Shown here: positions 1-64,000 of the stretch, one piece after another | How the letters are laid out: the number at the start of each line of letters is the position of its first letter | How positions within the stretch are numbered: position 1 is the stretch's first letter | Assembly (NCBI GenBank): GCA_965267575.1 | Contig: OZ254086.1 | Coordinates: 224,001-288,000, forward strand | Origin: Calditrichales bacterium | GTDB taxonomy: Bacteria; Calditrichota; Calditrichia; Calditrichales; J004 | Length of the DNA: 64,000 nt | Direction of reading: 5' to 3' | Notes under the pieces: generated by a model | Told to the model about the DNA's origin: nothing | Seen by the model: the letters and a program-made list of their open reading frames with translations, nothing else | Database searches by the model: none | Program-made: the position numbers and the translations under genes

Positions 1-579
1 GTCGGAACCAAAAATAAAGCCAAACTAAAGGCCTGTCGCAATGCGCTTAATAAATTAAGCGACGTATTTCCTGAGCTGCCTGATCCGGATGAAATTGAGA
101 TTAATGCTTTTAGTGCAGAATCCGGTGTTGCCGACATGCCTCTCACACTTGACGAATTAAAAACAGGAGCCCGTAACAGGGCTCTTTTTGTTTTAAAACA
201 GCCGGAACTGGCAAACCGCGACATTGATTTTGCCATCGGGATGGAGGGCGGCGTCTATCGGATAGGAGAAGATGGGAGCGCCTTTTTACAAAGTTGGGTA
301 TATGCCTGGCATAATGGTCGCGGCTTTTACGGATGCTCCGCCGGACTGCCCATTCCCGCCGCCATCGCCCGCGAGCTGTTCGAAAATAAAAGGGAGCTGG
401 CTGATGTAATTGACGCCTTCTCCGGCAAAAAGGATGTGCGCTCCAAAGAAGGGGCCTACGGCATCCTGAGCCGCAACATCTATACACGCAGTCACGCCTT
501 CGAAAGCGCCATCGTAAACGCCATGGTGCCCTTTCTCAACCAAACATATTACGGAAATGATTATGAGACCGGACCTTGA
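1..579 (+). CDS. yjjX: Inosine/xanthosine triphosphatase (YjjX family), 5' end outside window
   Basis: Frame 1 is open from base 1 (VGTKNKAKLKAC...SGVADMP); motifs GARNRA, GMEGG and GAYGILS...TRS are typical of the family; adjacent to add. Confidence 0.85.
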   Translation, partial: VGTKNKAKLKACRNALNKLSDVFPELPDPDEIEINAFSAESGVADMPLTLDELKTGARNRALFVLKQPELANRDIDFAIGMEGGVYRIGEDGSAFLQSWVYAWHNGRGFYGCSAGLPIPAAIARELFENKRELADVIDAFSGKKDVRSKEGAYGILSRNIYTRSHAFESAIVNAMVPFLNQTYYGNDYETGP

Positions 580-1591
580 AACAATCAAAAAAATGCCCAA
601 AACCGACCTGCACGTGCACCTCGACGGCAGCCTGCGTATAGACACGGTTCTGGAGCTGGCCGAGCAGCAAAAGATAAAACTGCCGGAAGAAAACCCCGAT
701 AAGCTCAAAAAGATACTGGTACCCGGCATTCACTGTAAAAGCCTGGTGGAATACCTGAAGCCTTTCGACATCACCCTCTCCGTATTGCAGCAGGAAGACG
801 CCCTGCGCCGTGTGGCCTTTGAACTGGCCGAAGACGCGGCAAAGGAAAACGTGTGGCATCTGGAGGTGCGTTACTCCCCTATTCTGCATACACAAAAAGG
901 CCTAAAAATGCCGCAGATTGTGGAAGCGGTTAAAGCCGGACTGAACGAAGCGGAAAAGAAATATCCCATTCAATGCGGGATCATTATCTGCGGCATGCGC
1001 AATATCAATCCGCAAACATCAATGGCACTGGCCGAACTGACGGTAGCCTACAAACACAAAGGGGTTGTCGCTTTTGACCTTGCCGGCGCCGAGGAAAATT
1101 TCCCCGCCAAGGACCACCGCGAAGCTTTTTACCTGACGCTCAATAATAATATCAACTGTACGGCCCATGCCGGCGAAGCTTTCGGCCCGGAAAGCATTCA
1201 CCAGGCGATCCATTACTGCGGTGCCCACCGTATAGGCCACGGCACGCGCCTAAAGGAAGACGGCGATCTGCTGAATTACGTAAACGACCATCGCATCCCC
1301 CTGGAAGTCTGCCTGACCAGCAATATCCAGACCAAGGCCGCCATGAGTTTTGAATCGCATCCGTTAAAATTTTACTACGATTACGGCTTGCGCATCACCA
1401 TCAACACGGACAGCCGGCTTATCTCCGACACAACGGTCTCGCAAGAACTTTACCGCGCGGCCAAATACGCCGATCTGGGCATGGATGATATCAAAAAGAT
1501 TATAATAAGCGGATTTAAAAGTGCCTTTATCCCGATTCGGGAAAAGAAGATTTTGCTAAAGAAGGTACGCGCGGAACTGGAAAAATTTTAG
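557..1591 (+). CDS. add: Adenosine deaminase
   Basis: DLHVHLDGS, HAGEAFGPES, RIGHG and NTD motifs. Confidence 0.93.
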   Translation: MIMRPDLETIKKMPKTDLHVHLDGSLRIDTVLELAEQQKIKLPEENPDKLKKILVPGIHCKSLVEYLKPFDITLSVLQQEDALRRVAFELAEDAAKENVWHLEVRYSPILHTQKGLKMPQIVEAVKAGLNEAEKKYPIQCGIIICGMRNINPQTSMALAELTVAYKHKGVVAFDLAGAEENFPAKDHREAFYLTLNNNINCTAHAGEAFGPESIHQAIHYCGAHRIGHGTRLKEDGDLLNYVNDHRIPLEVCLTSNIQTKAAMSFESHPLKFYYDYGLRITINTDSRLISDTTVSQELYRAAKYADLGMDDIKKIIISGFKSAFIPIREKKILLKKVRAELEKF

Positions 1592-1818
1592 CTTTTCCAC
1601 AGCTCCTTCAGGCGCTTACGGATACGCGCCATCCAGCCCGGTTTGAACAAAGCGATGGCCAGCAGAAGGAATAAGAAGCCCGGCAGGATCGGGATAACAA
1701 AGCCCAAAAGCGCCAAAAGCAGCAACAGAAAGGCCCAGCTGTATTTTTTGCGGGAGAAAGAACGGATGTCTTCAGATAGGGGCTTTTTCCAGGATTGCAT
1801 GGATTGATTATTATTCAT
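1588..1818 (-). CDS. Small membrane protein, unknown function
   Basis: 76 aa ORF with a hydrophobic hairpin (LGFVIPILPG), co-oriented just downstream of bshC. Confidence 0.6.
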   Translation of the reverse strand: MNNNQSMQSWKKPLSEDIRSFSRKKYSWAFLLLLLALLGFVIPILPGFLFLLLAIALFKPGWMARIRKRLKELWKS

Positions 1819-1836
1819 ATGGTTTCGTCTCGGTTT

Positions 1837-3453
1837 TCACAACTGTACGCATTGATGCTTCGAAAAGTTCTCCATATTTAGCTGCTGTTGCAGTGTTTCG
1901 ATAAAGCCCCTGCCATATTTATTAAAAAAGTAAACAGCGCCCAAAACACGCTCCTGTGGCGCGTTGCCCGGCAGCAAGGCTTCATGTAAGGCGCGCAGGT
2001 GTTTTTGGGTCTGCTTTTCCTTTTCTTCAACCCGTTGTAACAGACGCCCCTGAAATTTCTCCAGATTGTGCTGCATGCTCTGAAACGTTTTTTCCAGCGG
2101 CTTTTGCATAGTGGGGTCAATCTCATCCACAAAGGCGGACAATTTTTCCTGCGTCTCGCCGGCCATTCTATTGTATTCATCAAACAGACGGGTTAAGCCG
2201 GAGTAGGCCCGTTTACTGAAATAGTCCTGCAGAAACTCTTCCACATCCGCGGGTATCTCCATCACATCAAGATCGTATTTTTCCAGCAGACGCTCGGTCT
2301 TTGGCTCCAGGAGTGTTACACTATGGCGCGGCTGAATGTGCGGCATCTCCAGTCCAAAAAGATCAAAAGCCGGTTTAAGCTGCGCCCAGTATGCCACTTC
2401 AGCAGGACCGGCCACATACGAAATCGTCGGCAACAGGTAAGATTGCCATAAGGGTCGCGTCAGCACCGTCGAGGAAAACCACTGCGGATTCTCGTCAAGC
2501 ATTTTCAGCATGTCCGATTGCGAAAACGCTTTGTCGTGGTCTTTGAGACGGAAACCGTCCTCCCGGCGAAGAAGCGCCTCGCGGCCACCGCCCTGATAGC
2601 TTACAAAAAGCCAGGCTCGGTCCTCGAGGAAATGGACCTGGTTGTCATACCCCGCATCCTGCACTTTTTGTGATTGCTCGCGGAAGGCGGCGCACATGGC
2701 ATCATTTTCCGCAAGTGTTCCGGCGAAGAAATCCCTGCTAGATTGCTTGATAGATGTGCTGCCGTTATTAAAGTGCAACAAACCGCTGCCGCGCAGGATG
2801 TAGTGTAAAAGTTCCGAAAACGCCTGCAGCCAGTTTTTGCCCGGCTGCCAGGCATCGCGCAGTTTTTGCAAAAGCTCCGCTTTGAAATCCGTCTCCTGAA
2901 GGCTGTTTTCAATTTCATCAAGGACCGCTTTTATTTCTTCCGGCACCTCGCGGCGGTTCAGCGAATAGCCTTTGTGACGCGTATCTTCTTCAAGTTGCCA
3001 GCGACGCAGTTCATTTTTTTCATCCCAAAGCGCCATTTTGGCCACTTCCTCAAAATCGTGATCTTCACCTTCCAGCCAGAACATCGGTAGAACCGTGTAG
3101 CCATTCAGTTCTTTATCCAGCTTTGCTGCCAGCTTTACGGCGGTAAGTGCCTTGTAAATCACGTAAAGCGGCGATACAGTCATGCCCAGTTGCTGTCCGC
3201 TGACGACAAAAAGAGTCTTGCCCTTTTCAATGCGCTCAAGGTTTTCTTTTAAGGCGGGATCGTTTTCTGCGGCCGCCTCGTTCTGCCTGATCACCTCGTC
3301 CAACACTTCGTTCTTTTTATGCTTGTCCAAAACGCCTTTGGCTAACTCCGTCCATTGCGGTCGGAGCGGTTGCGCGTAAAGCCTGCGTACTTTTTCCTTT
3401 TGATCAATATAATCCTGGTTTTGTTCGTTTTGGCCGTAAAATGCGGGATTCAT
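1837..3453 (-). CDS. bshC: Bacillithiol biosynthesis cysteine-adding enzyme BshC
   Basis: VVSGQQ...PLYVIYKA, PMFWLEGEDHDFEEV, YVAGPAEVAYWAQLK and PQERV motifs; 538 aa. Confidence 0.92.
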   Translation of the reverse strand: MNPAFYGQNEQNQDYIDQKEKVRRLYAQPLRPQWTELAKGVLDKHKKNEVLDEVIRQNEAAAENDPALKENLERIEKGKTLFVVSGQQLGMTVSPLYVIYKALTAVKLAAKLDKELNGYTVLPMFWLEGEDHDFEEVAKMALWDEKNELRRWQLEEDTRHKGYSLNRREVPEEIKAVLDEIENSLQETDFKAELLQKLRDAWQPGKNWLQAFSELLHYILRGSGLLHFNNGSTSIKQSSRDFFAGTLAENDAMCAAFREQSQKVQDAGYDNQVHFLEDRAWLFVSYQGGGREALLRREDGFRLKDHDKAFSQSDMLKMLDENPQWFSSTVLTRPLWQSYLLPTISYVAGPAEVAYWAQLKPAFDLFGLEMPHIQPRHSVTLLEPKTERLLEKYDLDVMEIPADVEEFLQDYFSKRAYSGLTRLFDEYNRMAGETQEKLSAFVDEIDPTMQKPLEKTFQSMQHNLEKFQGRLLQRVEEKEKQTQKHLRALHEALLPGNAPQERVLGAVYFFNKYGRGFIETLQQQLNMENFSKHQCVQL

Positions 3454-4202
3454 TATGCTTTCTCTTTCCGCGCAAACAGGATCATGCGCTTGCTTTCTTT
3501 TTTAAAAGGTGAGCCGTCGTATGAGCCGCAGACCTTATTTACCTTCAGGTGATTGCGCGCCAGCATCTCCTGTAATTCCTGCAGTTCAAACATGCGTACA
3601 GATTCGTGGAAGTCCCGGATCTCCCCGCTGTCTTCAATGCGTATATTTTTATGAACGCGTCCACCGGATATCCAGCGCTCCTCTTGCACTTCCACCTCTC
3701 CCACCAGGCGCGCGCCTTGAGAAACCAAATTCGAACGTACATATTCCGGATTGAAGTAATCGATCACAAACTCTCCGCCCTCTTTCAAACTGCGCGCAAT
3801 TTCCCCGGCCACCAGTGTATGCTGGCTGTCATCTTCAAAGTAGCCAAACGAGGTGAATAAACTGACAATGGCATCAAAATGAATATCGAAGGGGAAAAAA
3901 CGCATATCGGCGCAGACAAAAGCAGGGTTTTTTTGAGAGGCATCCATGTTTTGGCGGGCTTCCAGCAGCAGGCGCAGCGACAGATCCAGCCCAAGGACGC
4001 GACAGCCTCTTTCGGCCAGGGCAAAAGCGTGGCGCCCGGTGCCGCAGGCTAGGTCCAATACAAACGCCCCCGGCCCGATATCCGAACCATCGAGAATCAG
4101 CTTTATCAGTCGGCGGGCATCATCGGCATCACGGTGCTTGTAAACCGTAAGATAATCTTCGCCAAACCACTCTTTGTACCAGTTTTTTTTATAGCCAGCC
4201 AT
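3453..4202 (-). CDS. Class I SAM-dependent methyltransferase
   Basis: VLDLACGTGRH and SLFTSFGYF motifs; probable ATG at 4202 (MAGYKKNWYKEWF); stop overlaps the bshC start. Confidence 0.88.
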   Translation of the reverse strand: MAGYKKNWYKEWFGEDYLTVYKHRDADDARRLIKLILDGSDIGPGAFVLDLACGTGRHAFALAERGCRVLGLDLSLRLLLEARQNMDASQKNPAFVCADMRFFPFDIHFDAIVSLFTSFGYFEDDSQHTLVAGEIARSLKEGGEFVIDYFNPEYVRSNLVSQGARLVGEVEVQEERWISGGRVHKNIRIEDSGEIRDFHESVRMFELQELQEMLARNHLKVNKVCGSYDGSPFKKESKRMILFARKEKA

Positions 4203-5169
4203 GCTGCTTATACCAGGCCAGTGTCTCTTTAATGCCCTGTTCCAGGCTGATTGTCTCGTCGAAATCCAGCAGCACACGGGCTTTACGGCTGCTGCAAATC
4301 CAGAAATCGGGTTCCATCTCCAAAACCTTCTGGCGGTTAATGATCGTGCTGCTGCCGCTGATTTTCGCAATGCCTTCAGAAATCCCTGCTATGGCGCGTA
4401 CCAGGGGCATCGGCACAGGAACTTCTATGGCTTTTTTGCCCAGCACCTGCATGACAATGTGCGCGATTTCGCGCCAGGCCACCGGCCTTTTATTGGCGAC
4501 AAAAAATATCTCCCCTGCTGCCTTATCGTTTGTAGCCGCCAGCATTAGCCCTTTAACCAGGTCATCAACATGGATAATGCTGGTATATTTGTCCTGTCCT
4601 CCCACTTTCGGGACAATGCCCATTTTGACCGTTTTAAAAAATTCCAAAACATCTGTGTCCCTCGGTCCGTAGACAACGGGTGGCAAAACAACCGTCCAGG
4701 AAAGTTTTTTTCCTTCGGATTGCAGATAGCGCTGCGCCTTCAGTTTGCTGTGGCCGTAGTCCGTCAGCGGTCGGGGAATACTTTCTTCGTCGATGGGCTC
4801 CAATCCGGCGCTTGGGCCGTAGGCAGCCTGCGTGCCGGTAAAAACAAGGCGCTTCAGTTTACGATTGTTTTGCAACAGCGCGTCAACAAGGTTCTTTGTG
4901 GCTGTAAAATTGCCTTCTTCGTAGGCGCTGCTGTCGCGGCCCTTGGTAATACCGGCAAGGTGATAGACAACATCCATATCCTTAACAAGCGGATCAAGCG
5001 TTTCACGGCGGGTCAGTTCCCCGTAAACGAGTCGCACGTTAAGATCGGAAATCCAGCGCAGGTTACTGGAAGAGCGGACCAGGCAAAATACTTCGTGTTT
5101 CTGGCCGGAAAGCTGTTCGGCAAGGGCGCTGCCGATAAAGCCGGTGGCGCCTGTAATTAAAATTTTCAT
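4189..5169 (-). CDS. NAD-dependent epimerase/dehydratase (extended SDR); candidate ceramide reductase
   Basis: TGATGFIG Rossmann motif, YGHSK catalytic YxxxK, VYGPRD. Confidence 0.85.
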   Translation of the reverse strand: MKILITGATGFIGSALAEQLSGQKHEVFCLVRSSSNLRWISDLNVRLVYGELTRRETLDPLVKDMDVVYHLAGITKGRDSSAYEEGNFTATKNLVDALLQNNRKLKRLVFTGTQAAYGPSAGLEPIDEESIPRPLTDYGHSKLKAQRYLQSEGKKLSWTVVLPPVVYGPRDTDVLEFFKTVKMGIVPKVGGQDKYTSIIHVDDLVKGLMLAATNDKAAGEIFFVANKRPVAWREIAHIVMQVLGKKAIEVPVPMPLVRAIAGISEGIAKISGSSTIINRQKVLEMEPDFWICSSRKARVLLDFDETISLEQGIKETLAWYKQHGWL

Positions 5170-5364
5170 TATATTTTATTTTTCCATTATCTTAGGGCTT
5201 GAAAATCGTGGAAAGTATCAATATATCAAAGCTCTACGTTAGCATTTGAGTTTAAAAAAGTTTGCACATTTTGGCAAACGCTTTTCGTAAATTGATGCGT
5301 TTCCCGAACGACCAAACTCGACCGACTATTTATAAGGAAATAGACGTTATACCGCGGAGGCTTT

Positions 5365-6552
5365 GTGGATATATTCACCAAGTGCAAGGAATACACGCGT
5401 GCTAAAGAAGCGATAGAGTCGGGGAATTTCCCCTATTTCATTCCGATTTCCGGTAATGATGGTCCTGTTGTAAAAATGAACGGTCACGAAGTAATTATGA
5501 TTGGTTCCAATAATTACCTCGGCCTTACGCAGGATCCACGTGTAATTGAAGCAGCAACAGAAGCTACACGAAAGTATGGCACCAGTTGCTCCGGATCGCG
5601 CTTTCTGAACGGTACGCTGGACTTACATATCAAGCTGGAAGAAGAGATCGCCCGTGTGATGAAGCGCGAAAAAGCGCTCATTTTCAGTACCGGCTACCAG
5701 ACCAACCTGGGCGCCATCTCTACGCTGGCCGGCAAAGACGACATAATCATCATCGATAAGTCCGACCACTCATCGATTTATACGGGAACCCGCGCCAGTT
5801 TCGGCGCCACTGTTAAACGCTATCGACATAACGACATGGAAGACCTGGAAAGGGTGATGTCCCAGCTTGAGCCGGACAAGGGCAAGCTGATCGTGAGCGA
5901 CGGTGTTTTCAGCATGGAAGGCGACCTGGTGCATCTTGGCGACCTGACGCGTATCGCCAAAAAATATAATGCCCGCGTCTACATAGATGAAGCCCACGGC
6001 GTTGGCGTCATGGGCAAAAACGGGCGTGGCAGCTGCGAATACCTTGGTCATGAGGAAGAAGTCGACCTGATCATGAGCACGTTCAGTAAATCGTTCGCGT
6101 CACTCGGCGGCTTTGTAGCTGGCCCGGCCGTCGTTATTGATTATTTGAAACACACCGCCAGTTCATTGATCTTCAGCGCCGCGCCGACACCGGCAGCCAC
6201 GGCCGCTGCCATGACATCATTAAAGATCATCGAGACCGAGCCGGAGCGCCGCGAACGCCTGCTGCAGATTGGCCACTATATGCGTAAGGAGCTGCAAAAC
6301 CTGGGCTTCGATACCGGTGAAAGCAATAGCACGCCCATCGTTCCGATTTATATTGGCGATGATGGTAAAACCTTTTACTTCTGGCGCCGATTGTTTGAAG
6401 AAGGCATCTATGTTAACGCCGTTGTAAGCCCTGCCGTGGCACCGGATAAAGCCTTGTTGCGAACAAGCTACATGGCCGTGCATACCGATGACCTTTTGGA
6501 CAAGTGCCTCGAAATGATGAACAAAATCGGCAAAGAGATCGGTGTCATCTGA
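5365..6552 (+). CDS. spt: PLP-dependent alpha-oxoamine synthase, probably serine palmitoyltransferase
   Basis: GSNNYLGL, GSRFLNGT, DGVFSMEGD, DEAHG and STFSKSFASLGG (SPT-like PLP-lysine motif); next gene is bCerS-like. Confidence 0.75.
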   Translation: MDIFTKCKEYTRAKEAIESGNFPYFIPISGNDGPVVKMNGHEVIMIGSNNYLGLTQDPRVIEAATEATRKYGTSCSGSRFLNGTLDLHIKLEEEIARVMKREKALIFSTGYQTNLGAISTLAGKDDIIIIDKSDHSSIYTGTRASFGATVKRYRHNDMEDLERVMSQLEPDKGKLIVSDGVFSMEGDLVHLGDLTRIAKKYNARVYIDEAHGVGVMGKNGRGSCEYLGHEEEVDLIMSTFSKSFASLGGFVAGPAVVIDYLKHTASSLIFSAAPTPAATAAAMTSLKIIETEPERRERLLQIGHYMRKELQNLGFDTGESNSTPIVPIYIGDDGKTFYFWRRLFEEGIYVNAVVSPAVAPDKALLRTSYMAVHTDDLLDKCLEMMNKIGKEIGVI

Positions 6553-7682
6553 TGGCAGTAACCGTAAAGCAGGTTTCCGGTAAAAAGGGGAAAAAGGCCT
6601 TCATTGATTATGAATGGACGGCCAACAAAAAGACTGAGAACTGGGTAAGCCCCCTGCGCATGGACAGGCAAAAAACGCTGGACACGGACAAAAACCCCTT
6701 TTTTGAGCATGCCGAGATTGCCTTATTCCTCGCTTATAAAGAAGATCGCATTTGCGGTCGGATCGCTGCAATCGTAAATAGAAACCACAATGTTTTCCAC
6801 AACGATGATGCCGGCTTTTGGGGTTTTTTTGACTGCGAGAACGACCAGCAGACGGCCGATGCCCTTTTTGATGCCGCAGGCCAGTGGCTGGAGAATAACA
6901 ATAAAAGCGAGATGATCGGACCTGTCGACCCTTCCACAAACGATCCTGCCGGCATGCTGATAGACGGATTTGACAGCCCGCCGTTTGTATTGATGCGCCA
7001 TAACCCGCCCTACTATCCTGAGCTTTGTGAAAACTACGGCATGGCCAAAGCCAAAGATCTTTACGCCTGGTATCTTGGTACGGAAGAAGCGTTTAACAAC
7101 ATCACGGAAAAGATGGAACGCGTTGCCGGCAAGATCATGGATAAGTACAATCTGACGATCCGCAATATCAAGCTCAAAGAATTAGACCAGGAGATCCTGA
7201 AAGTTAAAGAAGTATACAACAACGCCTGGAGCAAAAACTGGGGCTTTGTACCTTTCACCGATGCCGAGATAAACCACATCGCCGACGACTTGAAGCAGAT
7301 CGCCGACGAAGATTTGCTGTTCATGGCCGAAAAAGAAGGCAAGCCAATCGGCTTTAGCATCACACTGCCAAATATCAATGAAGTCCTGGCACGTATTCCG
7401 GATGGCAAATTGTTTCCTTCCGGCATCTTTAAGCTGCTTACCGGCCTCAAAAAGATCGAAACCGTTCGGGTTTTGATTTTAGGGGTTAACAAAGAATATC
7501 AGTTTCTGGGGCTGGGTTCTATATTCTACATACGCACGATTAAGAGAGCCTACGAAAAGGGCTACAAGGCCGGCGAAATGTCCTGGATCCTGGAAGACAA
7601 TCTTACCATGAACCGGGCGATAGAATCTTTGGGTTCCAAACTCTATAAAAAATACCGTATCTACGGCTATTCGCTGAAATAA
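6552..7682 (+). CDS. GNAT-fold acyltransferase resembling bacterial ceramide synthase bCerS
   Basis: WVSPL...NPFFEHA...GRIAA...GFWGFFDC...HNPPYY...NNAWSKNWGFVP...EMSWILEDN pattern; ATG overlaps the upstream stop (TGATG). Confidence 0.7.
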   Translation: MAVTVKQVSGKKGKKAFIDYEWTANKKTENWVSPLRMDRQKTLDTDKNPFFEHAEIALFLAYKEDRICGRIAAIVNRNHNVFHNDDAGFWGFFDCENDQQTADALFDAAGQWLENNNKSEMIGPVDPSTNDPAGMLIDGFDSPPFVLMRHNPPYYPELCENYGMAKAKDLYAWYLGTEEAFNNITEKMERVAGKIMDKYNLTIRNIKLKELDQEILKVKEVYNNAWSKNWGFVPFTDAEINHIADDLKQIADEDLLFMAEKEGKPIGFSITLPNINEVLARIPDGKLFPSGIFKLLTGLKKIETVRVLILGVNKEYQFLGLGSIFYIRTIKRAYEKGYKAGEMSWILEDNLTMNRAIESLGSKLYKKYRIYGYSLK

Positions 7683-7710
7683 AAAAGCCCGGCATTCAAC
7701 CGGGCTTTTT
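7681..7710. terminator. Bidirectional intrinsic terminator
   Basis: AAAAAAGCCCGG-cattcaa-CCGGGCTTTTT between convergent genes. Confidence 0.85.
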
Positions 7711-7713
7711 ATG

Positions 7714-8538
7714 TCAGTTATAATTCTCTTTATCGTGCTCGCGTAAATAGCGGCTACCTTCATCAAGCAAGCGCTTTTCCTCATCCGACAAGTTCAAATA
7801 TCCCACGCGATTGATCTTGTCCAGCAATTCATCAATCACTTTACGGTAGTATTCATATTTGTCATCATCGCCGCCGCCTTTGGTGAATTTCATATTCGAC
7901 GAAGACGATTTGCTACTGCCCGTGTTCTGCAAAAATGACTTCAATTTATAATGGATTTGCCAGTATTTGAGATAGACAAAACCGACCACGGCGCCGCCAA
8001 GGTGCGCGGCATGGGCGATGTTGGAGGCCGATGAGCCGACCGTCATGAACAACGAGAGCAGCACCAGAAAACCCATCAGATACTTCACCTTAACCGGGAA
8101 AAGAAAATAAAGATATACCAGGCGATCCGGATACTTGATAGCGTAAGCTGCCATTACCCCGTAAACCGCGGCCGATGCACCGACTGTGGGCGCGCCAGAG
8201 AGGAACAGGTTAAAAACACCGCCACCAATACCGGTGATAAAATAGTATTTCAGAAAATCCTTGGTGCCCCATTCATATTCCAGCTCGGTGCCAAACATCC
8301 ACAAAATGAACATGTTGAAAAAAATGTGGGTGAAGTTACCATGCAAAAACATGTAGGTAACAATCTGCCAGATTTTGAAGTCCCCGAAAACACCCTCTGA
8401 GCTTAGCGCGAACTGTTCAAGAATAACAGAACCGATAGGCATGAAGTAGGTGATAATGAAGAGCACGCCATTGGCATAAAGCAAATTCTTGATGGCCGGT
8501 GTTAGCCTGCCGCCCATGCCTAAACGATGTTGATCCAT
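7714..8538 (-). CDS. Rhomboid family intramembrane serine protease
   Basis: TYMFLH, HIFFNM, GASAA (catalytic Ser), AHLGG; soluble C-terminal tail. Confidence 0.92.
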   Translation of the reverse strand: MDQHRLGMGGRLTPAIKNLLYANGVLFIITYFMPIGSVILEQFALSSEGVFGDFKIWQIVTYMFLHGNFTHIFFNMFILWMFGTELEYEWGTKDFLKYYFITGIGGGVFNLFLSGAPTVGASAAVYGVMAAYAIKYPDRLVYLYFLFPVKVKYLMGFLVLLSLFMTVGSSASNIAHAAHLGGAVVGFVYLKYWQIHYKLKSFLQNTGSSKSSSSNMKFTKGGGDDDKYEYYRKVIDELLDKINRVGYLNLSDEEKRLLDEGSRYLREHDKENYN

Positions 8539-8613
8539 AAAAATTACCTGTTAAAACACTTTCATAAAGTAAAAGATAGAAGCATTACCTCTGTTATGAT
8601 ATTCCCGCCGCGC

Positions 8614-10044
8614 TTAGTATGCCTTGGCGAAAATCACCCTTCCGTCGGATTCTTTTCCGCAACAGATACATTTTCCTTTTTCCTGCGGCCGGTCAAAAGG
8701 GATACAACGGATTGTCGCTTTTGTTTCTTCTTTTATTTTTGTTTCACATTCGGCGCTGCCACACCAATGGCAATTGAGAAAACCACCCTCGCTGTCGACC
8801 CGTTTTTTAAACTCGTTATAATCATCGATATCATAAGTATGATCTTCACGAAATTTGCGTGCTTTTTCCAGCATATCGGTTTGCATTTGCTTTAATTCCC
8901 GCTCTACGCGATCGGCAATTCCTTCGCGGGGCACAAATTGCTTCTCTTTGGTGTCGCGCCGTGCCAGAACAAGCTGGTCTTTTTCCACGTCTTTGGGGCC
9001 GATTTCTATGCGGATCGGTATGCCTTGTATTTCCCATTCGGCAAATTTATAGCCCGGCTTGTATTGCTCACGATCGTCAAAGATGACCGTATGCTTTTCC
9101 TTAAGCTGAGCGTGGATCGAATCGGCAAATTCCAGAACGCGCTTTTTGTCTTCATCCCCGCGGTAGATAGGCACGATCACTACCTGGCGCTGGGCCAGTT
9201 TGGGAGGAATCACCAGCCCGTCGTCATCACTGTGCGTCATGATCAGCGCGCCGATCAGCCGTGTGCTTACACCCCACGATGTGGCGTAAACATATTTGCG
9301 CTCGCCATCCTGGTCCTGATACTGCACATCAAAAGCTTTGGCAAAATTCTGGCCCAGGTTATGCGATGTGCCGGCCTGGAGTGCTTTTTTATCCTGCATC
9401 ATCGCTTCAATGCAGTAAGTATGCAGCGCGCCGGCAAATTTTTCGGAATCGGATTTTTTACCGGCAATAACGGGGATGGCCAGGTAATCTTCAGCAAATT
9501 TTTTATACACATTGAGCATGCGGACGGTTTCTTCTTCGGCCTCTTCGGGCGTGGCGTGGGCCGTGTGCCCTTCCTGCCACAAGAACTCCGATGTGCGCAA
9601 AAAAAGACGCGTGCGCATTTCCCAGCGCATCACATTGGCCCACTGGTTAATCAATATAGGCAGGTCACGATAGCTCATGATCCATTTTTTGTACATGCTC
9701 CAGATGATCGTTTCTGAAGTAGGACGAATATAGAGGTTCTCCTCCAGTTTCTGCCCGCCACCATGGGTAACAACGGCACACTCCGGCGCAAAGCCTTCCA
9801 CGTGCTCAGCCTCTTTCTGCATAAAGCTTTCAGGGATCAGCAAGGGGAAATAGGCATTTACGTGCCCCGTTTCCTTAAACATGCGATCCAGGTTTTGCTG
9901 GATTTTTTCCCAGATGGCGTAGCCGTTGGGCCGGATGACCATCGAGCCTTTAACGGGTGAATAATCCGCCATCTGTGCCTGGATGACGACATCCGTGTAC
10001 CATCTGGAATAGTCTTCTGAGCGTTTGGTAATATTTTTGGCCAT
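8614..10044 (-). CDS. proS: Prolyl-tRNA synthetase (archaeal/eukaryote-like type)
   Basis: [35 protein letters not shown]-terminal Zn domain ending FAKAY. Confidence 0.97.
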
Positions 10045-10145
10045 TACAAAAATCCGTTTGTTTTAAAATGATTGTTTAACATGTAAGCGGTGCATTTCCG
10101 GCGGAGCGGGAAGCTCGCATGGCGTGACGCCCAAGTTTAGAGTAG

Positions 10146-10219
10146 TACGCCCGGAGGGAATCGAACCCCCAACCTTTGGAACCGGAATCCAACGCTCTAT
10201 CCAATTGAGCTACGGGCGC
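10146..10219 (-). tRNA. tRNA-Arg(CCG); CCA end not encoded
   Basis: Reverse complement GCGCCCGTAGCTCAATTGGATAGAGCGTTGGATTCCGGTTCCAAAGGTTGGGGGTTCGATTCCCTCCGGGCGTA folds as a cloverleaf with anticodon CCG; followed by CTA. Confidence 0.95.
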
Positions 10220-10444
10220 ATTTTTTGGTTTCAATCGAACTGTGTAATTTATTGGCTTCCTCGTTTTATGTCAAGCAAGATCGGGGGCTTAACAGACGGG
10301 CAAAAAGGTCTGACTTATCCATCTCTAGAAATGCGGCTAGGCGCTTTGCTGAGACGCAAAATCTTGCGTCTCTATGTTTCATATTTTACGAACAATGGTA
10401 AACAGCGGGCCACTATACAAAAAGGCCCACACACAAACCTCGCA

Positions 10445-10495
10445 ACTTCAAGACTTCAAGACTTCAAGACTTCAAGACCTCAAGACCTCAAGACC
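10445..10495. repeat. Octamer tandem repeat (ACTTCAAG x4, ACCTCAAG x2)
   Basis: Read directly; followed by a degenerate hexamer run at 10499-10537. Confidence 0.9.
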
Positions 10496-10537
10496 AAATA
10501 TGATAAAGATAATGAGAACGATAATGAAAAAGATTAT

Positions 10538-12289
10538 TTAAAAGCGATTCACAATTCCAAAGTGTATTTTGGCTTGCGAGAAGCTGTCTCCCTCACCCAG
10601 GCCAAAGTCCACGCCAAGCACGCCCAGGCCGGTATCAAGGCGCAGACCTATCCCGTAGCCGGGCTTGATTTCCTCAATGGTTTCAGTGGCCGTGGGGAAG
10701 CGCCAGGCGCCCCAATCGTTAAAGACAAAAAGCCGTGAATTGCGGCCCAGTAGAAAACGGTATTCCAGGTTTATCCAGGCGGCGATGTCCCCGCGGAACT
10801 GGTTTTCACGATAACCGCGCAGGGTACGCGCGCCGCCAAACCAGAAAAAATCGGTAAGTTGCAGACGTTCTCCACGGATGCTGTTGCCTGTAAAATGAAA
10901 CGCCAGCACCTGGTTGCGGAACAGTTCGTAATACCAGCGGAATTGCAGGCGGATGGTTTCCACCGTTTCCGATTGCCTGACGCTGTCTTCGCGGAAAAGG
11001 TAGGAGGGTCCGAAGTTTTCTTTAAAACCGCTGCTATAGGTAGTGTGGTAAAAGACGCCCGCGCGCGGATTCAACAGATAGTCGCGTGTGTCATATTCAA
11101 TGCCCACTTCGATATTGTTCTGGGCGTAACGCAGCAACCGCAAATCGCGGCTGGCGACGGAATCCGGCAAAACCACCAGGCGTGAGAATCCGGCCAGGAA
11201 GCTGAGATTTTCACTGTAACGATAGCGGCCGTTGACGGCGCTGCGCCACTCCAGGTAGGTGCTGTCGCGTAAGGTGCGCTGCAAACCAAACTGCGTGTCC
11301 AGCGGGATGCCCCCTATCCAGGGCTCAGTATATTGCAGCGAGAAAAATTCGGAGAGGCGGTCGGTTTTTTCCCAATGCACATCAAAGGCACGGGCGGTAC
11401 CAAACAGGTTTTTAAAGGAAATATCAATCAGGCCGGTAAAAAAGCCGTCACCTTTAGCCTGCGGGCCGGTTTCGGGGATATAGCCGATCACACCGTCGAA
11501 TGTGGTGGCGTTGCCCTCCTCCACCTGCAGCAGCAAAATATGCCGGCCCTGCGGGTCAAGCTGCAGCTGCGGCGCTTTGACATCCCTGAAAATATTCAAG
11601 CGCTCCAGGCGGCGCGGCACGGACTCCACACGACGCCGGTTAAAGCGCGCGCCTTCGGAAAAAGGCAGCTCACGCAGGATTACATTCTCGCGGGTGTAGC
11701 TGTTGCCGCGCACCTCGATGCGGTCAATGGTCACCTGCTCTCCTTCACGGATGCGGATGAGCACATCAGCCAGCACGCCATCATCTTCGTGCAGTTGCGC
11801 GTTACCGATAAGTGCGCTGGCAAAAACATGCCCGGAATCAGCGGCCATCTTCAGCATCTGCTCCAGATCGCTTTCCAAGCGGCCGCGGTTGAACGGATCG
11901 AATCGACGGACGCTCAAAATTCTTTCATAGTTGGACGCGGCAATGCTGTCGCTAACAACCTTTACATCGCCAAAAAGCACATGCGCACCGAGACTGCCAT
12001 ACACAAAAATATCAGCACGCTGCGCCTCGTTTGGAGTGTGGATCAGACTGTCAATGCGTACAAAAAGATAGCCCTGTTCGTAAAGCAGGTTTTGCAGCTC
12101 CCGGCGTTGCTGCTCCAGCCGGCTGCTGTCCAGAAGGGCGTTTTCGCTGATGCCCATGTCATCAAGCGCCTCAACAACAACCTCCTCCTGCAAGGGCTCG
12201 TCCAGTTGGACACGCTCAATGCTGAGCTGGGCGTAAAGACGATCGCAAAACAAAAAAAATAAAAGGGAGGTGATGAACAGAAACTTCAT
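10538..12289 (-). CDS. BamA/TamA (Omp85) family outer membrane protein with POTRA domains
   Basis: Signal peptide, IEVRGNSYTRENVILREL POTRA motif, GGARTLRGY, C-terminal Phe. Confidence 0.9.
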   Translation of the reverse strand: MKFLFITSLLFFLFCDRLYAQLSIERVQLDEPLQEEVVVEALDDMGISENALLDSSRLEQQRRELQNLLYEQGYLFVRIDSLIHTPNEAQRADIFVYGSLGAHVLFGDVKVVSDSIAASNYERILSVRRFDPFNRGRLESDLEQMLKMAADSGHVFASALIGNAQLHEDDGVLADVLIRIREGEQVTIDRIEVRGNSYTRENVILRELPFSEGARFNRRRVESVPRRLERLNIFRDVKAPQLQLDPQGRHILLLQVEEGNATTFDGVIGYIPETGPQAKGDGFFTGLIDISFKNLFGTARAFDVHWEKTDRLSEFFSLQYTEPWIGGIPLDTQFGLQRTLRDSTYLEWRSAVNGRYRYSENLSFLAGFSRLVVLPDSVASRDLRLLRYAQNNIEVGIEYDTRDYLLNPRAGVFYHTTYSSGFKENFGPSYLFREDSVRQSETVETIRLQFRWYYELFRNQVLAFHFTGNSIRGERLQLTDFFWFGGARTLRGYRENQFRGDIAAWINLEYRFLLGRNSRLFVFNDWGAWRFPTATETIEEIKPGYGIGLRLDTGLGVLGVDFGLGEGDSFSQAKIHFGIVNRF

Positions 12290-12301
12290 GATCGGGATTT
12301 T

Positions 12302-13048
12302 CTACGATCGCCGGAAGGCCGGGTAAACGGCGTCGTATTGCTCGGCGGAGATGTATTTGTATTGTTTCAGCTTGCCCAGAATCCAGCGCGATTTCCACTT
12401 GAGCCAGCGGCTGTCCCCGTTGGCGCGGATGCTGAGCGGGCGCGGGATAACTGCGGTAAGCCGGATGATTTCCTCCAGGTTCAGGTCGTCCACGTTTTTG
12501 CCAAAATAATAGAGCGACGCCGCCTGCACGCCGTAAACGCCGGGTCCGAATTCAATCACATTCAGGTAAATATGAAAAATGCGCGCCTTGGAAAGATGCT
12601 TCTCCAGCTGCATGGTTATCAGCAATTCCTTCAGCTTGCGCCATAAGGATTTTTCCGTTGACAGATAGAGGTTTTTAGCGAGTTGCTGCGTTATGGTGCT
12701 TGCCCCGCGCACAAATCCGCCTTCTTCCCAGTTGGCCTTTATCGATTCCTGAAGCTCATGCCAGTCCAGACCCTCGTGGTCAAAAAAGGACGCGTCCTCG
12801 GTGATGCGCACGGCCTTTTTCATCAGATCAGGAATGCGGTTGTAAGTGACCCAGGTCTGGCGCACGCGCAGTCTCTGGCCTTTCTCCGTGGCTTCGGCTT
12901 TGCGTTGCTCGATGAGCGATGTGGTTTGCGGGTTACTGTTTGCCAGCGGCTCCACATCCGGCAGCGTGGCATAGAGATAAAGCGCCACAAACAGGGGTAA
13001 AAGAAGCAAGGCAACCAGAATGTACTGCCATTTAAGATACTGTTTCAT
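12302..13048 (-). CDS. mtgA: Monofunctional peptidoglycan transglycosylase (GT51)
   Basis: EDASFFDHEG, GASTITQQLAKNL, RKLKE and YLNVIEFG motifs. Confidence 0.92.
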   Translation of the reverse strand: MKQYLKWQYILVALLLLPLFVALYLYATLPDVEPLANSNPQTTSLIEQRKAEATEKGQRLRVRQTWVTYNRIPDLMKKAVRITEDASFFDHEGLDWHELQESIKANWEEGGFVRGASTITQQLAKNLYLSTEKSLWRKLKELLITMQLEKHLSKARIFHIYLNVIEFGPGVYGVQAASLYYFGKNVDDLNLEEIIRLTAVIPRPLSIRANGDSRWLKWKSRWILGKLKQYKYISAEQYDAVYPAFRRS

Positions 13049-13053
13049 TGAAG

Positions 13054-13165
13054 ACTGAATTGGTGAATTATTGAATTAATGGATTGGTGAATTTAGGCCT
13101 TTAAGTTTCTATTGCCACTGTCCTACAACCTGAACACTTGAACACCCGGACACTTCAATACACGC
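13054..13165. repeat. Two degenerate octamer arrays (nnTGAATT x5 at 13054-13093; ACnTGAAC-like at 13128-13165)
   Basis: Read directly in the intergenic region. Confidence 0.7.
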
Positions 13166-13166
13166 A

Positions 13167-14138
13167 CTACAGATACTCCACAAATTCCGGCCAGAACGGC
13201 AGCAAGCCGAAAATACCGCCGGTATGGATAAACGCTGCATCGGGACCACGAAGCTGCCGGCGCTGAACCAGGTCTTCAAACCCCAGAAAGGCTTTGGCCG
13301 AATAGACCGGGTCGAGCACGAGGCCGCTTTGGCGGGCAATCTTTAAAATGGCCTTTTGCTGATTGCCATCCACCTGCGCGTAGCCTTTTCCCACAAAACC
13401 GTCATGCACTTTGATATCGCTTTTGTTCCATGAAATATTTTTCCCGTAGCGATCGCGAAAATCCGTCAAAATGGTGTCGATTTTATCCACGAACGTTTGC
13501 GCGTCATCGGACACATTCACGGAAACTATATCCACATCCGCGTCGAGCAGCAACTTACCGATCAGCAGCCCGGCGTGGGTGCCCCCGCTGCCACTGGCCA
13601 CAACGATCGATTTGAGCTGCGGCTTCTGGCGCATCAGCTCATCAAAGCAACGCGCGTAACCCCAGGCCCCTACGGCGTTGGAACCGCCCTCCGGAATCAC
13701 GTAGACCGTCCCGGCATAGTTGGAGGCATGGGTCAGCATCAGGTCATCCACCTGTTTGTACTGCTCCGGTGTAATAAAAATAATATCGCAACCGCTAAGA
13801 CGATCGAGAAAATAGTTGCCGTGCAGTTCATCGGGTTCCGTGCCGCGCAGAACCAGTGTGCATTTGAGGCCCAGACGCAGGGCTGCAAAAGCCGTGGCCC
13901 GGCAATGGTTGGATTGCAATCCTCCACAGGTCATTACACGGTTGGCGCCGCGGTCCAGGGCATCCTGCAGCAAAAAATCGAGCTTGCGGATTTTGTTGCC
14001 GCTTAGTTCCATGCCGGTCAGGTCATCGCGCTTTACCCACAGGTTATAGCCGTTATCCTTTTCCAGCCCAAGCGGTTCAAGCGGTGTTGGCAGATGGCTG
14101 AGCGATACGTGGGGCGGCAGGTGCATTTGCTTGTTCAT
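13167..14138 (-). CDS. D-cysteine desulfhydrase / ACC deaminase family PLP enzyme
   Basis: KRDDLTG, SGNKIRKL, QSNHCRATA, SGSGGTHAG, DPVYSAKA, HTGG; start is ATG 14138 or GTG 14150. Confidence 0.88.
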   Translation of the reverse strand: MNKQMHLPPHVSLSHLPTPLEPLGLEKDNGYNLWVKRDDLTGMELSGNKIRKLDFLLQDALDRGANRVMTCGGLQSNHCRATAFAALRLGLKCTLVLRGTEPDELHGNYFLDRLSGCDIIFITPEQYKQVDDLMLTHASNYAGTVYVIPEGGSNAVGAWGYARCFDELMRQKPQLKSIVVASGSGGTHAGLLIGKLLLDADVDIVSVNVSDDAQTFVDKIDTILTDFRDRYGKNISWNKSDIKVHDGFVGKGYAQVDGNQQKAILKIARQSGLVLDPVYSAKAFLGFEDLVQRRQLRGPDAAFIHTGGIFGLLPFWPEFVEYL

Positions 14139-14192
14139 GATATCTTTCACAGTGAATGTTTAATGTATATGTTAAGATAATTGTTCTGATAT

Positions 14193-16769
14193 GTGGAAAT
14201 ATATCTCTTCCGTACGATAATGCGAAACAGGTTTCAAAACCGGAAAGCAGATTTATTGAAAGAAACATACCAGCCCGAACGAGACAAAACAACCCGGGAA
14301 AAAACGCCGAATACCTCCGTCGCTCTTGAAGTACATTTCCCCAACAGCAGCGATAAGGGTTTACTGCGTCATGTTTTTGATTTTGCCAAAGGCTGCGGCC
14401 TTAGCCGGATTTACTGTGCCTTTCCGGCCCATGCCGGCGAAGATCCTCCCAACCTGCCCGATGTAAGCAAAAGCGGACAGCAAGCTTTTTTTATGCACAC
14501 GCCATTGCTGCAGGCCGCTATGCTCAAGGAAGTGCATCAGTTTCCGCAGATTTTTCAACCGTTGCTTTTTTGCCGCAAAAACTATTTTAAAAAGCACCGC
14601 TCATGGGGCCTGCCTGTTTTTCATTTTATTGATGACCAGCCGGAAATATACACCGTGGAGGCGCGCAAACGCCCGGCCCTTTTACGTTTGGATAATCCCG
14701 AGGATGTATGTGCCGTTTACATGTTCAAACGCGGTTCCGGCGCTCTGCAGTCGGACAATCTGATCCACGGGCTGGACCGGGAGAGCGGCGCGCTGGAAAT
14801 ACAGCCGCTGGACGAAACCGCGGAGATCGTGGTTATCCGTCGCTGCTACCTTTTTTACAAAAACGGGCTTTCCTACCGGCTCAACCTGCACGATGACTTT
14901 ATTCTTAAGAGGCACCGCCCCATTTTGCCCGAGGAAGGCAGCGGCTACCATGGCGCGCTGATCAATGCCGATGCGCTGTTTGGCAGCAGCAGCCTGGTTT
15001 CCGCCGGCCCCGAGATCACGCGTATTTATTCACACCTGTCGCCGCATCATTTCCGGCACGACCTGGCGTTGTTCTGGCTGCGCTTTGGCAATAAAACCGG
15101 TGTCACCAACCCGGCGCTGGTACGGATGATCAATCATTATATCAGCGGCGTTTTCTGGCCCAAGACCAAGCTCATTGCCAAAGAGGTGCGCCTGCAGGCC
15201 GATGTGCTGAACCCTTACTTTATAAACAATCTGGCCGCGCTTTACTGTGACTACCGCGTGGATGAAGACCGTTTTTTGCACGACCGCTCCTACTACCTGC
15301 GCGCCCTGGTCAACCTGAAACGGTCAGCCACATACCGGGCGTCCAAAGATGTGTTTAAGACAAGTGTCATTTGCGATTATTTTTTGTGTGACAAGTTCGG
15401 CTTTCATGAAAAAAGGGAGATTGTTTCGGCACTGGCGGCAGCGGGAGCGGGCAATTTTGTTTTTCCCCTGCATGTGCCCCCTTCATCCACGCCGACACTG
15501 ATACACGAGCTGCTGCGTGATGGAGAGCAGCAGTTGCTTTACCGTAAATGGGCCGAGACGATCCAAAAGCTGACCTCTTTCCTGAATGACGGCACAAACG
15601 GCACGGAAATCGCCATTCTCTATCCCGGGCTGGATGCCGATGATGATACCTTTTTACAGGCTTTGAATACCCTCGACGCAGCGGGCTATGACCCGGATGT
15701 GCTGGACTTTGAGTCTTTTCTGGATAAAGAGTGTCGCATAGAGGACAAGCGCCTTGTCTTTAAAGGGCGGCGATACGCCCTGCTGATACTGGCAGGCATC
15801 AAGCTGGTAACGATTGACGTGATGCGTAAGGTGGAACGTTTTCTTGCGTCCGGCGGTTGCGTGGCCGGGCTAAAAAACCTGCCGGTAAAATGCGCCGATG
15901 AAGCCAACAACAGCATTCTCAAGCGTATTCTCAAAGAGGGTTGGGTAACCACCTCGCGGCTGAACGCGACCACCTTCCGCGCCCATCCCGGGGGCGGCCT
16001 GGCCTATTTCCAATCGGACGCGCGCCAGATCATTGATATATTGGGTGAAATCGATGAGCGTTTTGTGCATTCCGTGGCACCACCGGCGAAGGGTGTTAAA
16101 ACCATCACCCGGATTGCGGGCGATACACGCTATGTTTTTCTCTTTAACAACACAACCACAACCTATGAGCGCCTTCCGGTGAGCTATCCCGTCGAAAGCC
16201 TTGTTTCCGTTTACAGCGATAACCAGCACCATTTTGAGCCGCTGTATGAAAAGGCCGTGACGCTAAAGCCGCTGCAATCGGTTTTGCTGAAGGTTGAAGA
16301 AAAACAACAGCAACTGCAGGCGCCCGGCCGGCAATGGATAAAATACCGCGATGTAGAAATTGAAAGCAGCGACTGGCACCTGGATGACGGCGAGCTGGAA
16401 TACCGTATCTCACTGGGTGACCGCAGCCGAACAACGCCTTTTAACTGGCGGCGACAGATCTATACCAAAATGGTGGTGCTGCCGGAAAAGCCCGGCGAAG
16501 ATGTGCGCATCCTGCTTAATCTGGGGGATTTACGCGACTGGTGCACGCTGTACTGGAACAATCTGCCGGTGGAAACGCGCCTTTTTGAACCGTGGCTGTT
16601 TGATATTACGGGCCGTGTATTAAAAGGCAAAAACGTTCTGGCCGTGGAAATCGGCTACAGGCTGTCCAATTATTACGCCGGGGTGAATGGTACGACGGAG
16701 CGGCTGCATCCCGTTGTGGCCTATGGCCTGCTGGGACCGGTAAAGATCGAGATGTACAGTCCGGCATAG
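14193..16769 (+). CDS. Large glycoside-hydrolase-like protein (GH106/GH2-type C-terminal domains); start uncertain
   Basis: C-terminal LNLGDLRD...FDITG...GKNVLAVE...GLLGPVKI and central EIAILYP...GYDPD...FLASGG segments resemble alpha-L-rhamnosidase-type proteins; N-terminal half unrecognised. Confidence 0.55.
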   Translation: MEIYLFRTIMRNRFQNRKADLLKETYQPERDKTTREKTPNTSVALEVHFPNSSDKGLLRHVFDFAKGCGLSRIYCAFPAHAGEDPPNLPDVSKSGQQAFFMHTPLLQAAMLKEVHQFPQIFQPLLFCRKNYFKKHRSWGLPVFHFIDDQPEIYTVEARKRPALLRLDNPEDVCAVYMFKRGSGALQSDNLIHGLDRESGALEIQPLDETAEIVVIRRCYLFYKNGLSYRLNLHDDFILKRHRPILPEEGSGYHGALINADALFGSSSLVSAGPEITRIYSHLSPHHFRHDLALFWLRFGNKTGVTNPALVRMINHYISGVFWPKTKLIAKEVRLQADVLNPYFINNLAALYCDYRVDEDRFLHDRSYYLRALVNLKRSATYRASKDVFKTSVICDYFLCDKFGFHEKREIVSALAAAGAGNFVFPLHVPPSSTPTLIHELLRDGEQQLLYRKWAETIQKLTSFLNDGTNGTEIAILYPGLDADDDTFLQALNTLDAAGYDPDVLDFESFLDKECRIEDKRLVFKGRRYALLILAGIKLVTIDVMRKVERFLASGGCVAGLKNLPVKCADEANNSILKRILKEGWVTTSRLNATTFRAHPGGGLAYFQSDARQIIDILGEIDERFVHSVAPPAKGVKTITRIAGDTRYVFLFNNTTTTYERLPVSYPVESLVSVYSDNQHHFEPLYEKAVTLKPLQSVLLKVEEKQQQLQAPGRQWIKYRDVEIESSDWHLDDGELEYRISLGDRSRTTPFNWRRQIYTKMVVLPEKPGEDVRILLNLGDLRDWCTLYWNNLPVETRLFEPWLFDITGRVLKGKNVLAVEIGYRLSNYYAGVNGTTERLHPVVAYGLLGPVKIEMYSPA

Positions 16770-16772
16770 AAC

Positions 16773-16852
16773 CCGGAAAATTCCAAAAAACAAAATTCAA
16801 ATCTCAAATAACGGCGGTTTGTTTTTTGGAGTTTGATATTTGTTTTTTCCGG
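16773..16852. repeat. Inverted pair of heptamer arrays (nnnCAAA / TTTGnnn) between convergent genes
   Basis: CCGGAAAA-ttccaaa-aaacaaa-attcaaa-tctcaaa ... tttgttt-tttggag-tttgata-tttgttt-TTTCCGG. Confidence 0.65.
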
Positions 16853-16862
16853 CTTGTCCGGC

Positions 16863-17306
16863 TCAGGGTTTGGCGCCCTCAGCGATCCATTGTTTGATGC
16901 CGTTGATCTGGTTTTGGGTAAGCGGTTCGCGGCCCATGGAAAGCGGCGGCATGCGTTCAATGCCGGCATAATTTTCGGTAACAATCTGGTAAAGCACGGA
17001 CAATTCGGGCGCCTCGCGATCCACCAGCGGGCGGACGAGGGGCAGACCGGTGATGGAAACGGTGTAATTTATAAAAGCATCGCGGTCAGTGAAGTTGATA
17101 TAGAGTTCGGAATTGTCCGGGGCGTGGCACTGCGAGCCAAAGCCGCATTTGCCGTTGAACATGGGTTGCAGGTCATCATAATAGCTTAAATTTTTATCCG
17201 GCAGAACGTATTCGCGCTGATCCGGCGCTGTACCGCTGTCGCCGCAGTAGATAAGCAGAAACAGCAAGGTGAGAATAAAAGTGCCTTTTAACAGGGTATG
17301 TTTCAA
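16863..17306 (-). CDS. Lipoprotein with cytochrome c-like domain
   Basis: TTG start after AGGAG; lipobox-like LIYC; CGFGSQCH, RMPP and LTQNQINGIKQWIAEGA resemble planctomycete-type cytochrome c domains. Confidence 0.65.
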   Translation of the reverse strand: MKHTLLKGTFILTLLFLLIYCGDSGTAPDQREYVLPDKNLSYYDDLQPMFNGKCGFGSQCHAPDNSELYINFTDRDAFINYTVSITGLPLVRPLVDREAPELSVLYQIVTENYAGIERMPPLSMGREPLTQNQINGIKQWIAEGAKP

Positions 17307-17449
17307 AATAAGACTCCTTAAAACTAACAAAAGCCAGTTAAAACACCGACAAAAGCTACTGTGCTTTTTGTTTAACATCAATTTTCCGTGGTTGTTTTAA
17401 AACATAATTTTAGTTAAAGTTGAAATTTACAAGTGTCCGGCATAGGGAT

Positions 17450-18973
17450 ATGAACCAACCCAAGCACAATAAAGTTCTGATAGTGGAAGATCATCGCGAT
17501 ATGCTGATGGTTTTGCGCAAATATCTGGAAGATCAGGAGTTCACCGTTTTTGAAGCAGAAAGCGGTGAAAAGGGCATTGAGCTTTACCAAAAACATCTGC
17601 CCGATCTGGTTTTGCTGGACATTATGCTGCCCGGCATATCCGGCCTGGATGTGCTGAACCAGATAAAAAACCACAAGAGAAACAACGGTTACATCCCTGT
17701 TATCATCATCACCGCCAAAAACGACATCAGCGACATCGTGCGCGGTTTAAGCACCGGTGCCGATGATTATATCACCAAGCCTTTTCATTTTGACGAACTG
17801 ATCGCGCGCATCAAATCGGCTCTGCGCCTGAAGGAATTGAACGAAATGCTGGTTGATCAGTCACGCCGGCTGGAAGGGGCCAATAACGAGATCAAGGGGC
17901 TTAACAGCGCGCTGCTGAAAAAAAACCGCGAACTGCGCAAAAATATTTACGGCCTGCATTCGCTTTTTGAAGTCTCAATGGACCTCAGTTCTATCCTCGA
18001 GCTGGACAATCTGATCAACTCGGCTTTGCTGACTATCATCGGGCAATATTCCTGCAAGAACGCGCTCTTTTTGCTGCGCGATGAACGGGAGCAGGACCGT
18101 CTGCATGTTTTCGGCCACAAGGGTTTCGGTGAAGAGATTGTTGAAAAAATCGCCCTGCCGGCGGACGATCCGATGGTCAGCTTCTTTTTAACGCACCCGG
18201 CGCCGATACACCTGCCGGATCTGGAAAAGCAAATTGTAACCACCCAGGCCTTTACGGATCTGCAAAACAATGAAATCGAGCTGGTGATGCCGGTCATCAG
18301 CAGCCAAAAAGTGAATGGCGTTTTATGTTTCGGCCCGCGGGTAAAAAAGGGACAATACGAGGAACGCGAGCTGCAGCAGATCACCATTCTTGGCAATATT
18401 ATTTCCATTGCCGTGAACAACGCGCTGCTTTATGAAGAGGTGGAACAGCTTTCTTACACCGACGGCATGACTGATCTGCACAATTACCGCTACTTCGAGC
18501 TGCGTCTCAAGGAAGAAGTGATGCGCCATAACCGGACGCGCGCCGGGCTCTCGCTGCTGATCCTCGATGTGGACCATTTTAAAAATTTTAACGACACCTT
18601 GGGTCACCAGGCCGGCGACCGCGTGCTGCGCAAACTGGCCGGCATCCTCAAGGAAACAGTGCGCGAAAACGATATCGTGGCCCGTTACGGCGGCGAAGAG
18701 TTTGCCGTGATTTTACCGGCCGTGGACCGCGCCGGGGCCAAGATACTGGCCGAGCGGATACGCCAGCGCGTGGAAGAAAGCTTCTTTGAAGGCGAGCATG
18801 TGCAGCCTTTGGGCAAAGTGACCGTAAGCGTCGGCGAAGCCAATCTGCCGCATGACTCAGACAACTTTATGGACCTGATACGCAAAGCCGACACGGCGCT
18901 CTATGCCGCCAAGAAAAACGGCCGCAACCAGGTTAAAACATTCAGCCCGGATGTGACGGGCCAAAAACAATGA
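17450..18973 (+). CDS. Diguanylate cyclase with receiver and GAF-like domains
   Basis: REC (DLVLLDIMLPG, GADDYITKPF), coiled coil, GAF-like region, DVDHFKNFND, RxxD I-site (REND) and GGEEF. Confidence 0.93.
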   Translation: MNQPKHNKVLIVEDHRDMLMVLRKYLEDQEFTVFEAESGEKGIELYQKHLPDLVLLDIMLPGISGLDVLNQIKNHKRNNGYIPVIIITAKNDISDIVRGLSTGADDYITKPFHFDELIARIKSALRLKELNEMLVDQSRRLEGANNEIKGLNSALLKKNRELRKNIYGLHSLFEVSMDLSSILELDNLINSALLTIIGQYSCKNALFLLRDEREQDRLHVFGHKGFGEEIVEKIALPADDPMVSFFLTHPAPIHLPDLEKQIVTTQAFTDLQNNEIELVMPVISSQKVNGVLCFGPRVKKGQYEERELQQITILGNIISIAVNNALLYEEVEQLSYTDGMTDLHNYRYFELRLKEEVMRHNRTRAGLSLLILDVDHFKNFNDTLGHQAGDRVLRKLAGILKETVRENDIVARYGGEEFAVILPAVDRAGAKILAERIRQRVEESFFEGEHVQPLGKVTVSVGEANLPHDSDNFMDLIRKADTALYAAKKNGRNQVKTFSPDVTGQKQ

Positions 18974-20088
18974 AAATTGGAATTACCTGTTATCCCACAT
19001 ATGGCGGAAGTGGCGTTGTAGCCACGGAACTGGGCAAGAAAATGGCCACACTGGGCCATGAGATTCACTTTATCTCCTACCAGCTTCCTTACCGCCTCAG
19101 TCGTTTTACACCCAACATCTATTTCCACGAAGTGGATGTGCTGCACTACCCGCTTTTTGAATATCCGCCCTACTCGCTTTCGCTGGCCTCAAAAATGGTC
19201 GAGGTGATCGACAACGCCAAGCTGGATATTCTGCATGTGCACTACGCCATCCCCCATGCCACCAGCGCTTTCCTGGCACGGGAGATGACCAACGGCAGCT
19301 TTAAATTTGTAACCACCCTGCACGGCACGGACATCACGCTGATCGGCTCGGATCCGTCCTATCTGAATATTGTGAAATTTTCCATCGATAAGAGCGACGG
19401 CGTAACAGCGGTATCCGATTACCTGCGCCGCGAAACCTACGATACGTTCCATGTCAAAAACGACATTCGCGTAATTCCCAACTTTATACCGGACCAGTTT
19501 TTGGAAGTGGATGTGACCAGCAAGCGCGATTCCTGCCTGCGTGAAAAAGATGAGCTGATCATCACCCATATCTCCAATTTCCGCCCGCTCAAACGGGTGA
19601 TGGACCTCGTCTATGTTATGGAAAAGCTGGTCGATCGTTTTGATTTCAAGCTGTACATGGTGGGCGACGGGCCGGACCGTTACAAGATGGAACAGCTCTG
19701 CCGTGAACGCAATCTGTGCGACCGCATTATTTTCCTGGGCAAGCAGCAAAGTGTGGAAGAAGTGCTGGCCTGCAGCGACGTATTTGTCCTGCCCAGCGAA
19801 GAAGAGAGCTTTGGCCTGGCCGTACTGGAAGCGCTTGCCTGCGGCGTGCCTTGTGTAACCACCAACGCCGGCGGTCTGCCCGAGGTAAACGTGGACGGCG
19901 AAACCGGCTACACCGTGGACATCGGCGACATCGACGCTTTTGCCGACCGCATTGGCCGGCTGCTGGAAGACAAAGAGCTGCGCCTGAAAATGGGCATCAG
20001 CGCCCGTGATATCTCGCGCGCCCGTTTCCGCTCCGACAACGTGGTCCCCAAATACATTCAATACTATGAAGACGTTCTGAATTCGTGA
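18970..20088 (+). CDS. bshA: N-acetyl-alpha-D-glucosaminyl L-malate synthase BshA
   Basis: MKIGITCYPTYGGSGVVATELG, HVHYAIPHA, TTLHGTDIT, HISNFRPLKR, ESFGL. Confidence 0.95.
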   Translation: MKIGITCYPTYGGSGVVATELGKKMATLGHEIHFISYQLPYRLSRFTPNIYFHEVDVLHYPLFEYPPYSLSLASKMVEVIDNAKLDILHVHYAIPHATSAFLAREMTNGSFKFVTTLHGTDITLIGSDPSYLNIVKFSIDKSDGVTAVSDYLRRETYDTFHVKNDIRVIPNFIPDQFLEVDVTSKRDSCLREKDELIITHISNFRPLKRVMDLVYVMEKLVDRFDFKLYMVGDGPDRYKMEQLCRERNLCDRIIFLGKQQSVEEVLACSDVFVLPSEEESFGLAVLEALACGVPCVTTNAGGLPEVNVDGETGYTVDIGDIDAFADRIGRLLEDKELRLKMGISARDISRARFRSDNVVPKYIQYYEDVLNS

Positions 20089-20816
20089 AGACTCCAACGA
20101 TCATCTCCCACCGCGGCAGGGGAGATCACTCCCTTCCCGAAAATACAATCGAAGCGTGCGAAGAAGCGCTGAAACAAGGTGCCGAAGCACTGGAAGTGGA
20201 TGTGCGCTTTTGCGGCAGCGGCGAACTGGTGGTATTTCACGATCTTTATTTGAAACGGCTTACCGGCAAAAGCGGTCGCATCTGGGCCACCACACTGGGA
20301 GAACTGAAGCGCCGGCCGCTGGTACAGTCGCCGCAGGACAAGCCGCTGTACATCCCCACTCTGGCGGAATTTATCGATCACTTCAAGGGCACCGTGCCCA
20401 TCAACCTGGATGCCAAGGTATTTACGCCGCTGGCCGGGCAATTTGCCAAGTACCTGGTGCGGGCCATCAAAGCCTCCGGCTACCGCGAGCAGTTCTGGGT
20501 CTCTTCTTTTAACCCCATTTTTCTGCGCACCGTAAAAGTGTGCGGCATGGACATAAAAACCGGCTACCTTTTTCAGCATTTCAACAAGTTGCGGCATTGG
20601 ACGGAATCTTTGTGGTACACGGAATACTGGCACCCGCACGTGGATATGGTGGATGATAAATTTCTGCAGCTCGCCGAAAGGGAAGACAAACCGCTTTACG
20701 TGTGGACGGTGAACGACGAAACGAATGTCCGCCGTCTTATAAACGAGCCGATGGTTGCCGGTATTATTTCCGATGTACCGCAACACGTACATACAATTAT
20801 CAACAGGCATTCCTGA
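20085..20816 (+). CDS. Glycerophosphodiester phosphodiesterase
   Basis: SHRG, PENT, EVDV, VVFHD and VWTVN motifs. Confidence 0.88.
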   Translation: MKTPTIISHRGRGDHSLPENTIEACEEALKQGAEALEVDVRFCGSGELVVFHDLYLKRLTGKSGRIWATTLGELKRRPLVQSPQDKPLYIPTLAEFIDHFKGTVPINLDAKVFTPLAGQFAKYLVRAIKASGYREQFWVSSFNPIFLRTVKVCGMDIKTGYLFQHFNKLRHWTESLWYTEYWHPHVDMVDDKFLQLAEREDKPLYVWTVNDETNVRRLINEPMVAGIISDVPQHVHTIINRHS

Positions 20817-20870
20817 TTGCATTTTTGTCAAATCAAAGCTGATTGCCTATAATGGGGCAGGAGTTGAGCT

Positions 20871-21221
20871 ATGGCTAAAAAAGAAGTACCTGTCCTGCCG
20901 GAAATTGAAACCGAAGAGCAGGAAGAGACAAGCACGGGACACGTTCCGCAATACAACGTGGTCCTTCATGACGATGACGATCACACCTACGATTATGTCA
21001 TCGAAATGCTGCGCGGTTTGTTTGGGCATGATTTTGATACGGCCTTCCAAATGGCTGTGGAGGTGGACACCATGGGCCGCGTGATTGTTTTTACCACCCA
21101 CAAAGAGCAGGCCGAGTTTAAGCGCGACCAGATAAAAAGCTACGGCCCCGATCCGCGGCTGGATCGCTCCAAAACCTCCATGCGCGCCACCATCGAACCG
21201 GTTTCCGGGGATAAGAAATAA
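20871..21221 (+). CDS. clpS: Clp protease adaptor ClpS
   Basis: YNVVLHDDDDHTYDYVIEML and C-terminal ATIEP. Confidence 0.88.
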   Translation: MAKKEVPVLPEIETEEQEETSTGHVPQYNVVLHDDDDHTYDYVIEMLRGLFGHDFDTAFQMAVEVDTMGRVIVFTTHKEQAEFKRDQIKSYGPDPRLDRSKTSMRATIEPVSGDKK

Positions 21222-21243
21222 AACATCAATACAAGGACGTATC

Positions 21244-21861
21244 ATGAACCAGAAAACCCCGCTCATTCTCCTGGCCATTTACATCATCCTTTTTACCGTG
21301 CTGGCCATTGACCCCTATGACCGTCCCGTGTGGTGGGCCGAGAACCTGCCGATCATGATGATTGTGGTCACTTTGATTATCCTGCAGCGTTGGTTTGTTT
21401 TTTCCCCGCTGGCTTATGGCCTGATGTTTGTGCTGATCGTCCTGCACACCATCGGCGGGCATTATACTTTCAGCCGCGTACCGTTTGGCTTTGTAACCGA
21501 CCTGTTTGGCTTTGAGCGCAACCATTACGACCGCATGGCCCACTTCACCGTTGGTTTTTACGCCTACCCGATTGCCGAGATGGTGCTGCGCAAACGGGCG
21601 GTTAACTCCAAATGGCTGCTTTTTCTTTTTCCCCTATTCAGTATTATTTCCGTCGCCGCGGTCTATGAATTGTTCGAATGGCAATTCGCCATCCTGGCCG
21701 ACCCGCAGGCCGGGGCCGAGGTCCTTGGCTCACAGGGTGATGTCTGGGATGCCCAAAAAGATATTCTTGCCGACACGCTGGGCGCCTTGGCCGTTATGGC
21801 GCTCTTTTTCTGGCGAAATGCAGGGGAGATTAAAGAGGGGATAAGGAAGCAAAAGGTCTAA
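21244..21861 (+). CDS. DUF2238 / YjdF family membrane protein
   Basis: HTIGGHYTF..VP.G, RNHYDRMAHF, LGSQGDVWDAQKD. Confidence 0.88.
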   Translation: MNQKTPLILLAIYIILFTVLAIDPYDRPVWWAENLPIMMIVVTLIILQRWFVFSPLAYGLMFVLIVLHTIGGHYTFSRVPFGFVTDLFGFERNHYDRMAHFTVGFYAYPIAEMVLRKRAVNSKWLLFLFPLFSIISVAAVYELFEWQFAILADPQAGAEVLGSQGDVWDAQKDILADTLGALAVMALFFWRNAGEIKEGIRKQKV

Positions 21862-21928
21862 AACATTACGGGTTAAAGACTGTAATAACATTTGAAAACA
21901 CATATACCACTGTAGCCCCCATCTGACG

Positions 21929-22072
21929 CTAGTCCAGCCCGGAGTAGTCGATGCGCTCCCCGGCGTAGACGTACTGATCTATAGGGCTGATGATAGAAAC
22001 GGGATTCTTAAAGCCGCCAAACGCCGTTGAACAAAAAATTAAAAGCAGAGAACATACGATTGCGGTTTTCAT
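21929..22072 (-). pseudogene. Truncated 5' fragment of the PKD-Rhs toxin gene
   Basis: Encodes MKTAIVCSLLLIFCSTAFGGFKNPVSIISPIDQYVYAGERIDYSGLD then TAG; homology to the other copies stops at about 21932. Confidence 0.85.
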
Positions 22073-22097
22073 TGTTCTTCCACGTCAGTATTTTCTT

Positions 22098-23027
22098 TTA
22101 AGGCAATATTTTAAAAATAACTGTCTTTTTATTATTTGAACCCATTAAATAAATCTGTTCATTTTGATATTTTATATCATAGTTAAAGCCACCAAACACA
22201 ACCATAAAGTCTTTTCCATATTTGCCCCCAAAGATATTTTCCAAATATGGAACCATATTAATAGAGTTAAAAACTCCATTATCCAGATCAAATTCTCTTA
22301 AGATCAAAGGTCCGTCCAGGGGCACAGCTATGCCACAATCGTTTTCAAAATGCAATATACCAGAAAAATTCTCTAAACCATTGACTACTGTTTTTTTACG
22401 GAGTTCTCCATTTAAATCAATAAAATAAATAAGGCTATCAGAAGGTAGAATAAAATAACCGTTATTATATGCAATCGTCGGCTCAAAAATTAGTGGCTTA
22501 TTAAAGTTCTTTATGTCGATTTTTTTTTCTATCCTCAGATGACCATTGCTTAGACTAAAAGATCTTAAAACCAAGTTGTAACGTTTCTCAAAAAAAGCAA
22601 AAAGTAGGCTATCAACCACGTGATAATCGATAATATTTCCTGATCCGATAGAAAAATTACTTAAAAGAACACCGTTAGTGTTAAATTCGCTTATTTCATT
22701 TTTTGGGACAGTGAAAAGGAATATTGATTTTCTATTCTGATCATATTTTATCTTGCGGATATCCTCAGGTACCTTGAACGTTCTATACAAAGAGTCATTT
22801 TTAAACACGATGATTTTGTTTTTATAATTATCAGGCAAATAGATGAATCCTTTTTCATCAATAGCAAAAGAATAAGGCACGGATTCACTACCTGAGCTTA
22901 TATAGACTTCACTCTTGTTACTATCTTCAAAAGGCACCTCTGAGAAGACGGAAATCTTCTCATTTTGTGAGAAGCATTTCGTGAAAATTATCATAAGAAA
23001 AAAGAACACGCGTAATTTATTTATCAC
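22098..23027 (-). CDS. Exported beta-propeller-like protein, candidate immunity protein
   Basis: Signal peptide; PYSFAIDEKGFIYLPD NHL-like blade; AT-rich; directly downstream of an Rhs tip. Confidence 0.65.
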   Translation of the reverse strand: MINKLRVFFFLMIIFTKCFSQNEKISVFSEVPFEDSNKSEVYISSGSESVPYSFAIDEKGFIYLPDNYKNKIIVFKNDSLYRTFKVPEDIRKIKYDQNRKSIFLFTVPKNEISEFNTNGVLLSNFSIGSGNIIDYHVVDSLLFAFFEKRYNLVLRSFSLSNGHLRIEKKIDIKNFNKPLIFEPTIAYNNGYFILPSDSLIYFIDLNGELRKKTVVNGLENFSGILHFENDCGIAVPLDGPLILREFDLDNGVFNSINMVPYLENIFGGKYGKDFMVVFGGFNYDIKYQNEQIYLMGSNNKKTVIFKILP

Positions 23028-23046
23028 AGTATATCCTTTCCACTGA

Positions 23047-23785
23047 CTACTTACTTAGGATTGGTTTAATGTTGGACGGTTTTTTAGGAAAGGCAATTAT
23101 ACTATAGCCTGCATCTACAACATCACGTCTATTAACTCTTCCAATGCCTGCCATATTGTTATTTAAATATTTACCTTCATTTGTTGAGAATTGCGATTTC
23201 TTTACTCTTTTTGCGGAAGAACTGGCACTTGATAGTGTAATCTGACCATTATTTGGATTGTCTATGGCAACCATTACGTGTGTTATATTGCCAGCGCCAT
23301 TACCAATAAAGACGTAATCTCCTCCTTTTATTTGAGACGCATCATTTGTTTCTATATAGCTTCCAGCTTCGCCCGAATTAATTTCCTCAACTGACATACC
23401 AGATGGATCTACAAAAATTAAAGGATTATTAAATACATAATGATAGGGGGTTTGAGATAGATATTTCCTGCTAAGCGGATCAACAGATAAAAACCTTCCA
23501 ATCACGGGGTCATAATACCGTGCCCCAAAATAATAAAGCCCCAGCCCATTCTCATCATCCAGTTCCTTGCCGGAGAATTTGTAGATATCATTACCGGCGC
23601 CGGATGTGTGGCTGCGTCCGGGCATCCGTAAGCCAAAGGGATAGTAATCATCCTTGCTGACGATTTCGCCCTGTTCGTCCACCGTAACCACGCCAAAGGC
23701 GGGCAGGCGCGGATGTTGCCCAGATGGTCCTTCACATAATTGGTATTCCGGTTTACGCTTGATGGCGATCTGGAAGCTGTAGTAA
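23047..23785 (-). pseudogene. Orphan Rhs core plus tip (partial NlpC/P60-like), 5' deleted and frameshifted
   Basis: Matches the repeat from YYSFQIAIKRKPEY; indel near 23740 and 20 bp insertion at 23688-23707; core ends NNPLIFVDPSG; tip has GDYVFI...ITHVMVA...SASSS. Confidence 0.8.
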
Positions 23786-23873
23786 TTTCTATCGTTTACT
23801 TTTTTGCCGCTTTTTACCGCCTCCTCGTGCTAAGAAGCAGAAAAAAATATAATTTCACCAAGATGTTCTGAAA

Positions 23874-24275
23874 TTAATCGTAGCCCCCAAGTGAATCTGA
23901 TAATATAAATAAAAATTCGTTTCTTGGATTGACCGATAAATCAATATAAATATCTTCGCTGAACATAAAACCGTGACTAACCTCTTTATCTCGCCAAACG
24001 GATTTAACTCTGACTAAGTTATATTTTCCCTTCTCTAAATTAATTTCAAAAACATTTATGTCCTCATGATTAATGCGTGTTAATCCTTCAGAGAAAATTA
24101 ATTTCTCGAATCCGTTATTGTTAACGACAAATATGTTTATTACTTCATCAGGCAAAAATCCATCTGACAGAATCAAATTCAAAGTGATACTGTCTGGTTT
24201 AGAATTAATATCTTGTGCTAAAGAAACAAGAGCTAATAGCACAACAAATAGAACTGACGATATGGTATTATTCAT
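23874..24275 (-). CDS. Exported protein, candidate immunity for the metallopeptidase tip
   Basis: ATG overlaps the TGA of the upstream toxin frame; signal peptide; AT-rich. Confidence 0.65.
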   Translation of the reverse strand: MNNTISSVLFVVLLALVSLAQDINSKPDSITLNLILSDGFLPDEVINIFVVNNNGFEKLIFSEGLTRINHEDINVFEINLEKGKYNLVRVKSVWRDKEVSHGFMFSEDIYIDLSVNPRNEFLFILSDSLGGYD

Positions 24276-25498
24276 TTTTTCTTTGCTCCATACCAAAAAT
24301 TAACTAATTCGTGTAAGCTTTTAATTTGCTTTAAAGTCGTTTTAGTGCCTATTGAGTACTTGGATTGTTGCATAATATTACCAATATCCTTTCGAATTAA
24401 TTCGCCTATGCTATTTCGAGGATGTTCAAGCCCTGCACCGTGTCCAAATTCGTGGGCCCCTGTTCTGGCTAATTGGTTATTCTCGCCAGAACTTGCAAGC
24501 TGCGCAGATACTTTTTGTACAGAACCTAAACGATGGGAAGAACCTAACTTTCCAGGCGCGGTATCGACAAGCTTAATTATGTTATCTCCTTCTCTTGGTT
24601 TCCCACTAGCTATATCAACATTTGCCTGCCATTTAGTTTTTCCATCTTTTGAATGTCCATTAAAAGAAGATTCAATCTGATCTTTAATGGTAGCTGCAAT
24701 ATTATCTAATTGCTCTTAAGTAAAGCTTTCTGAACTTTCATTAACTATTGTAGCAGTATACGTAATAGTATAAGTTACATTGCCATCCTTATCTTCTTCC
24801 TTAGTAGAGGATATATCTTTTCCGTCTGGATCAATATATATAATAGGATTATTGGCCACATAGACATAAGGACTTAGGTTACGATATGAATCGTAGTGCG
24901 GATCAACAGAAATAAACCTTCCTATCTCCGCATCATAGTACCGTGCCCCAAAATAATAAAGTCCCAGCCCATTCTCATCATCAAGCTCTTTACCGGAGAA
25001 TTTGTAGATATCATTCCCGGCACCGGATGTGTGGCTGCGGCCGGGCATCCGTAAGCCAAAGGGATAGTAATCATCCTTGCTTACGATTTCGCCCTGTTCG
25101 TCCACCGTAACCCGGATATTGCCCAGGTGGTCCTTCACATAAAAATGGTATTCCGGTTTGCGCTTGATGGCAATCTGGTAGCTGTAATAGTCTATCGCGC
25201 CTTCGTTGTCTTTTACTTTTAGCTTGATGCTGATGACGCGGTGGGTTTCCGTTTTGTCCAGCATGTAGGTTTGGGAAAAGCCGGAGCCCGTACCCGCCTG
25301 TTGGTCATCTATGTACCAGGTGTATTGGGTAATACTGCCGCCATCAGGATCGTAGCTGTCCAGCCCGGAGTAGTCGATGCGCTCCCCGGCGTAAACGTAC
25401 TGATCTATCGGACTGATGATGGAAACGGGATTCTTAAAGCCGCCAATTGCCGTTGAGCAAAAAATTAAAAGCAGAGAACATACGATTGCGGTTTTCAA
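24272..25498 (-). pseudogene. PKD-Rhs core toxin with metzincin-type peptidase tip, interrupted by one in-frame TAA (24716-24718)
   Basis: Manual translation past the TAA continues in frame: EQLDNIAATIK...AHEFGHGAGLEHP...GNIMQQ...GAKKK*. Confidence 0.85.
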
Positions 25499-25520
25499 TA
25501 CTCTTCCCTTAGACTTCCAA

Positions 25521-25985
25521 TTATTCCCATCCCATTATTTCATAAAATTGTTTTTTAAATGATGATATTTGCGAATTTGAATACAATTTTTTGATGACTT
25601 CTAAAGCTTCCTTAAATCCCCAATAATCTGCAATCTCTTCGTCTTTGCTTTTTCTTCTATTTTTTTTCCCATTTAAAAAATGTTTATGATGATAAAGTTC
25701 ATGCAAAAGAATACGGGATAATTCAAAAACAATGGTGATTTCTTTTTCAAGCATCGAAGATGGATATATATCTAATGTGTCAAACATTATTTCTATTTCA
25801 AATACGCCACCGTCTTTCTTAATCCACCTTCCTGCACTATTTTTTGAAGAATAATCTTTATCTAATAATATAATTTTGTTTATTCCATGAAAATTTTCTT
25901 TTCCATAAGTATCAATTATCTTTTGTAATAATTCTGCTCCATTCCAACTTGTATATTTTTCTTTTCTTAAGTCAACTATATTCAT
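25521..25985 (-). CDS. HExxH-motif protein, candidate immunity protein
   Basis: ILLHELYHH and downstream DEEIADYWG; no signal peptide; follows an Rhs tip remnant. Confidence 0.65.
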   Translation of the reverse strand: MNIVDLRKEKYTSWNGAELLQKIIDTYGKENFHGINKIILLDKDYSSKNSAGRWIKKDGGVFEIEIMFDTLDIYPSSMLEKEITIVFELSRILLHELYHHKHFLNGKKNRRKSKDEEIADYWGFKEALEVIKKLYSNSQISSFKKQFYEIMGWE

Positions 25986-25993
25986 AACAATAA

Positions 25994-26670
25994 CTAATTA
26001 CCTCCACTATTTGGGTCTTCTAAATTCCCAACTGCATCCATCAAATCTTTCAACCTTTGATTTTTAGGACTTAGCTTTTTTGCTTCTTCTTGGAGTTTAA
26101 ATTTCTCAGCTTCTTTTTGTTCAGCAGTTCTTGTGTCTGCACCCTCTTTTTTTCTGGATGCTTCAGCTTTGCTTTTTGCCTTTTTTCCCTGGTTCGCTTG
26201 GTCAGCAGTTTTAGTCTTCGAATTATTACTCGATCTTTCAGTAGGCTGCTCTATTGGATTCGAATCAATTCCCTCGCATTTAAAGGCGTATTAAGCGTAT
26301 AATTATAAGGAGACCACGCCGGATACTTATTTGCCAACGGATCAACCGCTACCCACCTTCCAATCACGGGGTCATAATACCGTGCCCCAAAATAATAAAG
26401 TCCCAGCCCATTCTCGTCATCCAATTCCTTCCCCGAATACTTATAAATATCATTATCCGTGCCGGCATTAAAGGAGCGGCCCGCCATCTGCAGCCCAAAG
26501 GGGTAATAGTCATCATGGCTGACCACGTCGCCGTTTTCATCCACGGTGACGCGGATATTGCCAAGGTGGTCCCACAGGTAGTAGTTGGCCGTGTATTCGA
26601 TCTTGTATTTAACTTCCAGGTAGGGCCGGTTGCTGCTCGCTTCCGAGCTGCGGAAACGGACGTGGCAGAT
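25994..26670 (-). pseudogene. 3' part of a second-type Rhs gene (DNRLRE-like domain end, Rhs core, frameshifted tip)
   Basis: HVRFRSSEASSNRPYLEVKYKIEYTANYYLWDHLGNIRVTVDENG...GARYYDPVIGRW; final DPxG missing; Lys/Glu-rich tip continues in another frame to TAG at 25994. Confidence 0.75.
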
Positions 26671-26786
26671 GTCAAAGAACTAAAAACCCAATCGCGCCCC
26701 AAGCGCGACGACGCATTATAGAGCCCCTATCCCCGGCCATAATCTTGCACGGAAGCCTGAAAGAAGCAAGACCCAATGCGTCAGGT

Positions 26787-26947
26787 CTTTTTGGTTCTTT
26801 TTGGACAGGCAAAAAGAACAATGTGCCTTGACTTAAAATCCCAGGCCAAAAGAAAAATTCTAAATGAGTCTGTCTGACCATTCTCAAGACAATTAGTCAG
26901 GCGGGAATATGAATGTTCTTTTTGTTTAGCCAAAAAGAACCAAAAAG
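26787..26947. repeat. Inverted repeat pair (MITE/REP-like), 34 bp arms
   Basis: 26787-26820 matches the reverse complement of 26914-26947 at 30 of 34 positions; each arm is itself a hairpin. Confidence 0.8.
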
Positions 26948-27047
26948 CATATGCGCTTTCAGAGCGTATTTTGGGCCTGGCGGAGTTGTGTTCGCTGCCT
27001 TCCCCGCTCTACAAATGCGCAGTTCACGCCTCAGGGCGTGATTAGGT

Positions 27048-27233
27048 TTAAAGATTCCCTTTTACATTCTTATAGTTGATGACCGCCGCGGAGATACGCG
27101 CCGTGTAGCTGCTGTCTTCTTCATTGAAGTAGATGTTGGCGTAGTTGCTGCGCTTTACCGGTTCTTCCTGGCCAAACAGTGGTAGGGAGAGAATGAAGGT
27201 GGAAAGGAGAAGGGTGGTGAATTTTGTTTGCAT
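27048..27233 (-). pseudogene. 5' fragment of an exported protein, probably the start of the disrupted gene at 25994-26670
   Basis: Signal peptide then KRSNYANIYFNEEDSSYTARISAAVINYKN, resembling N-termini of WapA-like/DNRLRE proteins; ends abruptly at the repeat region. Confidence 0.55.
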
Positions 27234-27338
27234 GTGCTTTATGCTTAGGCTATAAAAACCATATAAAAAATATGCTTAAGATTACAGCTGAGATTTTCTT
27301 AACTACAGTCTTATTACTAACTGTTGATACCAAACCAA

Positions 27339-27740
27339 TTAATCGAAGACATACAGATCTATGTCTATTGACGAATCTAATTCATAAATATTTTTAATTG
27401 TTGCTTTTTTCAAATTAATAGCCGGCGTTTCATTACCATGCAAATTAACAACACATGATATTTCAGATTCGATCTGATATTTTTCGCAAATTTCCACAAT
27501 CTTTTTTTTAGCAGGCAAAATGATATTAATTAGTTTTTCTATTTCATAATTTAGATCTATCGATTCTGTCTCTTTTGAAGAGAGACACCACCCGTCTTGT
27601 TTTCTTTTTAGGGAAGAGTTCTGAATTTTCTCTCCCATTCTCCAAGTTTTTGTAGGAATTATTCCAATAAACTTAGTTATTTTATCAGGCTTTACACCAA
27701 TACCTGTCAATATAAATGAAACCTTTATTGTAGTTTGCAT
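27339..27740 (-). CDS. DUF4279-like immunity protein
   Basis: PDKITKFIGIIPTKTWRMGE...WCLSS...IDIDLY pattern; downstream of the Ntox33-like tip. Confidence 0.78.
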   Translation of the reverse strand: MQTTIKVSFILTGIGVKPDKITKFIGIIPTKTWRMGEKIQNSSLKRKQDGWCLSSKETESIDLNYEIEKLINIILPAKKKIVEICEKYQIESEISCVVNLHGNETPAINLKKATIKNIYELDSSIDIDLYVFD

Positions 27741-27751
27741 CTTCGTTCCTA

Positions 27752-28873
27752 TTAAAAATTATTAATGTTTAGTCCAGTGGGTTCCCCCGGTCCAGTGGCA
27801 CTTTTTGGTTTTATTTTGATATTTCCTTTCGGGTCTTTGTACAAATCATATTTACTGGCACTTTTTCCGCCTTTAAGATCATGCACATCGACACCCCCAT
27901 CTTTGAGTTTCTTTATCTCCCCTTTTGATAGTTTCTTGTCTTGTGCAGAATCACTGTCTTCCTCTTCTTTATCATTTTCGTTTTCATTATTTGAATCCGA
28001 GTCTTTAACTTTCTTATATAAATGGTACCCCAAAATTCCGCCAAGTATTAGATCGCCTAGCGGAAGTGGCCCATCAATAGCTGCTGCACTTATGCCTACT
28101 GCGACAGCAGCGGCTTCCGCTGCTTCTTCTGGTTCATCCCCTTTATTTTCATCTTCATCTGAGTTTTTATCTTGTGTATCCGTGCTATCCATTCCTGTTG
28201 GGTCAATAAACCTAAGTGGGTTATTACCAACATAATTATAAGGAGTCAAGCTTAAGTAAGAGTCTGAATGCGGATCTGAGGTTGTAAACCGCCCCAAAGC
28301 CGGATCATAATATCTTCCAGGATTAAACCAATACAACCCCAGCCCATTCTCATCATCCAGTTCCTTGCCGGAAAATTTGTAGATATCATTCCCGGCACCG
28401 GATGTGTGGCTGCGGCCGGGCATCCGTAAGCCAAAGGGATAGTAATCATCCTTACTGACGATTTCGCCCTGTTCGTCCACCGTAACCCGGATATTGCCCA
28501 GGTGGTCTTTCACATAAAAATGGTATTCCGGCTTACGCTTGATGGCGATCTGGTAGCTGTAATAATCTATCGCGCCTTCGTTGTCTTTTACTTTTAGCTT
28601 GATGCTGATGACGCGGTGGGTTTCCGTTTTGTCCAGGATGTAAGTTTGGGAAAAGCCGGAGCCCGTGCCCGCCTGCTGGTCATCTATGTACCAGGTGTAT
28701 TGCGTAATACTGCCGCCATCAGGATCGTAGCTGTCCAGCCCGGAGTAGTCGATGCGCTCTCCGGCGTAAACATACTGATCTATTGGGCTGATGATGGAGA
28801 CGGGATTCTTAAAGCCGCCAATTGCCGTTGTACAAAAAATTAAAAGCAGGGAACATACGATTGTGGTTTTCAT
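27752..28873 (-). CDS. PKD-Rhs core toxin with Ntox33-like (predicted RNase) tip
   Basis: Signal, PKD, core ending NNPLRFIDPTG, hydrophobic DGPLPLGD segment, then DVHDLK and DLYKD motifs. Confidence 0.85.
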   Translation of the reverse strand: MKTTIVCSLLLIFCTTAIGGFKNPVSIISPIDQYVYAGERIDYSGLDSYDPDGGSITQYTWYIDDQQAGTGSGFSQTYILDKTETHRVISIKLKVKDNEGAIDYYSYQIAIKRKPEYHFYVKDHLGNIRVTVDEQGEIVSKDDYYPFGLRMPGRSHTSGAGNDIYKFSGKELDDENGLGLYWFNPGRYYDPALGRFTTSDPHSDSYLSLTPYNYVGNNPLRFIDPTGMDSTDTQDKNSDEDENKGDEPEEAAEAAAVAVGISAAAIDGPLPLGDLILGGILGYHLYKKVKDSDSNNENENDKEEEDSDSAQDKKLSKGEIKKLKDGGVDVHDLKGGKSASKYDLYKDPKGNIKIKPKSATGPGEPTGLNINNF

Positions 28874-28883
28874 AGGCACATTT

Positions 28884-29810
28884 CTAAAGCGGCAAATTAT
28901 TCACAACAAAAAACATACCGTTACATCCCCAGATAATTAACTCACCGGATTTGGCCAAAAAGGCAGAATAACAACTATTTAAGGTTGCTAGTTCAGGTAA
29001 ATGTTTATTTAAATTTATTTTATAACTTCCGTCTTTATGTACAATAAAATCGCTAAATTCTTCATCTTCGGTTATTATAAATATGGAGTCATTTAAGCTC
29101 ACAAAAGCGCCATCAAGTGCCAGAAAATCAAAAATCGTATATGTTGTATCCTGATTAATATTAAATTCTAAAACTTTACCCACATAATCGTAAGCACCGC
29201 GGCTGGCGTTATACGTGTCAAATAGATATACTATACTATCTCTGGCGTTTTTAAACTGTCCTATTAAACTTCCTTCGGCATTTAGAGAATCATCACTGGC
29301 AACATAGGTATTGTATTTCTCGGTAGTATAAAATAATCTTTTATTTGCTGTATAATAGATATCTCGAACATCCTTGGCTAAAAAACGAAAAACTTCTTCA
29401 TGATCATCAAATGTGATAGCAATTATGCTGTCACGAGTATTTAAAAATATTTTATTGTCCTCAATGCTAACATATTGAATATTCCATCCTTTAGGGAATA
29501 GGGCTATTTTCTGCAAGGATCTTAGTTTAAAATTAAAATGAAACAATTCGTTTGTTTTATCCCCAAACAACCCAGCTAAATATAATGAGGAGGTATCGAT
29601 TCCCACGATTGATAGTATTTTTATATTAAAATCACCATACAAATATGAAATGGATGAATCTAAAAGAGATTCTTTTTTATATAGTGTATCCGGGACAACT
29701 GTAATTGTTGAATCTAATTTGTAATTGGGATTATCTTTAGCGCTTGGTTTCGCGTTTTTGTTTCCGCAGCTTAAGATAATTAAAATAAAAATTAATATTG
29801 TCGATTTCAC
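28884..29810 (-). CDS. Lipoprotein, candidate immunity protein
   Basis: Lipobox ILSC; beta-rich; AT-rich; downstream of the amidase-like tip. Confidence 0.7.
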   Translation of the reverse strand: MKSTILIFILIILSCGNKNAKPSAKDNPNYKLDSTITVVPDTLYKKESLLDSSISYLYGDFNIKILSIVGIDTSSLYLAGLFGDKTNELFHFNFKLRSLQKIALFPKGWNIQYVSIEDNKIFLNTRDSIIAITFDDHEEVFRFLAKDVRDIYYTANKRLFYTTEKYNTYVASDDSLNAEGSLIGQFKNARDSIVYLFDTYNASRGAYDYVGKVLEFNINQDTTYTIFDFLALDGAFVSLNDSIFIITEDEEFSDFIVHKDGSYKINLNKHLPELATLNSCYSAFLAKSGELIIWGCNGMFFVVNNLPL

Positions 29811-29842
29811 AAGAAGCTCCCATCATAAAGTCTATACTCTTT

Positions 29843-31150
29843 TTAATTGGAATCAAGCCGAAATGCACGCCCACTATTTAAGCCTCTTAGCCACGATTCA
29901 TAAATTGCCCGGCCAATTGGACTATCTGTATTTCTTTTTCTGCTGTCATACGACCTTTTATCTTTGGCCAAAATAAAAGCCTTGGGTTGATTATCACGAT
30001 CAAAGGCCCAATTTGCTCCTATCTTACCATTGTTTTTTCCAATATTATACACAATTGGAACCATTTTGCCCCACTCTGTACTTGGTATCATATCTTCAGG
30101 AGCTACAATAGCCACATGTCCCGAACCATTTTCGTTAAAAGATGCCAATATTGTTGTTATCCCTTCCTTCGCGTAATTAGCCGCCTGTTCATAGCTAATT
30201 TCTATTGCATTTGGCTCGTCTAGCGGAACAGACATTAAAAAACTATACATGTCATTTGCGCGCATACCATCTAGTGAATGGTCTTGTCCTTCATTTAAGA
30301 TATCCCTTACTCCAAAATTACAAAACGTAGTAAGATTTATATTTATCATTTCGAAGCCATCGTCAAGCGTAGTAACAGAACCGCTAAACCAATACCTGGG
30401 CTGAAGATTGCTGTCATTTACTATCTTCATTCCTGCCTCATTCAGTTTTGCGGCTGTGCCAAAATCAGCTTTCCCATCGGGATCAACTCTATTTATAGCA
30501 TTGTTATGAGTGTATTGAAAAGGACTGTCACTTAAAAATTTATCCGCCAACGGATCAACCGCTACCCATCTGCCAATCATGGGGTCATAATACCGTGCCC
30601 CAAAATAATAAAGTCCCAGCCCATTCTCATCATCCAGTTCCTTGCCGGAGAATTTGTAGATATTATTGCCGGCACCGGATGTGTGGCTGCGGCCGGGCAT
30701 CCGTAAGCCAAAGGGATAGTAATCATCCTTGCTTACGATTTCGCCCTGTTCGTCCACCGTAACCCGGATATTGCCCAGGTGGTCCTTCACATAAAAATGG
30801 TATTCCGGTTTACGCTTGATGGCGATCTGGTAGCTGTAATAGTCTATGGCGCCTTCGTTGTCTTTTACTTTTAGCTTGATGCTGATGACACGGTGGGTTT
30901 CCGTTTTGTCCAGCATGTAGGTTTGGGAAAAGCCGGAGCCCGTGCCGACCTGCTGGTCATCTATGTACCAGGTGTATTGGGTAATACTGCCGCCATCCGG
31001 ATCGTAGCTGTCCAGCCCTGAGTAGTCGATGCGCTCCCCGGCGTAAACGTACTGATCTATCGGGCTGATGATGGAGACGGGATTCTTAAAACCGCCAAAC
31101 GCCGTTGAGCAAAAAATTAAAAGCAGAGAACATACGATTGCGGTTTTCAT
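29843..31150 (-). CDS. PKD-Rhs core toxin with CHAP/papain-like Cys-His amidase tip
   Basis: Strong RBS GGAGG; core ends NNAINRVDPDG (residue 226); tip has TTFCN...ANDM...GHVAIVAP. Confidence 0.85.
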   Translation of the reverse strand: MKTAIVCSLLLIFCSTAFGGFKNPVSIISPIDQYVYAGERIDYSGLDSYDPDGGSITQYTWYIDDQQVGTGSGFSQTYMLDKTETHRVISIKLKVKDNEGAIDYYSYQIAIKRKPEYHFYVKDHLGNIRVTVDEQGEIVSKDDYYPFGLRMPGRSHTSGAGNNIYKFSGKELDDENGLGLYYFGARYYDPMIGRWVAVDPLADKFLSDSPFQYTHNNAINRVDPDGKADFGTAAKLNEAGMKIVNDSNLQPRYWFSGSVTTLDDGFEMININLTTFCNFGVRDILNEGQDHSLDGMRANDMYSFLMSVPLDEPNAIEISYEQAANYAKEGITTILASFNENGSGHVAIVAPEDMIPSTEWGKMVPIVYNIGKNNGKIGANWAFDRDNQPKAFILAKDKRSYDSRKRNTDSPIGRAIYESWLRGLNSGRAFRLDSN

Positions 31151-31287
31151 TGTTCTTCCTCCGCGGCTTCGCGTTTCTCCAGCCAGGCCAGTTCGTCTTC
31201 GCAGATAGCGGCTTCTTCACTCTCCGGCCAGCCGCTCTTTATTTCCGTAAATAGCGTACGTGCTTCTTCCCACTGTCCGTCGCATTG
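31147..31287 (-). pseudogene. 3' remnant of a TPR-like gene coupled to the toxin start
   Basis: GQWEEARTLFTEIKSGWPESEEAAICEDELAWLEKREAAEEEQ* with ATGA overlap; host-like GC content. Confidence 0.6.
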
Positions 31288-31346
31288 TCGCTACTACTTT
31301 TGGGACATGACCCTTAATAAAATACGACAAACTACAAAACTTGTAG

Positions 31347-32042
31347 TTACTCTAAGAGCCTAAATAGTAATTGTTCTTCTATATCAAATTGGTTGTTCTC
31401 ATATTTGTACAATAAAACATAATAGCTTATAACATTGCCCTTTTGTGTTTTAAAAAATTGTTCATAGTAATAGTTGCCATCTTCCATAACAATTTGATTA
31501 TTTGGCTCTATCTTATATTCATTAATGAGATAATTAAACTCGTCTTTATTTTCGGCGGCAAAAATAGTAGCTTCACTGCCTATAAAAATCTCACTCATTA
31601 TATTTATTATTTTATTAAAACTTGCCTTAGTAACATCTTCTAAAAAAAACCTATTTACGAAATCAATAATATTATTTTTATTTAGGTCATAGGTCTCATA
31701 ATCATATTCCCGAATGTGTATGGCAAAAATAACCTCGCTATCTATAAATATACTCTGAATGTCGTGTTCAGCTTTATAAAATCTAACATCATCAACTTTT
31801 TCGAGTAAAGTTAAAAGTATAGCGGTATCTGAAAGGCTTGTAACCTTATTAATTAGTGTAAACATCTCATTAACGTCTTTTTTGTTAACCTGTTCGTGAT
31901 GTTTCACGATTGAACGAACAAAATAAAACCTAGAAAAATCTTTAACTTCTTCTACGCTTAGTACGGTTTGTCCCTTACAAAAAAGCACTGTACTGAATAC
32001 GAAAAGAATTTGTATTAAGTAAGACATGCCCATTTTACTCAT
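31347..32042 (-). CDS. Exported protein, candidate immunity protein
   Basis: Overlaps the upstream toxin stop; hydrophobic N-terminus; AT-rich. Confidence 0.65.
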   Translation of the reverse strand: MSKMGMSYLIQILFVFSTVLFCKGQTVLSVEEVKDFSRFYFVRSIVKHHEQVNKKDVNEMFTLINKVTSLSDTAILLTLLEKVDDVRFYKAEHDIQSIFIDSEVIFAIHIREYDYETYDLNKNNIIDFVNRFFLEDVTKASFNKIINIMSEIFIGSEATIFAAENKDEFNYLINEYKIEPNNQIVMEDGNYYYEQFFKTQKGNVISYYVLLYKYENNQFDIEEQLLFRLLE

Positions 32043-33240
32043 TCTTTTTTTCCTCGGTTGGCGTGAATATTAATTCATCTAGTTCCTCATTAGACAAATC
32101 CTGATAATTATTATCTTCTTCTGTTTCTTCGTAATATTCACTTGTTGCTTGTGATTCGTTTGCCTTAGCTTCTTCTGTACAAACCCCACTCGATGACTTT
32201 ATTAAATGCGAATTATCAGGATTATTAACATTATAAAAGTTTGCTTGGTCTTCTGCAGAATTTAAATTTCCTTGCTCTATAGCATGCGTTGCTTCATTTG
32301 TAAGCGTACCTACTGCTTGTGAACCTGCAGGATAAAGCTTAGATGAATTATCTAAACTTATAGTGGTAATTGTTGTTACTTTCTTTTCGCTAAATTTGGA
32401 ATAATTAGATATTGTATTTGCGCGTGCATTCATCTTGCTTTTCGTTCTAAATAGCCACCGCTGATTTTTATTTTTAAGTACCTTATTGTGAAGAGCACGA
32501 TATTTTGCCGACGTTCTATATGCTTTTCTTACTGCCCATAGAACTTTATTATTTTTAGGTTTAATTACATCTTTTCCATTAGGATCGATAAATTTTAGTG
32601 GATTATTTGCAACATAACTGTATGTTGATAGCCTAGGATAAGAACCAGCATGGGGATCAACTGAGCCAAACCGACACACCGCCGCATCATAGTACCGTGC
32701 CCCAAAATAATAAAGTCCCAGCCCATTCTCATCATCAAGCTCTTTACCGGAGAATTTGTAGATATCATTGCCGGCACCGGATGTGTGGCTGCGGCCGGGC
32801 ATCCGTAAGCCAAAGGGATAGTAATCATCCTTACTGACGATTTCGCCCTGTTCGTCCACCGTAACCCGGATATTGCCCAGGTGGTCTTTCACAGAAAAAT
32901 GGTATTCCGGCTTACGCTTGATGGCGATCTGGTAGCTGTAATAATCTATCGCGCCTTCGTTGTCTTTTACTTTTAGCTTGATGGTGATGACGCAGTGGGT
33001 TTCCGTTTTGTCAAGCATGTAAGTTTGGGAAAAGCCGGAGCCCGTGCCGACCTGCTGGTCATCTATGTACCAGGTGTATTGGGTAATACTGCCGCCATCG
33101 GGATCGTAGCTGTCCAGCCCGGAGTAGTCGATGCGCTCCCCGGCGTAAACATACTGATCTATCGGGCTGATGATGGAAACGGGAGAGGCAGCAAGACTAA
33201 AGGCAAGAGTTGTTAAGACCAGTAAAATAGCTTTTTTCAT
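32035..33240 (-). CDS. PKD-Rhs core toxin with alternative signal peptide and zincin-like tip
   Basis: MKKAILLVLTTLAFSLAAS joined to the shared PVSIISP block; core ends NNPLKFIDPNG; tip has LTNEATHAIEQ...EEAKA. Confidence 0.82.
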   Translation of the reverse strand: MKKAILLVLTTLAFSLAASPVSIISPIDQYVYAGERIDYSGLDSYDPDGGSITQYTWYIDDQQVGTGSGFSQTYMLDKTETHCVITIKLKVKDNEGAIDYYSYQIAIKRKPEYHFSVKDHLGNIRVTVDEQGEIVSKDDYYPFGLRMPGRSHTSGAGNDIYKFSGKELDDENGLGLYYFGARYYDAAVCRFGSVDPHAGSYPRLSTYSYVANNPLKFIDPNGKDVIKPKNNKVLWAVRKAYRTSAKYRALHNKVLKNKNQRWLFRTKSKMNARANTISNYSKFSEKKVTTITTISLDNSSKLYPAGSQAVGTLTNEATHAIEQGNLNSAEDQANFYNVNNPDNSHLIKSSSGVCTEEAKANESQATSEYYEETEEDNNYQDLSNEELDELIFTPTEEKKNE

Positions 33241-33261
33241 TTTTAATCATCCGCAAAGGGA

Positions 33262-34428
33262 TTATTTCTTAGATTTTTCCAAAAGCTTGTTAAATAAGGG
33301 CAGCTGTTTAAAGGCTTCAGTCTTTATTTTTAAAGCCATATTATAGTCTTGAGCATCTTGGCTAAAATGCCTTGATGTTTCATATATTTTTAGGTTTTTG
33401 GATAAGAGCGTATATGCAGATTGATATTCTCTTTTGGCTAGCAATATCCTTGCTTTAACACGTACCGGAAAGATTAAATTCACCTCGCCCCAATCATATT
33501 TTTCTATGAGGTCAGAGCAGATACTTTCGGCGATATCATTATTTCGTAGTCCAGCATTGGCCTGTGCTACCCAGGTTTTAAGGTAAATATATCTCTGGTC
33601 ATAATCAGGATCGTCTTTATTTAATTCATTAAGCGCATACTCGAAGTGTTTGATACCTTCTTTTTCTTTTCGCCAGAGACAATATAATATTCCATAATCT
33701 TCGTGTATTTCATGTAGGGTAATAGCCTCAGGTGCGTATTTAAACAAAGCTTTTATATAAGATTCTGCTGTTTCAAAAGCCTTTTTTTTGGTAAAAACAT
33801 GACGCAGGATTCGTAAATTAGAAACTATGTTTATTTTATCCTTTAAGTATTTATTGGCTTTCAGCCCGTATTTTATAGCTTTATCATATTCTTCAAGCTC
33901 AAAAGCATATAAACTGGCGAGATAATAATTAGCTAATCCTGTGCCGGTCGAAAGGCCGTCTGCCTTTTTGTAGTATTCTTTGGCTTTCTCGTAGCCCCCC
34001 GTTTCTTCATAATTAGAACCGATATTTATATAACATCGTTCCTGATATTCAACACCTTCAGGGTCGGAAATACTCTCATAAATATTTAAACACTTGAAAT
34101 AGAAATCGTTTGATTTACTAAAATCTTTTAAGTCACTATACAAGCCGCCGAGACAATAATATATCTCTCCTAGTATTTCATCATCATTACCAGATATATT
34201 TTCTAATGCCGCCAAAAAATATTTTTCGCTTTTGCTGTCCTCATCTAATTGATGGTGCAAAATTTTGCCGACTTCAAAATCAAAAAGATACCCAAAGGGC
34301 GCATAGTCACCCTTAATTCGTAATAGACCTTCGCAGGCTTTTAACAACGCGTTTTGCTGTTCAGGAACATCTTTAATATAGTTTTCAATAACCTCTTTTG
34401 TCTTCTTTTTTGTTATTTTTTTATTCAT
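33262..34428 (-). CDS. Tetratricopeptide repeat protein
   Basis: Repeated TPR-like units (YYCLGGLY, YINIGSNY...YEKAKEYY); AT-rich; no signal peptide. Confidence 0.8.
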   Translation of the reverse strand: MNKKITKKKTKEVIENYIKDVPEQQNALLKACEGLLRIKGDYAPFGYLFDFEVGKILHHQLDEDSKSEKYFLAALENISGNDDEILGEIYYCLGGLYSDLKDFSKSNDFYFKCLNIYESISDPEGVEYQERCYINIGSNYEETGGYEKAKEYYKKADGLSTGTGLANYYLASLYAFELEEYDKAIKYGLKANKYLKDKINIVSNLRILRHVFTKKKAFETAESYIKALFKYAPEAITLHEIHEDYGILYCLWRKEKEGIKHFEYALNELNKDDPDYDQRYIYLKTWVAQANAGLRNNDIAESICSDLIEKYDWGEVNLIFPVRVKARILLAKREYQSAYTLLSKNLKIYETSRHFSQDAQDYNMALKIKTEAFKQLPLFNKLLEKSKK

Positions 34429-34476
34429 CTTCTTTGATCTCAGTCTCGTCTTTTTCTTCCTTCCTTTTTCTCTTTT

Positions 34477-34866
34477 TCAATATACCCTCAACCCCAAATA
34501 CTCTTCCATGGGATTAAAATCCTTGTCGGAGTGCAAAAGAGAAAAACCCTTTTCGATACAAAAAGTCCCGATAATAACATCAATCGTCTTTCTGATGGTG
34601 ACACCCTTTTTGCGCAAATAGCGGAAGTTTGTCGCGCTTTTTATGGCAAGCTCTTTTCCAAGCATATCGTAGCACTCCAGATGTTCAAATAAGGATTTGG
34701 CTTTTTCGAAATCCTTGTCCTTGTTAAAGCCCTGCAACACTTCCGTCAAAATAATATCGCCGGTTACGATATACTCCTGCCCGAGAATTGCCTCAAGCCG
34801 TGCCACCTGCGTTGTCTCCACGCCGTTGAAAAAATCAATCCAAACCGATGAATCCACCAGGATCAT
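34477..34866 (-). CDS. vapC: VapC PIN-domain toxin
   Basis: ILVDSSVWIDF, EVLQG, RKTIDVII, LLHSDKDF. Confidence 0.93.
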   Translation of the reverse strand: MILVDSSVWIDFFNGVETTQVARLEAILGQEYIVTGDIILTEVLQGFNKDKDFEKAKSLFEHLECYDMLGKELAIKSATNFRYLRKKGVTIRKTIDVIIGTFCIEKGFSLLHSDKDFNPMEEYLGLRVY

Positions 34867-35060
34867 GAATCTGTCCTGAGCTCATCCAGATCGCCGGTCC
34901 ATTTCAGTTTGCCTTTGTATTTGCGCAAGGATTCCTGTTTTTTCAGACGCACCAGAAGTTTCAGCGCTTCTTCAACGGCCTCCTTTTTAGTCTTATAGCC
35001 GCCAAGCTTTAAAGCCTGTTCGATAAGCTGGTCGTTTAATACAATATTTGTTCGCATCAC
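34863..35060 (-). CDS. vapB: VapB antitoxin
   Basis: MRTNIVLNDQLIEQA...TKKEAVEEAL...WTGDLDELR; overlaps vapC. Confidence 0.92.
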   Translation of the reverse strand: MMRTNIVLNDQLIEQALKLGGYKTKKEAVEEALKLLVRLKKQESLRKYKGKLKWTGDLDELRTDS

Positions 35061-35185
35061 AAACCCCTATGTGTATGAATTTTGAATATATACACATGCA
35101 CGGGTAAACGCCAATTTTAGTGCGTGAGCACTATGGGTTAAAGATTATGGTAAGCATAAATAATGAGGATATTTAAAAGCGGTAA

Positions 35186-35231
35186 TTATTTAGGAAAGTT
35201 TCGCAAAACTCTTATCAATTCTGATATTCAT
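35186..35231 (-). pseudogene. Deletion scar of a RelE-like toxin gene
   Basis: ATGA-coupled MNIRIDKSFA joined directly to ...NFPK* in another frame. Confidence 0.4.
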
Positions 35232-35428
35232 TTGCGCAGTTTGTTGAGAAATGAATCCGTGTCCACTCTTTGACCGGTGCGGCCTTTTTTTATGGCATTT
35301 GCCAAACCGATATCCTCCATTTCTTTGTCCGAAATAAGCCTAGCTTTAATGCCCATTTGAGCTATTTCTATCAAAAGCTTCAAATCTTCATCTGAATCGC
35401 TTTTCAGTATTGCTGTTTGCATATTCAT
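35228..35428 (-). CDS. Small antitoxin-like protein
   Basis: About 66 aa; EMEDIGLANAIKKGRTGQRVDTDSFLNKL is typical of antitoxins preceding RelE/ParE toxins. Confidence 0.55.
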   Translation of the reverse strand: MNMQTAILKSDSDEDLKLLIEIAQMGIKARLISDKEMEDIGLANAIKKGRTGQRVDTDSFLNKLRK

Positions 35429-35516
35429 ACTCTCGTGATTTTGATGTTTAAAATTTATTCTAAAAACGGGTGATGTCAAATAATGGTTTCAATCTTACAA
35501 CACAGTCTGTAAACTA

Positions 35517-36047
35517 TCACATTTCTCCAAAGGCCTTTTCAAAAACACCGTAATCTTTCTTTGAATAAAGCACAAAATGGATTTCCAGCCCGGCGTTGCT
35601 TTCATTTAAAAAATCAGCCGCGGTAGAAAGCATCAGCGGGGCGGCGCGCTCTATGGGGTAGCCAAAAATGCCCGTGCTGATGGCCGGAAAGGCGATGCTG
35701 TGCAAATCGTTTTCGACCAATACCTCCAGGCTACGGCGCGTGGCCGACGCCAGCTTGTTGTCCTCATCGCCCTCACCCATACGCGGTCCCACAGCGTGGA
35801 TCACGTGGCGCGCCTTCAGCTTGCCGCCACCGGTAATCACCGCGTCACCGGTTTTAACGGGCTTCAGCTTATTGCTCTCTTCCTGGATGCTTTGGCCGCC
35901 CTTGGAGACGATCGCTCCGGCCACACCGCCACCGTGAGCCAGCTGGTTATTGGCCGCGTTGACGATGGCGTCGCAATCCATTTCCGTCAAATCACCCTGC
36001 TCGATAATGATTTTTCCTTTATTGACAGCGCCTTCTTTCATTATCAC
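35517..36047 (-). CDS. Macro domain ADP-ribose-processing protein
   Basis: GDLT, AIVNAAN, GGGVAGAI, VIHAVGP, AFPAISTGIFGYP. Confidence 0.93.
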   Translation of the reverse strand: MIMKEGAVNKGKIIIEQGDLTEMDCDAIVNAANNQLAHGGGVAGAIVSKGGQSIQEESNKLKPVKTGDAVITGGGKLKARHVIHAVGPRMGEGDEDNKLASATRRSLEVLVENDLHSIAFPAISTGIFGYPIERAAPLMLSTAADFLNESNAGLEIHFVLYSKKDYGVFEKAFGEM

Positions 36048-37276
36048 ACCTCCGGACGTTGATAGACGATAGCGCCTTTTTTGATGGTCATATGCACATT
36101 GTTCATGCCGTAGTGGTAGGGCAGGTAGTCCAGATTAGGGATATCCCAGATGACCACGTCGGCCTGTCGGCCCGTTTCTATGCAGCCAATCTTGTCCTCT
36201 TCGGCGATGGCTTTGGCGGCGCCATAGGTCGTGGCCCATAACAGCTCCGCCGGCGTCATGCCCATCTTCAGCGCGGCGATGGTCCAGACAAGCGCCATGT
36301 TGTGCGTATGCGAGCTGCCGGGATTGTAGTCCGTTGCCACAGCCACCATGCATCCTTTGTCGATCATCTTACGGGCAGGGGCAAACTTATCCTTGCCCAG
36401 GAAAAACGTGGTGCCGGGCAGCAACACCGCGATGACACCGGCAGCGGCCATTTCTTCGATACCCTTGTCGGAAATTTCCACCAGGTGGTCGGCGGAGATT
36501 GCCTTCACTTCCGCGCTCAACTCGGCGCCGCCCAGGGCGTACAATTCGTCGGCGTGCAGCTTGGGCGTCATGCCGTATTTTTGCGCCGTCTTCAAAATCT
36601 TGCGGCTTTGCTCCACGCTAAACACGCCTTTTTCACAAAATACATCGCAAAAACGGGCCAGCTGCTTATCGGCCACTTCGGGAATCATTTCGTTGCAGAC
36701 CAGGTCCACGTAGCCGTTGCGGTCATCCTGATATTCATCCGGTATTTCGTGCGCGCCCAAAAAGGTGGGCACCATTTCCAGCGGCTGTTCGCGGTTCAGC
36801 CGGGCAATGATCTCCAGCGAACGCAGCTCGTCTTTGCGGCTTAACCCGTAGCCCGATTTAGCTTCGATCGTCGTCGTGCCATGGGTCAAAAAAGGCTTCA
36901 GGCGTTTACGGGTCAGGACTGTAATTTCATCATCGCTCATCTCGCGGAAACGACGAACGCTGTTGCGGATACCGCCTCCCGCTTCGGCGATCTCTTCATA
37001 GCTTTTGCCCTGCACGCGCATGATAAATTCGCTCTCGCGCGTCGGTCCAAAAACGGGATGCGTGTGGCAATCCACAAAACCGGGCAGCACCGTTTTGCCG
37101 CGGCAGTCGATTGTTTTATCGGCCGGCGGCAGGTCTTCATTTGCGCCGATCATACGGCTGATACGACCATTTTCAAGCAGCAGATGTATGCCGCCCAATT
37201 CACGGATTTCGCCAAAAGCGCTGCCGCTGAACGGCGTGTACAATCGCCCGATGTCTTTTAGCAGTAATGTTTCCAT
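36044..37276 (-). CDS. hutI: Imidazolonepropionase
   Basis: PGFVDCHTH, GGGI, EAKSGYGL, DVFCEKG, KLHADE, SADHL, ATDYNPGS. Confidence 0.95.
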   Translation of the reverse strand: METLLLKDIGRLYTPFSGSAFGEIRELGGIHLLLENGRISRMIGANEDLPPADKTIDCRGKTVLPGFVDCHTHPVFGPTRESEFIMRVQGKSYEEIAEAGGGIRNSVRRFREMSDDEITVLTRKRLKPFLTHGTTTIEAKSGYGLSRKDELRSLEIIARLNREQPLEMVPTFLGAHEIPDEYQDDRNGYVDLVCNEMIPEVADKQLARFCDVFCEKGVFSVEQSRKILKTAQKYGMTPKLHADELYALGGAELSAEVKAISADHLVEISDKGIEEMAAAGVIAVLLPGTTFFLGKDKFAPARKMIDKGCMVAVATDYNPGSSHTHNMALVWTIAALKMGMTPAELLWATTYGAAKAIAEEDKIGCIETGRQADVVIWDIPNLDYLPYHYGMNNVHMTIKKGAIVYQRPEV

Positions 37277-37671
37277 CAGCTTTTCTCCTTCCAGGTCGGA
37301 ACCGTTTTTTCGTCCACAAAGGCGATGGGGTTACCAAAGGGATCGGCGGCGTGAAACAGCCTTTCACCGTTGGGCGCTTCGCTTATCCCGGTATCGATGT
37401 TGGTAGCGCCGGCATTCTTTACGCGCACATAAGCGCCTTCCAGGTTAGGCACCGAAAAATAGAAATACTGCTTTTTCAGGTGCATCCAGCCCTGCCCCAG
37501 TTTGTCACCTTCGGCAAGCGGATCGTAGCACACCAGCGCGGTGCCTCCGCAGTTGAAATAATGGCGCCCCTTGGAGATGCGCTCCCCCTTCAGGTTCAGC
37601 GCCTTGCCATAAAATGCCGCAGCCTCATCGATGTCCGAAACAGGCAGCACAACGCGGTACAGGCGTACCAT
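37276..37671 (-). CDS. VOC/glyoxalase family protein
   Basis: VSDIDEAAAFY...DPFGNPIAF. Confidence 0.85.
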   Translation of the reverse strand: MVRLYRVVLPVSDIDEAAAFYGKALNLKGERISKGRHYFNCGGTALVCYDPLAEGDKLGQGWMHLKKQYFYFSVPNLEGAYVRVKNAGATNIDTGISEAPNGERLFHAADPFGNPIAFVDEKTVPTWKEKS

Positions 37672-37673
37672 CG

Positions 37674-38162
37674 CTACACCTCCTTCAGCGCCGTGGAGAG
37701 CTTTTCATAGCTTTGCTCCAGGGCTTCGGAAATCACTTTGGTACCGCTGATCACCGGCATAAAATTGGTATCGCCGTTCCAGCGGGGCAGCAGATGATAA
37801 TGCAAATGCTCCTCAATGCCGGCGCCGGCGGGACGTCCCATATTCATGCCCATGTTCATCGCATCAGGATTGTAAACCTTGCGAAATGCTTTTACCGTTT
37901 TTTGAATAACATTCTGGCAATCCAGCAGCTCTTTTTCGGTAAGCGCGGTAAAATCGTGCGTGTGCCGGTTGGGGACAATCATAACATGTCCGTTGTTGTA
38001 TGGGTAACGGTTCAAAATAACGTAGCAATACTCAGAACGATGCACGATCAGGCTTTTGGAATCATCTTTCCATTTCGGCAATTCACAAAAAATGCAGCCT
38101 TTGATTTCTTCTTCGTCACCCATGATATAGCTCATGCGCCAGGGTGCCCACATTACATCCAT
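37674..38162 (-). CDS. HIT family protein (Ap4A hydrolase/phosphorylase-like)
   Basis: WAPWRMSYI, CIFC, LNRYPYNNGH, HLHYHLLPRW. Confidence 0.92.
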   Translation of the reverse strand: MDVMWAPWRMSYIMGDEEEIKGCIFCELPKWKDDSKSLIVHRSEYCYVILNRYPYNNGHVMIVPNRHTHDFTALTEKELLDCQNVIQKTVKAFRKVYNPDAMNMGMNMGRPAGAGIEEHLHYHLLPRWNGDTNFMPVISGTKVISEALEQSYEKLSTALKEV

Positions 38163-38247
38163 AATATTATTTCCTCCGGATTTCATCCAAAATTCCAATC
38201 AACAATTATTTGCTTTCCGGGATGTAGAAATTTGCAATAATTTCCAT

Positions 38248-38279
38248 AAAAAAGCCCGGCATACTAAAACATACCGGGC
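38248..38279 (-). terminator. Intrinsic terminator after the EF-G gene
   Basis: GCCCGG...CCGGGC stem with an A run on the + strand. Confidence 0.65.
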
Positions 38280-38322
38280 CAAATATAGCAATAAATAACG
38301 ATTTATGCGGAATAGCGGATTT

Positions 38323-40386
38323 CTACTCCTCCTCGTCCTTCGAAGCGGCGATGATCTTTTGGGCTACGTCGGACGGGACCTCCTCATAGTGCGAGAAAGC
38401 GCGTTTGTGAATCCCCCTGCCCTGCGTCATCGAGCGCAGCGTGGTGGAATACTTGTATAATTCCGCCAGCGGCACACTTGCCTTGATCACCTGGAACTTG
38501 CCGTCAGCGTCCATACCAAGAATCTTGCCGCGGCGTCCGCTGATATCGCCCATCACGTCACCCATGTATTCATCGGGCACACGCACTTCGATTTCATAGA
38601 TCGGCTCCAGCAGCATTGGTTTGGCCTGCTCAAAACATTTCTTAAAAGCCATCGACGCGGCCACCTTAAAGGCCATCTCGGAAGAATCCACGTTGTGATA
38701 GCTGCCGTCAAAGACTGTTGCCTTTAAATCCACGACAGGATATTTAGCAAGCACTCCCTTGTTCATCGTTTCAATAACGCCCTTTTCAACGGCGGGGATA
38801 AATTTATTTGGTATCACACCGCCCACAATACCATCAACAAACTCAAAACCTTCCCCGCGTCCCTTCGGTTCAATGCGCAGGTGACAGTCGCCGTACTGCC
38901 CGCGGCCGCCGGTCTGCTTCTTGTACTTGCCCTGCGCTTCGGCCTTGCCTTTGATTGTTTCACGGTAGGGGATGCGCGGTTCTTCTTCAATCACCTCTAC
39001 GCCAAAGCGCTGTTTCAGGCGGTTGAGAATAGTCACCAGGTGCAGCTCGCCCTGCCCGGAGATGATCGTCTGGTGCAGTTCAGCATCATTGGTATAAACA
39101 AAAGTGGGATCTTCCTGGTGCAGCGTGTGCAGACCCTGCGCGATCTTATCTTCATCACCCTTGGCCTTGGGCCGGATAGCTTCACGAATTTTTGGCTCCG
39201 GAAAATCGATCGGCGGGAATTCGATCTGGTTGCTTTTGGTGCAGAGGGAGTCACCTGTGTGCGTGGCTTTCATTTTTACCAGCGCGCCTATATCGCCGGC
39301 CATCAGCGTGTCCACAGGTGTTTTATTTTTGCCGTTAAGAACAAAAATACCGGCGATGCGCTCGGGGTGGTCGTCTGTGGCGTTATATGTTTCATCACCG
39401 TTCTTGATCTTCCCTGAGAAAACCTTTACAAAGGAGAGTTCGCCCACATGCTGCTCGCCCAACGTCTTAAAAATTAGCGCGGACATAGGGTCGTTGGCAT
39501 CTATTTCAATTTCCTTGCCATCCTTGGTTTTGTTCTTACCGTGTTCGTTTGGCGCGGGGCAGAAATTCAGGATCACGTCCAGCAGGCGCATCACGCCCAC
39601 GTTTGTTTGCGCCGATGTACAGAAAACGGGATAGACCAGGTCGTGGGCCATGGCTTCCTTCAAACCCTTGCGGAAATCGTCTTCATTCAGCCCGCTGTCG
39701 AAATATTTTTCCATTAAACTGTCGTCCGATTCCGCCACGGCCTCCACCAGCTTCAGGTGCAAATCGTCGGCTTGATCCTTCAGATCGGCAGGGATCTCTT
39801 CTTCGCTGAATTCGCCGCTGCCGTCGGTTTTAAACTTAAGCAGCTTCATGCGGATAAGGTCAACGACGCTGTCAAAACCTGGCCCGGGGTTCACCGGGAA
39901 CTGCGCCAGCACCACGCGGCGATCCAGGTCTTCCTGCAGATCGTTATAAATTTTGTCAAAATCCAGGTTTTCCTTGTCCAGCTTATTGATGATCAGCAGA
40001 CGCGGCACATCATTTTTCTCGGCTTCCTGCCAGACCATCTCCGTACCTACTTCCACCCCGGATGATGCGGAAACAACCAGAAACACCGTATCAACAGCGC
40101 GGATGGCGCCAACAACTTCACCGTAAAAATCGGAATAGCCCGGTGTGTCGATGAGATTTATCTTGTTCTCTTTGTAAACGCCATGCAGAAGTGAGGCATT
40201 GATGGAGATCTGGCGTTCGATCTCGTCCGCGTTGTAGTCGGACGTGGTGGAACCCTGCTCTATGCTGCCGATGCGCGTAATCTGTTTGAGGTTATACAGC
40301 ATAGCCTCGGCCAGGATGGTCTTACCCACACCTCCATGGCCACATACTCCTATATTTCTTATATGGTCCGTTTCAAAAACTTTCAC
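38323..40386 (-). CDS. fusA: Elongation factor G, probably an EF-G2-type paralog
   Basis: GHGGVGKT, DTPG, NKLD, KKQTGGRGQYG; switch I is RQISI rather than RGITI; not in an rpsL-rpsG-tuf operon. Confidence 0.88.
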   Translation of the reverse strand: MKVFETDHIRNIGVCGHGGVGKTILAEAMLYNLKQITRIGSIEQGSTTSDYNADEIERQISINASLLHGVYKENKINLIDTPGYSDFYGEVVGAIRAVDTVFLVVSASSGVEVGTEMVWQEAEKNDVPRLLIINKLDKENLDFDKIYNDLQEDLDRRVVLAQFPVNPGPGFDSVVDLIRMKLLKFKTDGSGEFSEEEIPADLKDQADDLHLKLVEAVAESDDSLMEKYFDSGLNEDDFRKGLKEAMAHDLVYPVFCTSAQTNVGVMRLLDVILNFCPAPNEHGKNKTKDGKEIEIDANDPMSALIFKTLGEQHVGELSFVKVFSGKIKNGDETYNATDDHPERIAGIFVLNGKNKTPVDTLMAGDIGALVKMKATHTGDSLCTKSNQIEFPPIDFPEPKIREAIRPKAKGDEDKIAQGLHTLHQEDPTFVYTNDAELHQTIISGQGELHLVTILNRLKQRFGVEVIEEEPRIPYRETIKGKAEAQGKYKKQTGGRGQYGDCHLRIEPKGRGEGFEFVDGIVGGVIPNKFIPAVEKGVIETMNKGVLAKYPVVDLKATVFDGSYHNVDSSEMAFKVAASMAFKKCFEQAKPMLLEPIYEIEVRVPDEYMGDVMGDISGRRGKILGMDADGKFQVIKASVPLAELYKYSTTLRSMTQGRGIHKRAFSHYEEVPSDVAQKIIAASKDEEE

Positions 40387-40517
40387 GGCACCCTCCTTAA
40401 AAGGTCACTATGGTTTTGGGATATAGTTGTTTGTCGGCTCGTCCATGTGTTAAATGGGGACTTGCAGTCTTTAAGATACTACTAAAATTAGTATTCTTTT
40501 TCAAGCAAAGCGGCATG

Positions 40518-41225
40518 CTAAAATCCACGTTTTGACAACTTGCCGAGATGTCTTTTTATCCAGCTGTTGGCCTGCTCCAGTTGCGGGAATCCGGCTTCGT
40601 CTTTGCGGAATTCCCGGCTGTGAATAACCCGCCTTTTACCGGGCCTTCGCGTAACCGGATGCACCATGTGCAGCATCTCGTGGTAAACGATGTATTCCAG
40701 CACATAGCGCGGTGTTTTGGGATTATCCAGGAGACGCGTAACAACAAGCAGGTCGCGCATGGCGTCATAAAAGCCCAGGCGGCGGTAGCTGTTCTGCAGG
40801 CTCCAGCCCAGTTGAGGCCTTTGCAGCCCGCCCTTAAAAAAGCGCTGGTTCATCGAATCAAACAATTCTGTCAGATGGTAATGCTTTCCTTCGGGCGTAT
40901 AGGCTTCCACGGAACGTTCCGCGGGAGGCGCCGCCTCAAGCTGTTCGGTGTCTACGTAACTGTGATACGTTTTCTGCAGGTGCGATTGCGCCCGGCGGTA
41001 AAAAAGCTTTTGCAGCAGGATATGTCCAAGGCATTCCAGAATGTGCGGAGGTGCCTGGGCCAGCAGATGGGAAAAGCGGATAAAAATAGTTTGCCCACGC
41101 AAACGGATGGTATGTTTTAATCCCTTGTACGGATAGAAAGAAGCCCGCAGACGCAAAGAGCGCGCGGGCTCATAATGCAGCATCAGCGGCTGAAGATGGC
41201 TGGTCAGCTGGCGTTCGTTCATCAT
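40518..41225 (-). CDS. SprT/DUF45-like zinc metallopeptidase
   Basis: PRYVLEYIVYHEMLH...HSREF. Confidence 0.8.
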   Translation of the reverse strand: MMNERQLTSHLQPLMLHYEPARSLRLRASFYPYKGLKHTIRLRGQTIFIRFSHLLAQAPPHILECLGHILLQKLFYRRAQSHLQKTYHSYVDTEQLEAAPPAERSVEAYTPEGKHYHLTELFDSMNQRFFKGGLQRPQLGWSLQNSYRRLGFYDAMRDLLVVTRLLDNPKTPRYVLEYIVYHEMLHMVHPVTRRPGKRRVIHSREFRKDEAGFPQLEQANSWIKRHLGKLSKRGF

Positions 41226-41902
41226 CAGATGCTGATATCTTCTCCCGGATCGACAACTTTTACTTCATAGCCCTGCAGATTTGCTTTTTGGGCAAATTCA
41301 GTAGGATCGGCTTTGATCAGGTCCCATGTGTTGTAGTGCATGGGGATGGCCAGTTTGGGCCTTACAAGATCAACGGCTTCCACGGCATCATCGATGCCCA
41401 TGGTAAAATTATCACCAATACACACCAGCATAACATCCACGCGGGCATGCTTGCCAATAAGCCCCATGTCGCTGAACAATGCGGTGTCACCGGTATGGTA
41501 GATTGTCTTGCCGCCTATTGTCAGCAAAATGCCGCCGGGCATGCCGCCATATTTGCCATCCGGAAAAGACGATCCGTGAAAGGCAGGCGTAAGCTTAACC
41601 GAGCCGAATGGAAAATCGTGTTTACCCCCAAGGTGCATCGGATGCACTTTACAATCTTTGGCGCCATAATGATTGGCTATTTCGAAGTTTGCGATAATGG
41701 TTGCGGAATTGGCTTTTGCAATGGGTTCGGCATCCGCGGTGTGGTCGCCGTGCGCGTGCGACAGTATAACAAAATCGGCCTTTATGTCTTTGGCCTTATG
41801 TCTGGCAACCGGATTGTCCGTCAGAAAAGGATCGATAACAATGCTGTGGCCTCCACCTTCAACCAACCAGCCGGATTGACCCAAAAAAGTAAGTTTAGAC
41901 AT
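41225..41902 (-). CDS. UPF0173 metallo-beta-lactamase-fold hydrolase
   Basis: IDPFLTDNP, SHAHGDH, YHTGDT, PMHYNTW. Confidence 0.9.
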   Translation of the reverse strand: MSKLTFLGQSGWLVEGGGHSIVIDPFLTDNPVARHKAKDIKADFVILSHAHGDHTADAEPIAKANSATIIANFEIANHYGAKDCKVHPMHLGGKHDFPFGSVKLTPAFHGSSFPDGKYGGMPGGILLTIGGKTIYHTGDTALFSDMGLIGKHARVDVMLVCIGDNFTMGIDDAVEAVDLVRPKLAIPMHYNTWDLIKADPTEFAQKANLQGYEVKVVDPGEDISI

Positions 41903-42121
41903 ATCATACCTCCTTTGCTTGGCGTTGAATAACTTAGTAATTATTCACGTACATGCAAAGCAAAACGGGGCCTTTTTACAAAGGATGATACACGTCCTGT
42001 TCCGGTAAAAAAAGCGGTGGATTTTTTATCACATCAAAGCAACCGGGGTACTGCGGAACGTTCTGGTAAAAAAGAAACAGGGGGACAAAAAAGGCGGTCG
42101 TGCGAAAGACGATAATCCGAG

Positions 42122-42153
42122 AACAAGACATCACGACCCCAAGACTTCAAGAC
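42122..42153. repeat. Degenerate octamer array (nnCAAGAC x4)
   Basis: aacaagac atcacgac cccaagac ttcaagac; same family as 10445. Confidence 0.65.
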
Positions 42154-42161
42154 GGGACCTA

Positions 42162-45100
42162 TTAACTAAACTGCAGCAAGTCTTTTTTGTTAAGCTCTTT
42201 GGCAATGGCTTTGAACAACTCTTCTTTCTGGATGGGCTTGGACACGTATCCTTCCATTCCGGCGCTTAGACAACGCTCCTTGTCGCCTTTCATAGCGTGG
42301 GCGGTCATAGCGATGATGGGAATATGTCCACCGTTTTCCTTCTCGTGTGCACGGATCGCGCGGGTAGCTTCCAGGCCGTCCATTTCCGGCATCTGAATAT
42401 CCATCAGGATCAGATCATAAAGCCCGGTTTTGGCATGCTGCAGCGCTTTGCGGCCATCCGGCACATGCGTAACATCGGCGTTGATTTTTTCAAGCAGGCG
42501 CAGGGCAAGCTTACGGTTAATCGGGTTGTCTTCTGCCAGTAGTATCCTGGCCCTTTCGCTGATCTCACCGGGTTCAACTTTCTCGGCTTCTTTTTCGGGG
42601 CGCTCCGTCTGTTCAGGTATGTCGAGGGCCAGACTGAAATAGAAACGGCTTCCCTTTTTATCCTCGCTGTCCAGCTCGATTTTTCCACCCATTAAAGAGA
42701 CAAGCTGCGATGAAATGGTTAAACCAAGACCCGTGCCGCCGTAGCGCCGTGTCGTGGAATCATCCGCCTGGCGGAATGCTTCAAATATCACTTTGCGCTT
42801 TTCGGGCGGTATACCCGGGCCCGTGTCCGAAACGCTGAATGATACAACGGCCTGATCGCCGCGCTGCTTTTCGACGCCTATTTCAAGCCGCACCTCGCCG
42901 GTAGGCGGCGTAAACTTGATGGCGTTGTTGGTCAGGTTTATAAGCACCTGGCGCAGGCGCGTGGGATCGCCTGTAAGAAAACGCGGCAACCCGGGATCAC
43001 TGTTAATGCGGAAGTGGACGTTTCTATCGCTGGCCATTGTGGTCATTATTTTGCCTAATTGGCTAACCAGGACATGGGCGTCAAAATCAATCGACTCGAT
43101 CTGGATATTACCGGCTTCAATCTTGGAGAAGTCCAGAATTTCGTTAATTACTTTAAGCAGGGCTTCCCCGGAAGCTTTAACCGTGGCAATATAATCGCGC
43201 TGTGCATCATCCAGGTCGGTTTCCAGTGCCAGCTCAGTCATGCCTATTACGGCATTCATCGGCGTGCGGATCTCATGGCTCATATTGGCCAGGAACTGCG
43301 ATTTGGATTTGCTGGCCTGTTCCGCCTCTTCCTTCGCTACCTTCAGCTGCTCCTGCGTAAGAATATTTTCGGTAATATCAAGTGCTACGGCTATTACGCT
43401 TTTAAATTTTTTAAATCCGTCAAACTGCGGATAAAACCATACTTTAAAAAAACTTCTGTCCAGCGGGCATACGCAACTGAACGATTCCTGCAGCAGGGAC
43501 CGGTTCACATAATGCTGCAGCTCGGGCCAGTGCCTGGTAACGTCAAAAATGTTTTTTCCTGCCAGCTTATCGGTATCAATATCGGAAACGTTTTTTACGG
43601 CGCTGCCTTCGGAAAGCGTTATCCAGCCTGTTCTGGTATAGGAGATAACATAAACCGGGGCAGCCTCCAGGACGGTATTAAGGTTTGTCTCCGTGGATTT
43701 CAAAGCAGTCTTCGCTTCACTGTGACCGCGGCTTTCCTGCACCAGCCTGTAAATGGTAAAGCCAATCGTTGAAGCCACAAAGACATAGACAAAAAAGGCC
43801 CACCAGGTTCGGTAAAACGGCACCAATATCGTAAACGATACATGCGCCGGTGTGCTCCAGTGCTTGCCGGGCTCCTTGGCCCGCACCTGCCAGGTGTATT
43901 CGCCCGGTGACAAGCCGGAAAGTATATAGTGGCTTTCCCTCTTCAGATCGGTCCACTGCTCATCGTGGCCATTAAGGCGCGACTGGTAGGTAATCTTATC
44001 AGCGGGAAAACTGAGGGCTCCATATTTCAGCAAAATGACAGCATCATAGGGCAACACCATTTTATCACTGCGCCATGCGGCCGAAACGCTTTCCACCTCC
44101 ATTTCGAGAATCGTAGGAGAAACCGTGCGTCCGGCATCGAAAATATCTTCAACCTGGGCATAGATTCCGTCGAAGGCGCCAATAATCAGCCTGTCGTCCA
44201 GCATCTCGGCGGAGCGAAAAGGAAAGGTAAGATTTCCCAGCCCGTTCTGACTCTCATAACGGACCAGCTCGCCATTCTGATATTGAAAAAGGCCATAATC
44301 CGTCCCGATCCAGACACCGCTTTTTTCGCTCAGGGTAATGGATTTGCCGACGTTCTTGCCACCCAGCGATATTACGCTAAGCTTTTCATTGTCATGGCGC
44401 AGCAAGCCTTTGTCGGAGGCAATCCAGACGACGCCCTTGCCATCCACGGCAAGGTCATAGGTTTTCAAGGTGCCAAATTCAGCAATCGGATAGCTGATAT
44501 TTACAAAGCGCTCCTTTTCCGGGTCATAACGAAGAAGATAATTCGAGTCGTTTCCGCTGGCATAAAGCGCGCCATCCGGTGCCTGCTTTATCGCGTTTAG
44601 CTCGCTGCGTACCCCCCTGCTGGAATCATACCGGACTGTCTGCCCGTCCGGCATAATTTTAAAGGCGCATTGCAGGTCGTTTACAAGCACCCACATATTT
44701 TTATCGCGGTCGCTAAACAGATCAAAAATGGAATGATAGTTGGTCAGGTTTTGCGTCGAGACGCGTCCGCGATGGACACGGGTGAGCGAGCCTTCTATGT
44801 GCCCCAGGTAAAGCGTTTCGTCAACGGCGGAAAGCGCCGCGATTGTTGATGGGCAATTTTCGTAGACCGTTTCATATCGAAAGCCGTTTTTACTTTGGAT
44901 TATTTTATAGACATTCGATCCGTCGGTGGCGTAGATGCTGCCATCGCTGCCGCGGGTCAGGTTCTTTATGGCAAAATTGCTGAATCTGATCACCGGCTCA
45001 AAAAGCGGGTTATACAATACGGCAATGCCCTGGTCGCTGCACAGCCAATTGCGTCCATCCACCGGCGCGCTTATGTCGTTTATTACTTTTAACTCCACGT

Positions 45101-45962
45101 TTTCCACATGCTGCAAATCCAGGCTCTGCGGATAGGCCATTTCAAAAAGTCCGTCACCTCCCGTTCCGATAAGCAGCTGCCCCTCCGCGCCTTTTTGCAA
45201 TACCTGCACACGCGCCATAGAGGCGATCCTACTGTAAACCGCTTCCCCCTTTTTAATCTTCAGCCTGTAAATACCATCCGCGCCGCCCACCAGCCATTCA
45301 TCATCGCCGGTATTTAAAACGGTTTCTATGGTCGGAGAACTTTTCGTTCCGCCCGGACGCACTTCGACGAAGCGGTCCTGGCGGCTGTCATATTTTAAAA
45401 TCTGGCCGGGCTGAGCAAGCAAAAACAAACCGCCCGCGCTGCTTTCAATCAGATGAAACGAACTGAGATAACCGCGTGTGGAGTACGATGCATCAAACAG
45501 GTAACGCTTGAGCGTTGTGCCGTCATAGCAAGAAACGGAGCGCGGCTCACTTATCCAAAGACGACCGGCCCGGTCTGTAAAAACATCTTTCGGGTAATGC
45601 ACTTTGTCCTGAGTCATCTCCTGCGCGGCCACAAGAAACGGTTTTATCTGCGGATTGTTTACGTGGGGTTTTATCCTGGAAAGACCAAGGTCGGTAACAA
45701 CGATCAGACTGCCGTCATCGGCAGGAACGATCTTTTTAACATAATTGCTGTGCAGGCTGTCGCTGAAATCGCGAAAAGTTTGTCCGTCATAACGCACCAG
45801 CCCGGCATCGGTCGCAATCCAGATAAAGCCGAGGGAGTCCTGATAAGCCGCTTTGACGAGATTGGTGGGGAGACCGTCTTCAAAAAGATACGTGCGGCTT
45901 TTATACTGATGACCCGACGAATATGCGATCAATATCAATAATAGAATGAGGATGTGTCGCAT
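42162..45962 (-). CDS. Hybrid sensor histidine kinase (periplasmic propellers, YYY, TM, PAS, HisKA, HATPase, REC)
   Basis: [11 protein letters not shown] propeller repeats, [47 protein letters not shown]. Confidence 0.93.
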
Positions 45963-46054
45963 AGATTTTTGCTTGTTACGTTTCAATAAACTTAAAATCG
46001 GTGGGGAAGCTTATAACTGTATAATAAAGTAGCCTTCGGCAAGATTTTGGGCAT

Positions 46055-46084
46055 AAAAAAACGGGCGCCGGAAACGACGCCCGC
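46055..46084 (-). terminator. Intrinsic terminator
   Basis: CGGGCG...CGCCCG stem next to an A run, downstream of the lipoprotein gene. Confidence 0.7.
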
Positions 46085-46126
46085 TGAACCCCGGAGGTTG
46101 GTGCGTGCTCTGGGGTGGGGGGTAGG

Positions 46127-47806
46127 TTATTTCAAGGCCCAAATAGCCTCGTAATCGGCATCCCGTTCCATCTCGGCCATCTTATCAAAGCCTGTTTGCA
46201 GCGCCATCATCAGGTCATCTTTGCGAATGATTTCCGGCAATACATCCATCACATGGTCGGCGTTCATCTTAGCCTCTTCCAGTTCCACGCCGTTGCCAAA
46301 AATTACGCCCTGCGTATAAATCGTCGGGCCCTGGATATAGCCGTTGGGCGGCCCGGAAATGCGGATGCTCATACGGGGCGACAAAGTGAACTCTTCCCAG
46401 GGCATCTCCAGATCGATCGTCACGGCGATAATACCGTCCACACCCAGCTCGCGTATCAGCCGGCTGTCGATACGGTCGGAGGCGTAGGTGGAGGAAATGT
46501 TGTTCATGATTGCACTCATCGTCGTAGGGATAAGATTGCGCGTGCCTTTGTAGCTCTTTTCAACTTCCACGACTGTAATGTTGTCATCGATCGGCTCCAG
46601 GTCGCTGTAGGATTGTGCCTGCAATACCTGCTCCACCGGGATCAAATCGATGTTGTAATTGTCCAGCAGCGTTTTCTCAAAATCGGCATAGAGAGAATTC
46701 ACCAGCTCTTCCCAGTATGAATCGGGCAGCTTGGGAAATTGACGCGTTTGGGTCGTGGTGGTTGTGGTGGTTACCCGCGTGTTGCCATAAGTTGCTTCGG
46801 ATGTGCTGGTGGACGAGCGCGATTGCTTCAGTTTTGTGGCACGCACGGTAAAAGAAACCATCGCAAACTTTTTGCCGCTGGAGAAAGGGCGCCCCAAGAA
46901 GGCGTTGGGCTTATTCATGTCGATTGTCAGTTTGCCCCGTTCGTTTTCGATCTCTTCATTCACGCGGATACCGCTGTTTGCGATCGTCCCAACCCAGGAT
47001 TCTTCCGCTTCACCGGAAATATTGACCGGTACGCAATCCATTGACTGGGCGATAACCTGCGCCGCGCCGACGCCTTCCACATTATAGGGCGCCAGTTCAA
47101 AGCGCTCCACTAGCAGATAGTTTTCACCGTCGTTGGGCGATACCGCCGTACCCGGATTACGGAATACAGCGGCAGGAATTGTAATATCATCCGCCGAACG
47201 GAATACGCCGACTTCCTGGAAACTGCGCGTACCCATGATGTCGCTCAGAAAGGCAACGCGGAACTCCGTATTTTCGCTGCCCTGCGGATTATTGATTTTT
47301 AATTGCAGGTCCTGTTCAAGATTCACTTCCCCGCCACGCTCCGTTCCGTTGACTTCGGCAATCTCAATGGGATGGGTCGGTGCCACTGTAAATTCCGCCC
47401 GCTGTCCGCTGGTTGTTTCCACAACAATCTTTTTGGGAGACAGGTCTTCGGCTTCGATGATTTTGCCGTAGAAGCCATTGGCGGTATGCGGGACCTCTTC
47501 GCCATCGATGAACACCTTGCCATCAATGCTGTACATGCCGATGCCTTCACGCTTCTGGAAGTTTATAACCACCATATTACCGCCTTCCGGCCACATATCC
47601 TTCAGGTACTTCACTTCGGTGGTTTGCGTCGCGGCCGGATAAAGATTGCGAATAAAGCGCACCTGAACGGCGGCCGTCGACAGATCGTTTGTCTTTTGCG
47701 TCATCATTTTAGCCACCATAGAGCCAACGGCCACGCAGCCGCTGATAAACAGCAGGGCCAGCAAGGCGGTAAGAACCCGGCTTATGGCTAAAGATTTACG
47801 AAACAT
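46127..47806 (-). CDS. Lipoprotein of unknown function
   Basis: AGGAGGT RBS, ATG 47806, lipobox ISGC. Confidence 0.8.
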   Translation of the reverse strand: MFRKSLAISRVLTALLALLFISGCVAVGSMVAKMMTQKTNDLSTAAVQVRFIRNLYPAATQTTEVKYLKDMWPEGGNMVVINFQKREGIGMYSIDGKVFIDGEEVPHTANGFYGKIIEAEDLSPKKIVVETTSGQRAEFTVAPTHPIEIAEVNGTERGGEVNLEQDLQLKINNPQGSENTEFRVAFLSDIMGTRSFQEVGVFRSADDITIPAAVFRNPGTAVSPNDGENYLLVERFELAPYNVEGVGAAQVIAQSMDCVPVNISGEAEESWVGTIANSGIRVNEEIENERGKLTIDMNKPNAFLGRPFSSGKKFAMVSFTVRATKLKQSRSSTSTSEATYGNTRVTTTTTTTQTRQFPKLPDSYWEELVNSLYADFEKTLLDNYNIDLIPVEQVLQAQSYSDLEPIDDNITVVEVEKSYKGTRNLIPTTMSAIMNNISSTYASDRIDSRLIRELGVDGIIAVTIDLEMPWEEFTLSPRMSIRISGPPNGYIQGPTIYTQGVIFGNGVELEEAKMNADHVMDVLPEIIRKDDLMMALQTGFDKMAEMERDADYEAIWALK

Positions 47807-47814
47807 AATACCTC

Positions 47815-48009
47815 CTATTTGGATGAAGACTTTAATGAAAGAAAATCCGTGCTGGACAGAATAAATGAGACCGTAACTTTTTTGCATATCCGCAGGGCTG
47901 TTTCACGATCCATGGCCGTCATGATATTGTAACCTTCGCGTGACAGGATTTCGCGCAGCCGTCTGAGCTCTTCGGTATCATTGTCCACAATCAGAATGTG
48001 TTTTTGCAT
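47815..48009 (-). CDS. Truncated receiver-domain protein (64 aa)
   Basis: ILIVDNDTEELRRLREILSREGYNIMTA matches the REC N-terminal half; RBS-like GAGG upstream. Confidence 0.6.
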   Translation of the reverse strand: MQKHILIVDNDTEELRRLREILSREGYNIMTAMDRETALRICKKVTVSFILSSTDFLSLKSSSK

Positions 48010-48040
48010 GTCCGTCAGCCTCTGTTTTAGCTCTATTTAC

Positions 48041-48055
48041 ACAAAGGCCGTGCCA
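48041..48055 (-). promoter_or_regulatory. Putative sigma-54 -24/-12 promoter
   Basis: Minus strand TGGCACGGCCTTTGT versus consensus TGGCACNNNNTTGC (GT at -12); immediately downstream of a bEBP gene. Confidence 0.6.
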
Positions 48056-48120
48056 CACATATCCCGGGAGGTCTAATCACATATAAAACAAAGACTTAGA
48101 AAAAAGAATAGAAACAGGTT

Positions 48121-48173
48121 TGTTGGTAAAAGGCAACATTTAGGGTAAAGCGGTTGTCGCGTGGCTGCGACAA
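48121..48173. promoter_or_regulatory. Two palindromic candidate enhancer sites
   Basis: TGTTG-N8-CAACA (48121-48138) and TTGTCGC-N6-GCGACAA (48154-48173), upstream of the sigma-54 motif. Confidence 0.55.
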
Positions 48174-48181
48174 TCTTTGCA

Positions 48182-49930
48182 TCACGCGTCAATGTTAAGT
48201 TGCGAAAGAATACGGTAAAAATGCGTTCGGTTTATGCCCAGCTTTTTAGCCGCTTCGGCTTTGGAACCGGTTTCACGCATGGTACGCAGAATGTACATCC
48301 GGCGGAATTCGGCCTCGGCCTCGGAGAGCGTGCTGCCCACATCCACCATGGGCTTTTCTTCGGTATGGCGGTGCAACTCCTCGGGCAGGTCATCGGCTTC
48401 GATCGTCTTGCCGTTTGCCAAAACAATGCCGCGCAGAATAACATTTTCCAGCTCGCGGATGTTGCCCGGCCAGTCGTACTCCTCGAGGATCATCATCGCC
48501 GCCGGAGAAATATCCATCTGCTGGTCTTCCGTTGCGTGCCTGGAAAGGAAGTAGCGTGTAAGCTCTTCGATATCCTCTTTGCGGTCACGCAGAGCGGGCA
48601 TCGTCAACTGCACAACCTTGAGCCTGTAATACAGGTCTTCGCGGAACTGGCCGTCTTTGATAAGTTGCTTGAGATTGCGGTTTGTGGCGCAGATAACACG
48701 CACGTCAATCTTTTGCGGTTTTACTCCCCCCAGCCTCTCGATCTCGCGGGTCTGCAGCACACGCAGGAGCTTGGCCTGCAGGTTTATGCTCATATCACCA
48801 ATTTCATCAAGAAAAATGGTTCCGCCGTCGGCCAGTTCAAATTTGCCGGGTTTTGATTTGGTGGCGCCGGTAAAAGCGCCGCTTTCATAGCCAAATAGTT
48901 CGCTTTCCAGCAAATCTTTCGGAATAGCCGAGCAGTTGATCGCCACAAAAGGACCTTCGGCGCGGCGGCTGTTCTCATGGATGGCGTGTGCCAGCAGCTC
49001 TTTGCCCGTGCCGTTTTCGCCAAGCAATACCACCGACGCCGGCGTGGGGGCAATCTTGGCGGCAACTTTTAATACTTCAAACAATTTGCGGCTGTTACCG
49101 ACAATATTATCACAATCAAATTTTTTGCGCAGATCGTCAATGCTTTCAACGGCTTCGTCAAGCAGGCGCTGTTCCAGTGTATCTATTTCGCGACTGATGC
49201 GAATACCGTTTACAATCTGCCGGGCAAAGGATAGAAGGAAGGTCAGGTCGGCTTCGCAGAACGATTTTTCGCTGCGCGCGCGGCGGTCAATATAAACGGC
49301 GCCCAACACGGTTTTGTCCAGGATAAGCGGTACGCACAATACCGAGTTTATGCCCAGGCGAATGATACTCTGCGCCTTCAGCAAGTCGATCGAAGAGTCG
49401 GACTTGCCGCTGCTTTTATGCAGCTGAATAGTTTTGTTCTTAGAGACGGCATCGCGGATCACGGAGGTGCTCATCTCGCGGGCGCTTTCATCTTCGCCGG
49501 GGTCAATATTGCGGCTGATTGTATGGGTCGGCTTGCCGGCGGCATCACAGAGCACGATAAAACCCGCATCAGCATCCAGCTCACGCACGATAATCGAAAT
49601 AGCCTTCTCCATCAGGCTGTGCATTTCCGTCTGCGACGCAAAAACTATTCCCGATGTATAGAGAACTTCCAGTCGTCTTTTTTCCTCGCGCAGGTTGCGG
49701 CAGGCCTTTTCGCTATCCTCTATTGTTTTGATCACGTTGCGCGTTTCGGCGCTTATCTCGCGGCTGATTTTTAACCACTGCTTAAACAGTGCGGAGAGCT
49801 GCTTGCCGGCTTCCGCCGATATTTTTTCTGATGAAAGCTGTGCCTGGAGCTCGCTGAACATGCCGGAGAAGTCGCTCATACCGCGCGACAGCAAATCGTT
49901 CAGCCGTTGTTTTATTTCTTCGGTAGTCAA
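48182..49930 (-). CDS. Sigma-54-dependent activator (GAF, AAA+, Fis HTH)
   Basis: GENGTGKE, ESELFGYESGAFTGA, FLDEIG, WPGNIREL, AAKKLGINR. Confidence 0.95.
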   Translation of the reverse strand: MTTEEIKQRLNDLLSRGMSDFSGMFSELQAQLSSEKISAEAGKQLSALFKQWLKISREISAETRNVIKTIEDSEKACRNLREEKRRLEVLYTSGIVFASQTEMHSLMEKAISIIVRELDADAGFIVLCDAAGKPTHTISRNIDPGEDESAREMSTSVIRDAVSKNKTIQLHKSSGKSDSSIDLLKAQSIIRLGINSVLCVPLILDKTVLGAVYIDRRARSEKSFCEADLTFLLSFARQIVNGIRISREIDTLEQRLLDEAVESIDDLRKKFDCDNIVGNSRKLFEVLKVAAKIAPTPASVVLLGENGTGKELLAHAIHENSRRAEGPFVAINCSAIPKDLLESELFGYESGAFTGATKSKPGKFELADGGTIFLDEIGDMSINLQAKLLRVLQTREIERLGGVKPQKIDVRVICATNRNLKQLIKDGQFREDLYYRLKVVQLTMPALRDRKEDIEELTRYFLSRHATEDQQMDISPAAMMILEEYDWPGNIRELENVILRGIVLANGKTIEADDLPEELHRHTEEKPMVDVGSTLSEAEAEFRRMYILRTMRETGSKAEAAKKLGINRTHFYRILSQLNIDA

Positions 49931-50192
49931 TTTTCCCCTCTGAAGATGTCTTCACTTACCCCTGTGCCGACATATATACAATTGTTAATAATAGCCAATT
50001 GACAACTTTCGCACAATTTTTAGTATCTTTTTGCGTAACCTTCGCGCCCATGAGCGATTAACCGGTCTAAATGGGCAGCAGGTGAAATTGCCCGTAACAG
50101 CAATCTTGCATAACTTTATATTTATGAGTGCAAACAAAAAATCCGTATCCTTACCCGAGACAGACATGAGCTCCAAAAAAGAGGACAATACC

Positions 50193-51257
50193 ATGGCCCG
50201 ATTTCTTAAAAACATGCAGGCCAACGAAGGCCAGGCGCCCGGATCGGTTGTCTTTATAGGCAAAAAAAAGGTTGAAAATATTCGCATAAGGCTGATCGAT
50301 TTTGACCAGAGCACGCTGAATGAGGATGAACTGCGCGACATTGCCGAAGGCGTAAAATATACGGAAACGGATACCGTTACCTGGATAAATGTAGATGGTC
50401 TTCATGACGTCGACGTCATGAAAAAAATAGGTAACGCCTTTGATTTACATCCTTTGTTAATGGAGGATGTGGCCAACACGGCACAGCGGCCAAAAATGGA
50501 AGAGTTTGATAACTGTCTCTTTATCGTATTGAAGATGCTGCGTTATGACCGGGAGAAACACGAAGTATCCGCCGAGCAGCTTTCTATCGTTTTGGGACGC
50601 CATTTTCTGATCACCTTCCAGGAGCAGGCCGGTGATGTCTTTGAACCGGTACGTGAGCGTATCCGCAAAGGCAAAGGCCGCATCCGTGCCTCAGGTATCG
50701 ATTACCTGGCTTACGCTCTGCTCGATACGGTAGTGGACAATTACATCTACCTTGTTTCACGGTTGGGTGAGGATATTGAAGAACTGGAGCTGGAAATTCT
50801 TAAAGACACATCGGCAAAAACGCTGGAAAATATCAACGATTATAAACAGGAGATTGCCTTTCTGCGCAAGGCGGTCCGGCCGGCAAAGGAGTTCATCGCG
50901 CGCCTGCCGCGGCTGGAGTCTGAATTTTTAAACGAAGAGACCAAGCCCTTTTTAAACGACCTCAATGACCTTGCAACACAAGCCATTGAAACAATTGACA
51001 CCTACCGCGAAATGCTGTCTGACCAGCTCAATATCTATAACAGCAATGTCAGCAATAAGATGAACGATATCATGCGCATCCTGACCATTTTCGCAGCCAT
51101 CTTTATTCCCCTAACCTTTATCGCCGGTATTTACGGCACCAACTTCGAATACCTGCCGGAGCTGCATTTCAGGTACAGCTATTTTATTTTTTGGGGTGTT
51201 ATGATTGTAGTCGCGCTGAGTTTGCTTTATTATTTTAAAAGAAAAGGCTGGCTGTAA
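50193..51257 (+). CDS. corA: Magnesium/cobalt transporter CorA
   Basis: WINVDGLHD, HPLLMED, QRPK, PLTFIAGIYGTNF (GTN instead of GMN), PEL. Confidence 0.92.
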   Translation: MARFLKNMQANEGQAPGSVVFIGKKKVENIRIRLIDFDQSTLNEDELRDIAEGVKYTETDTVTWINVDGLHDVDVMKKIGNAFDLHPLLMEDVANTAQRPKMEEFDNCLFIVLKMLRYDREKHEVSAEQLSIVLGRHFLITFQEQAGDVFEPVRERIRKGKGRIRASGIDYLAYALLDTVVDNYIYLVSRLGEDIEELELEILKDTSAKTLENINDYKQEIAFLRKAVRPAKEFIARLPRLESEFLNEETKPFLNDLNDLATQAIETIDTYREMLSDQLNIYNSNVSNKMNDIMRILTIFAAIFIPLTFIAGIYGTNFEYLPELHFRYSYFIFWGVMIVVALSLLYYFKRKGWL

Positions 51258-51278
51258 GCGGCGATAAATTCTACCTGT

Positions 51279-51310
51279 AAAAAAGCCGTGCTTCAGTGAA
51301 ACACGGCTTT
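51279..51310. terminator. Bidirectional terminator
   Basis: AAAAAAGCCGTG...CACGGCTTT between convergent corA and mdh. Confidence 0.8.
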
Positions 51311-51329
51311 GAGTAAGGTCGGGTTACAT

Positions 51330-52286
51330 TTACGATGTCATTTTCACAACTTCGTCGCTGGTGGCTCGAACCGAAGCGACGGACTTCTTGAACAGCTCTT
51401 TTTCATCGGCGGTCAGATCCATTTCAATGATCTGCTCAATGCCTTTTTTGCCAAGAATTGCCGGCACGCCGATAAATAATCCCTCCACGCCGTATTCACC
51501 GTTCAATAATGTACAAACCGGGATAATCTTGCGCGTATCATAAATGATGGCTTCGGCCATTTGCAGCGCGCTCCACGCCGGAGACACAAATGCCGATCCG
51601 GAACCGAGCAGGCTTACCACTTCACCGCCGGCCTTACGCGTACGCGCTTCGATCGCTTCCAGTTTATCCGCCGAGACAAATTTCTCAACCGGCATGCCGG
51701 CTATGCGGCAGGCCGAACGGATCGGCAGCATGTCGTCACCGTGGCCGCCAAGCACCATCGCTTCCACATTATCCACACTTACGCCGGCTTCCTGGGCAAT
51801 AAACAGGCGGTAACGGGCGCTGTCCAGCACACCGGCCATACCCATAATTTTGGTGCGGTCTTTTTTCAGGTTCATCTGCAGGCGGTAAACGATCGCGTCC
51901 AGCGGGTTGGCGATGGAGATAACAATGGCATTTTTGGCATAACGATCAATACCATCGCTTACGGCATCGGTAATTTTGAGGTTCGTGGACAACAACTCTT
52001 CACGCGTCGGCAGAGAACCGTCGGGTCTGCGTGTACGCGGCACACCGGCCGTATTGATAACCATATCCGCGCCTTCGATCACATCATAGGTTTTGGCGCC
52101 AACGGCCTTCACATCGGAACCGATTACGGGAGAGCCTTCGGCGATATCGAGGCATTTACCCTTGGCAAAATCCGGCTCCTTGATATCCACCAAAGCCACT
52201 TCGCGGGCCAGCTTGCGCGTGACGATTTCCTGCACAAGCACGCCGCCGATATTTCCGCCGCCAATCACGGCAATCTTGTTTAGCAT
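51330..52286 (-). CDS. mdh: Malate dehydrogenase (LDH-like)
   Basis: GGGNIG, TAGVPR...TREEL, NPLD, GMAGVLDSAR, LGGHGD. Confidence 0.9.
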   Translation of the reverse strand: MLNKIAVIGGGNIGGVLVQEIVTRKLAREVALVDIKEPDFAKGKCLDIAEGSPVIGSDVKAVGAKTYDVIEGADMVINTAGVPRTRRPDGSLPTREELLSTNLKITDAVSDGIDRYAKNAIVISIANPLDAIVYRLQMNLKKDRTKIMGMAGVLDSARYRLFIAQEAGVSVDNVEAMVLGGHGDDMLPIRSACRIAGMPVEKFVSADKLEAIEARTRKAGGEVVSLLGSGSAFVSPAWSALQMAEAIIYDTRKIIPVCTLLNGEYGVEGLFIGVPAILGKKGIEQIIEMDLTADEKELFKKSVASVRATSDEVVKMTS

Positions 52287-52455
52287 TGTATTTCTCCTCT
52301 CCTTTTAAAAGCGTAGAATAACGCTTAAAAATTACACACAGCGAACAAGTAAAGCAAACCTGTCGTATGCTTCTTTTTGCGGATTATGTTTTGCATTTAT
52401 CCGGTTAAATGATCAAGTTTTGCGGCTTATTTACTACTATCTAAAAAGGACTTGT

Positions 52456-54807
52456 ATGCGTTTTTACGGATTATCTTTTTTGTTTTTTCTATTTACGATT
52501 GTTGCAACGGCAGCGGGCCAAAATCCGGCCGTGCGTGAAGATATGTCCGCGATTCAGGGCGTGGTTGCCAGCGAGACCGGCGAGCCCGTAAGCGATGCCC
52601 ATATTTACCTGGCCGACGGCAATAAAAATGATGTAAGCGATATTAACGGCTTTTTTGAGATTGCCCCCTTGGCGGCGGGAAAATATACCCTGCTCGTCGA
52701 ACATGTATCCTATGAAAAGCAAAAAGTGGTGGCCGTTACGGTTCCGCCCGGCGCCATCGCCGTGGTGGATACCATTTACCTGAAGCCCACCGTGCGCGAA
52801 ACCGAAAGTGTGGTGGTCACCGCGCGGCGCGAGGGACGCGGTGAAATGGAGATTGCCAGCGCGTTGAATATGGTAAGCCGCATCGACCTGGAGCGGCGCC
52901 AGGTAAAAACCTCCGCCGAGGCATTGCGCGAAGAGAGCGGTGTATTTGTGCAGAAAACCAACCATGGCGGCGGATCGGCCATTATTAGAGGGCTGAGCAG
53001 TAACCAGATCCTGCTGCTGGTAGACGGCATCAGACTGAACAACTCCACCTACCGCCTGGGCAACCACCAGTATCTCACCACGGTGGATTACAACAGCCTT
53101 AGCCGCATCGAAGTACTGCGCGGGCCGGGCGCGGTGTTACACGGCAGCGATGCTCTTGGCGGCACCATCAACCTGATAACGCAAAAGCCGGATTTTGAAA
53201 CACAACGGTGGCAATGGAACGGATCGATCACTTCGCGTTATGCCAGCGCTGATGAGGAAAAAGCCGGCAACATCCGCTTAAGCGGCGGTAACCGCGAATG
53301 GGCTTTCAGCACCACCTACAGTTACAAAGATTTCGGTGACCTGCGCCAGGGCAGCAATGCCGACTATCAGCGTCTTTTGCGCGGACGCAACGGCGATGTG
53401 CAGCAACCGACCGCCTTTAAGGCCTTGGACGCTTCGGCCAAGCTGCTGTGGGAAGCAGACGGCAGCGGCAGGCAATGGGTGCTCGCCTGGCAACACAGCG
53501 ATCAGCAGGATGTGCCGCGTTACGATAAATACGCCTACGACAACAACGATCTCTGGACCTACGATCCGCAAAAACGCGACCTGCTCTATCTGAAGCTGCG
53601 CCAAAAAACGAGTCTGGCGCTTGCCCACACGCTGGAAGCCACAGTGTCGCGCCAGGTGCAGGAAGAGGGTCGCAACACACGCAACGCCCCTGGCGATCCG
53701 CTGCAGGAAGAGCGCGATGAAACAGAGACACTGGGCTTCTCCATGCAGGCAGGCGGCGCCTGGGGGAAACATCTGCTCAGTTATGGAATCGACCTGTACC
53801 GTGACGATGTCTCCAGCCTGGCGCGCAGCATAACCGCTGAAGGTATCCAGCCGGAAGTGCGTGGCCGCTACCCGGACGGGGCGCGTTATACAAGCCTCGG
53901 TATCTTCCTGGAAGACGAATACCACCCGGCTGCGCGCTGGATCATCACCGGCGGCCTGCGATATTCACGCTTTAACACCACTTTTGATATTGTGGAAGAT
54001 CCCGCTATCGGGCAGGTGGAACAGACATTTCAGTCGCTTACCGCAAGTGGGTCGCTGATTTACAAGCTCAGTGACGGCTGGAACTTGATTGCCGCCGTCA
54101 GCCAGGGTTTCCGCGCGCCCAACCTGAGCGATCTGACCAAGCTGGGTGAGTCCAAAGGCAATGTGTACGAAGTGCCCAACTTTGACCTCGAGCCGGAAAA
54201 GGCGCTCAATTTTGAGGCCGGCGTTAAGGCCGAAACGGATGATTACCGCGTTGAACTGAGCGCCTGGTATATGACGATCAGCGACCTGATTGGCAGCGCC
54301 GATGACAGCTACCGCGGCAGCGGTCAAATAGACATTAACGGTGAGACCTTTCGGATAAAGAGCAAGCAAAATATCGGTGAAGCGTTTATCAGCGGGATTG
54401 AAGCGGCTTTGCGCAAAAAGCTGACGAACTACTGGCAGGTTAGCGGCAACGTCGCTTACGCCTATGGCCGGAACAGCACACTCGATGAACCGATCGGCGG
54501 TATTCCCCCGCTTTTCGGACGGTTGGGGATCAACTGGCAGAAAAGGGATTGGGACGCTGAAGTATATAGCCGTTTTGCCAGCAGCCAGACGCGCCTTTCC
54601 GCCGATGATAAAGACGATCCTCGCATTCCGGTAGAAGGCACACCGGGCTGGTACACGATCAACCTGCGCGCCGCAAAGGATTTTGGAAAAAGAGTTACAG
54701 TGCGCGCGGCCGTGGAAAACATTCTCGATACTTTATACCGTGAACACGGTTCAGGCATCAACGGCCCGGGACGCAATTTTATTGTTGGTTTAAAGCTCTC
54801 TTTTTAA
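52456..54807 (+). CDS. TonB-dependent receptor
   Basis: Signal peptide, carboxypeptidase-regulatory-like domain, plug (QKTNHGGGS, IEVLRGPGAVLHGSDALGG), FRAPN, terminal Phe. Confidence 0.93.
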   Translation: MRFYGLSFLFFLFTIVATAAGQNPAVREDMSAIQGVVASETGEPVSDAHIYLADGNKNDVSDINGFFEIAPLAAGKYTLLVEHVSYEKQKVVAVTVPPGAIAVVDTIYLKPTVRETESVVVTARREGRGEMEIASALNMVSRIDLERRQVKTSAEALREESGVFVQKTNHGGGSAIIRGLSSNQILLLVDGIRLNNSTYRLGNHQYLTTVDYNSLSRIEVLRGPGAVLHGSDALGGTINLITQKPDFETQRWQWNGSITSRYASADEEKAGNIRLSGGNREWAFSTTYSYKDFGDLRQGSNADYQRLLRGRNGDVQQPTAFKALDASAKLLWEADGSGRQWVLAWQHSDQQDVPRYDKYAYDNNDLWTYDPQKRDLLYLKLRQKTSLALAHTLEATVSRQVQEEGRNTRNAPGDPLQEERDETETLGFSMQAGGAWGKHLLSYGIDLYRDDVSSLARSITAEGIQPEVRGRYPDGARYTSLGIFLEDEYHPAARWIITGGLRYSRFNTTFDIVEDPAIGQVEQTFQSLTASGSLIYKLSDGWNLIAAVSQGFRAPNLSDLTKLGESKGNVYEVPNFDLEPEKALNFEAGVKAETDDYRVELSAWYMTISDLIGSADDSYRGSGQIDINGETFRIKSKQNIGEAFISGIEAALRKKLTNYWQVSGNVAYAYGRNSTLDEPIGGIPPLFGRLGINWQKRDWDAEVYSRFASSQTRLSADDKDDPRIPVEGTPGWYTINLRAAKDFGKRVTVRAAVENILDTLYREHGSGINGPGRNFIVGLKLSF

Positions 54808-54842
54808 ATTTGGCTTTTCCCCAACAAACGAACAGGAAACTT

Positions 54843-55193
54843 ATGCGTTACATCCCGATCATTTTATCATCGTTGATTTTTGCCGCTCATTTTTTGCGTG
54901 ACGGCGATTTGGCTATCACCGTTATTATTGCGCTTATGCCGCTGTTGTTGCTGCTCCGTAAAGCCTGGGTGCCCGTCGTGCTGCAGGTGCTGGCCTACGC
55001 GGCCACAATTACCTGGCTGTACACGGCCTACGACATTATGCAGACACGCATCGCGATGGGTATGCCTTATGTGCGCATGCTGGCCATTCTTATTGCCGTG
55101 GCGTTATTCAGCGCCTGGTCAGGCTGGTTGCTCAACACCCGGCGGGTAAAGGAGCGCTTTGGGGCAGGCGGAGATAGTGAATTGTTGAATTAA
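54843..55193 (+). CDS. Small membrane protein
   Basis: About four hydrophobic segments; AAHFLR motif. Confidence 0.75.
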   Translation: MRYIPIILSSLIFAAHFLRDGDLAITVIIALMPLLLLLRKAWVPVVLQVLAYAATITWLYTAYDIMQTRIAMGMPYVRMLAILIAVALFSAWSGWLLNTRRVKERFGAGGDSELLN

Positions 55194-55266
55194 CGGATTA
55201 TTGAATTAATGAGAGGGCATGCGTTATTCGGGTAGTGAGTAGCCATCCGGAAGCCATGTGTCGCCG

Positions 55267-55298
55267 AACCCATCCCTAACCCTTCCCAGGAAGGGAAC
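55267..55298. repeat. REP-like element AACCCATCCCTAACCCTTCCC..GAAGGGAAC
   Basis: Near-identical copy at 61343-61374 and a related inverted copy at 61276-61307. Confidence 0.85.
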
Positions 55299-55326
55299 TG
55301 TAAAGTCAAATATCTAAAGCCTTGAT

Positions 55327-55357
55327 AAAAAAAATGGGCAGGCACTTGGCACTGCCC
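55327..55357 (-). terminator. Possible terminator of the helicase gene
   Basis: GGGCAG...CTGCCC stem next to an A run. Confidence 0.55.
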
Positions 55358-55385
55358 TTTGCTTTTATTGGAATACCGCAAGCGT

Positions 55386-55417
55386 TAACACATTAACACG
55401 ATAACACCCTAGCACAA
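55386..55417. repeat. Octamer array TAACACnn x4
   Basis: taacacat taacacga taacaccc tagcacaa. Confidence 0.75.
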
Positions 55418-55420
55418 TCT

Positions 55421-57151
55421 TCATGATCTTTTCTTGCGTGTTTTTCTGGCTGGCGGGCCAAAGGAGCGGCGGCGGGCCTGATTACGTGGGCGGCTGGAAA
55501 TGCCGTCTTCATTTTCTTCGGCGGGCCACACACTGATCTCACGGCGATTGTATTCTACCCCGCTGAAACCGTTCATGATATCCTTGCCGTGGCGTGAATC
55601 CACCTCAAACCAGGAAACATTTTTCATCAGGTTGATGCGGCCGATCTCCACATGACGCCCGCGGGTACAGCGGTTTATCAGGCCGATAAGGTCGCGCGGG
55701 TTGACGCTGTCGCGGTGGCCCAGGTTGATCATAAAGCGGATAAAGCCGGCCTCCACGCCCCGCTCGCGGGTACGCTCGCGCTTGCCCGGTTTTTCATCGC
55801 GGTCACGGCCCTTTTTGCCTTCCACAGGCGCGTTGAGATCTTCAGCATCCTTGTAATAATCCAGGAAGCGGTTAAACTCCAGCGCCACAAAATGCTTGAT
55901 CAGCTCTTCGCGGCTCAGCCATTCCAGCTTTTCATATATCTCGGGCAGAAAGCTGTCGATTTCCTTATGGTCGATCTCGATTTTTTCCAGGCGGTCGGCC
56001 ATGTGCAGCAACTGGCGCTGGCAGATCTCGCGGCCACCGGGCACGGGCTGGCGTTCAAAATCGTGACCCAGCTGCTTTTCTATCTCACGGATACGCGATT
56101 TCTCACGCAGGTTAACGATTGCAATAGAAATGCCTTTACGGCCGGCGCGACCGGTGCGGCCGCTGCGGTGCTTGTACACGGCGCTGTCGTCGGGCAGATT
56201 ATAGTTGATGATATGCGTGATGTCCTGAACATCGATGCCGCGGGCGGCAACATCCGTGGCTACCAGCATCTGGATGTGTTTGATGCGGAATTTGTGCATG
56301 ATCTGTTCGCGCTGGCCCTGGTTCAGGTCGCCGTGCAGCGCCTCGGCATTGTAGCCGTCCTGGATCAGCTTTTGTGCTACTTCCTTGGTTTCCTGGCGTG
56401 TGCGGCAAAAAATGATGCCGTAAATATCGGGGTTGTAATCAACGACACGCTTTAAAGCGCTGTAGCGGTCTTTGGAACGCACCACATAGCAAATATGATG
56501 TATCAGCTCCGTGCCGCTTTCCCAACTGCCTGTCTTTACCTGCTCGGGGTTGTGCATGTAGGTTTTGGCGATCTTCGATACCTCGGGGGGCATGGTGGCC
56601 GAGAACAGCCAGGTATTGCGGTCCGTCGGCGTGCTATCCAGAATGGCATCAAGCTCATCTTTAAAACCCATATTCAGCATCTCGTCCGCCTCATCCAGCA
56701 CCACGGTATGGATTGAGCGGAAATCCACCAGGCGGCGGTCCAGCAAATCTTTCATGCGGCCGGGCGTGGCAACGATGACAGGCGCACCGCCCTGCAACGC
56801 CTTTACCTGACGCGACATATCAGCGCCACCGTAAACAGGCACCACATCGATACCCGGCAGGTATTTGGCAAAGTTCTTCAGATCGCCGGCGATTTGCAGA
56901 CACAGCTCGCGGGTCGGCGCAAGGATCAGTCCCTGCGGCAATCGCACATCACGGTTGATGTACTGCAGCAAAGGCAGGCCAAAAGCGGCGGTTTTGCCGG
57001 TACCGGTCTGGGCCAGGCCCATCAAATCGCGGTTACCCTGCAGCAGCAATGGAATCACCTGCTCCTGGACAGGCATCGGCGATTCAAATCCAAGATCTTT
57101 TACAGCGTTCAATAATTCCGGGGAAAGCCCCAGCTCTTCAAAAGTCGACAT
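55421..57151 (-). CDS. DEAD-box RNA helicase with DbpA-type RNA-binding domain (DeaD/CsdA-like)
   Basis: AQTGTGKT, PTREL, DEAD, SAT, HRSGRTGRAG; C-terminal RFMINLG domain. Confidence 0.93.
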   Translation of the reverse strand: MSTFEELGLSPELLNAVKDLGFESPMPVQEQVIPLLLQGNRDLMGLAQTGTGKTAAFGLPLLQYINRDVRLPQGLILAPTRELCLQIAGDLKNFAKYLPGIDVVPVYGGADMSRQVKALQGGAPVIVATPGRMKDLLDRRLVDFRSIHTVVLDEADEMLNMGFKDELDAILDSTPTDRNTWLFSATMPPEVSKIAKTYMHNPEQVKTGSWESGTELIHHICYVVRSKDRYSALKRVVDYNPDIYGIIFCRTRQETKEVAQKLIQDGYNAEALHGDLNQGQREQIMHKFRIKHIQMLVATDVAARGIDVQDITHIINYNLPDDSAVYKHRSGRTGRAGRKGISIAIVNLREKSRIREIEKQLGHDFERQPVPGGREICQRQLLHMADRLEKIEIDHKEIDSFLPEIYEKLEWLSREELIKHFVALEFNRFLDYYKDAEDLNAPVEGKKGRDRDEKPGKRERTRERGVEAGFIRFMINLGHRDSVNPRDLIGLINRCTRGRHVEIGRINLMKNVSWFEVDSRHGKDIMNGFSGVEYNRREISVWPAEENEDGISSRPRNQARRRSFGPPARKTRKKRS

Positions 57152-57437
57152 TAGTCTATTTCCCTCTTTAAATGACACCGCGCGGATGGGTGCAGGGCCT
57201 CATACAATCGGGCAATAGGCGTAAAAACGAAATACCGGATAGCTGACGGCGGGAAGAAAAGATGTACTCAAAAATCCATCAATCCACTGCGCTTTCTCTC
57301 GCGCAGCACACATCCACACAAATTATGATTTATACTGTTTTCCAACAGCCGCGTAAGATACGACATTTTGCGGGCGTTACCTAATAATTATTTGGAGAAG
57401 TTTTTCATGAATTTATTAGGCGACTCTCCACCAATCC

Positions 57438-57463
57438 GTCATCCTGAATTCATTTCAGGATCT
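57438..57463. repeat. REP-like palindrome GTCATCCTGAATTCATTTCAGGATCT
   Basis: Related copies form an inverted doublet at 61167-61231. Confidence 0.8.
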
Positions 57464-57588
57464 TTTTACAGGAGTTAAAGCCCGCAGGCTCGAAGGCTCT
57501 GACGGAAAAAAGGGCCGCTTTTTTCCTGTTTTGAAGACAATATTGTTGGTATATTGATTCAAAGTTTTTGCCGGACGGAGGATATATT

Positions 57589-58431
57589 ATGTTGCGCCTA
57601 TTAAGCTGGATTATTACTTACCTTTTTGCACTCTCTTTGGTTAGCTCCTGCCAGTTTGCGACCACTATAGAGGAGGACGATGCATATTATCGAATCAATA
57701 TCCCCATTAACCAAAAAGCGGTTTACGCAATTTTACATTATGAAGAATTTGCGGACAATGATTCTTTGGTTTTGAGCGGTATCTCAATAGGCTCGCTGAT
57801 ATTCAATAATCAAAGGCAATCCGGCGATACGCTGTTTTTAATGGGCACATGCGAGATCCTGGAAATTTATAACGACGTAATCGTTGCAACTGAGAGCGAA
57901 CCTATCAGGATAGCATTAACCAGTGATTGGGTGTTTCTTGATGACTCAAATGGCCCCTATGGCTATAATTTTCTCTTGAAAAATTCCGCGGACACTACCG
58001 CCATTCCCACCATAAATCATGAACAGTTTCCAATACTTCCAAGGGTGCTGACTGCAAATGCTCACCAAATAATTTACAGACCGGCGAGTTCGGACTACAC
58101 TTTTCTTGGTGTACGCAGGGAGTTCTATGCAATGTCTCCGCAAACCTGGAAAGATGAAATTGGCACAGAGCAAGGTATCTTTCTAAAAATAAAGCATGTG
58201 CTTGATGGAATTGGTGATGAGCTTAATTTTGAAATACTCGCCGACGACCACGGCATTATTCGCTCATTCTGGTCATTTCCGACGATATATATTGACCCCC
58301 AAACAGGCGACGATGAGAGCTTAACCGTCCACCGCATTAACCGCCGTATTGTCGATTACACGGACCCACGGCAGATACAATCGCTGGAGCATTATTATAA
58401 CCTGGTAAACGAGAGCGGCCTGCGCCGTTGA
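57589..58431 (+). CDS. Lipoprotein of unknown function
   Basis: GGAGG RBS, ATG 57589, lipobox VSSC; more AT-rich than its neighbours. Confidence 0.7.
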   Translation: MLRLLSWIITYLFALSLVSSCQFATTIEEDDAYYRINIPINQKAVYAILHYEEFADNDSLVLSGISIGSLIFNNQRQSGDTLFLMGTCEILEIYNDVIVATESEPIRIALTSDWVFLDDSNGPYGYNFLLKNSADTTAIPTINHEQFPILPRVLTANAHQIIYRPASSDYTFLGVRREFYAMSPQTWKDEIGTEQGIFLKIKHVLDGIGDELNFEILADDHGIIRSFWSFPTIYIDPQTGDDESLTVHRINRRIVDYTDPRQIQSLEHYYNLVNESGLRR

Positions 58432-58499
58432 TACTTCTGCCGGTGATCCCGGTGTGGAAAAAACACCAACCGGGATGACGGGGACCCGTGCTTCTCTTT

Positions 58500-59687
58500 C
58501 TACTCTCCCCCAAACAGTTCCTTTGCGACGCGGCGATAGGCTTCGCGGAAAGAAATACCCTTTTGCACCAGTTCGTACACTTTGTCCGTGGCAAACAGCT
58601 CGTCGGTCATCTGCTTCTTTGCGGCCGACGCATCCACCTTCAGTTCACCCACCAGACCGGTCATGATCTGCAGTGCGTCGCGGGTAGTTTCCAGGCTCTT
58701 TAGGACGGGCTCTTTGGTCAGCTGCAAATCGCGGTGGTAGCCGCTAATCAGGTTGGCGGTGGTGGTTTTTAACTGTGTCTCAAAACCAAGCACACGGTGG
58801 TAGCTGGCGCGCACCAGTTCCAGCACATCGGGGTTGACTTTTTGCGGCATGATCGAGCTGCCGGTTGCATATTTATCGGGCATCTTAAAAAAGCCCCACT
58901 CCGGCATGCTGAACAGGATCAGGTCGGCGGCGCAACGATTGAGGTCCAGCAGGATCTGCGAAAGTGCGCTCAGCAGCATGGTTTCAAACTTGCCGCGGCT
59001 GAGCTGTGTGTAAACAGGATTCTTCTGCACGCGGTCGAAGCCCAGCTCCCTGGCCGTAAATTCTCGGTCCAGCAGCAGCGGCACGCCATAACCGGCAGCA
59101 GTGCCCAATGGCGACTGGTTGACGATTTTGCGCACGCCCTTCAACAGCTCACGGTCGTCGGCCAGGGCGTCAATGAAAGCGCCGGCCCACATCTTTACGG
59201 AAGAGGGCATTGCCTTGCGTGTATGCGTCAACCCGGGGATGGCTGTTTTGCCGTGCCTTTTTTGCAGCCCTTTGAAAGCCGCGGCCAGTTCCCGCGCCAG
59301 TTCGTCGATGGCATCAATGGCGTCGCGGTAAAGCAGGCGCAGGGCCGTCAATACCTGGTCATTGCGCGAGCGACCGGTGTGGATTTTCTTTCCGGTTTCG
59401 CCGTATTTCTTCGTCAGCCAATTTTCGATCGCCGTGTGGCAGTCTTCATCGCTGACCTTTATTTCAAATGTGCCCTGCTCGTCCAGCCGGATAATCTCAT
59501 CAAGCCCATGCAGCAGGTTGTCGCGCTCTTTTTCACTCAGCAGACCGATTTTGTGCAGCATACGCGCGTGCGCTTTGGAAGCGATGCAATCGTAATACAC
59601 AAGCTGCCGGTCCAGCCACCAGTCGTCGCCCACTGTGAAGCGTTCTACGGCACTGTCCGCCTCTTTACCTTTGTGCCACAGCTTCAT
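58500..59687 (-). CDS. argH: Argininosuccinate lyase (short form)
   Basis: [37 protein letters not shown]. Confidence 0.93.
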
Positions 59688-60958
59688 GATTTATCTCCCG
59701 CCGGGCCGCGTTTGCCACGCCAGGCATAAGGGCTTTCCTTGCGCAGCACAATGTTATGCGCCTTGAGCCGCAGCGCGTTGATATTGATAAAGCCACGGGC
59801 ATCTTCCTGATTATAGCCGCCTTCAATGTCCATGCTGGCCAGCTCCTGGTCGTACAGCGATGTGGGCGAGGTGCGCCCGATGACGTAGCAGTTGCCCTTG
59901 TACAGCGAAAGGGTCACCGTGCCGTCCACCGCCTCCTGGCTTTTCTCAAACGAAGCCAGCAGAAAATCCATCTCCGGTGAAAACCAGAAGCCGTTGTAGA
60001 TCAGCTCGGAGAATTTGGGCACCAGCATGTTGCGCAGCCGCATCACCTCTTTGTCCATGGCGATCGCTTCGATGTCCTCGTGCGCCTTCCACAGGATTGT
60101 GCCGCCGGGCGTTTCGTAAATGCCGCGCGACTTGATACCGACAAAGCGGTTCTCCACGATATCGATGCGCCCGATGCCGTTTTCCCGGCCCAGGTCGTTG
60201 AGGTACAAAAACATCTCCAGCGGATCGCTTTTAACGGTGCCGTTACTTTTGTTGACCACCCGCACGGGGAAGCCGTCTTTAAATTCTATTTCAACGATTG
60301 TCTCCTCGTCCGGCGCGTCTTTGGGGGCTTTAGACATGCTGTAGATATCTTCGCCGGCCACAAAATTGGGGTCTTCCAGGATACCCGCCTCATGGCTGAT
60401 GTGGAACAGGTTCTCGTCCTCGCTGTAGGGCTTTTTCAGCGTGGCTTTTACGGGGATGTTCTCAGCCTCGGCATATTCGATCATGTCGCTGCGTCCCTGG
60501 AAACGGTCCAGGAATTCGCGCTCCTTCCAGGGGGCGATTATTTTCACGGTGGGGTGCAGCGCGTAGTAGGCCAGTTCAAATCGTACCTGATCGTTGCCTT
60601 TCCCGGTCGCACCGTGGGCCACATAGTCCGTACCCTCCTCCAGCGCGATCTCAATCTGCTTTTTAGCGATCAACGGACGCGCCAGGGCCGTGCCCAGCAG
60701 ATAGCGCCCCTCATAAACGGCATGACCGCGCATGGCCGGAAAAACGTAATCGGTTATAAACTCGCGTTTAAGATCGGCAACAACGGTTTTTATGGCGCCG
60801 GTCTTTTGGGCTTTGTCGCGCACTTGTTCAAAATCCTCACGCTGTCCCACATCGGCCACATAGCAGACCACGTCAAAGCCCTTGTGTATCAGCCATTTCA
60901 AAATCACCGACGTATCCAGCCCGCCGCTGTAGGCCAGGATCACCTTCTCTTTTGCCAT
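59684..60958 (-). CDS. argG: Argininosuccinate synthase
   Basis: [39 protein letters not shown]. Confidence 0.97.
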
Positions 60959-60973
60959 ATCTTACCCCCATTA

Positions 60974-61008
60974 ATCTTGATCATGATCCTGATCTTGTTC
61001 TTGATCAG
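60974..61008. repeat. Hexamer array ATCnTG
   Basis: atcttg atcatg atcctg atcttg ttcttg atcag, just upstream of the argG RBS. Confidence 0.65.
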
Positions 61009-61166
61009 AGATTCTTCAGGTCTTTTGTTTAACCAATCCACCCGGCAGGCAATATATTTGGAGTTGCCCAAAATGTAAAAAATAATTCAGCCGCGCTTTC
61101 AGCAGTTTCTTTTGGCTTCACTTTAACGGAAGGTTTTGTTAGAATAGAAATAATCTTTTTTTTACC

Positions 61167-61374
61167 GTCATTCTGAATTCATTTCAGGATCTCACCGCGG
61201 GGAGAAGATTCTGAAACAAGTTCAGAGTGACGTAATCAGCATCGCAACCGTGAAAGGCTTGCAAGCGACAAAACAGTTCCCCTCCGGGGAGGGGTTAGGG
61301 GTGGGTTTTTTCTTGCCCGGGAAAATTGATACCTGATCAGGAAACCCATCCCTAACCCTTCCCAAGAAGGGAAC
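61167..61374. repeat. Cluster of two inverted REP-like doublets
   Basis: GTCATTCTGAA...AGATTCTGAAACAAGTTCAGAGTGAC (61167-61231), plus 61276-61307 paired with 61343-61374. Confidence 0.8.
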
Positions 61375-61398
61375 CGGCAGGTTGCCAAATCAAGATTG

Positions 61399-61462
61399 AC
61401 CTGAACACCTGAACACATGAAAACCTGAACACTAACACACTAACACCATAACACTTTAACAC
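61399..61462. repeat. Octamer arrays ACCTGAAC x4 then nnTAACAC x4
   Basis: Read directly. Confidence 0.85.
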
Positions 61463-61476
61463 ATCACCGAGGAACT

Positions 61477-62457
61477 ATGAAACCAATCCGCTGGGGTATA
61501 CTGGCCACAGGCATCATCGCCCATGCCATGGCCGAAGCCCTCCATAACCGTGACGACGCCGACCTGATTGCCGTAGGCTCGCGCACGCTGGAAGCGGCGG
61601 ACGCTTTCGCCGACCGCTGGAACATTCCGCACCGCCACCCGAGCTACGCTTCGCTGGTGCAGGACCCGGATGTGGACGTGATCTACATCGCCACGCCGCA
61701 CAGCCACCATTACGATAACATGAAACTGTGCCTCAACGCCGGCAAGCATGTGCTCTGCGAAAAGGCCTTTACGCTGAATGCCGCCCAGGCCCGCGAATGC
61801 ACCGAACTGGCCAAAAGCAAAAACCTGTTCCTGATGGAGGCCATGTGGACGCGCTTTAACCCGGCTATCCTGCACACACGCAAACTGATCGACGAAGGCG
61901 CCATCGGCGAAGTGCGGCTGGTGCAGGCTGATTTCTGCATCAACCGCAAATTCGATCCGCAGCACCGCCTGTTCAATCCTGAATTGGGTGGCGGCGCCCT
62001 GCTGGACCTGGGCATCTACCCGCTCACGTTTGCCGACCTATGGCTTGGTCCACCCGACGAGATCCAGAGTCACGCCCATTTGGGTAAAACCGGTGTGGAT
62101 GAACTGGCAGCCATCACCCTGCGCTACAAAAGCGGCGCGTCGGCCCAGCTCAGCACATCGTCGCGCGTGGGCAAACCGATCGAAGGCTGGATTGTCGGCA
62201 CAAAGGGATCGATCCATGTGCAGCACATGATGCACCGCCCCGATACACTGACGCTGACACAGGAAGGCAGCGACCCGCAAGAAATCAAAATCCCCTACGA
62301 CGGCAACGGCTACATCCACGAGGCTTTGGAAGTCCACGCCTGCCTGCGCGCGGGCAAAACCGAAAGCAGCGTAATGCCCTGGAGCAAGACCATTGAAATG
62401 ATGGAGCTGATGGACAGCCTGCGCCGCGATTGGGGTGTACGCTACCCGGGGGAGTGA
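61477..62457 (+). CDS. Gfo/Idh/MocA family oxidoreductase
   Basis: WGILATGIIA, YIATPHSHH, KHVLCEK, EAMWTRF, GGGALLDLGIYP. Confidence 0.92.
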   Translation: MKPIRWGILATGIIAHAMAEALHNRDDADLIAVGSRTLEAADAFADRWNIPHRHPSYASLVQDPDVDVIYIATPHSHHYDNMKLCLNAGKHVLCEKAFTLNAAQARECTELAKSKNLFLMEAMWTRFNPAILHTRKLIDEGAIGEVRLVQADFCINRKFDPQHRLFNPELGGGALLDLGIYPLTFADLWLGPPDEIQSHAHLGKTGVDELAAITLRYKSGASAQLSTSSRVGKPIEGWIVGTKGSIHVQHMMHRPDTLTLTQEGSDPQEIKIPYDGNGYIHEALEVHACLRAGKTESSVMPWSKTIEMMELMDSLRRDWGVRYPGE

Positions 62458-62461
62458 GAGT

Positions 62462-62504
62462 GTGCTAAGGTGTTAAGGTGTTAAGGTGTTATAGTGTTAA
62501 TGTG
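62462..62504. repeat. Octamer array GTGTTAnn x5 (reverse complement of the 61431-61462 unit)
   Basis: gtgctaag gtgttaag gtgttaag gtgttata gtgttaat gtg. Confidence 0.85.
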
Positions 62505-62546
62505 CGTCCCACCCTGTCATCTCGAGCGGCCGATCCGGGGCCACGC

Positions 62547-63389
62547 TCATATATCCAATGAATCGGCCGGGCTTTTTATTTTATCGATGGCGCGGGATGA
62601 AACGTGGGTATAAACCTGTGTGGTCTCCAGGCGAACATGCCCCAGCAGTTCCTGGATAAAGCGAATATCGGTGCCATCATCCAGCAGATGTGTAGCAAAG
62701 CTGTGGCGCAGGGTATGCACGGTCGCTTTCTTTTTTATGCCTGCTTTTTGCAGTGCCTGTTTCATAATACTTTGCACGCTTTTATCCGAATAGCGGCCGC
62801 CTTTGGCACCTTCCACCAGGTAATCCTGCGGCTTATATTCTTTAAAGTAGGCACGCAACACGGCAAGGGTTTTCTCCGATAAAACCACATACCTGTCTTT
62901 TTTGCCCTTACCCTGCACCACGTGGATCTTCATGCGTCTGGAATCGATATCAGCAACTTTAAGGTTAAGCAGTTCGCTTAGTCTTAGTCCGGCGGAGTAG
63001 ATAAGCAGCAGGATGGTTTTATGTTTGAGGTTATTGGTTACGGTAAGCAGACGTTTTACCTCTTCTTTGGAGAGCACCACCGGCAATTTTTGCGGTTTTT
63101 TCATTTTAATGTTCAGGGCAGCCGGCACAGGTTTATTAAGAACTTTTTGATACAGGAAGCGGATAGAAGCGATGACTTGTTTCATCGATGAAAACGAATA
63201 TTTTCTTTTCGATTTACAGTGTAACAAATATTCTTCAATCAACATATCTGTCACTTCATCCACTTTTTTAGATGCTACAAATTCCAGAAACAAGGCTAAT
63301 GCTGAAAGATAATTTTTAATGGTTTGCTCAGAATAATTTGCTATGGTAAGTTTGCTCTCAAACGCGCTAAGTATGATTTGTCTTTTCAT
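62547..63389 (-). CDS. Tyrosine recombinase, integron-integrase-like but apparently lacking the IntI insertion
   Basis: YSEQTIKNY, KLPVVLSKEEV, YSAGLRLSE, GKGKKDR, HTLRHSFATHLL, IQELLGH, TTQVYTHV. Confidence 0.88.
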   Translation of the reverse strand: MKRQIILSAFESKLTIANYSEQTIKNYLSALALFLEFVASKKVDEVTDMLIEEYLLHCKSKRKYSFSSMKQVIASIRFLYQKVLNKPVPAALNIKMKKPQKLPVVLSKEEVKRLLTVTNNLKHKTILLLIYSAGLRLSELLNLKVADIDSRRMKIHVVQGKGKKDRYVVLSEKTLAVLRAYFKEYKPQDYLVEGAKGGRYSDKSVQSIMKQALQKAGIKKKATVHTLRHSFATHLLDDGTDIRFIQELLGHVRLETTQVYTHVSSRAIDKIKSPADSLDI

Positions 63390-63442
63390 TTTTAACAAGA
63401 TATATTTCGTACTATAAGAAACTAAAACTAGTACATATTCGC

Positions 63443-63479
63443 GCTATACGCAATCGTATAGCAAGATGTTGCCACACAT
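63443..63479 (+). other. Candidate att-like recombination site
   Basis: Palindrome GCTATACG-caat-CGTATAGC followed by GTTGCCACACAT, a few bases before the next ATG. Confidence 0.45.
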
Positions 63480-63483
63480 ATAA

Positions 63484-64000
63484 ATGAAGAACTTAACGAC
63501 ACCATTAGGACTATTTGGACTTGCTTACCTGATTTACGGGTTAGTAATGAATATTCGAATGTTTACAGAACAAATGTGGCCGACTTATCTGTTCTTCATT
63601 TCAATGGGTATTGGAGTTTTCTTCTTAGCCATAAATAAGTTGACCAAAAGACTTCCTAAGTTTCAATTTTGGCAAATAATAATCGGACTTCTTCCTGTGA
63701 CAGCTTTCTATCTACATATGAAAGTTTGGAATCAAACTCACCCGACTGAGATAGCTGAAAATAGTTTAACAGAAACAAATCACAACTATCATAATGGCGA
63801 CATAATTTTTCAAACGTCAAAGTCTAGCCAAAGTAAAGCCATACAATTAGCGACAAACTCCAAATACAGTCATATGGGAATCATTTACGAAAATGATGGG
63901 CAGTTTTTCGTTTATGAAGCAGTTAAACCCGTGAAATTGTCACCACTCTCAGAATGGATAAATCGTGGAGAAAATGGACATTACGTAATTAAACGACTTG
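63484..64000 (+). CDS. YiiX-like permuted papain-fold (NlpC/P60) protein with N-terminal membrane segments; runs off the window
   Basis: Manual translation MKNLTTPLGLFG...NGDIIFQTSKSSQSKAIQLATNSKYSHMGII...VYEAVKPVK; AT-rich; no obvious RBS. Confidence 0.8.
   Translation, partial: MKNLTTPLGLFGLAYLIYGLVMNIRMFTEQMWPTYLFFISMGIGVFFLAINKLTKRLPKFQFWQIIIGLLPVTAFYLHMKVWNQTHPTEIAENSLTETNHNYHNGDIIFQTSKSSQSKAIQLATNSKYSHMGIIYENDGQFFVYEAVKPVKLSPLSEWINRGENGHYVIKRL

Follow-up and report, generated by a model that had tools for sequence, protein, structure and literature searches.

A tandem array of shell-less Rhs-core genes in a Calditrichales bacterium, and separately encoded Rhs shells in other bacteria

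The window analysed here is a stretch of 64,000 nucleotides from a Calditrichales bacterium (contig OZ254086.1, positions 224,001 to 288,000). Positions 21932–33240 of the window are spanned by a minus-strand array built around a ∼550 bp block, four copies of which are 94–96% identical by blastn within the window. Using the copy at 29843–31350 as query against the window, we recovered the others at 32687–33184 (95.6% identity to that of gene g2, 498 nt), 28330–28873 (94.5%, 544 nt) and 24933–25507 (95.7%, 575 nt), and an extra, diverged copy at 26327–26572 (79.7%, 246 nt) that was absent from the initial annotation. A repeat search of the window returned the same block families, and every block copy lies on the minus strand. 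The full copies share a signal-like N-terminus, a single PKD domain and an Rhs-associated core; the AT-rich tip behind these is unrelated from copy to copy and is followed by a partner gene (together termed a ‘cartridge’ and its partner below). Three of the full copies are intact and one (g4) has an in-frame stop. Two orphaned copies and a 5′ fragment complete the array. GC content is 0.30–0.45 in the tips, 0.47–0.52 in the block and 0.496 in the genome. The conserved block serves as the array's handle for recombination, and tips orphaned from the cartridge family, as well as from a second core family, sit inside the array. Two parts of the initial annotation, the near-identical recurring block and the unrelated tip and partner gene behind each full copy, were thereby borne out, the former by blastn and the repeat search and the latter by ORFs, Pfam and GC content.

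All features of the locus are encoded on the minus strand. Directly upstream of the array, and probably part of the same island, lies a gene (33262–34428; GC 0.34) for a 388-residue TPR protein (Pfam TPR_12, E = 6e-10) with no signal-like N-terminus, which shows no relation to the accessory protein found in the split operons described below (hhalign probability 0.2%). Cartridge g1 (32035–33240, 401 residues) comprises a signal-like N-terminus unlike that of the other copies, a PKD domain (PKD_4), an Rhs core (TIGR03696) and a 177-residue tip; the tip had no Pfam or PDB match, and a weak protein-atlas lead pointed toward zinc peptidase effectors (score 0.89–0.90). Its partner (31347–32042, 231 residues, GC 0.29), which overlaps g1 by 8 nt, has a signal-like N-terminus, matches no Pfam family and is a candidate immunity protein. 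The GC-rich spacer that follows (31151–31346) contains the final ∼45 codons of an ORF that is otherwise missing, and showed no significant similarity anywhere; the TGA of this ORF overlaps the g2 start codon (ATGA). An ATGA junction likewise connects middle gene and cartridge in one split operon elsewhere (locus L081), a parallel offered purely as a suggestion.

Cartridge g2 (29843–31150, 435 residues) again has a signal-like N-terminus, PKD_4 and TIGR03696, and a 208-residue tip with no PDB match and only four relatives, two of which carry the precomputed YD-shell Pfam family PF25023. Its partner (28884–29810, 308 residues, GC 0.31) has a lipoprotein-like N-terminus (…ILSC/G) and no Pfam family, and is a candidate periplasmic immunity protein. 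Cartridge g3 (27752–28879, 375 residues), in which the ATG homologous to the start of the other copies is at 28873, follows its signal-like N-terminus, PKD domain and Rhs core (TIGR03696) with a linker and a tip identified by Pfam as Ntox33 (PF15533; E = 2e-21, 76.5 bits against a cut-off of 28.4). The adjoining 133-residue DUF4279 protein (27339–27740; E = 4e-25) has no signal-like N-terminus and is a candidate cytoplasmic immunity protein against Ntox33.

An orphan core copy with a DNRLRE-like end (26251–26741; TIGR03696 E = 6e-17) lacks both start and signal and is interrupted where the core ends; it comes from a second family of the genome (86.6% identity to C1:1858952-1859361). After it lies a 154-residue gene (25521–25985, GC 0.26) with an HExxH-like motif and a match to Peptidase_M91 under the cut-off (E = 1e-3), perhaps a partner or a displaced tip. 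The frame of cartridge g4 extends over 24275–25498, of which 24716–25498 is the listed ORF (260 residues). It has TTG at the position of the other copies' ATG and an in-frame TAA at 24716–24718, 34 codons past the core; the 147 codons after that stop bear a metzincin-like HExxHxxGxxH motif and, scanned by themselves, matched Peptidase_M10 (E = 0.017) and Reprolysin_3 (E = 0.044), both weakly. The end of the g4 frame overlaps the start of its partner (ATGA), which spans 23874–24275 and encodes ∼133 residues from an ATG at 24275, with a signal-like N-terminus. Next is an orphan cassette (23047–23829; TIGR03696 E = 1e-20) made up of the last PKD strand, the core and an NlpC/P60-like tip (NLPC_P60 E = 0.003, under the cut-off). 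It matches the block at 23476–23784 (86.8%, 311 nt, blastn), is without its own signal or start, and has additional bases at the core start that disrupt the frame. Its partner (22098–23027, 309 residues, GC 0.31) has a signal-like N-terminus and no Pfam family. The downstream end of the array is a 5′ cartridge fragment (21932–22081; blastn 95.3%, 150 nt) with a start codon, signal and the first PKD strands, which runs for 47 codons and then stops.

TIGR03696 (Rhs_assc_core) was found in all six core-bearing ORFs of the array, with E-values of the order of 1e-17 to 1e-20 and 62–74 bits against a cut-off of 32.5. PKD_4 scored 21–24 bits, under the Pfam cut-off of 27; the same region matched collagenase PKD domains by PDB sequence (E = 7e-5) and the ColG PKD domain by Foldseek (E = 3e-7, TM 0.89 on target), and the domain before the core is confirmed, at the level of sequence and modelled fold, as a PKD-type beta-sandwich. 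In an AF2 model of g3 the pLDDT exceeds 90 for the PKD domain and is mostly below 50 for the tip; the plug alone (the core, block means 48–89) has only moderate AF2 confidence. The N-termini contain a 12-residue hydrophobic stretch (mean Kyte-Doolittle 2.5–2.7), ‘signal-like’ here denoting hydrophobicity and A-x-A/G sites read by eye. Both Asp-Pro motifs of the aspartyl autoprotease are present and align to those of TccC3; cleavage after the second is predicted. RHS_repeat (PF05593) is found in none of the 13 array proteins, and the intact cartridges measure only 375–435 residues. The earlier description of complete genes that lack a shell (start, signal-like N-terminus, PKD domain, core with both Asp motifs, tip and partner) therefore agrees with the ORFs, Pfam and TIGR03696.

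That the array is an assembly artefact of its repeats is extremely improbable. The repeats are 94–96% identical and short-read contigs stop inside them; however, contigs from four runs of one sample contain all unique tip and partner segments, together with their junctions into the repeats, at 0 differences, and the junctions are therefore real. The order of the cassettes is dependent on the long assembly. The copies, moreover, differ mainly at synonymous sites, and the same array design is seen in other genomes. Across the PKD-core block, all six pairwise comparisons gave dS of 0.17–0.27 and dN of 0.005–0.016 over 158 codons (dN/dS 0.02–0.10), and the block of all four copies has been kept by strong purifying selection. 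The island could have entered this genome after the synonymous divergence arose, and selection may therefore not have acted here.

The initial annotation had named the possibility that the block is an internal piece of a full-length Rhs gene elsewhere. This is not so: the genome, a single contig estimated as 98% complete, has no long Rhs gene holding the block, which blastn confines to the array. A related reading, which takes the array for the usual silent rhs-CT orphans trailing a canonical Rhs gene, fits the members at 23047–23829 and 26251–26741, and a relative (G037) bears arrays of 5′-truncated PKD-core orphans. We consider it very unlikely for the array as a whole, since the upstream neighbour of the first copy is the TPR gene. 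For the four full copies it is contradicted by their own starts and signals, and by the absence of the block from any long Rhs gene; a hydrophobic N-terminus is likewise found in 57 of 74 family members elsewhere.

An architecture search found the cartridges to be part of a larger family, in keeping with the earlier proposal of a distinct system. Among the 149 best parsed cluster representatives, 79 span PKD plus core, and 74 of these are short (250–506 residues) with the match starting within the first 70 residues. The hosts are Balneolales, Ignavibacteriales and Calditrichota, in which the family is common. The two aspartates are conserved in 76/77 and 77/77 members, and none of the 77 has an RHS_repeat (PF05593). 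Tips include TseH, Tle3, lipase, VanY, RNase, Ntox33, M91 and JAB; two NCBI records of the family are labelled only ‘RHS repeat-associated core domain-containing protein’. The shell-less PKD-core architecture is thus a sizeable, unnamed family.

In seven other genomes we found 11 split loci in which, in order, a core-less YD shell bearing a signal, a secreted middle gene (CBM20-TPR) and a cartridge follow one another. The shell gene is present in 10 of the 11, with frames of 1068–2086 residues; a contig end truncates one locus. Against a 2257-residue canonical relative, the shell matches residues 1168–1941 and the cartridge core residues 1951–2070, so that by alignment the break in the split operons is the exact shell/core boundary of canonical Rhs. 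Two long Rhs proteins, which resemble fused intermediates, have an Ig-like insert that separates shell from core. The cartridges of the window align across their entire conserved part with those of the split operons (A1/A4). Having found no published description of a split shell/cartridge architecture in the literature, we take the presence of a separate Rhs shell beside cartridges in other bacteria to point to an undescribed two-part form of the Rhs toxin family.

Co-folding a Balneolaceae pair (shell residues 1300–2080 with cartridge residues 24–240), rather than proteins of the present genome, gave an ipSAE of 0.89 in three of three runs, against 0.00 for the best of three controls; the ipSAE mark used is attained by 58 out of 80 solved complexes, compared with 2 out of 110 mismatched pairs. 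The runs agreed on at least 97% of contacts, with partner pLDDT of at least 87. In the models the final shell residues 2074–2080 pair with cartridge residues 129–133. The placement of the core in the shell may be a memory of solved one-chain Rhs or Tc cocoons. The initial annotation had suggested docking through the PKD domain; the core makes the contacts, and the PKD part (24–125) contributes a single residue to the confident interface. The initial annotation had raised two possibilities, that the cartridges act without a shell or that they dock with one encoded elsewhere. Docking with a shell as such has strong comparative support, from the 11 loci elsewhere, the exact break and the co-fold, but no shell was found in this genome.

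A core-less, signal-bearing YD shell, which the earlier proposal suggested looking for in this genome, was not detected in the window or the genome by tblastn, hmmsearch or a profile search, in which profiles of one shell type were used; a Pfam RHS_repeat search of the genome overlooked even its TcB/TcC-like protein. For the CBM20-TPR middle gene the genome gave a single weak match (E = 0.005), and none of the 19 matches in 14 of 86 genomes of the phylum was full-length. TIGR03696 has nine matches in the genome: six in the array, two in short ORFs and one in an unrelated 2522-residue TcB/TcC-like fusion (C1:94960-102525), the only protein to contain an SpvB/TcB N-region, propeller and YD cocoon, which are absent from the array genes. 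It is quite unlikely that the cartridges dock with this cocoon or with an unrecognised carrier. It is the one YD cocoon protein of the genome and its core region matches the cartridge profile (E = 5e-24), yet it has its own core and tip, lacks a signal-like start and is encoded at a distance of 150 kb; the shell profile gives no match to it, and no further PKD-domain copy was found in the genome outside the array.

In the current understanding of Rhs and Tc toxins, the cocoon surrounds a toxin made on the same chain. Canonical Rhs proteins (T6SS Rhs effectors and WapA-type, Sec-exported forms) have the same plug/aspartyl-protease domain, TIGR03696, with both Asp motifs, and, like the cartridges, a variable tip after DPxG, a downstream partner gene (putative immunity) and displaced orphan tips; the cartridge core shares 64% identity with the core of a canonical Balneolales Rhs. 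The cartridges differ in bearing the toxin without YD repeats and in having their own signal-like N-terminus with PKD straight before the core, and the shell of the split system, where present, is a separate gene ending ahead of the core. The Tc BC cocoon (TcB plus TcC; TcdB2-TccC3, YenB-YenC2) is also a YD cocoon of two polypeptides, and the C-terminal ∼105 residues of TccC3 and YenC2 align with the cartridge core (E = 6e-13 to 2e-11). The Tc break, however, falls inside the cocoon wall, with TcC holding half the shell, the core and the toxin, whereas the split-Rhs break separates the whole shell from the plug; the split-Rhs parts all have Sec-type signals, with no TcA-like or SpvB/propeller part. 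Two long Calditrichota Rhs proteins, L115 (2206 residues) and L116 (2491 residues), have the same order of shell end, Ig-like domain, core and tip in one polypeptide, whereas each of the window genes carries a signal of its own and starts at the Ig-like domain. The consulted sections of PMC3482391 place Sec-dependent polymorphic toxins whose releasing peptidase stands alone in a class called ‘T2SS’, under which Ntox33 is listed; these toxins resemble the cartridges in their signal peptide, small pre-toxin region, self-processing module, variable tip and immunity gene. Their releasing modules, as given there, are HINT, ZU5, PrsW, caspase and MCF1-SHE, a list from which the Rhs plug that the cartridges would use as a shell-free module is absent.

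Given shell-plus-cartridge operons elsewhere and no shell here, our best explanation, which on balance we favour, is that the array holds the cartridges of a split Rhs toxin system and that the genome lacks the matching shell. In the family at large, Sec would export all parts, the cartridge plug would complete the open shell in trans with its tip carried inside, and the two aspartates would then cut after DPxG; one shell could thereby serve several separately expressed cartridges. In this organism the cartridges would still be produced and exported, most likely acting as self-contained, self-cleaving secreted toxins that bind through PKD. The envelope would be the site of action for tips whose partners are exported, and the cytoplasm for Ntox33, whose partner is cytoplasmic. 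More tentatively, and with rather less than even confidence, we propose that the secreted core-less cocoon is loaded after export by any cartridge and that the cartridges here work cocoon-free. If any of several cartridges loads a shell, many toxins could be deployed from one shell without recombination; under cocoon-free action the Rhs plug would be a delivery module that is autonomous and cleaves itself. A plug working alone would be without precedent, because the solved Rhs structures, as described in the available excerpt of PMC8636562, embed the plug deeply in the barrel.

Should the split-system reading be right, shell and plug-plus-toxin would be separate exports and the toxin would be enclosed after Sec export; what looks like a classic silent orphan array would be a set of live, individually expressed warheads. 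The split system would be a directly testable model for toxin entry into, and exit from, a YD cocoon, and a genome with selected cartridges and no shell allows one to ask whether the plug domain has its own function.

Less probable, though of real weight, is that the array is a stranded remnant: the shell never came or was lost, the cartridges are undeliverable, and the array persists mainly since the partner genes protect against neighbours with the full system. The lack of both shell and middle gene from a near-complete genome fits this, as do the in-frame stop and TTG start of g4, the two orphans and the 5′ fragment. Shell-less genomes can indeed be graveyards, because in a closed relative (G006) there are only short core ORFs, the inspected copies lack an intact N-terminus, and in two a transposase-like gene lies between the N-domain and core; in G166, two intact cartridges sit beside a shell reduced to 139 residues. 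The low dN/dS in all six pairs would nevertheless be unexpected of unused genes, unless the divergence predates the loss, and the three full genes here retain start, signal, PKD domain, core and tip.

Inspection of the window revealed four small open reading frames, each encoding what we term a cartridge (g1, 32035–33240; g2, 29843–31150; g3, 27752–28879; g4, 24275–25498), that lie on the minus strand, as do all of the copies and genes of the array. At its N-terminus each has a hydrophobic, signal-like stretch; one PKD domain comes next and passes directly into the Rhs-associated core (TIGR03696). The PKD domain scores below the Pfam cut-off; the collagenase PKD domains are its PDB sequence match, and its model (pLDDT >90) matches the collagenase PKD fold with a TM-score of 0.89. 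The core aligns with the last ∼105 residues of TccC3, YenC2 and T6SS Rhs proteins, through the second Asp-Pro motif. As described in the available portion of one structural report (PMC8636562), the same region of a solved Rhs protein forms the C-terminal plug, a barrel-embedded aspartyl protease domain in which cleavage is lost once the Asp of the second motif is changed. The initial annotation had described recurring PKD-core genes with their own signals, unrelated AT-rich tips and partner genes, and the reading frames, TIGR03696 matches and PDB and fold matches bear out the genes, domains and tips, the N-termini being signal-like by their hydrophobicity.

The block encoding PKD and core recurs on the minus strand at 32687–33184, 28330–28873 and 24933–25507 with 94.5–95.7% identity to the reference copy used as query, which lies within gene 29843–31150. 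Weaker copies are found at 23476–23784 (86.8% identity) and 26327–26572 (79.7%), together with a 150-nt match to the 5′ part of the block (21932–22081). The g4 gene has TTG at the position of the other copies' ATG, and an in-frame TAA at 24716–24718. The sequence of an orphan cassette (23047–23829) sets in within the final strand of PKD, and it has a break where the core starts.

Beyond the second Asp-Pro motif the tips are mutually unrelated and AT-rich. The g3 tip is Ntox33, the g4 tip carries a metzincin-like motif, and the tip of the orphan cassette gives a weak NlpC/P60 match. Family searches recognised no family for the g1 and g2 tips, and a PDB sequence search gave no match for either; the g1 tip scored 0.89–0.90 to zinc-peptidase effector clusters in a protein atlas, a value to be read as a lead only. 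A partner gene with a GC content of 0.26–0.32 follows each cartridge. Signal- or lipoprotein-like starts are present in four partners and absent from the DUF4279 partner gene (27339–27740) that directly follows the Ntox33 cartridge. Since the portion of Zhang et al. 2012 (PMC3482391) available to us gives no immunity family for Ntox33, DUF4279 is a candidate for that role.

The array occupies an island (∼21930–34480) with a GC content of 0.26–0.45, flanked by sequence at 0.50–0.56; a promoter and terminator scan was uninformative (36 and 10 sites, versus 38 and 11 expected). One orphan core within it (26251–26741, minus strand) derives from a second family of core proteins in the same genome: it is 86.6% identical to positions 1858952–1859361 of the genome's single contig (C1), at which the core is preceded by a DNRLRE-like domain. 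This derivation indicates that the core serves as a handle for recombination between families. The second family consists of short core proteins at C1:1855000–1864000, in which the end of the DNRLRE-like domain stands directly before the core; several copies are fragments, and one was the donor of the orphan. At a third core-plus-tip locus (C1:1643000–1649000), repeated fragments of tips alternate with genes for small multi-pass membrane proteins, which are candidate immunity genes.

The genome is represented by one contig of 4.73 Mb (98% complete), and no copy of the block was found in it outside the array, which argues against the block being an internal piece of a long Rhs gene elsewhere. 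Nine TIGR03696 matches are present in the genome: six in the array, two in short ORFs and one in a 2522-aa fusion. This last protein is an intact frame (C1:94960–102525) with SpvB, TcdB mid-N/mid-C, FG-GAP and RHS repeat domains, its own core and a C-terminal tip, and is a fused TcB/TcC-like cocoon protein. An assembly artefact is likewise disfavoured, as contigs assembled from short reads (four runs, one sample, no RNA run among those listed) contain each unique segment and run into the repeats across their junctions with zero differences. Other contigs of the same sample diverge from the window at 23423–23929, 26793–26841, 31952 and 32829 and continue into other sequence; at these points, other strains or organisms of the sample may have different junctions to the shared core.

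When the first 240 residues of g2 were used as query, an exhaustive search returned 218 cluster representatives at E ≤ 1e-30. Among the best 149 of these 218, 79 are covered over both PKD and core, and 74 of those are 250–506 aa long (median 437) with the match starting within the first 70 residues. A hydrophobic N-terminus is present in 57 of the 74, the remainder appearing cut at the 5′ end, and none of the 77 aligned members matches RHS_repeat. The combination of signal, PKD and TIGR03696 without RHS repeats, for which the initial annotation had proposed a search, is thus a recurrent architecture. The two Asp residues are conserved in 76/77 and 77/77 members, and tips include TseH, Tle3, lipase, VanY, RNase, M91 and JAB families. 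A name is present for 3 of 10 members checked; two are NCBI records (from Gracilimonas tropica and a Bacteroidota MAG) entitled ‘RHS repeat-associated core domain-containing protein’. We found no description of shell-less or split Rhs proteins in the literature covered, which consisted mostly of listings and abstracts and lay outside subscription journals; the portion of Zhang et al. 2012 (PMC3482391) at hand includes Sec-dependent Rhs toxins and Ntox33, and no shell-free or split Rhs core was found in it.

Among species genomes, the full architecture appeared at 7 of 66 loci returned (Balneolaceae, Ignavibacteriales/-aceae and an unclassified MAG). Core matches occur in 44 of the 86 genomes from the phylum to which the window belongs, and the whole PKD part is matched only in the window genome; one relative (G037) has an orphan array retaining the last PKD strands. 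A metagenome scan with the closest relative, P0002, gave 56 pattern matches, of which none was confirmed. In six Calditrichota proteins (P0004, P0030, P0037, P0040, P0055 and P0071) an ILEI domain (PF15711, interleukin-like EMT inducer) is inserted within the core, between the GKELD and YYFGARYYDP segments, and one of the six, P0004, shares in addition the signal and PKD that mark the window's family. An insert of ∼180 aa in a normally buried plug is hard to fit with a closed shell. At locus L060 (1–7224) a cartridge directly follows a type II secretion/type IV pilus-like cluster (T2SSF, pseudopilin, T2SSE and secretin by Pfam), and at locus L026 (5794–7887) T2SSF and pseudopilin genes lie within 3 kb. 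Such neighbours may hint at an outer-membrane export route for cartridges; the window genome has one secretin, distant from the array.

In a Balneolaceae chromosome (loci L081 and L092), the cartridge is preceded by two signal-bearing genes. The nearer encodes a 575-aa CBM20-TPR protein whose stop overlaps the cartridge start, and the farther a 2086-aa protein with DUF6443 and RHS repeats that terminates without core or tip. This order of shell, middle gene and cartridge was found at 11 loci in 7 genomes (three in G086, two each in G151 and G191, and one each in G087, G166, G190 and G238). The shell frame is 1068–2086 aa in 10 of the 11, and G166 retains only its last 139 aa. The middle gene of G238 is unrelated; at locus L120 the middle gene shows no detectable relation to the CBM20-TPR one. 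A twelfth locus (L028, Ignavibacteriales) has a middle gene and two cartridges before the contig ends, and at L030 the cocoon part is encoded separately, by a gene that has a ribosome-binding site and a signal of its own. Several of these loci carry two to three signal-bearing cartridges in tandem, like the window. Among 151 sampled genomes of the Balneolales, 6 have the full-length middle gene; within the window's phylum it has 19 matches in 14 of 86 genomes, none full-length.

When compared with a 2257-aa canonical Rhs protein of the Balneolales, the shell corresponds to residues 1168–1941 and the cartridge core to 1951–2070, so that the two genes sum to one Rhs split between shell and plug. 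An Ig-like insert lies exactly at that point in two long Rhs proteins from Calditrichota; these proteins are fused intermediates. Shell tails of the form WVLPGG…/VVLPGG… pair with cartridges whose mature start has EEC (4/4 loci), and tails of the form AGGQ(I/V)IGQI… pair with starts containing (I/V)PP (4/4); both tail types are present in one genome, G086. This pairing may reflect common descent alone.

Co-folding of the cocoon part of the L092 shell (residues 1300–2080) with its own cartridge (residues 24–240, leaving out signal and tip) gave an ipSAE of 0.89 in three of three runs, versus 0.00 for the best of three controls; 58 of 80 solved complexes reach that mark, as do 2 of 110 mismatched pairs. 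Runs agreed in at least 97% of contacts with partner pLDDT of at least 87. In the models, the shell end (2074–2080) pairs with cartridge residues 129–133 and the core contacts chiefly shell residues 1805–2080. The confident interface includes a single PKD residue, which gives no support to the earlier suggestion of docking through PKD. Because solved Rhs and Tc cocoons have these parts in one chain, the prediction may draw on memory of them, and it indicates likeness rather than binding.

A shell encoded elsewhere had also been suggested, and the window genome yielded none of the kinds sought. No match to shell or middle gene was obtained by tblastn; hmmsearch of all six-frame ORFs of at least 60 aa gave no shell and one weak accessory match; and profile searches gave neither gene, the same shell profile matching canonical Rhs genes of other Calditrichota. 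A Pfam TEN_YD-shell search gave no match and was uninformative, its control being positive in only 1 of 14 genomes. RHS_repeat had no match at E ≤ 0.001, a search that also missed the TcB/TcC-like protein (hmmscan E 7e-5 only). No other copy of the cartridge PKD was found in the genome. The window cartridges therefore stand without their usual partners. In a similar state is G166, where two cartridges and the middle gene are intact and the shell is reduced to a stump. In a motif count over all ORFs of at least 250 aa only the TcB/TcC-like protein stood out, which has its own, dissimilar core and tip. That the window cartridges use another carrier we regard as quite improbable. A window TPR protein and a GC-rich remnant (31151–31346) were each considered as the middle gene or its relic and rejected for want of significant similarity.

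The array could instead be a stranded remnant retained for its immunity genes, which seems to us unlikely. Across 158 codons of PKD and core, the six pairs of block copies differ by 15–23 synonymous and 2–6 non-synonymous changes (dN/dS 0.02–0.10), indicating that the copies diverged as working proteins; that divergence may predate the island's arrival in this genome. We think it somewhat probable that the family is split, with a shell completed in trans, and that the cartridges of the window organism are autonomous. In the family, shell, middle protein and cartridge would all be exported by Sec, the plug would complete the shell with the tip inside, the protein would cleave itself after DPxG, and a single shell would serve several cartridges; in the window organism the cartridges would be exported, cleave themselves and act alone. 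The closed genome of a relative, G006, was considered as a second shell-less case and does not support autonomy, since its inspected core ORFs lack intact N-termini. A 532-aa transposase-like gene separates the DNRLRE-like N-domain from the core there in two near-identical copies (L121, 7982–11391; L122, 6316–9761).

Within the island, a stretch of ∼420 nt between the g3 partner and the orphan core (26673–27095) recurs at C1:4065307–4065730 (88.6%) and C1:1997017–1997439 (75%), and partly overlapping stretches of it also recur next to the second core family; it is a dispersed repeat, and overlaps a 61-aa signal-like ORF (27048–27233). Just upstream of the island, two genes overlapping by 4 nt (34477–34866, 129 aa; 34863–35060, 65 aa) look, by eye, like a PIN-type toxin with its antitoxin, and this putative pair is followed by a 176-aa ORF (35517–36047) that is macro-domain-like in appearance.

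Follow-up and report, generated by a model that had tools for sequence, protein, structure and literature searches.

The DNA analyzed here, referred to throughout as the window, is a stretch of 64,000 nucleotides from a Calditrichales bacterium (assembly GCA_965267575.1, contig OZ254086.1, positions 224,001 to 288,000), and the locus of interest occupies positions 25994–27233 on its minus strand. The locus sits in an array of PKD-headed toxins and toxin-immunity pairs. In the direction of transcription, the following features can be distinguished:

27051–27233, minus strand: 5′ remnant with start codon, signal-peptide-like N terminus and the first ∼40 mature residues (family residues ∼5–65), closed by a stop codon at 27050–27048
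26683–27095, minus strand: dispersed noncoding repeat, replacing family residues ∼66–476
26663–26682, minus strand: stop codon (26682–26680) and ∼20 nt of filler, forming the right-hand breakpoint
26605–26661, minus strand: final ∼19 residues of a DNRLRE/CBM96 domain (VRFRSSEASSNRPYLEVKY), assigned by homology to a second genomic copy, loc2b
26254–26604, minus strand: linker KIEYTAN and Rhs-associated core, with a stop codon at 26253–26251
25997–26272, minus strand: Lys/Glu-rich tail of 92 codons in a different reading frame, left over from the C-terminal (toxin) extension, with a stop codon at 25996–25994
25521–25985, minus strand: intact 154-residue ORF directly downstream, a putative immunity gene

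A probable decayed gene at 25994–27233

The segment is very probably what remains of a single decayed gene from a polymorphic-toxin family, the intact members of which carry a DNRLRE domain and an Rhs core with no shell between them. The end of a DNRLRE-like domain shortly before a diverged Rhs core, as proposed in the original prediction, was recovered: FRSSEASSNRPYLEVKY (26655–26605, minus strand), the end of the DNRLRE/CBM96 domain, is separated by the seven residues KIEYTAN from YYLWDHLGNIRVTV (26583–26542, minus strand), the start of the Rhs-associated core. The frame containing the core (26679–26254; 142 amino acids) matches TIGR03696 (Rhs_assc_core) over residues 58 to 135 with an E value of 1.3e-16 and 60.8 bits, against a cut-off of 32.5 bits, as well as positions 1147 to 1252 of the 1261 positions of NF041261 (RHS_core), and the core fragment is 65% identical to residues 477 to 604 of the intact family member P0002. 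These two Rhs-core models were matched among NCBIfam families while the DNRLRE model was not, ∼20 residues being too few for a family score; none of the three window fragments matched a Pfam family, or RHS_repeat or any YD family in Pfam or NCBIfam, the Pfam result reflecting fragments that are too short or too diverged. The last ∼19 residues before the linker are assigned to the DNRLRE domain because loc2b (source genome, G000, 1860800–1861327), which is 96% identical over the DNRLRE/core stretch (query 68–148) and retains ∼90 further residues upstream, itself scores as DNRLRE/CBM96. It matches NF033679 (DNRLRE_dom; E 1.3e-12, 48.1 bits, cut-off 34 bits) from profile position 102 to 163 of 164, ending exactly at ...EVKY, and also Pfam CBM96 (PF24517; E 6e-7). 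At the DNA level, homology between the window and loc2b begins at 26663.

The 5′ remnant (27233–27051) is an ORF of 61 codons that ends at a stop codon, encodes a hydrophobic stretch at its N terminus, and is present as a single copy in the source genome. In BLASTP comparison with the N termini of intact members, it matched P0002 residues 11 to 65 (E 7e-10) and P0001 residues 31 to 68 (E 1e-8). The signal-peptide fragment predicted at 27048–27233 is thereby confirmed as an N terminus of this family, although the label WapA-like fits it only loosely.

The window copy is dead. Its interior has been replaced by the repeat, and a stop codon (26682–26680) lies directly 5′ of the DNRLRE remnant. Within the core, the first Asp motif (VDPL) is intact and the invariant Lys ahead of DHLG is changed to Trp; the frame breaks at ∼26275, right before the expected PxxxxDPxG motif, and this frameshift leaves the copy without the second Asp-Pro motif in either frame. 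As a dead relic, this copy is therefore by itself no proof of a design.

The 92-residue tail belongs to no Pfam or NCBIfam family, and BLAST searches with either the tail or the downstream 154-residue ORF against the collected proteins, loci, and genome returned self matches only. The ORF contains the motif HELYHH and matches Peptidase_M91 (PF14891) with an E value of 1e-3 and 19.9 bits, below the cut-off of 25. Its 34 relatives (E ≤ 1e-3; 48–291 residues) nearly all align from their own N terminus and none is the C-terminal domain of a long protein, while the ESM Atlas returned unnamed clusters only. Based on position and on this stand-alone family, the ORF (25985–25521) probably encodes immunity to the lost toxin. 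For practical purposes, the locus should be annotated as a pseudogene relic within a PKD-headed toxin array.

The repeat, its junctions, and other genomic copies

The repeat measures ∼420 nt, of which ∼45 nt overlap the coding end of the 5′ remnant and ∼375 nt lie beyond it, and it contains 34-nt inverted repeats and hairpins. Further copies are located at G000 4065307–4065679 (90%) and 1997050–1997439 (76%), together with five partial ones. A search of 21000–37000 against Rfam at E ≤ 1 left the repeat unmatched, the sole match being a subthreshold CRISPR-DR30 at 24077–24112 (E 0.7). The whole repeat was absent from 40 related genomes, eight of which hold its palindromic submotif of 34 to 42 nt alone. 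The ∼20-nt filler at 26663–26682 is common to the window and to the second-locus copy loc2a only.

The assembly was compared with public reads from the same organism, comprising four runs of one sample that is probably the assembly's own source and therefore not an independent check. Read-derived contigs agreed with 25900–26384, 26515–26720, 26695–26793, 26812–26956, and 26927–27400 with zero differences and no indel, so the frameshift and both junctions are present in the reads; one of the four runs (X6) yielded the 26812–26956 piece with two differences. The pieces leave a gap of 18 nt (26794–26811) inside the repeat, so that it is the assembly that physically connects the two fragments.

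Several of these observations would fit chimeric debris, in which the 5′ and DNRLRE/core fragments came from two family copies and were joined via repeat recombination. At G000 1858952–1859054, the right junction (repeat end, 20-nt filler, RFRSSEAS) is seen again with no 5′ fragment. The 4065-kb and 1997-kb copies reproduce the left junction (...ISAAVINYK... and repeat) and have no core, and rearranged family pieces lie beside repeat fragments at the second locus. We nevertheless regard such an origin as rather unlikely, as the two fragments lie on the same strand and in the correct order, flanking one complete repeat copy, and the 5′ coding sequence is unbroken across the left boundary of the repeat in the window only. 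The correspondence to family residues ∼5 to 65 and to P0002 residues ∼477 to 604, hence to one family, also speaks against fragments of different genes, a reservation attached to the original prediction. Both pieces derive from the same family either way, and therefore the conclusion on architecture stands. A false join through the repeat, combined with a base-calling error at the frameshift, is hardly credible: there are three full repeat copies in the genome and 26794–26811 is uncovered by read-derived pieces, but read-derived contigs cross both junctions and the frameshift site without an indel, and copy-specific repeat sequence (10% off the nearest copy) lies on both sides of the gap.

An intact copy was sought in the source genome and in five related genomes and found in neither; the intact homologues are metagenome proteins. 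The other family fragments of the source genome (residues 218–437, 406–559, and 476–613) all lie at 1859 to 1863 kb, and when the five related genomes were searched with a whole family member, none matched its residues 1 to 232. The nearest relative, G020, has an in-frame TAG; a frame of 475 amino acids in it is 59% identical to loc2b. As judged from these searches, the lineage of the source genome appears to hold orphan-like pieces only, the full-length forms being metagenome proteins assigned to other lineages.

Intact shell-less relatives

The 475-residue frame of G020, the nearest open homologue, was used as a search query and retrieved 1101 proteins at E ≤ 1e-3, the best 120 of which were listed; an alignment (A1) was made of 22 full-length members (≥700 amino acids), with 27 rows used for invariant columns. 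Intact relatives of ∼770 to 840 residues consist of a Sec-type signal peptide, a galactose-mutarotase-like beta-sandwich domain of ∼290 residues, a DNRLRE domain, an Rhs core, and a hypervariable toxin, with a putative immunity gene next in line. In each of the seven relatives scanned (772–821 residues), a complete DNRLRE domain, aligned from profile position 1 or 2 (10 in P0018) to 164 and ending at residue 482 to 498, is directly followed by the Rhs core. TIGR03696 was matched in all seven, starting ∼33 residues past the DNRLRE end, and the RHS_core alignment, reported for four of them, starts at residue 474 to 492. Neither RHS_repeat (PF05593) nor YD_repeat (TIGR01643) was matched in any of the seven at E ≤ 0.1, and LysM likewise gave no match in these proteins. 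The distance from the DNRLRE end to KDHLG is 9 to 12 residues in 62 of 63 motif-bearing matches, among the matches listed. Of a further 120 longer matches that were listed, only two contain the junction, P0121 (835 residues) and P0122 (839 residues), both with the same architecture; in the remaining long matches among those listed, the core alone was matched. Most named sources and loci of the family belong to Calditrichota; Marinimicrobia and a Cytophagia MAG are also represented.

An N-terminal hydrophobic stretch is found in 19 of the 22 full-length members. Mean pairwise identity among the 22 amounts to 35% in the N-domain, 34% in the DNRLRE domain, 61% in the core, and 12% in the C-terminal extension, which in terms of sequence is the typical pattern of polymorphic toxins. 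The core, of ∼110 residues, retains both Asp-Pro motifs, and K506, DHLG, D573, D583, P602, D607, and G610 do not vary in any of the 27 rows. The C-terminal extension spans ∼160 to 230 residues, with HNH-like, STM2901-like, and M23-like ends as examples. Judged by these alignments, the shell-less DNRLRE-core arrangement is a real, conserved design, as the original prediction had supposed: seven of seven intact relatives lack a YD match and share the junction of 9 to 12 residues, and the YD shell that an intact homologue might have displayed is present in none of these close relatives.

The predicted interchangeability of the N-terminal domain was likewise borne out. The same core start lies behind PKD/Ig-like heads in the short proteins P0084, P0086, P0091, P0096, and P0102 and behind a signal peptide alone in P0080, P0103, and P0105, and in P0125 and P0130 a PF06439 domain is placed between DNRLRE and core. 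A YD shell between DNRLRE and core was found in a distant cousin only, the metagenomic protein P0241 (2148 residues; DNRLRE at 300–460, then YD repeats, core at 1881–1989), the N-domain of which is 25% identical over 98% of P0002 residues 25 to 320.

In the P0002 model, the DNRLRE region resembles CBM96 structures (8wab_B, Z 18.3, rmsd 3.1 over 166 residues; 7vbo_A, Z 16.1), and the N-domain resembles galactose-mutarotase-like domains (Z 10–11.7 over ∼200–215 residues). In the full-length AlphaFold model, built from a 27-sequence alignment, the core has a pLDDT of 40 to 63 and the C-terminal extension is also of low confidence, so that packing of the core against DNRLRE cannot be read from it. 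A core model of P0063, a same-genome copy, reached a pLDDT of ∼70 to 93 with a 100-sequence alignment. With a probability of 1.00, it corresponds in fold to the C-terminal plug in 43 solved chains of Tc, Rhs, or teneurin proteins; by sequence, this core aligns to TccC3 as far as ...LLDPDGL/M. The higher-confidence model may merely echo the solved shells. A quick tree was computed from 145 core segments (listed proteins and own-genome copies that matched DHLG and were 100 residues or longer, four duplicates dropped). DNRLRE-adjacent cores cluster in it (20 changes versus a shuffled mean of 47.6), not as one clade, and with 77 of 142 inner branches unsupported, neither origin nor direction was drawn from the tree.

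One tentative reading is that the Rhs core acts as an autonomous, portable, self-cleaving toxin-release module requiring no YD cocoon, which FCB bacteria (Calditrichota and neighbors) would mount behind interchangeable Sec heads, whether mutarotase-like plus CBM96, PKD/Ig-like, or a bare signal peptide. In the mechanism belonging to the favored explanation, the intact protein would be exported in a Sec-dependent manner, its two sugar-binding-like domains would bind surface polysaccharide, and the core would cleave itself after PxxxxDPxG, freeing the toxin without a shell. Toxins could be swapped by recombining with orphan cassettes that lie downstream and start within DNRLRE; at locus L018, a full gene and a small ORF precede an orphan, which begins at DNRLRE profile position 106 and includes the core.

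Alternatively, the ∼800-residue proteins could be nonfunctional deletion derivatives or orphans of shelled, WapA-like proteins, kept as recombination stock. The existence of the shell-bearing P0241 is consistent with this idea, as is the presence of truncated pieces only in this genome and its five relatives. The Streptococcus suis WapA described in PMC12704120 consists of a signal peptide, an N-domain, DNRLRE, LysM, and a shell, placing DNRLRE ahead of the shell, and the same source reports truncated Rhs orphans without a signal peptide as nonfunctional. However, the 22 members are ∼35% identical in the head, yet all of their frames are open; 19 of 22 have signal-like starts, while the fixed junction of 9 to 12 residues and the invariant core residues occur in all, which together argues for long purifying selection on the whole protein. 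Moreover, the drop in identity to 12% occurs exactly past the cleavage motif, a feature also of active polymorphic toxins, and we therefore consider nonfunctional derivatives improbable. A role of the core in trans, plugging a separately encoded open YD shell such as the TcB/TcC-like BC fusion of this genome and thereby loading the toxin into another gene's cocoon, appears very improbable. The genome does encode one long Rhs-type protein (G000 ∼95–102.5 kb; at least 2507 residues) with SpvB, TcdB middle regions, FG-GAP, and RHS repeat; the Tc toxin cocoon is made of two chains according to PMC8765631, and the isolated core was modeled in the plug conformation. Yet the BC-like protein carries a core of its own, no gene linkage was seen between BC-like and shell-less genes, and a Sec signal with sugar-binding heads suggests an independent surface or secreted protein.

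Comparison with known systems

To our knowledge, structural and mechanistic studies of Rhs, Tc, and teneurin proteins have without exception viewed the C-terminal conserved region as a plug inside a toxin-enclosing YD cocoon. The present family keeps the core constrained (61% identity, versus ∼35% elsewhere) with both catalytic-type Asp motifs, behind a glycan-binding module. The core may act alone as a self-cleaving linker, in which case a small soluble protein would suffice to test the minimal autoprotease directly; otherwise its role would be a different one, for instance in trans docking or as a handle for recombination. If the portable-module reading is true, these proteins would form a class of Rhs toxins without a cage, relying on the head to find the target instead of on a shell or injection machine. 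The family would also contribute a Sec-dependent, lectin-headed branch of polymorphic toxins in phyla with little-studied interbacterial weapons. No Rhs core without YD repeats was found described in the literature consulted, and the supplements of Zhang et al. 2012 (PMC3482391) might list some; the “no YD” wording of PMC4612132, where it occurs, concerns genomes without YD genes. Nothing was found in the literature on RHS in Caldithrix.

A close likeness, in sequence (TIGR03696 and NF041261 positions 1147–1260), modeled fold, and motifs, is to the plug of Rhs and TcC proteins (TccC3, YenC2, P. protegens RhsA, and P. laumondii Rhs1), directly after which the variable toxin starts, as it does in the intact family. 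The C-terminal conserved region of Rhs/TcC is described as an aspartyl autoprotease that cuts after PxxxxDPxGL (PMC8765631). DPLGL occurs in it twice at a distance of 17 residues; the second motif supplies the catalytic Asp, and the D1338N substitution eliminates cleavage (PMC8636562). As presented in these two sources, solved plugs form the end of a ∼100-kDa YD cocoon, sealed from inside, whereas the plug-like core of the family lies behind CBM96. Canonical Rhs toxins share the TIGR03696 core with the window copy and the family and, unlike the window copy or the scanned relatives, possess the ∼1000-residue YD cocoon.

WapA is a Gram-positive cell-wall protein. Its signal-like N terminus has a counterpart in the family, while LysM and the YD shell are unmatched in seven of seven relatives. 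As reported in PMC12704120, S. suis WapA-CT1 combines a Sec signal, an N-terminal domain, DNRLRE, core, and toxin with downstream truncated orphans, as does the family. In WapA and P0241, LysM and/or DUF6531 and a YD shell of more than 1000 residues intervene between DNRLRE and core, whereas nothing does so in the family; P0241 has the N-domain and DNRLRE in common with the shell-less family.

The window piece is reminiscent of Rhs orphan cassettes in having no start, a conserved-region 3′ end, an extension, a small ORF, and an array context. It differs in that its 5′ stub is the end of DNRLRE instead of YD repeats and in that the cleavage motif is frameshifted. Orphan cassettes are also preceded by a full-length gene of their own type, whereas this genome contains no full-length DNRLRE-type gene.

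CBM96 domains are alginate- or chondroitin-sulfate-binding modules (PDB 7vbo, 8wab) located in polysaccharide lyases. The family head matches them by fold (Z 16–18) and through PF24517 and NF033679, with ligand binding predicted. In contrast to its setting in the lyases, the module is here fused to a toxin-delivery end-piece.

Parts and decay of the relic

The minus-strand locus at 25994-27233 is a pseudogene relic of a family of proteins in which a DNRLRE domain is joined to the Rhs-associated core (TIGR03696), and this family belongs to the polymorphic toxins with an Rhs core. The relic and the ORF that follows it comprise:

27233-27051, minus: 5' ORF of 61 codons with a hydrophobic, signal-peptide-like start, ending in a stop
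about 420 nt between the 5' ORF and the 142-codon frame, minus: stretch without a long frame
26682-26680, minus: stop codon ahead of the 142-codon frame
26679-26254, minus: open frame of 142 codons encoding FFDICHV-RFRSSEASSNRPYLEVKY, KIEYTAN, YYLWDHLGNIRVTV and the remainder of an Rhs-type core
26655-26605, minus: the part of RFRSSEASSNRPYLEVKY quoted in the original prediction
26583-26542, minus: YYLWDHLGNIRVTV, directly 3' of KIEYTAN
26253-26251, minus: stop of the 142-codon frame, last residues ...YNYTLNTPL
26272-25997, minus: Lys/Glu-rich tail of 92 codons, in a different frame from the core
25985-25521, minus: intact ORF of 154 codons, 3' of the tail

The 142-aa frame scored 60.8 bits against TIGR03696 Rhs_assc_core (cut-off 32.5; E 1.3e-16) and also aligned to the 110 C-terminal positions of NF041261 RHS_core; no Pfam family was matched by any of the three relic fragments. 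The DNRLRE remnant in the window is too short for scoring alone; in loc2b, a further copy at a second locus of the same genome (G000), the match to NF033679 ends at ...EVKY, and the original prediction that the end of a DNRLRE domain lies a few residues before the Rhs core was correct, its observation on the relic being confirmed. The 61-aa ORF aligned with the N termini of family members P0002 (residues 11-65, E 7e-10) and P0001 (residues 31-68, E 1e-8), a similar hydrophobic N terminus followed by the same conserved motif was found in 19 of 22 full-length members, and the core fragment shares 65% identity with residues 477-604 of P0002. By these alignments, the window retains family residues ~5-65 and ~477-604, on the same strand and in order; residues ~66-476 (~1.2 kb) are absent.

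Within a 27-sequence family alignment, the window copy carries Trp in place of the invariant Lys before DHLG, and the invariant P....D..G block is gone through a frame change, with none in the alternative frame either. Read-derived contigs of the same organism, which come from four runs of one sample that is probably the assembly's own source and are not independent, matched 25900-26384, 26515-26720, and 26927-27400 without difference; the pieces listed leave 26794-26811, inside the repeat described below, uncovered. No intact family member was found in G000, where the second locus holds only fragments (residues 218-437, 406-559, and 476-613), and when five relatives were searched with the whole member P0018, nothing matched before residue 233.

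The 154-aa ORF has 34 relatives at E ≤ 1e-3 (48-291 aa), nearly all aligned from their own N terminus and none being the C-terminal domain of a long protein. Because these relatives stand alone and are matched from the N terminus, a putative immunity gene fits better than a toxin domain, even with a HELYHH motif and a below-threshold match to Peptidase_M91. No Pfam or NCBIfam model matched this family above cut-off.

Intact relatives and proposed action

The DNRLRE-core junction was present in several of 41 related genomes searched, the best match being a 475-aa open frame in G020 (L005:898-2670; 59% identical) with an in-frame TAG upstream. This TAG separates a 114-aa upstream part from the 475-aa DNRLRE-core-M23-like part and could reflect a pseudogene, a sequencing error, or read-through; of the almost-complete relatives in related genomes, this locus is the nearest. 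Residues 1-300 of this frame (DNRLRE and core) matched 1101 proteins of the protein collection at E ≤ 1e-3, and the best 120 of these 1101 include 20 proteins longer than 700 aa with query coverage of 87-97%. A domain scan of seven of the 20 (772-821 aa) detected a complete DNRLRE domain in each (profile positions 1 or 2 to 164; from position 10 in P0018), ending at residue 482-498, with TIGR03696 beginning ~33 residues further on; for four of the seven, RHS_core alignments were reported as well, with starts at residue 474-492. RHS_repeat and YD_repeat gave no match at E ≤ 0.1 in any of the seven. Spacing from the DNRLRE end motif to KDHLG was 9-12 residues in 62 of 63 motif-bearing matches among those listed. 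When the query was limited to longer proteins (833-2375 aa; 816 matches, 120 listed), just two of the 120, P0121 (835 aa) and P0122 (839 aa), combined >90% coverage with the DNRLRE-core junction; the other long matches listed align through the core alone and carry RHS_repeat and/or DUF6443, and are thus ordinary shell-bearing Rhs proteins.

Mean pairwise identity among the 22 full-length members is 35% in the N-domain, 34% in DNRLRE, 61% in the core, and 12% in the C-terminal extension, and the family alignment collapses directly after PxxxxDPxG. Invariant in all 27 aligned rows are K506, DHLG, D573, D583, P602, D607, and G610 (P0002 numbering). In the AlphaFold model of P0002, confidence is high over residues ~30-500, whereas the core is poorly defined (pLDDT 40-63). 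The modeled DNRLRE domain matched the CBM96 modules 8wab_B (Z 18.3, rmsd 3.1 over 166 residues) and 7vbo_A (Z 16.1), which bind chondroitin sulfate and alginate, and residues ~55-315 matched galactose-mutarotase-like beta-sandwiches of glycosidases (Z 10-11.7, ~200-215 residues). For P0063, an orphan in G000 modeled from a 100-sequence alignment, the core reached pLDDT ~70-93 and matched the C-terminal plug in solved structures of 43 chains from Tc, Rhs, or teneurin proteins. The sequence of this core can be aligned to that of TccC3 as far as ...LLDPDGL/M.

In PMC8765631, the C-terminal region of Rhs/Tc proteins is described as an aspartyl autoprotease, which closes the cocoon and cuts after PxxxxDPxGL; according to PMC8636562, it contains a pair of DPLGL-type motifs at a distance of 17 residues, and the second of them contributes the catalytic Asp. 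Family residues D583 and D607 are located in motifs corresponding to these two. We take them to be the D651/D674 pair of TccC3, for which a PDB title names a TcC D651A mutant; in the TccC3 alignment, the two motif aspartates of TccC3 are spaced 23 residues apart. An intact family protein would be exported by Sec, its two sugar-binding-like domains may bind an acidic surface polysaccharide, and the core would then cleave itself to free the toxin. The family may diversify via recombination with orphans. At L018, a complete gene precedes a small ORF, behind which lies an orphan that starts at DNRLRE profile position 106 and includes a core.

A dispersed repeat in place of the gene interior

The DNA between the relic fragments is a dispersed repeat of ~420 nt (window 26683-27095), with at least five partial copies in G000. 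Its copies in G000 include:

4065307-4065730: full copy, 90% identity over 4065307-4065679
1997050-1997439: full copy, 76% identity
1857515-1857579, 1858952-1859021, and 1863278-1863387: partial copies at the second toxin locus
1649667-1649714: partial copy at a third Rhs-core array
1857631-1857718 and 4066046-4066161: further partial copies

The left edge contains ~45 nt coding for ...ISAAVINYK... (family residues ~47-61). This coding part is unbroken with the remainder of the 5' ORF in the window, so the other repeat copies look like copies of the broken junction. The right edge reads ...gattgggttttt, followed by 20 nt common only to loc2a, the other further copy at the second locus, and then RFRSSEAS. 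No Rfam family matched the repeat. Among the genomes searched, the complete unit is confined to G000: none of the 40 relatives had it, and eight of the 40 had only a 34-42-nt palindromic sub-motif. The unit contains hairpins and internal 34-nt inverted repeats, and its end resembles a terminator; copies lie where DNRLRE-type toxin genes are broken off and also between genes.

The second locus (L001; G000 1858952-1863387) contains two further copies of DNRLRE-core sequence. Loc2a (1859015-1860052) has a breakpoint identical to that of the window copy and 90% DNA identity to it from window 26741, inside the repeat. Loc2b (1860800-1861327), with homology starting only at window 26663, is 96% identical over the common part and has ~90 extra upstream residues; this copy matched NF033679 DNRLRE_dom (E 1.3e-12, profile positions 102-163 of 164) and Pfam CBM96 (E 6e-7). 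Each repeat junction recurs at other places where the second fragment is absent, so the relic could have arisen by in situ deletion or be a chimera from two copies of the family. In situ deletion is the favored reading. The pieces of the DNRLRE-type gene at L001 are rearranged: one orphan has a HEAIGH toxin, another has an internal core deletion, and downstream of both lies a piece corresponding to family residues 218-437. Around its ...NWSGTLAEG motif, ~16 residues of this piece are repeated in the second orphan at ~80% identity.

The relic sits inside a low-GC array on the minus strand (about 22000-34500; 32-46% GC over 21929-33240 versus ~50% in the flanks) with four short genes encoding a signal peptide, PKD-like domain, core, and differing toxins, each with small ORFs 3' of it:

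24716-25498, minus: PKD-headed core-toxin gene
27752-28879, minus: PKD-headed core-toxin gene, Ntox33 toxin, DUF4279 ORF next
29843-31150, minus: PKD-headed core-toxin gene
32035-33240, minus: PKD-headed core-toxin gene
23047-23691, minus: core-only orphan, weak NlpC/P60 match
21929-22072, minus: PKD-head stub of 47 aa

At its upstream end lie minus-strand genes for TPR (33262-34428), PIN-domain (34477-34866), and Macro-domain (35517-36047) proteins.

Interchangeable heads and shell-bearing forms

The same core start was found in short matches behind PKD/Ig-like heads (among them the array genes and P0102, on another contig) and, in P0080, P0103, and P0105 (337-358 aa), directly behind a signal peptide and ahead of a toxin. 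The head is thus interchangeable, and the interpretation of the original prediction, a swappable head with shell-less Rhs as a real design, is supported, with no YD match in the seven relatives scanned. In the openly available full texts searched, no Rhs core that operates without YD repeats is described. Between DNRLRE and core, 220-620 other residues are present in P0124 (1034 aa), P0125 (1376 aa), and P0130 (1398 aa); in the latter two these include a ~600-residue stretch with PF06439. None of the three has a YD match at E ≤ 0.01. In Caldithrix-type genomes, an ILEI domain (interleukin-like EMT inducer, PF15711) lies inside the core between ...KELDEE and WYYFGARYYDP (L007:1543-3012 of genome G011, P0040, P0053, P0062, P0066, P0070, and P0084); G011 has 17 matches in two regions.

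G000 has nine TIGR03696 matches, and just one of them belongs to a long frame. The protein encoded there is a TcB/TcC-like fusion (~95000-102523 of G000, outside the window; L080:3-7523, minus; at least 2507 aa) that carries SpvB, the N and C parts of the TcdB middle region, FG-GAP, and an RHS repeat, and it is the only shell-type protein detected in that genome. The core tree was uninformative on the direction of evolution (shell loss versus gain). A search of long proteins (1352-3860 aa) with the N-domain returned a single relative, P0241 (2148 aa), whose N-domain aligns over 98% of the query region at 25% identity; its DNRLRE domain spans 300-460, YD repeats and DUF6531 come next, and the core occupies 1881-1989. 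In PMC12704120, Streptococcus suis WapA-CT1 is described as consisting of a signal peptide, unknown N-domain, DNRLRE, LysM, DUF6531, two Rhs fragments, and a toxin.
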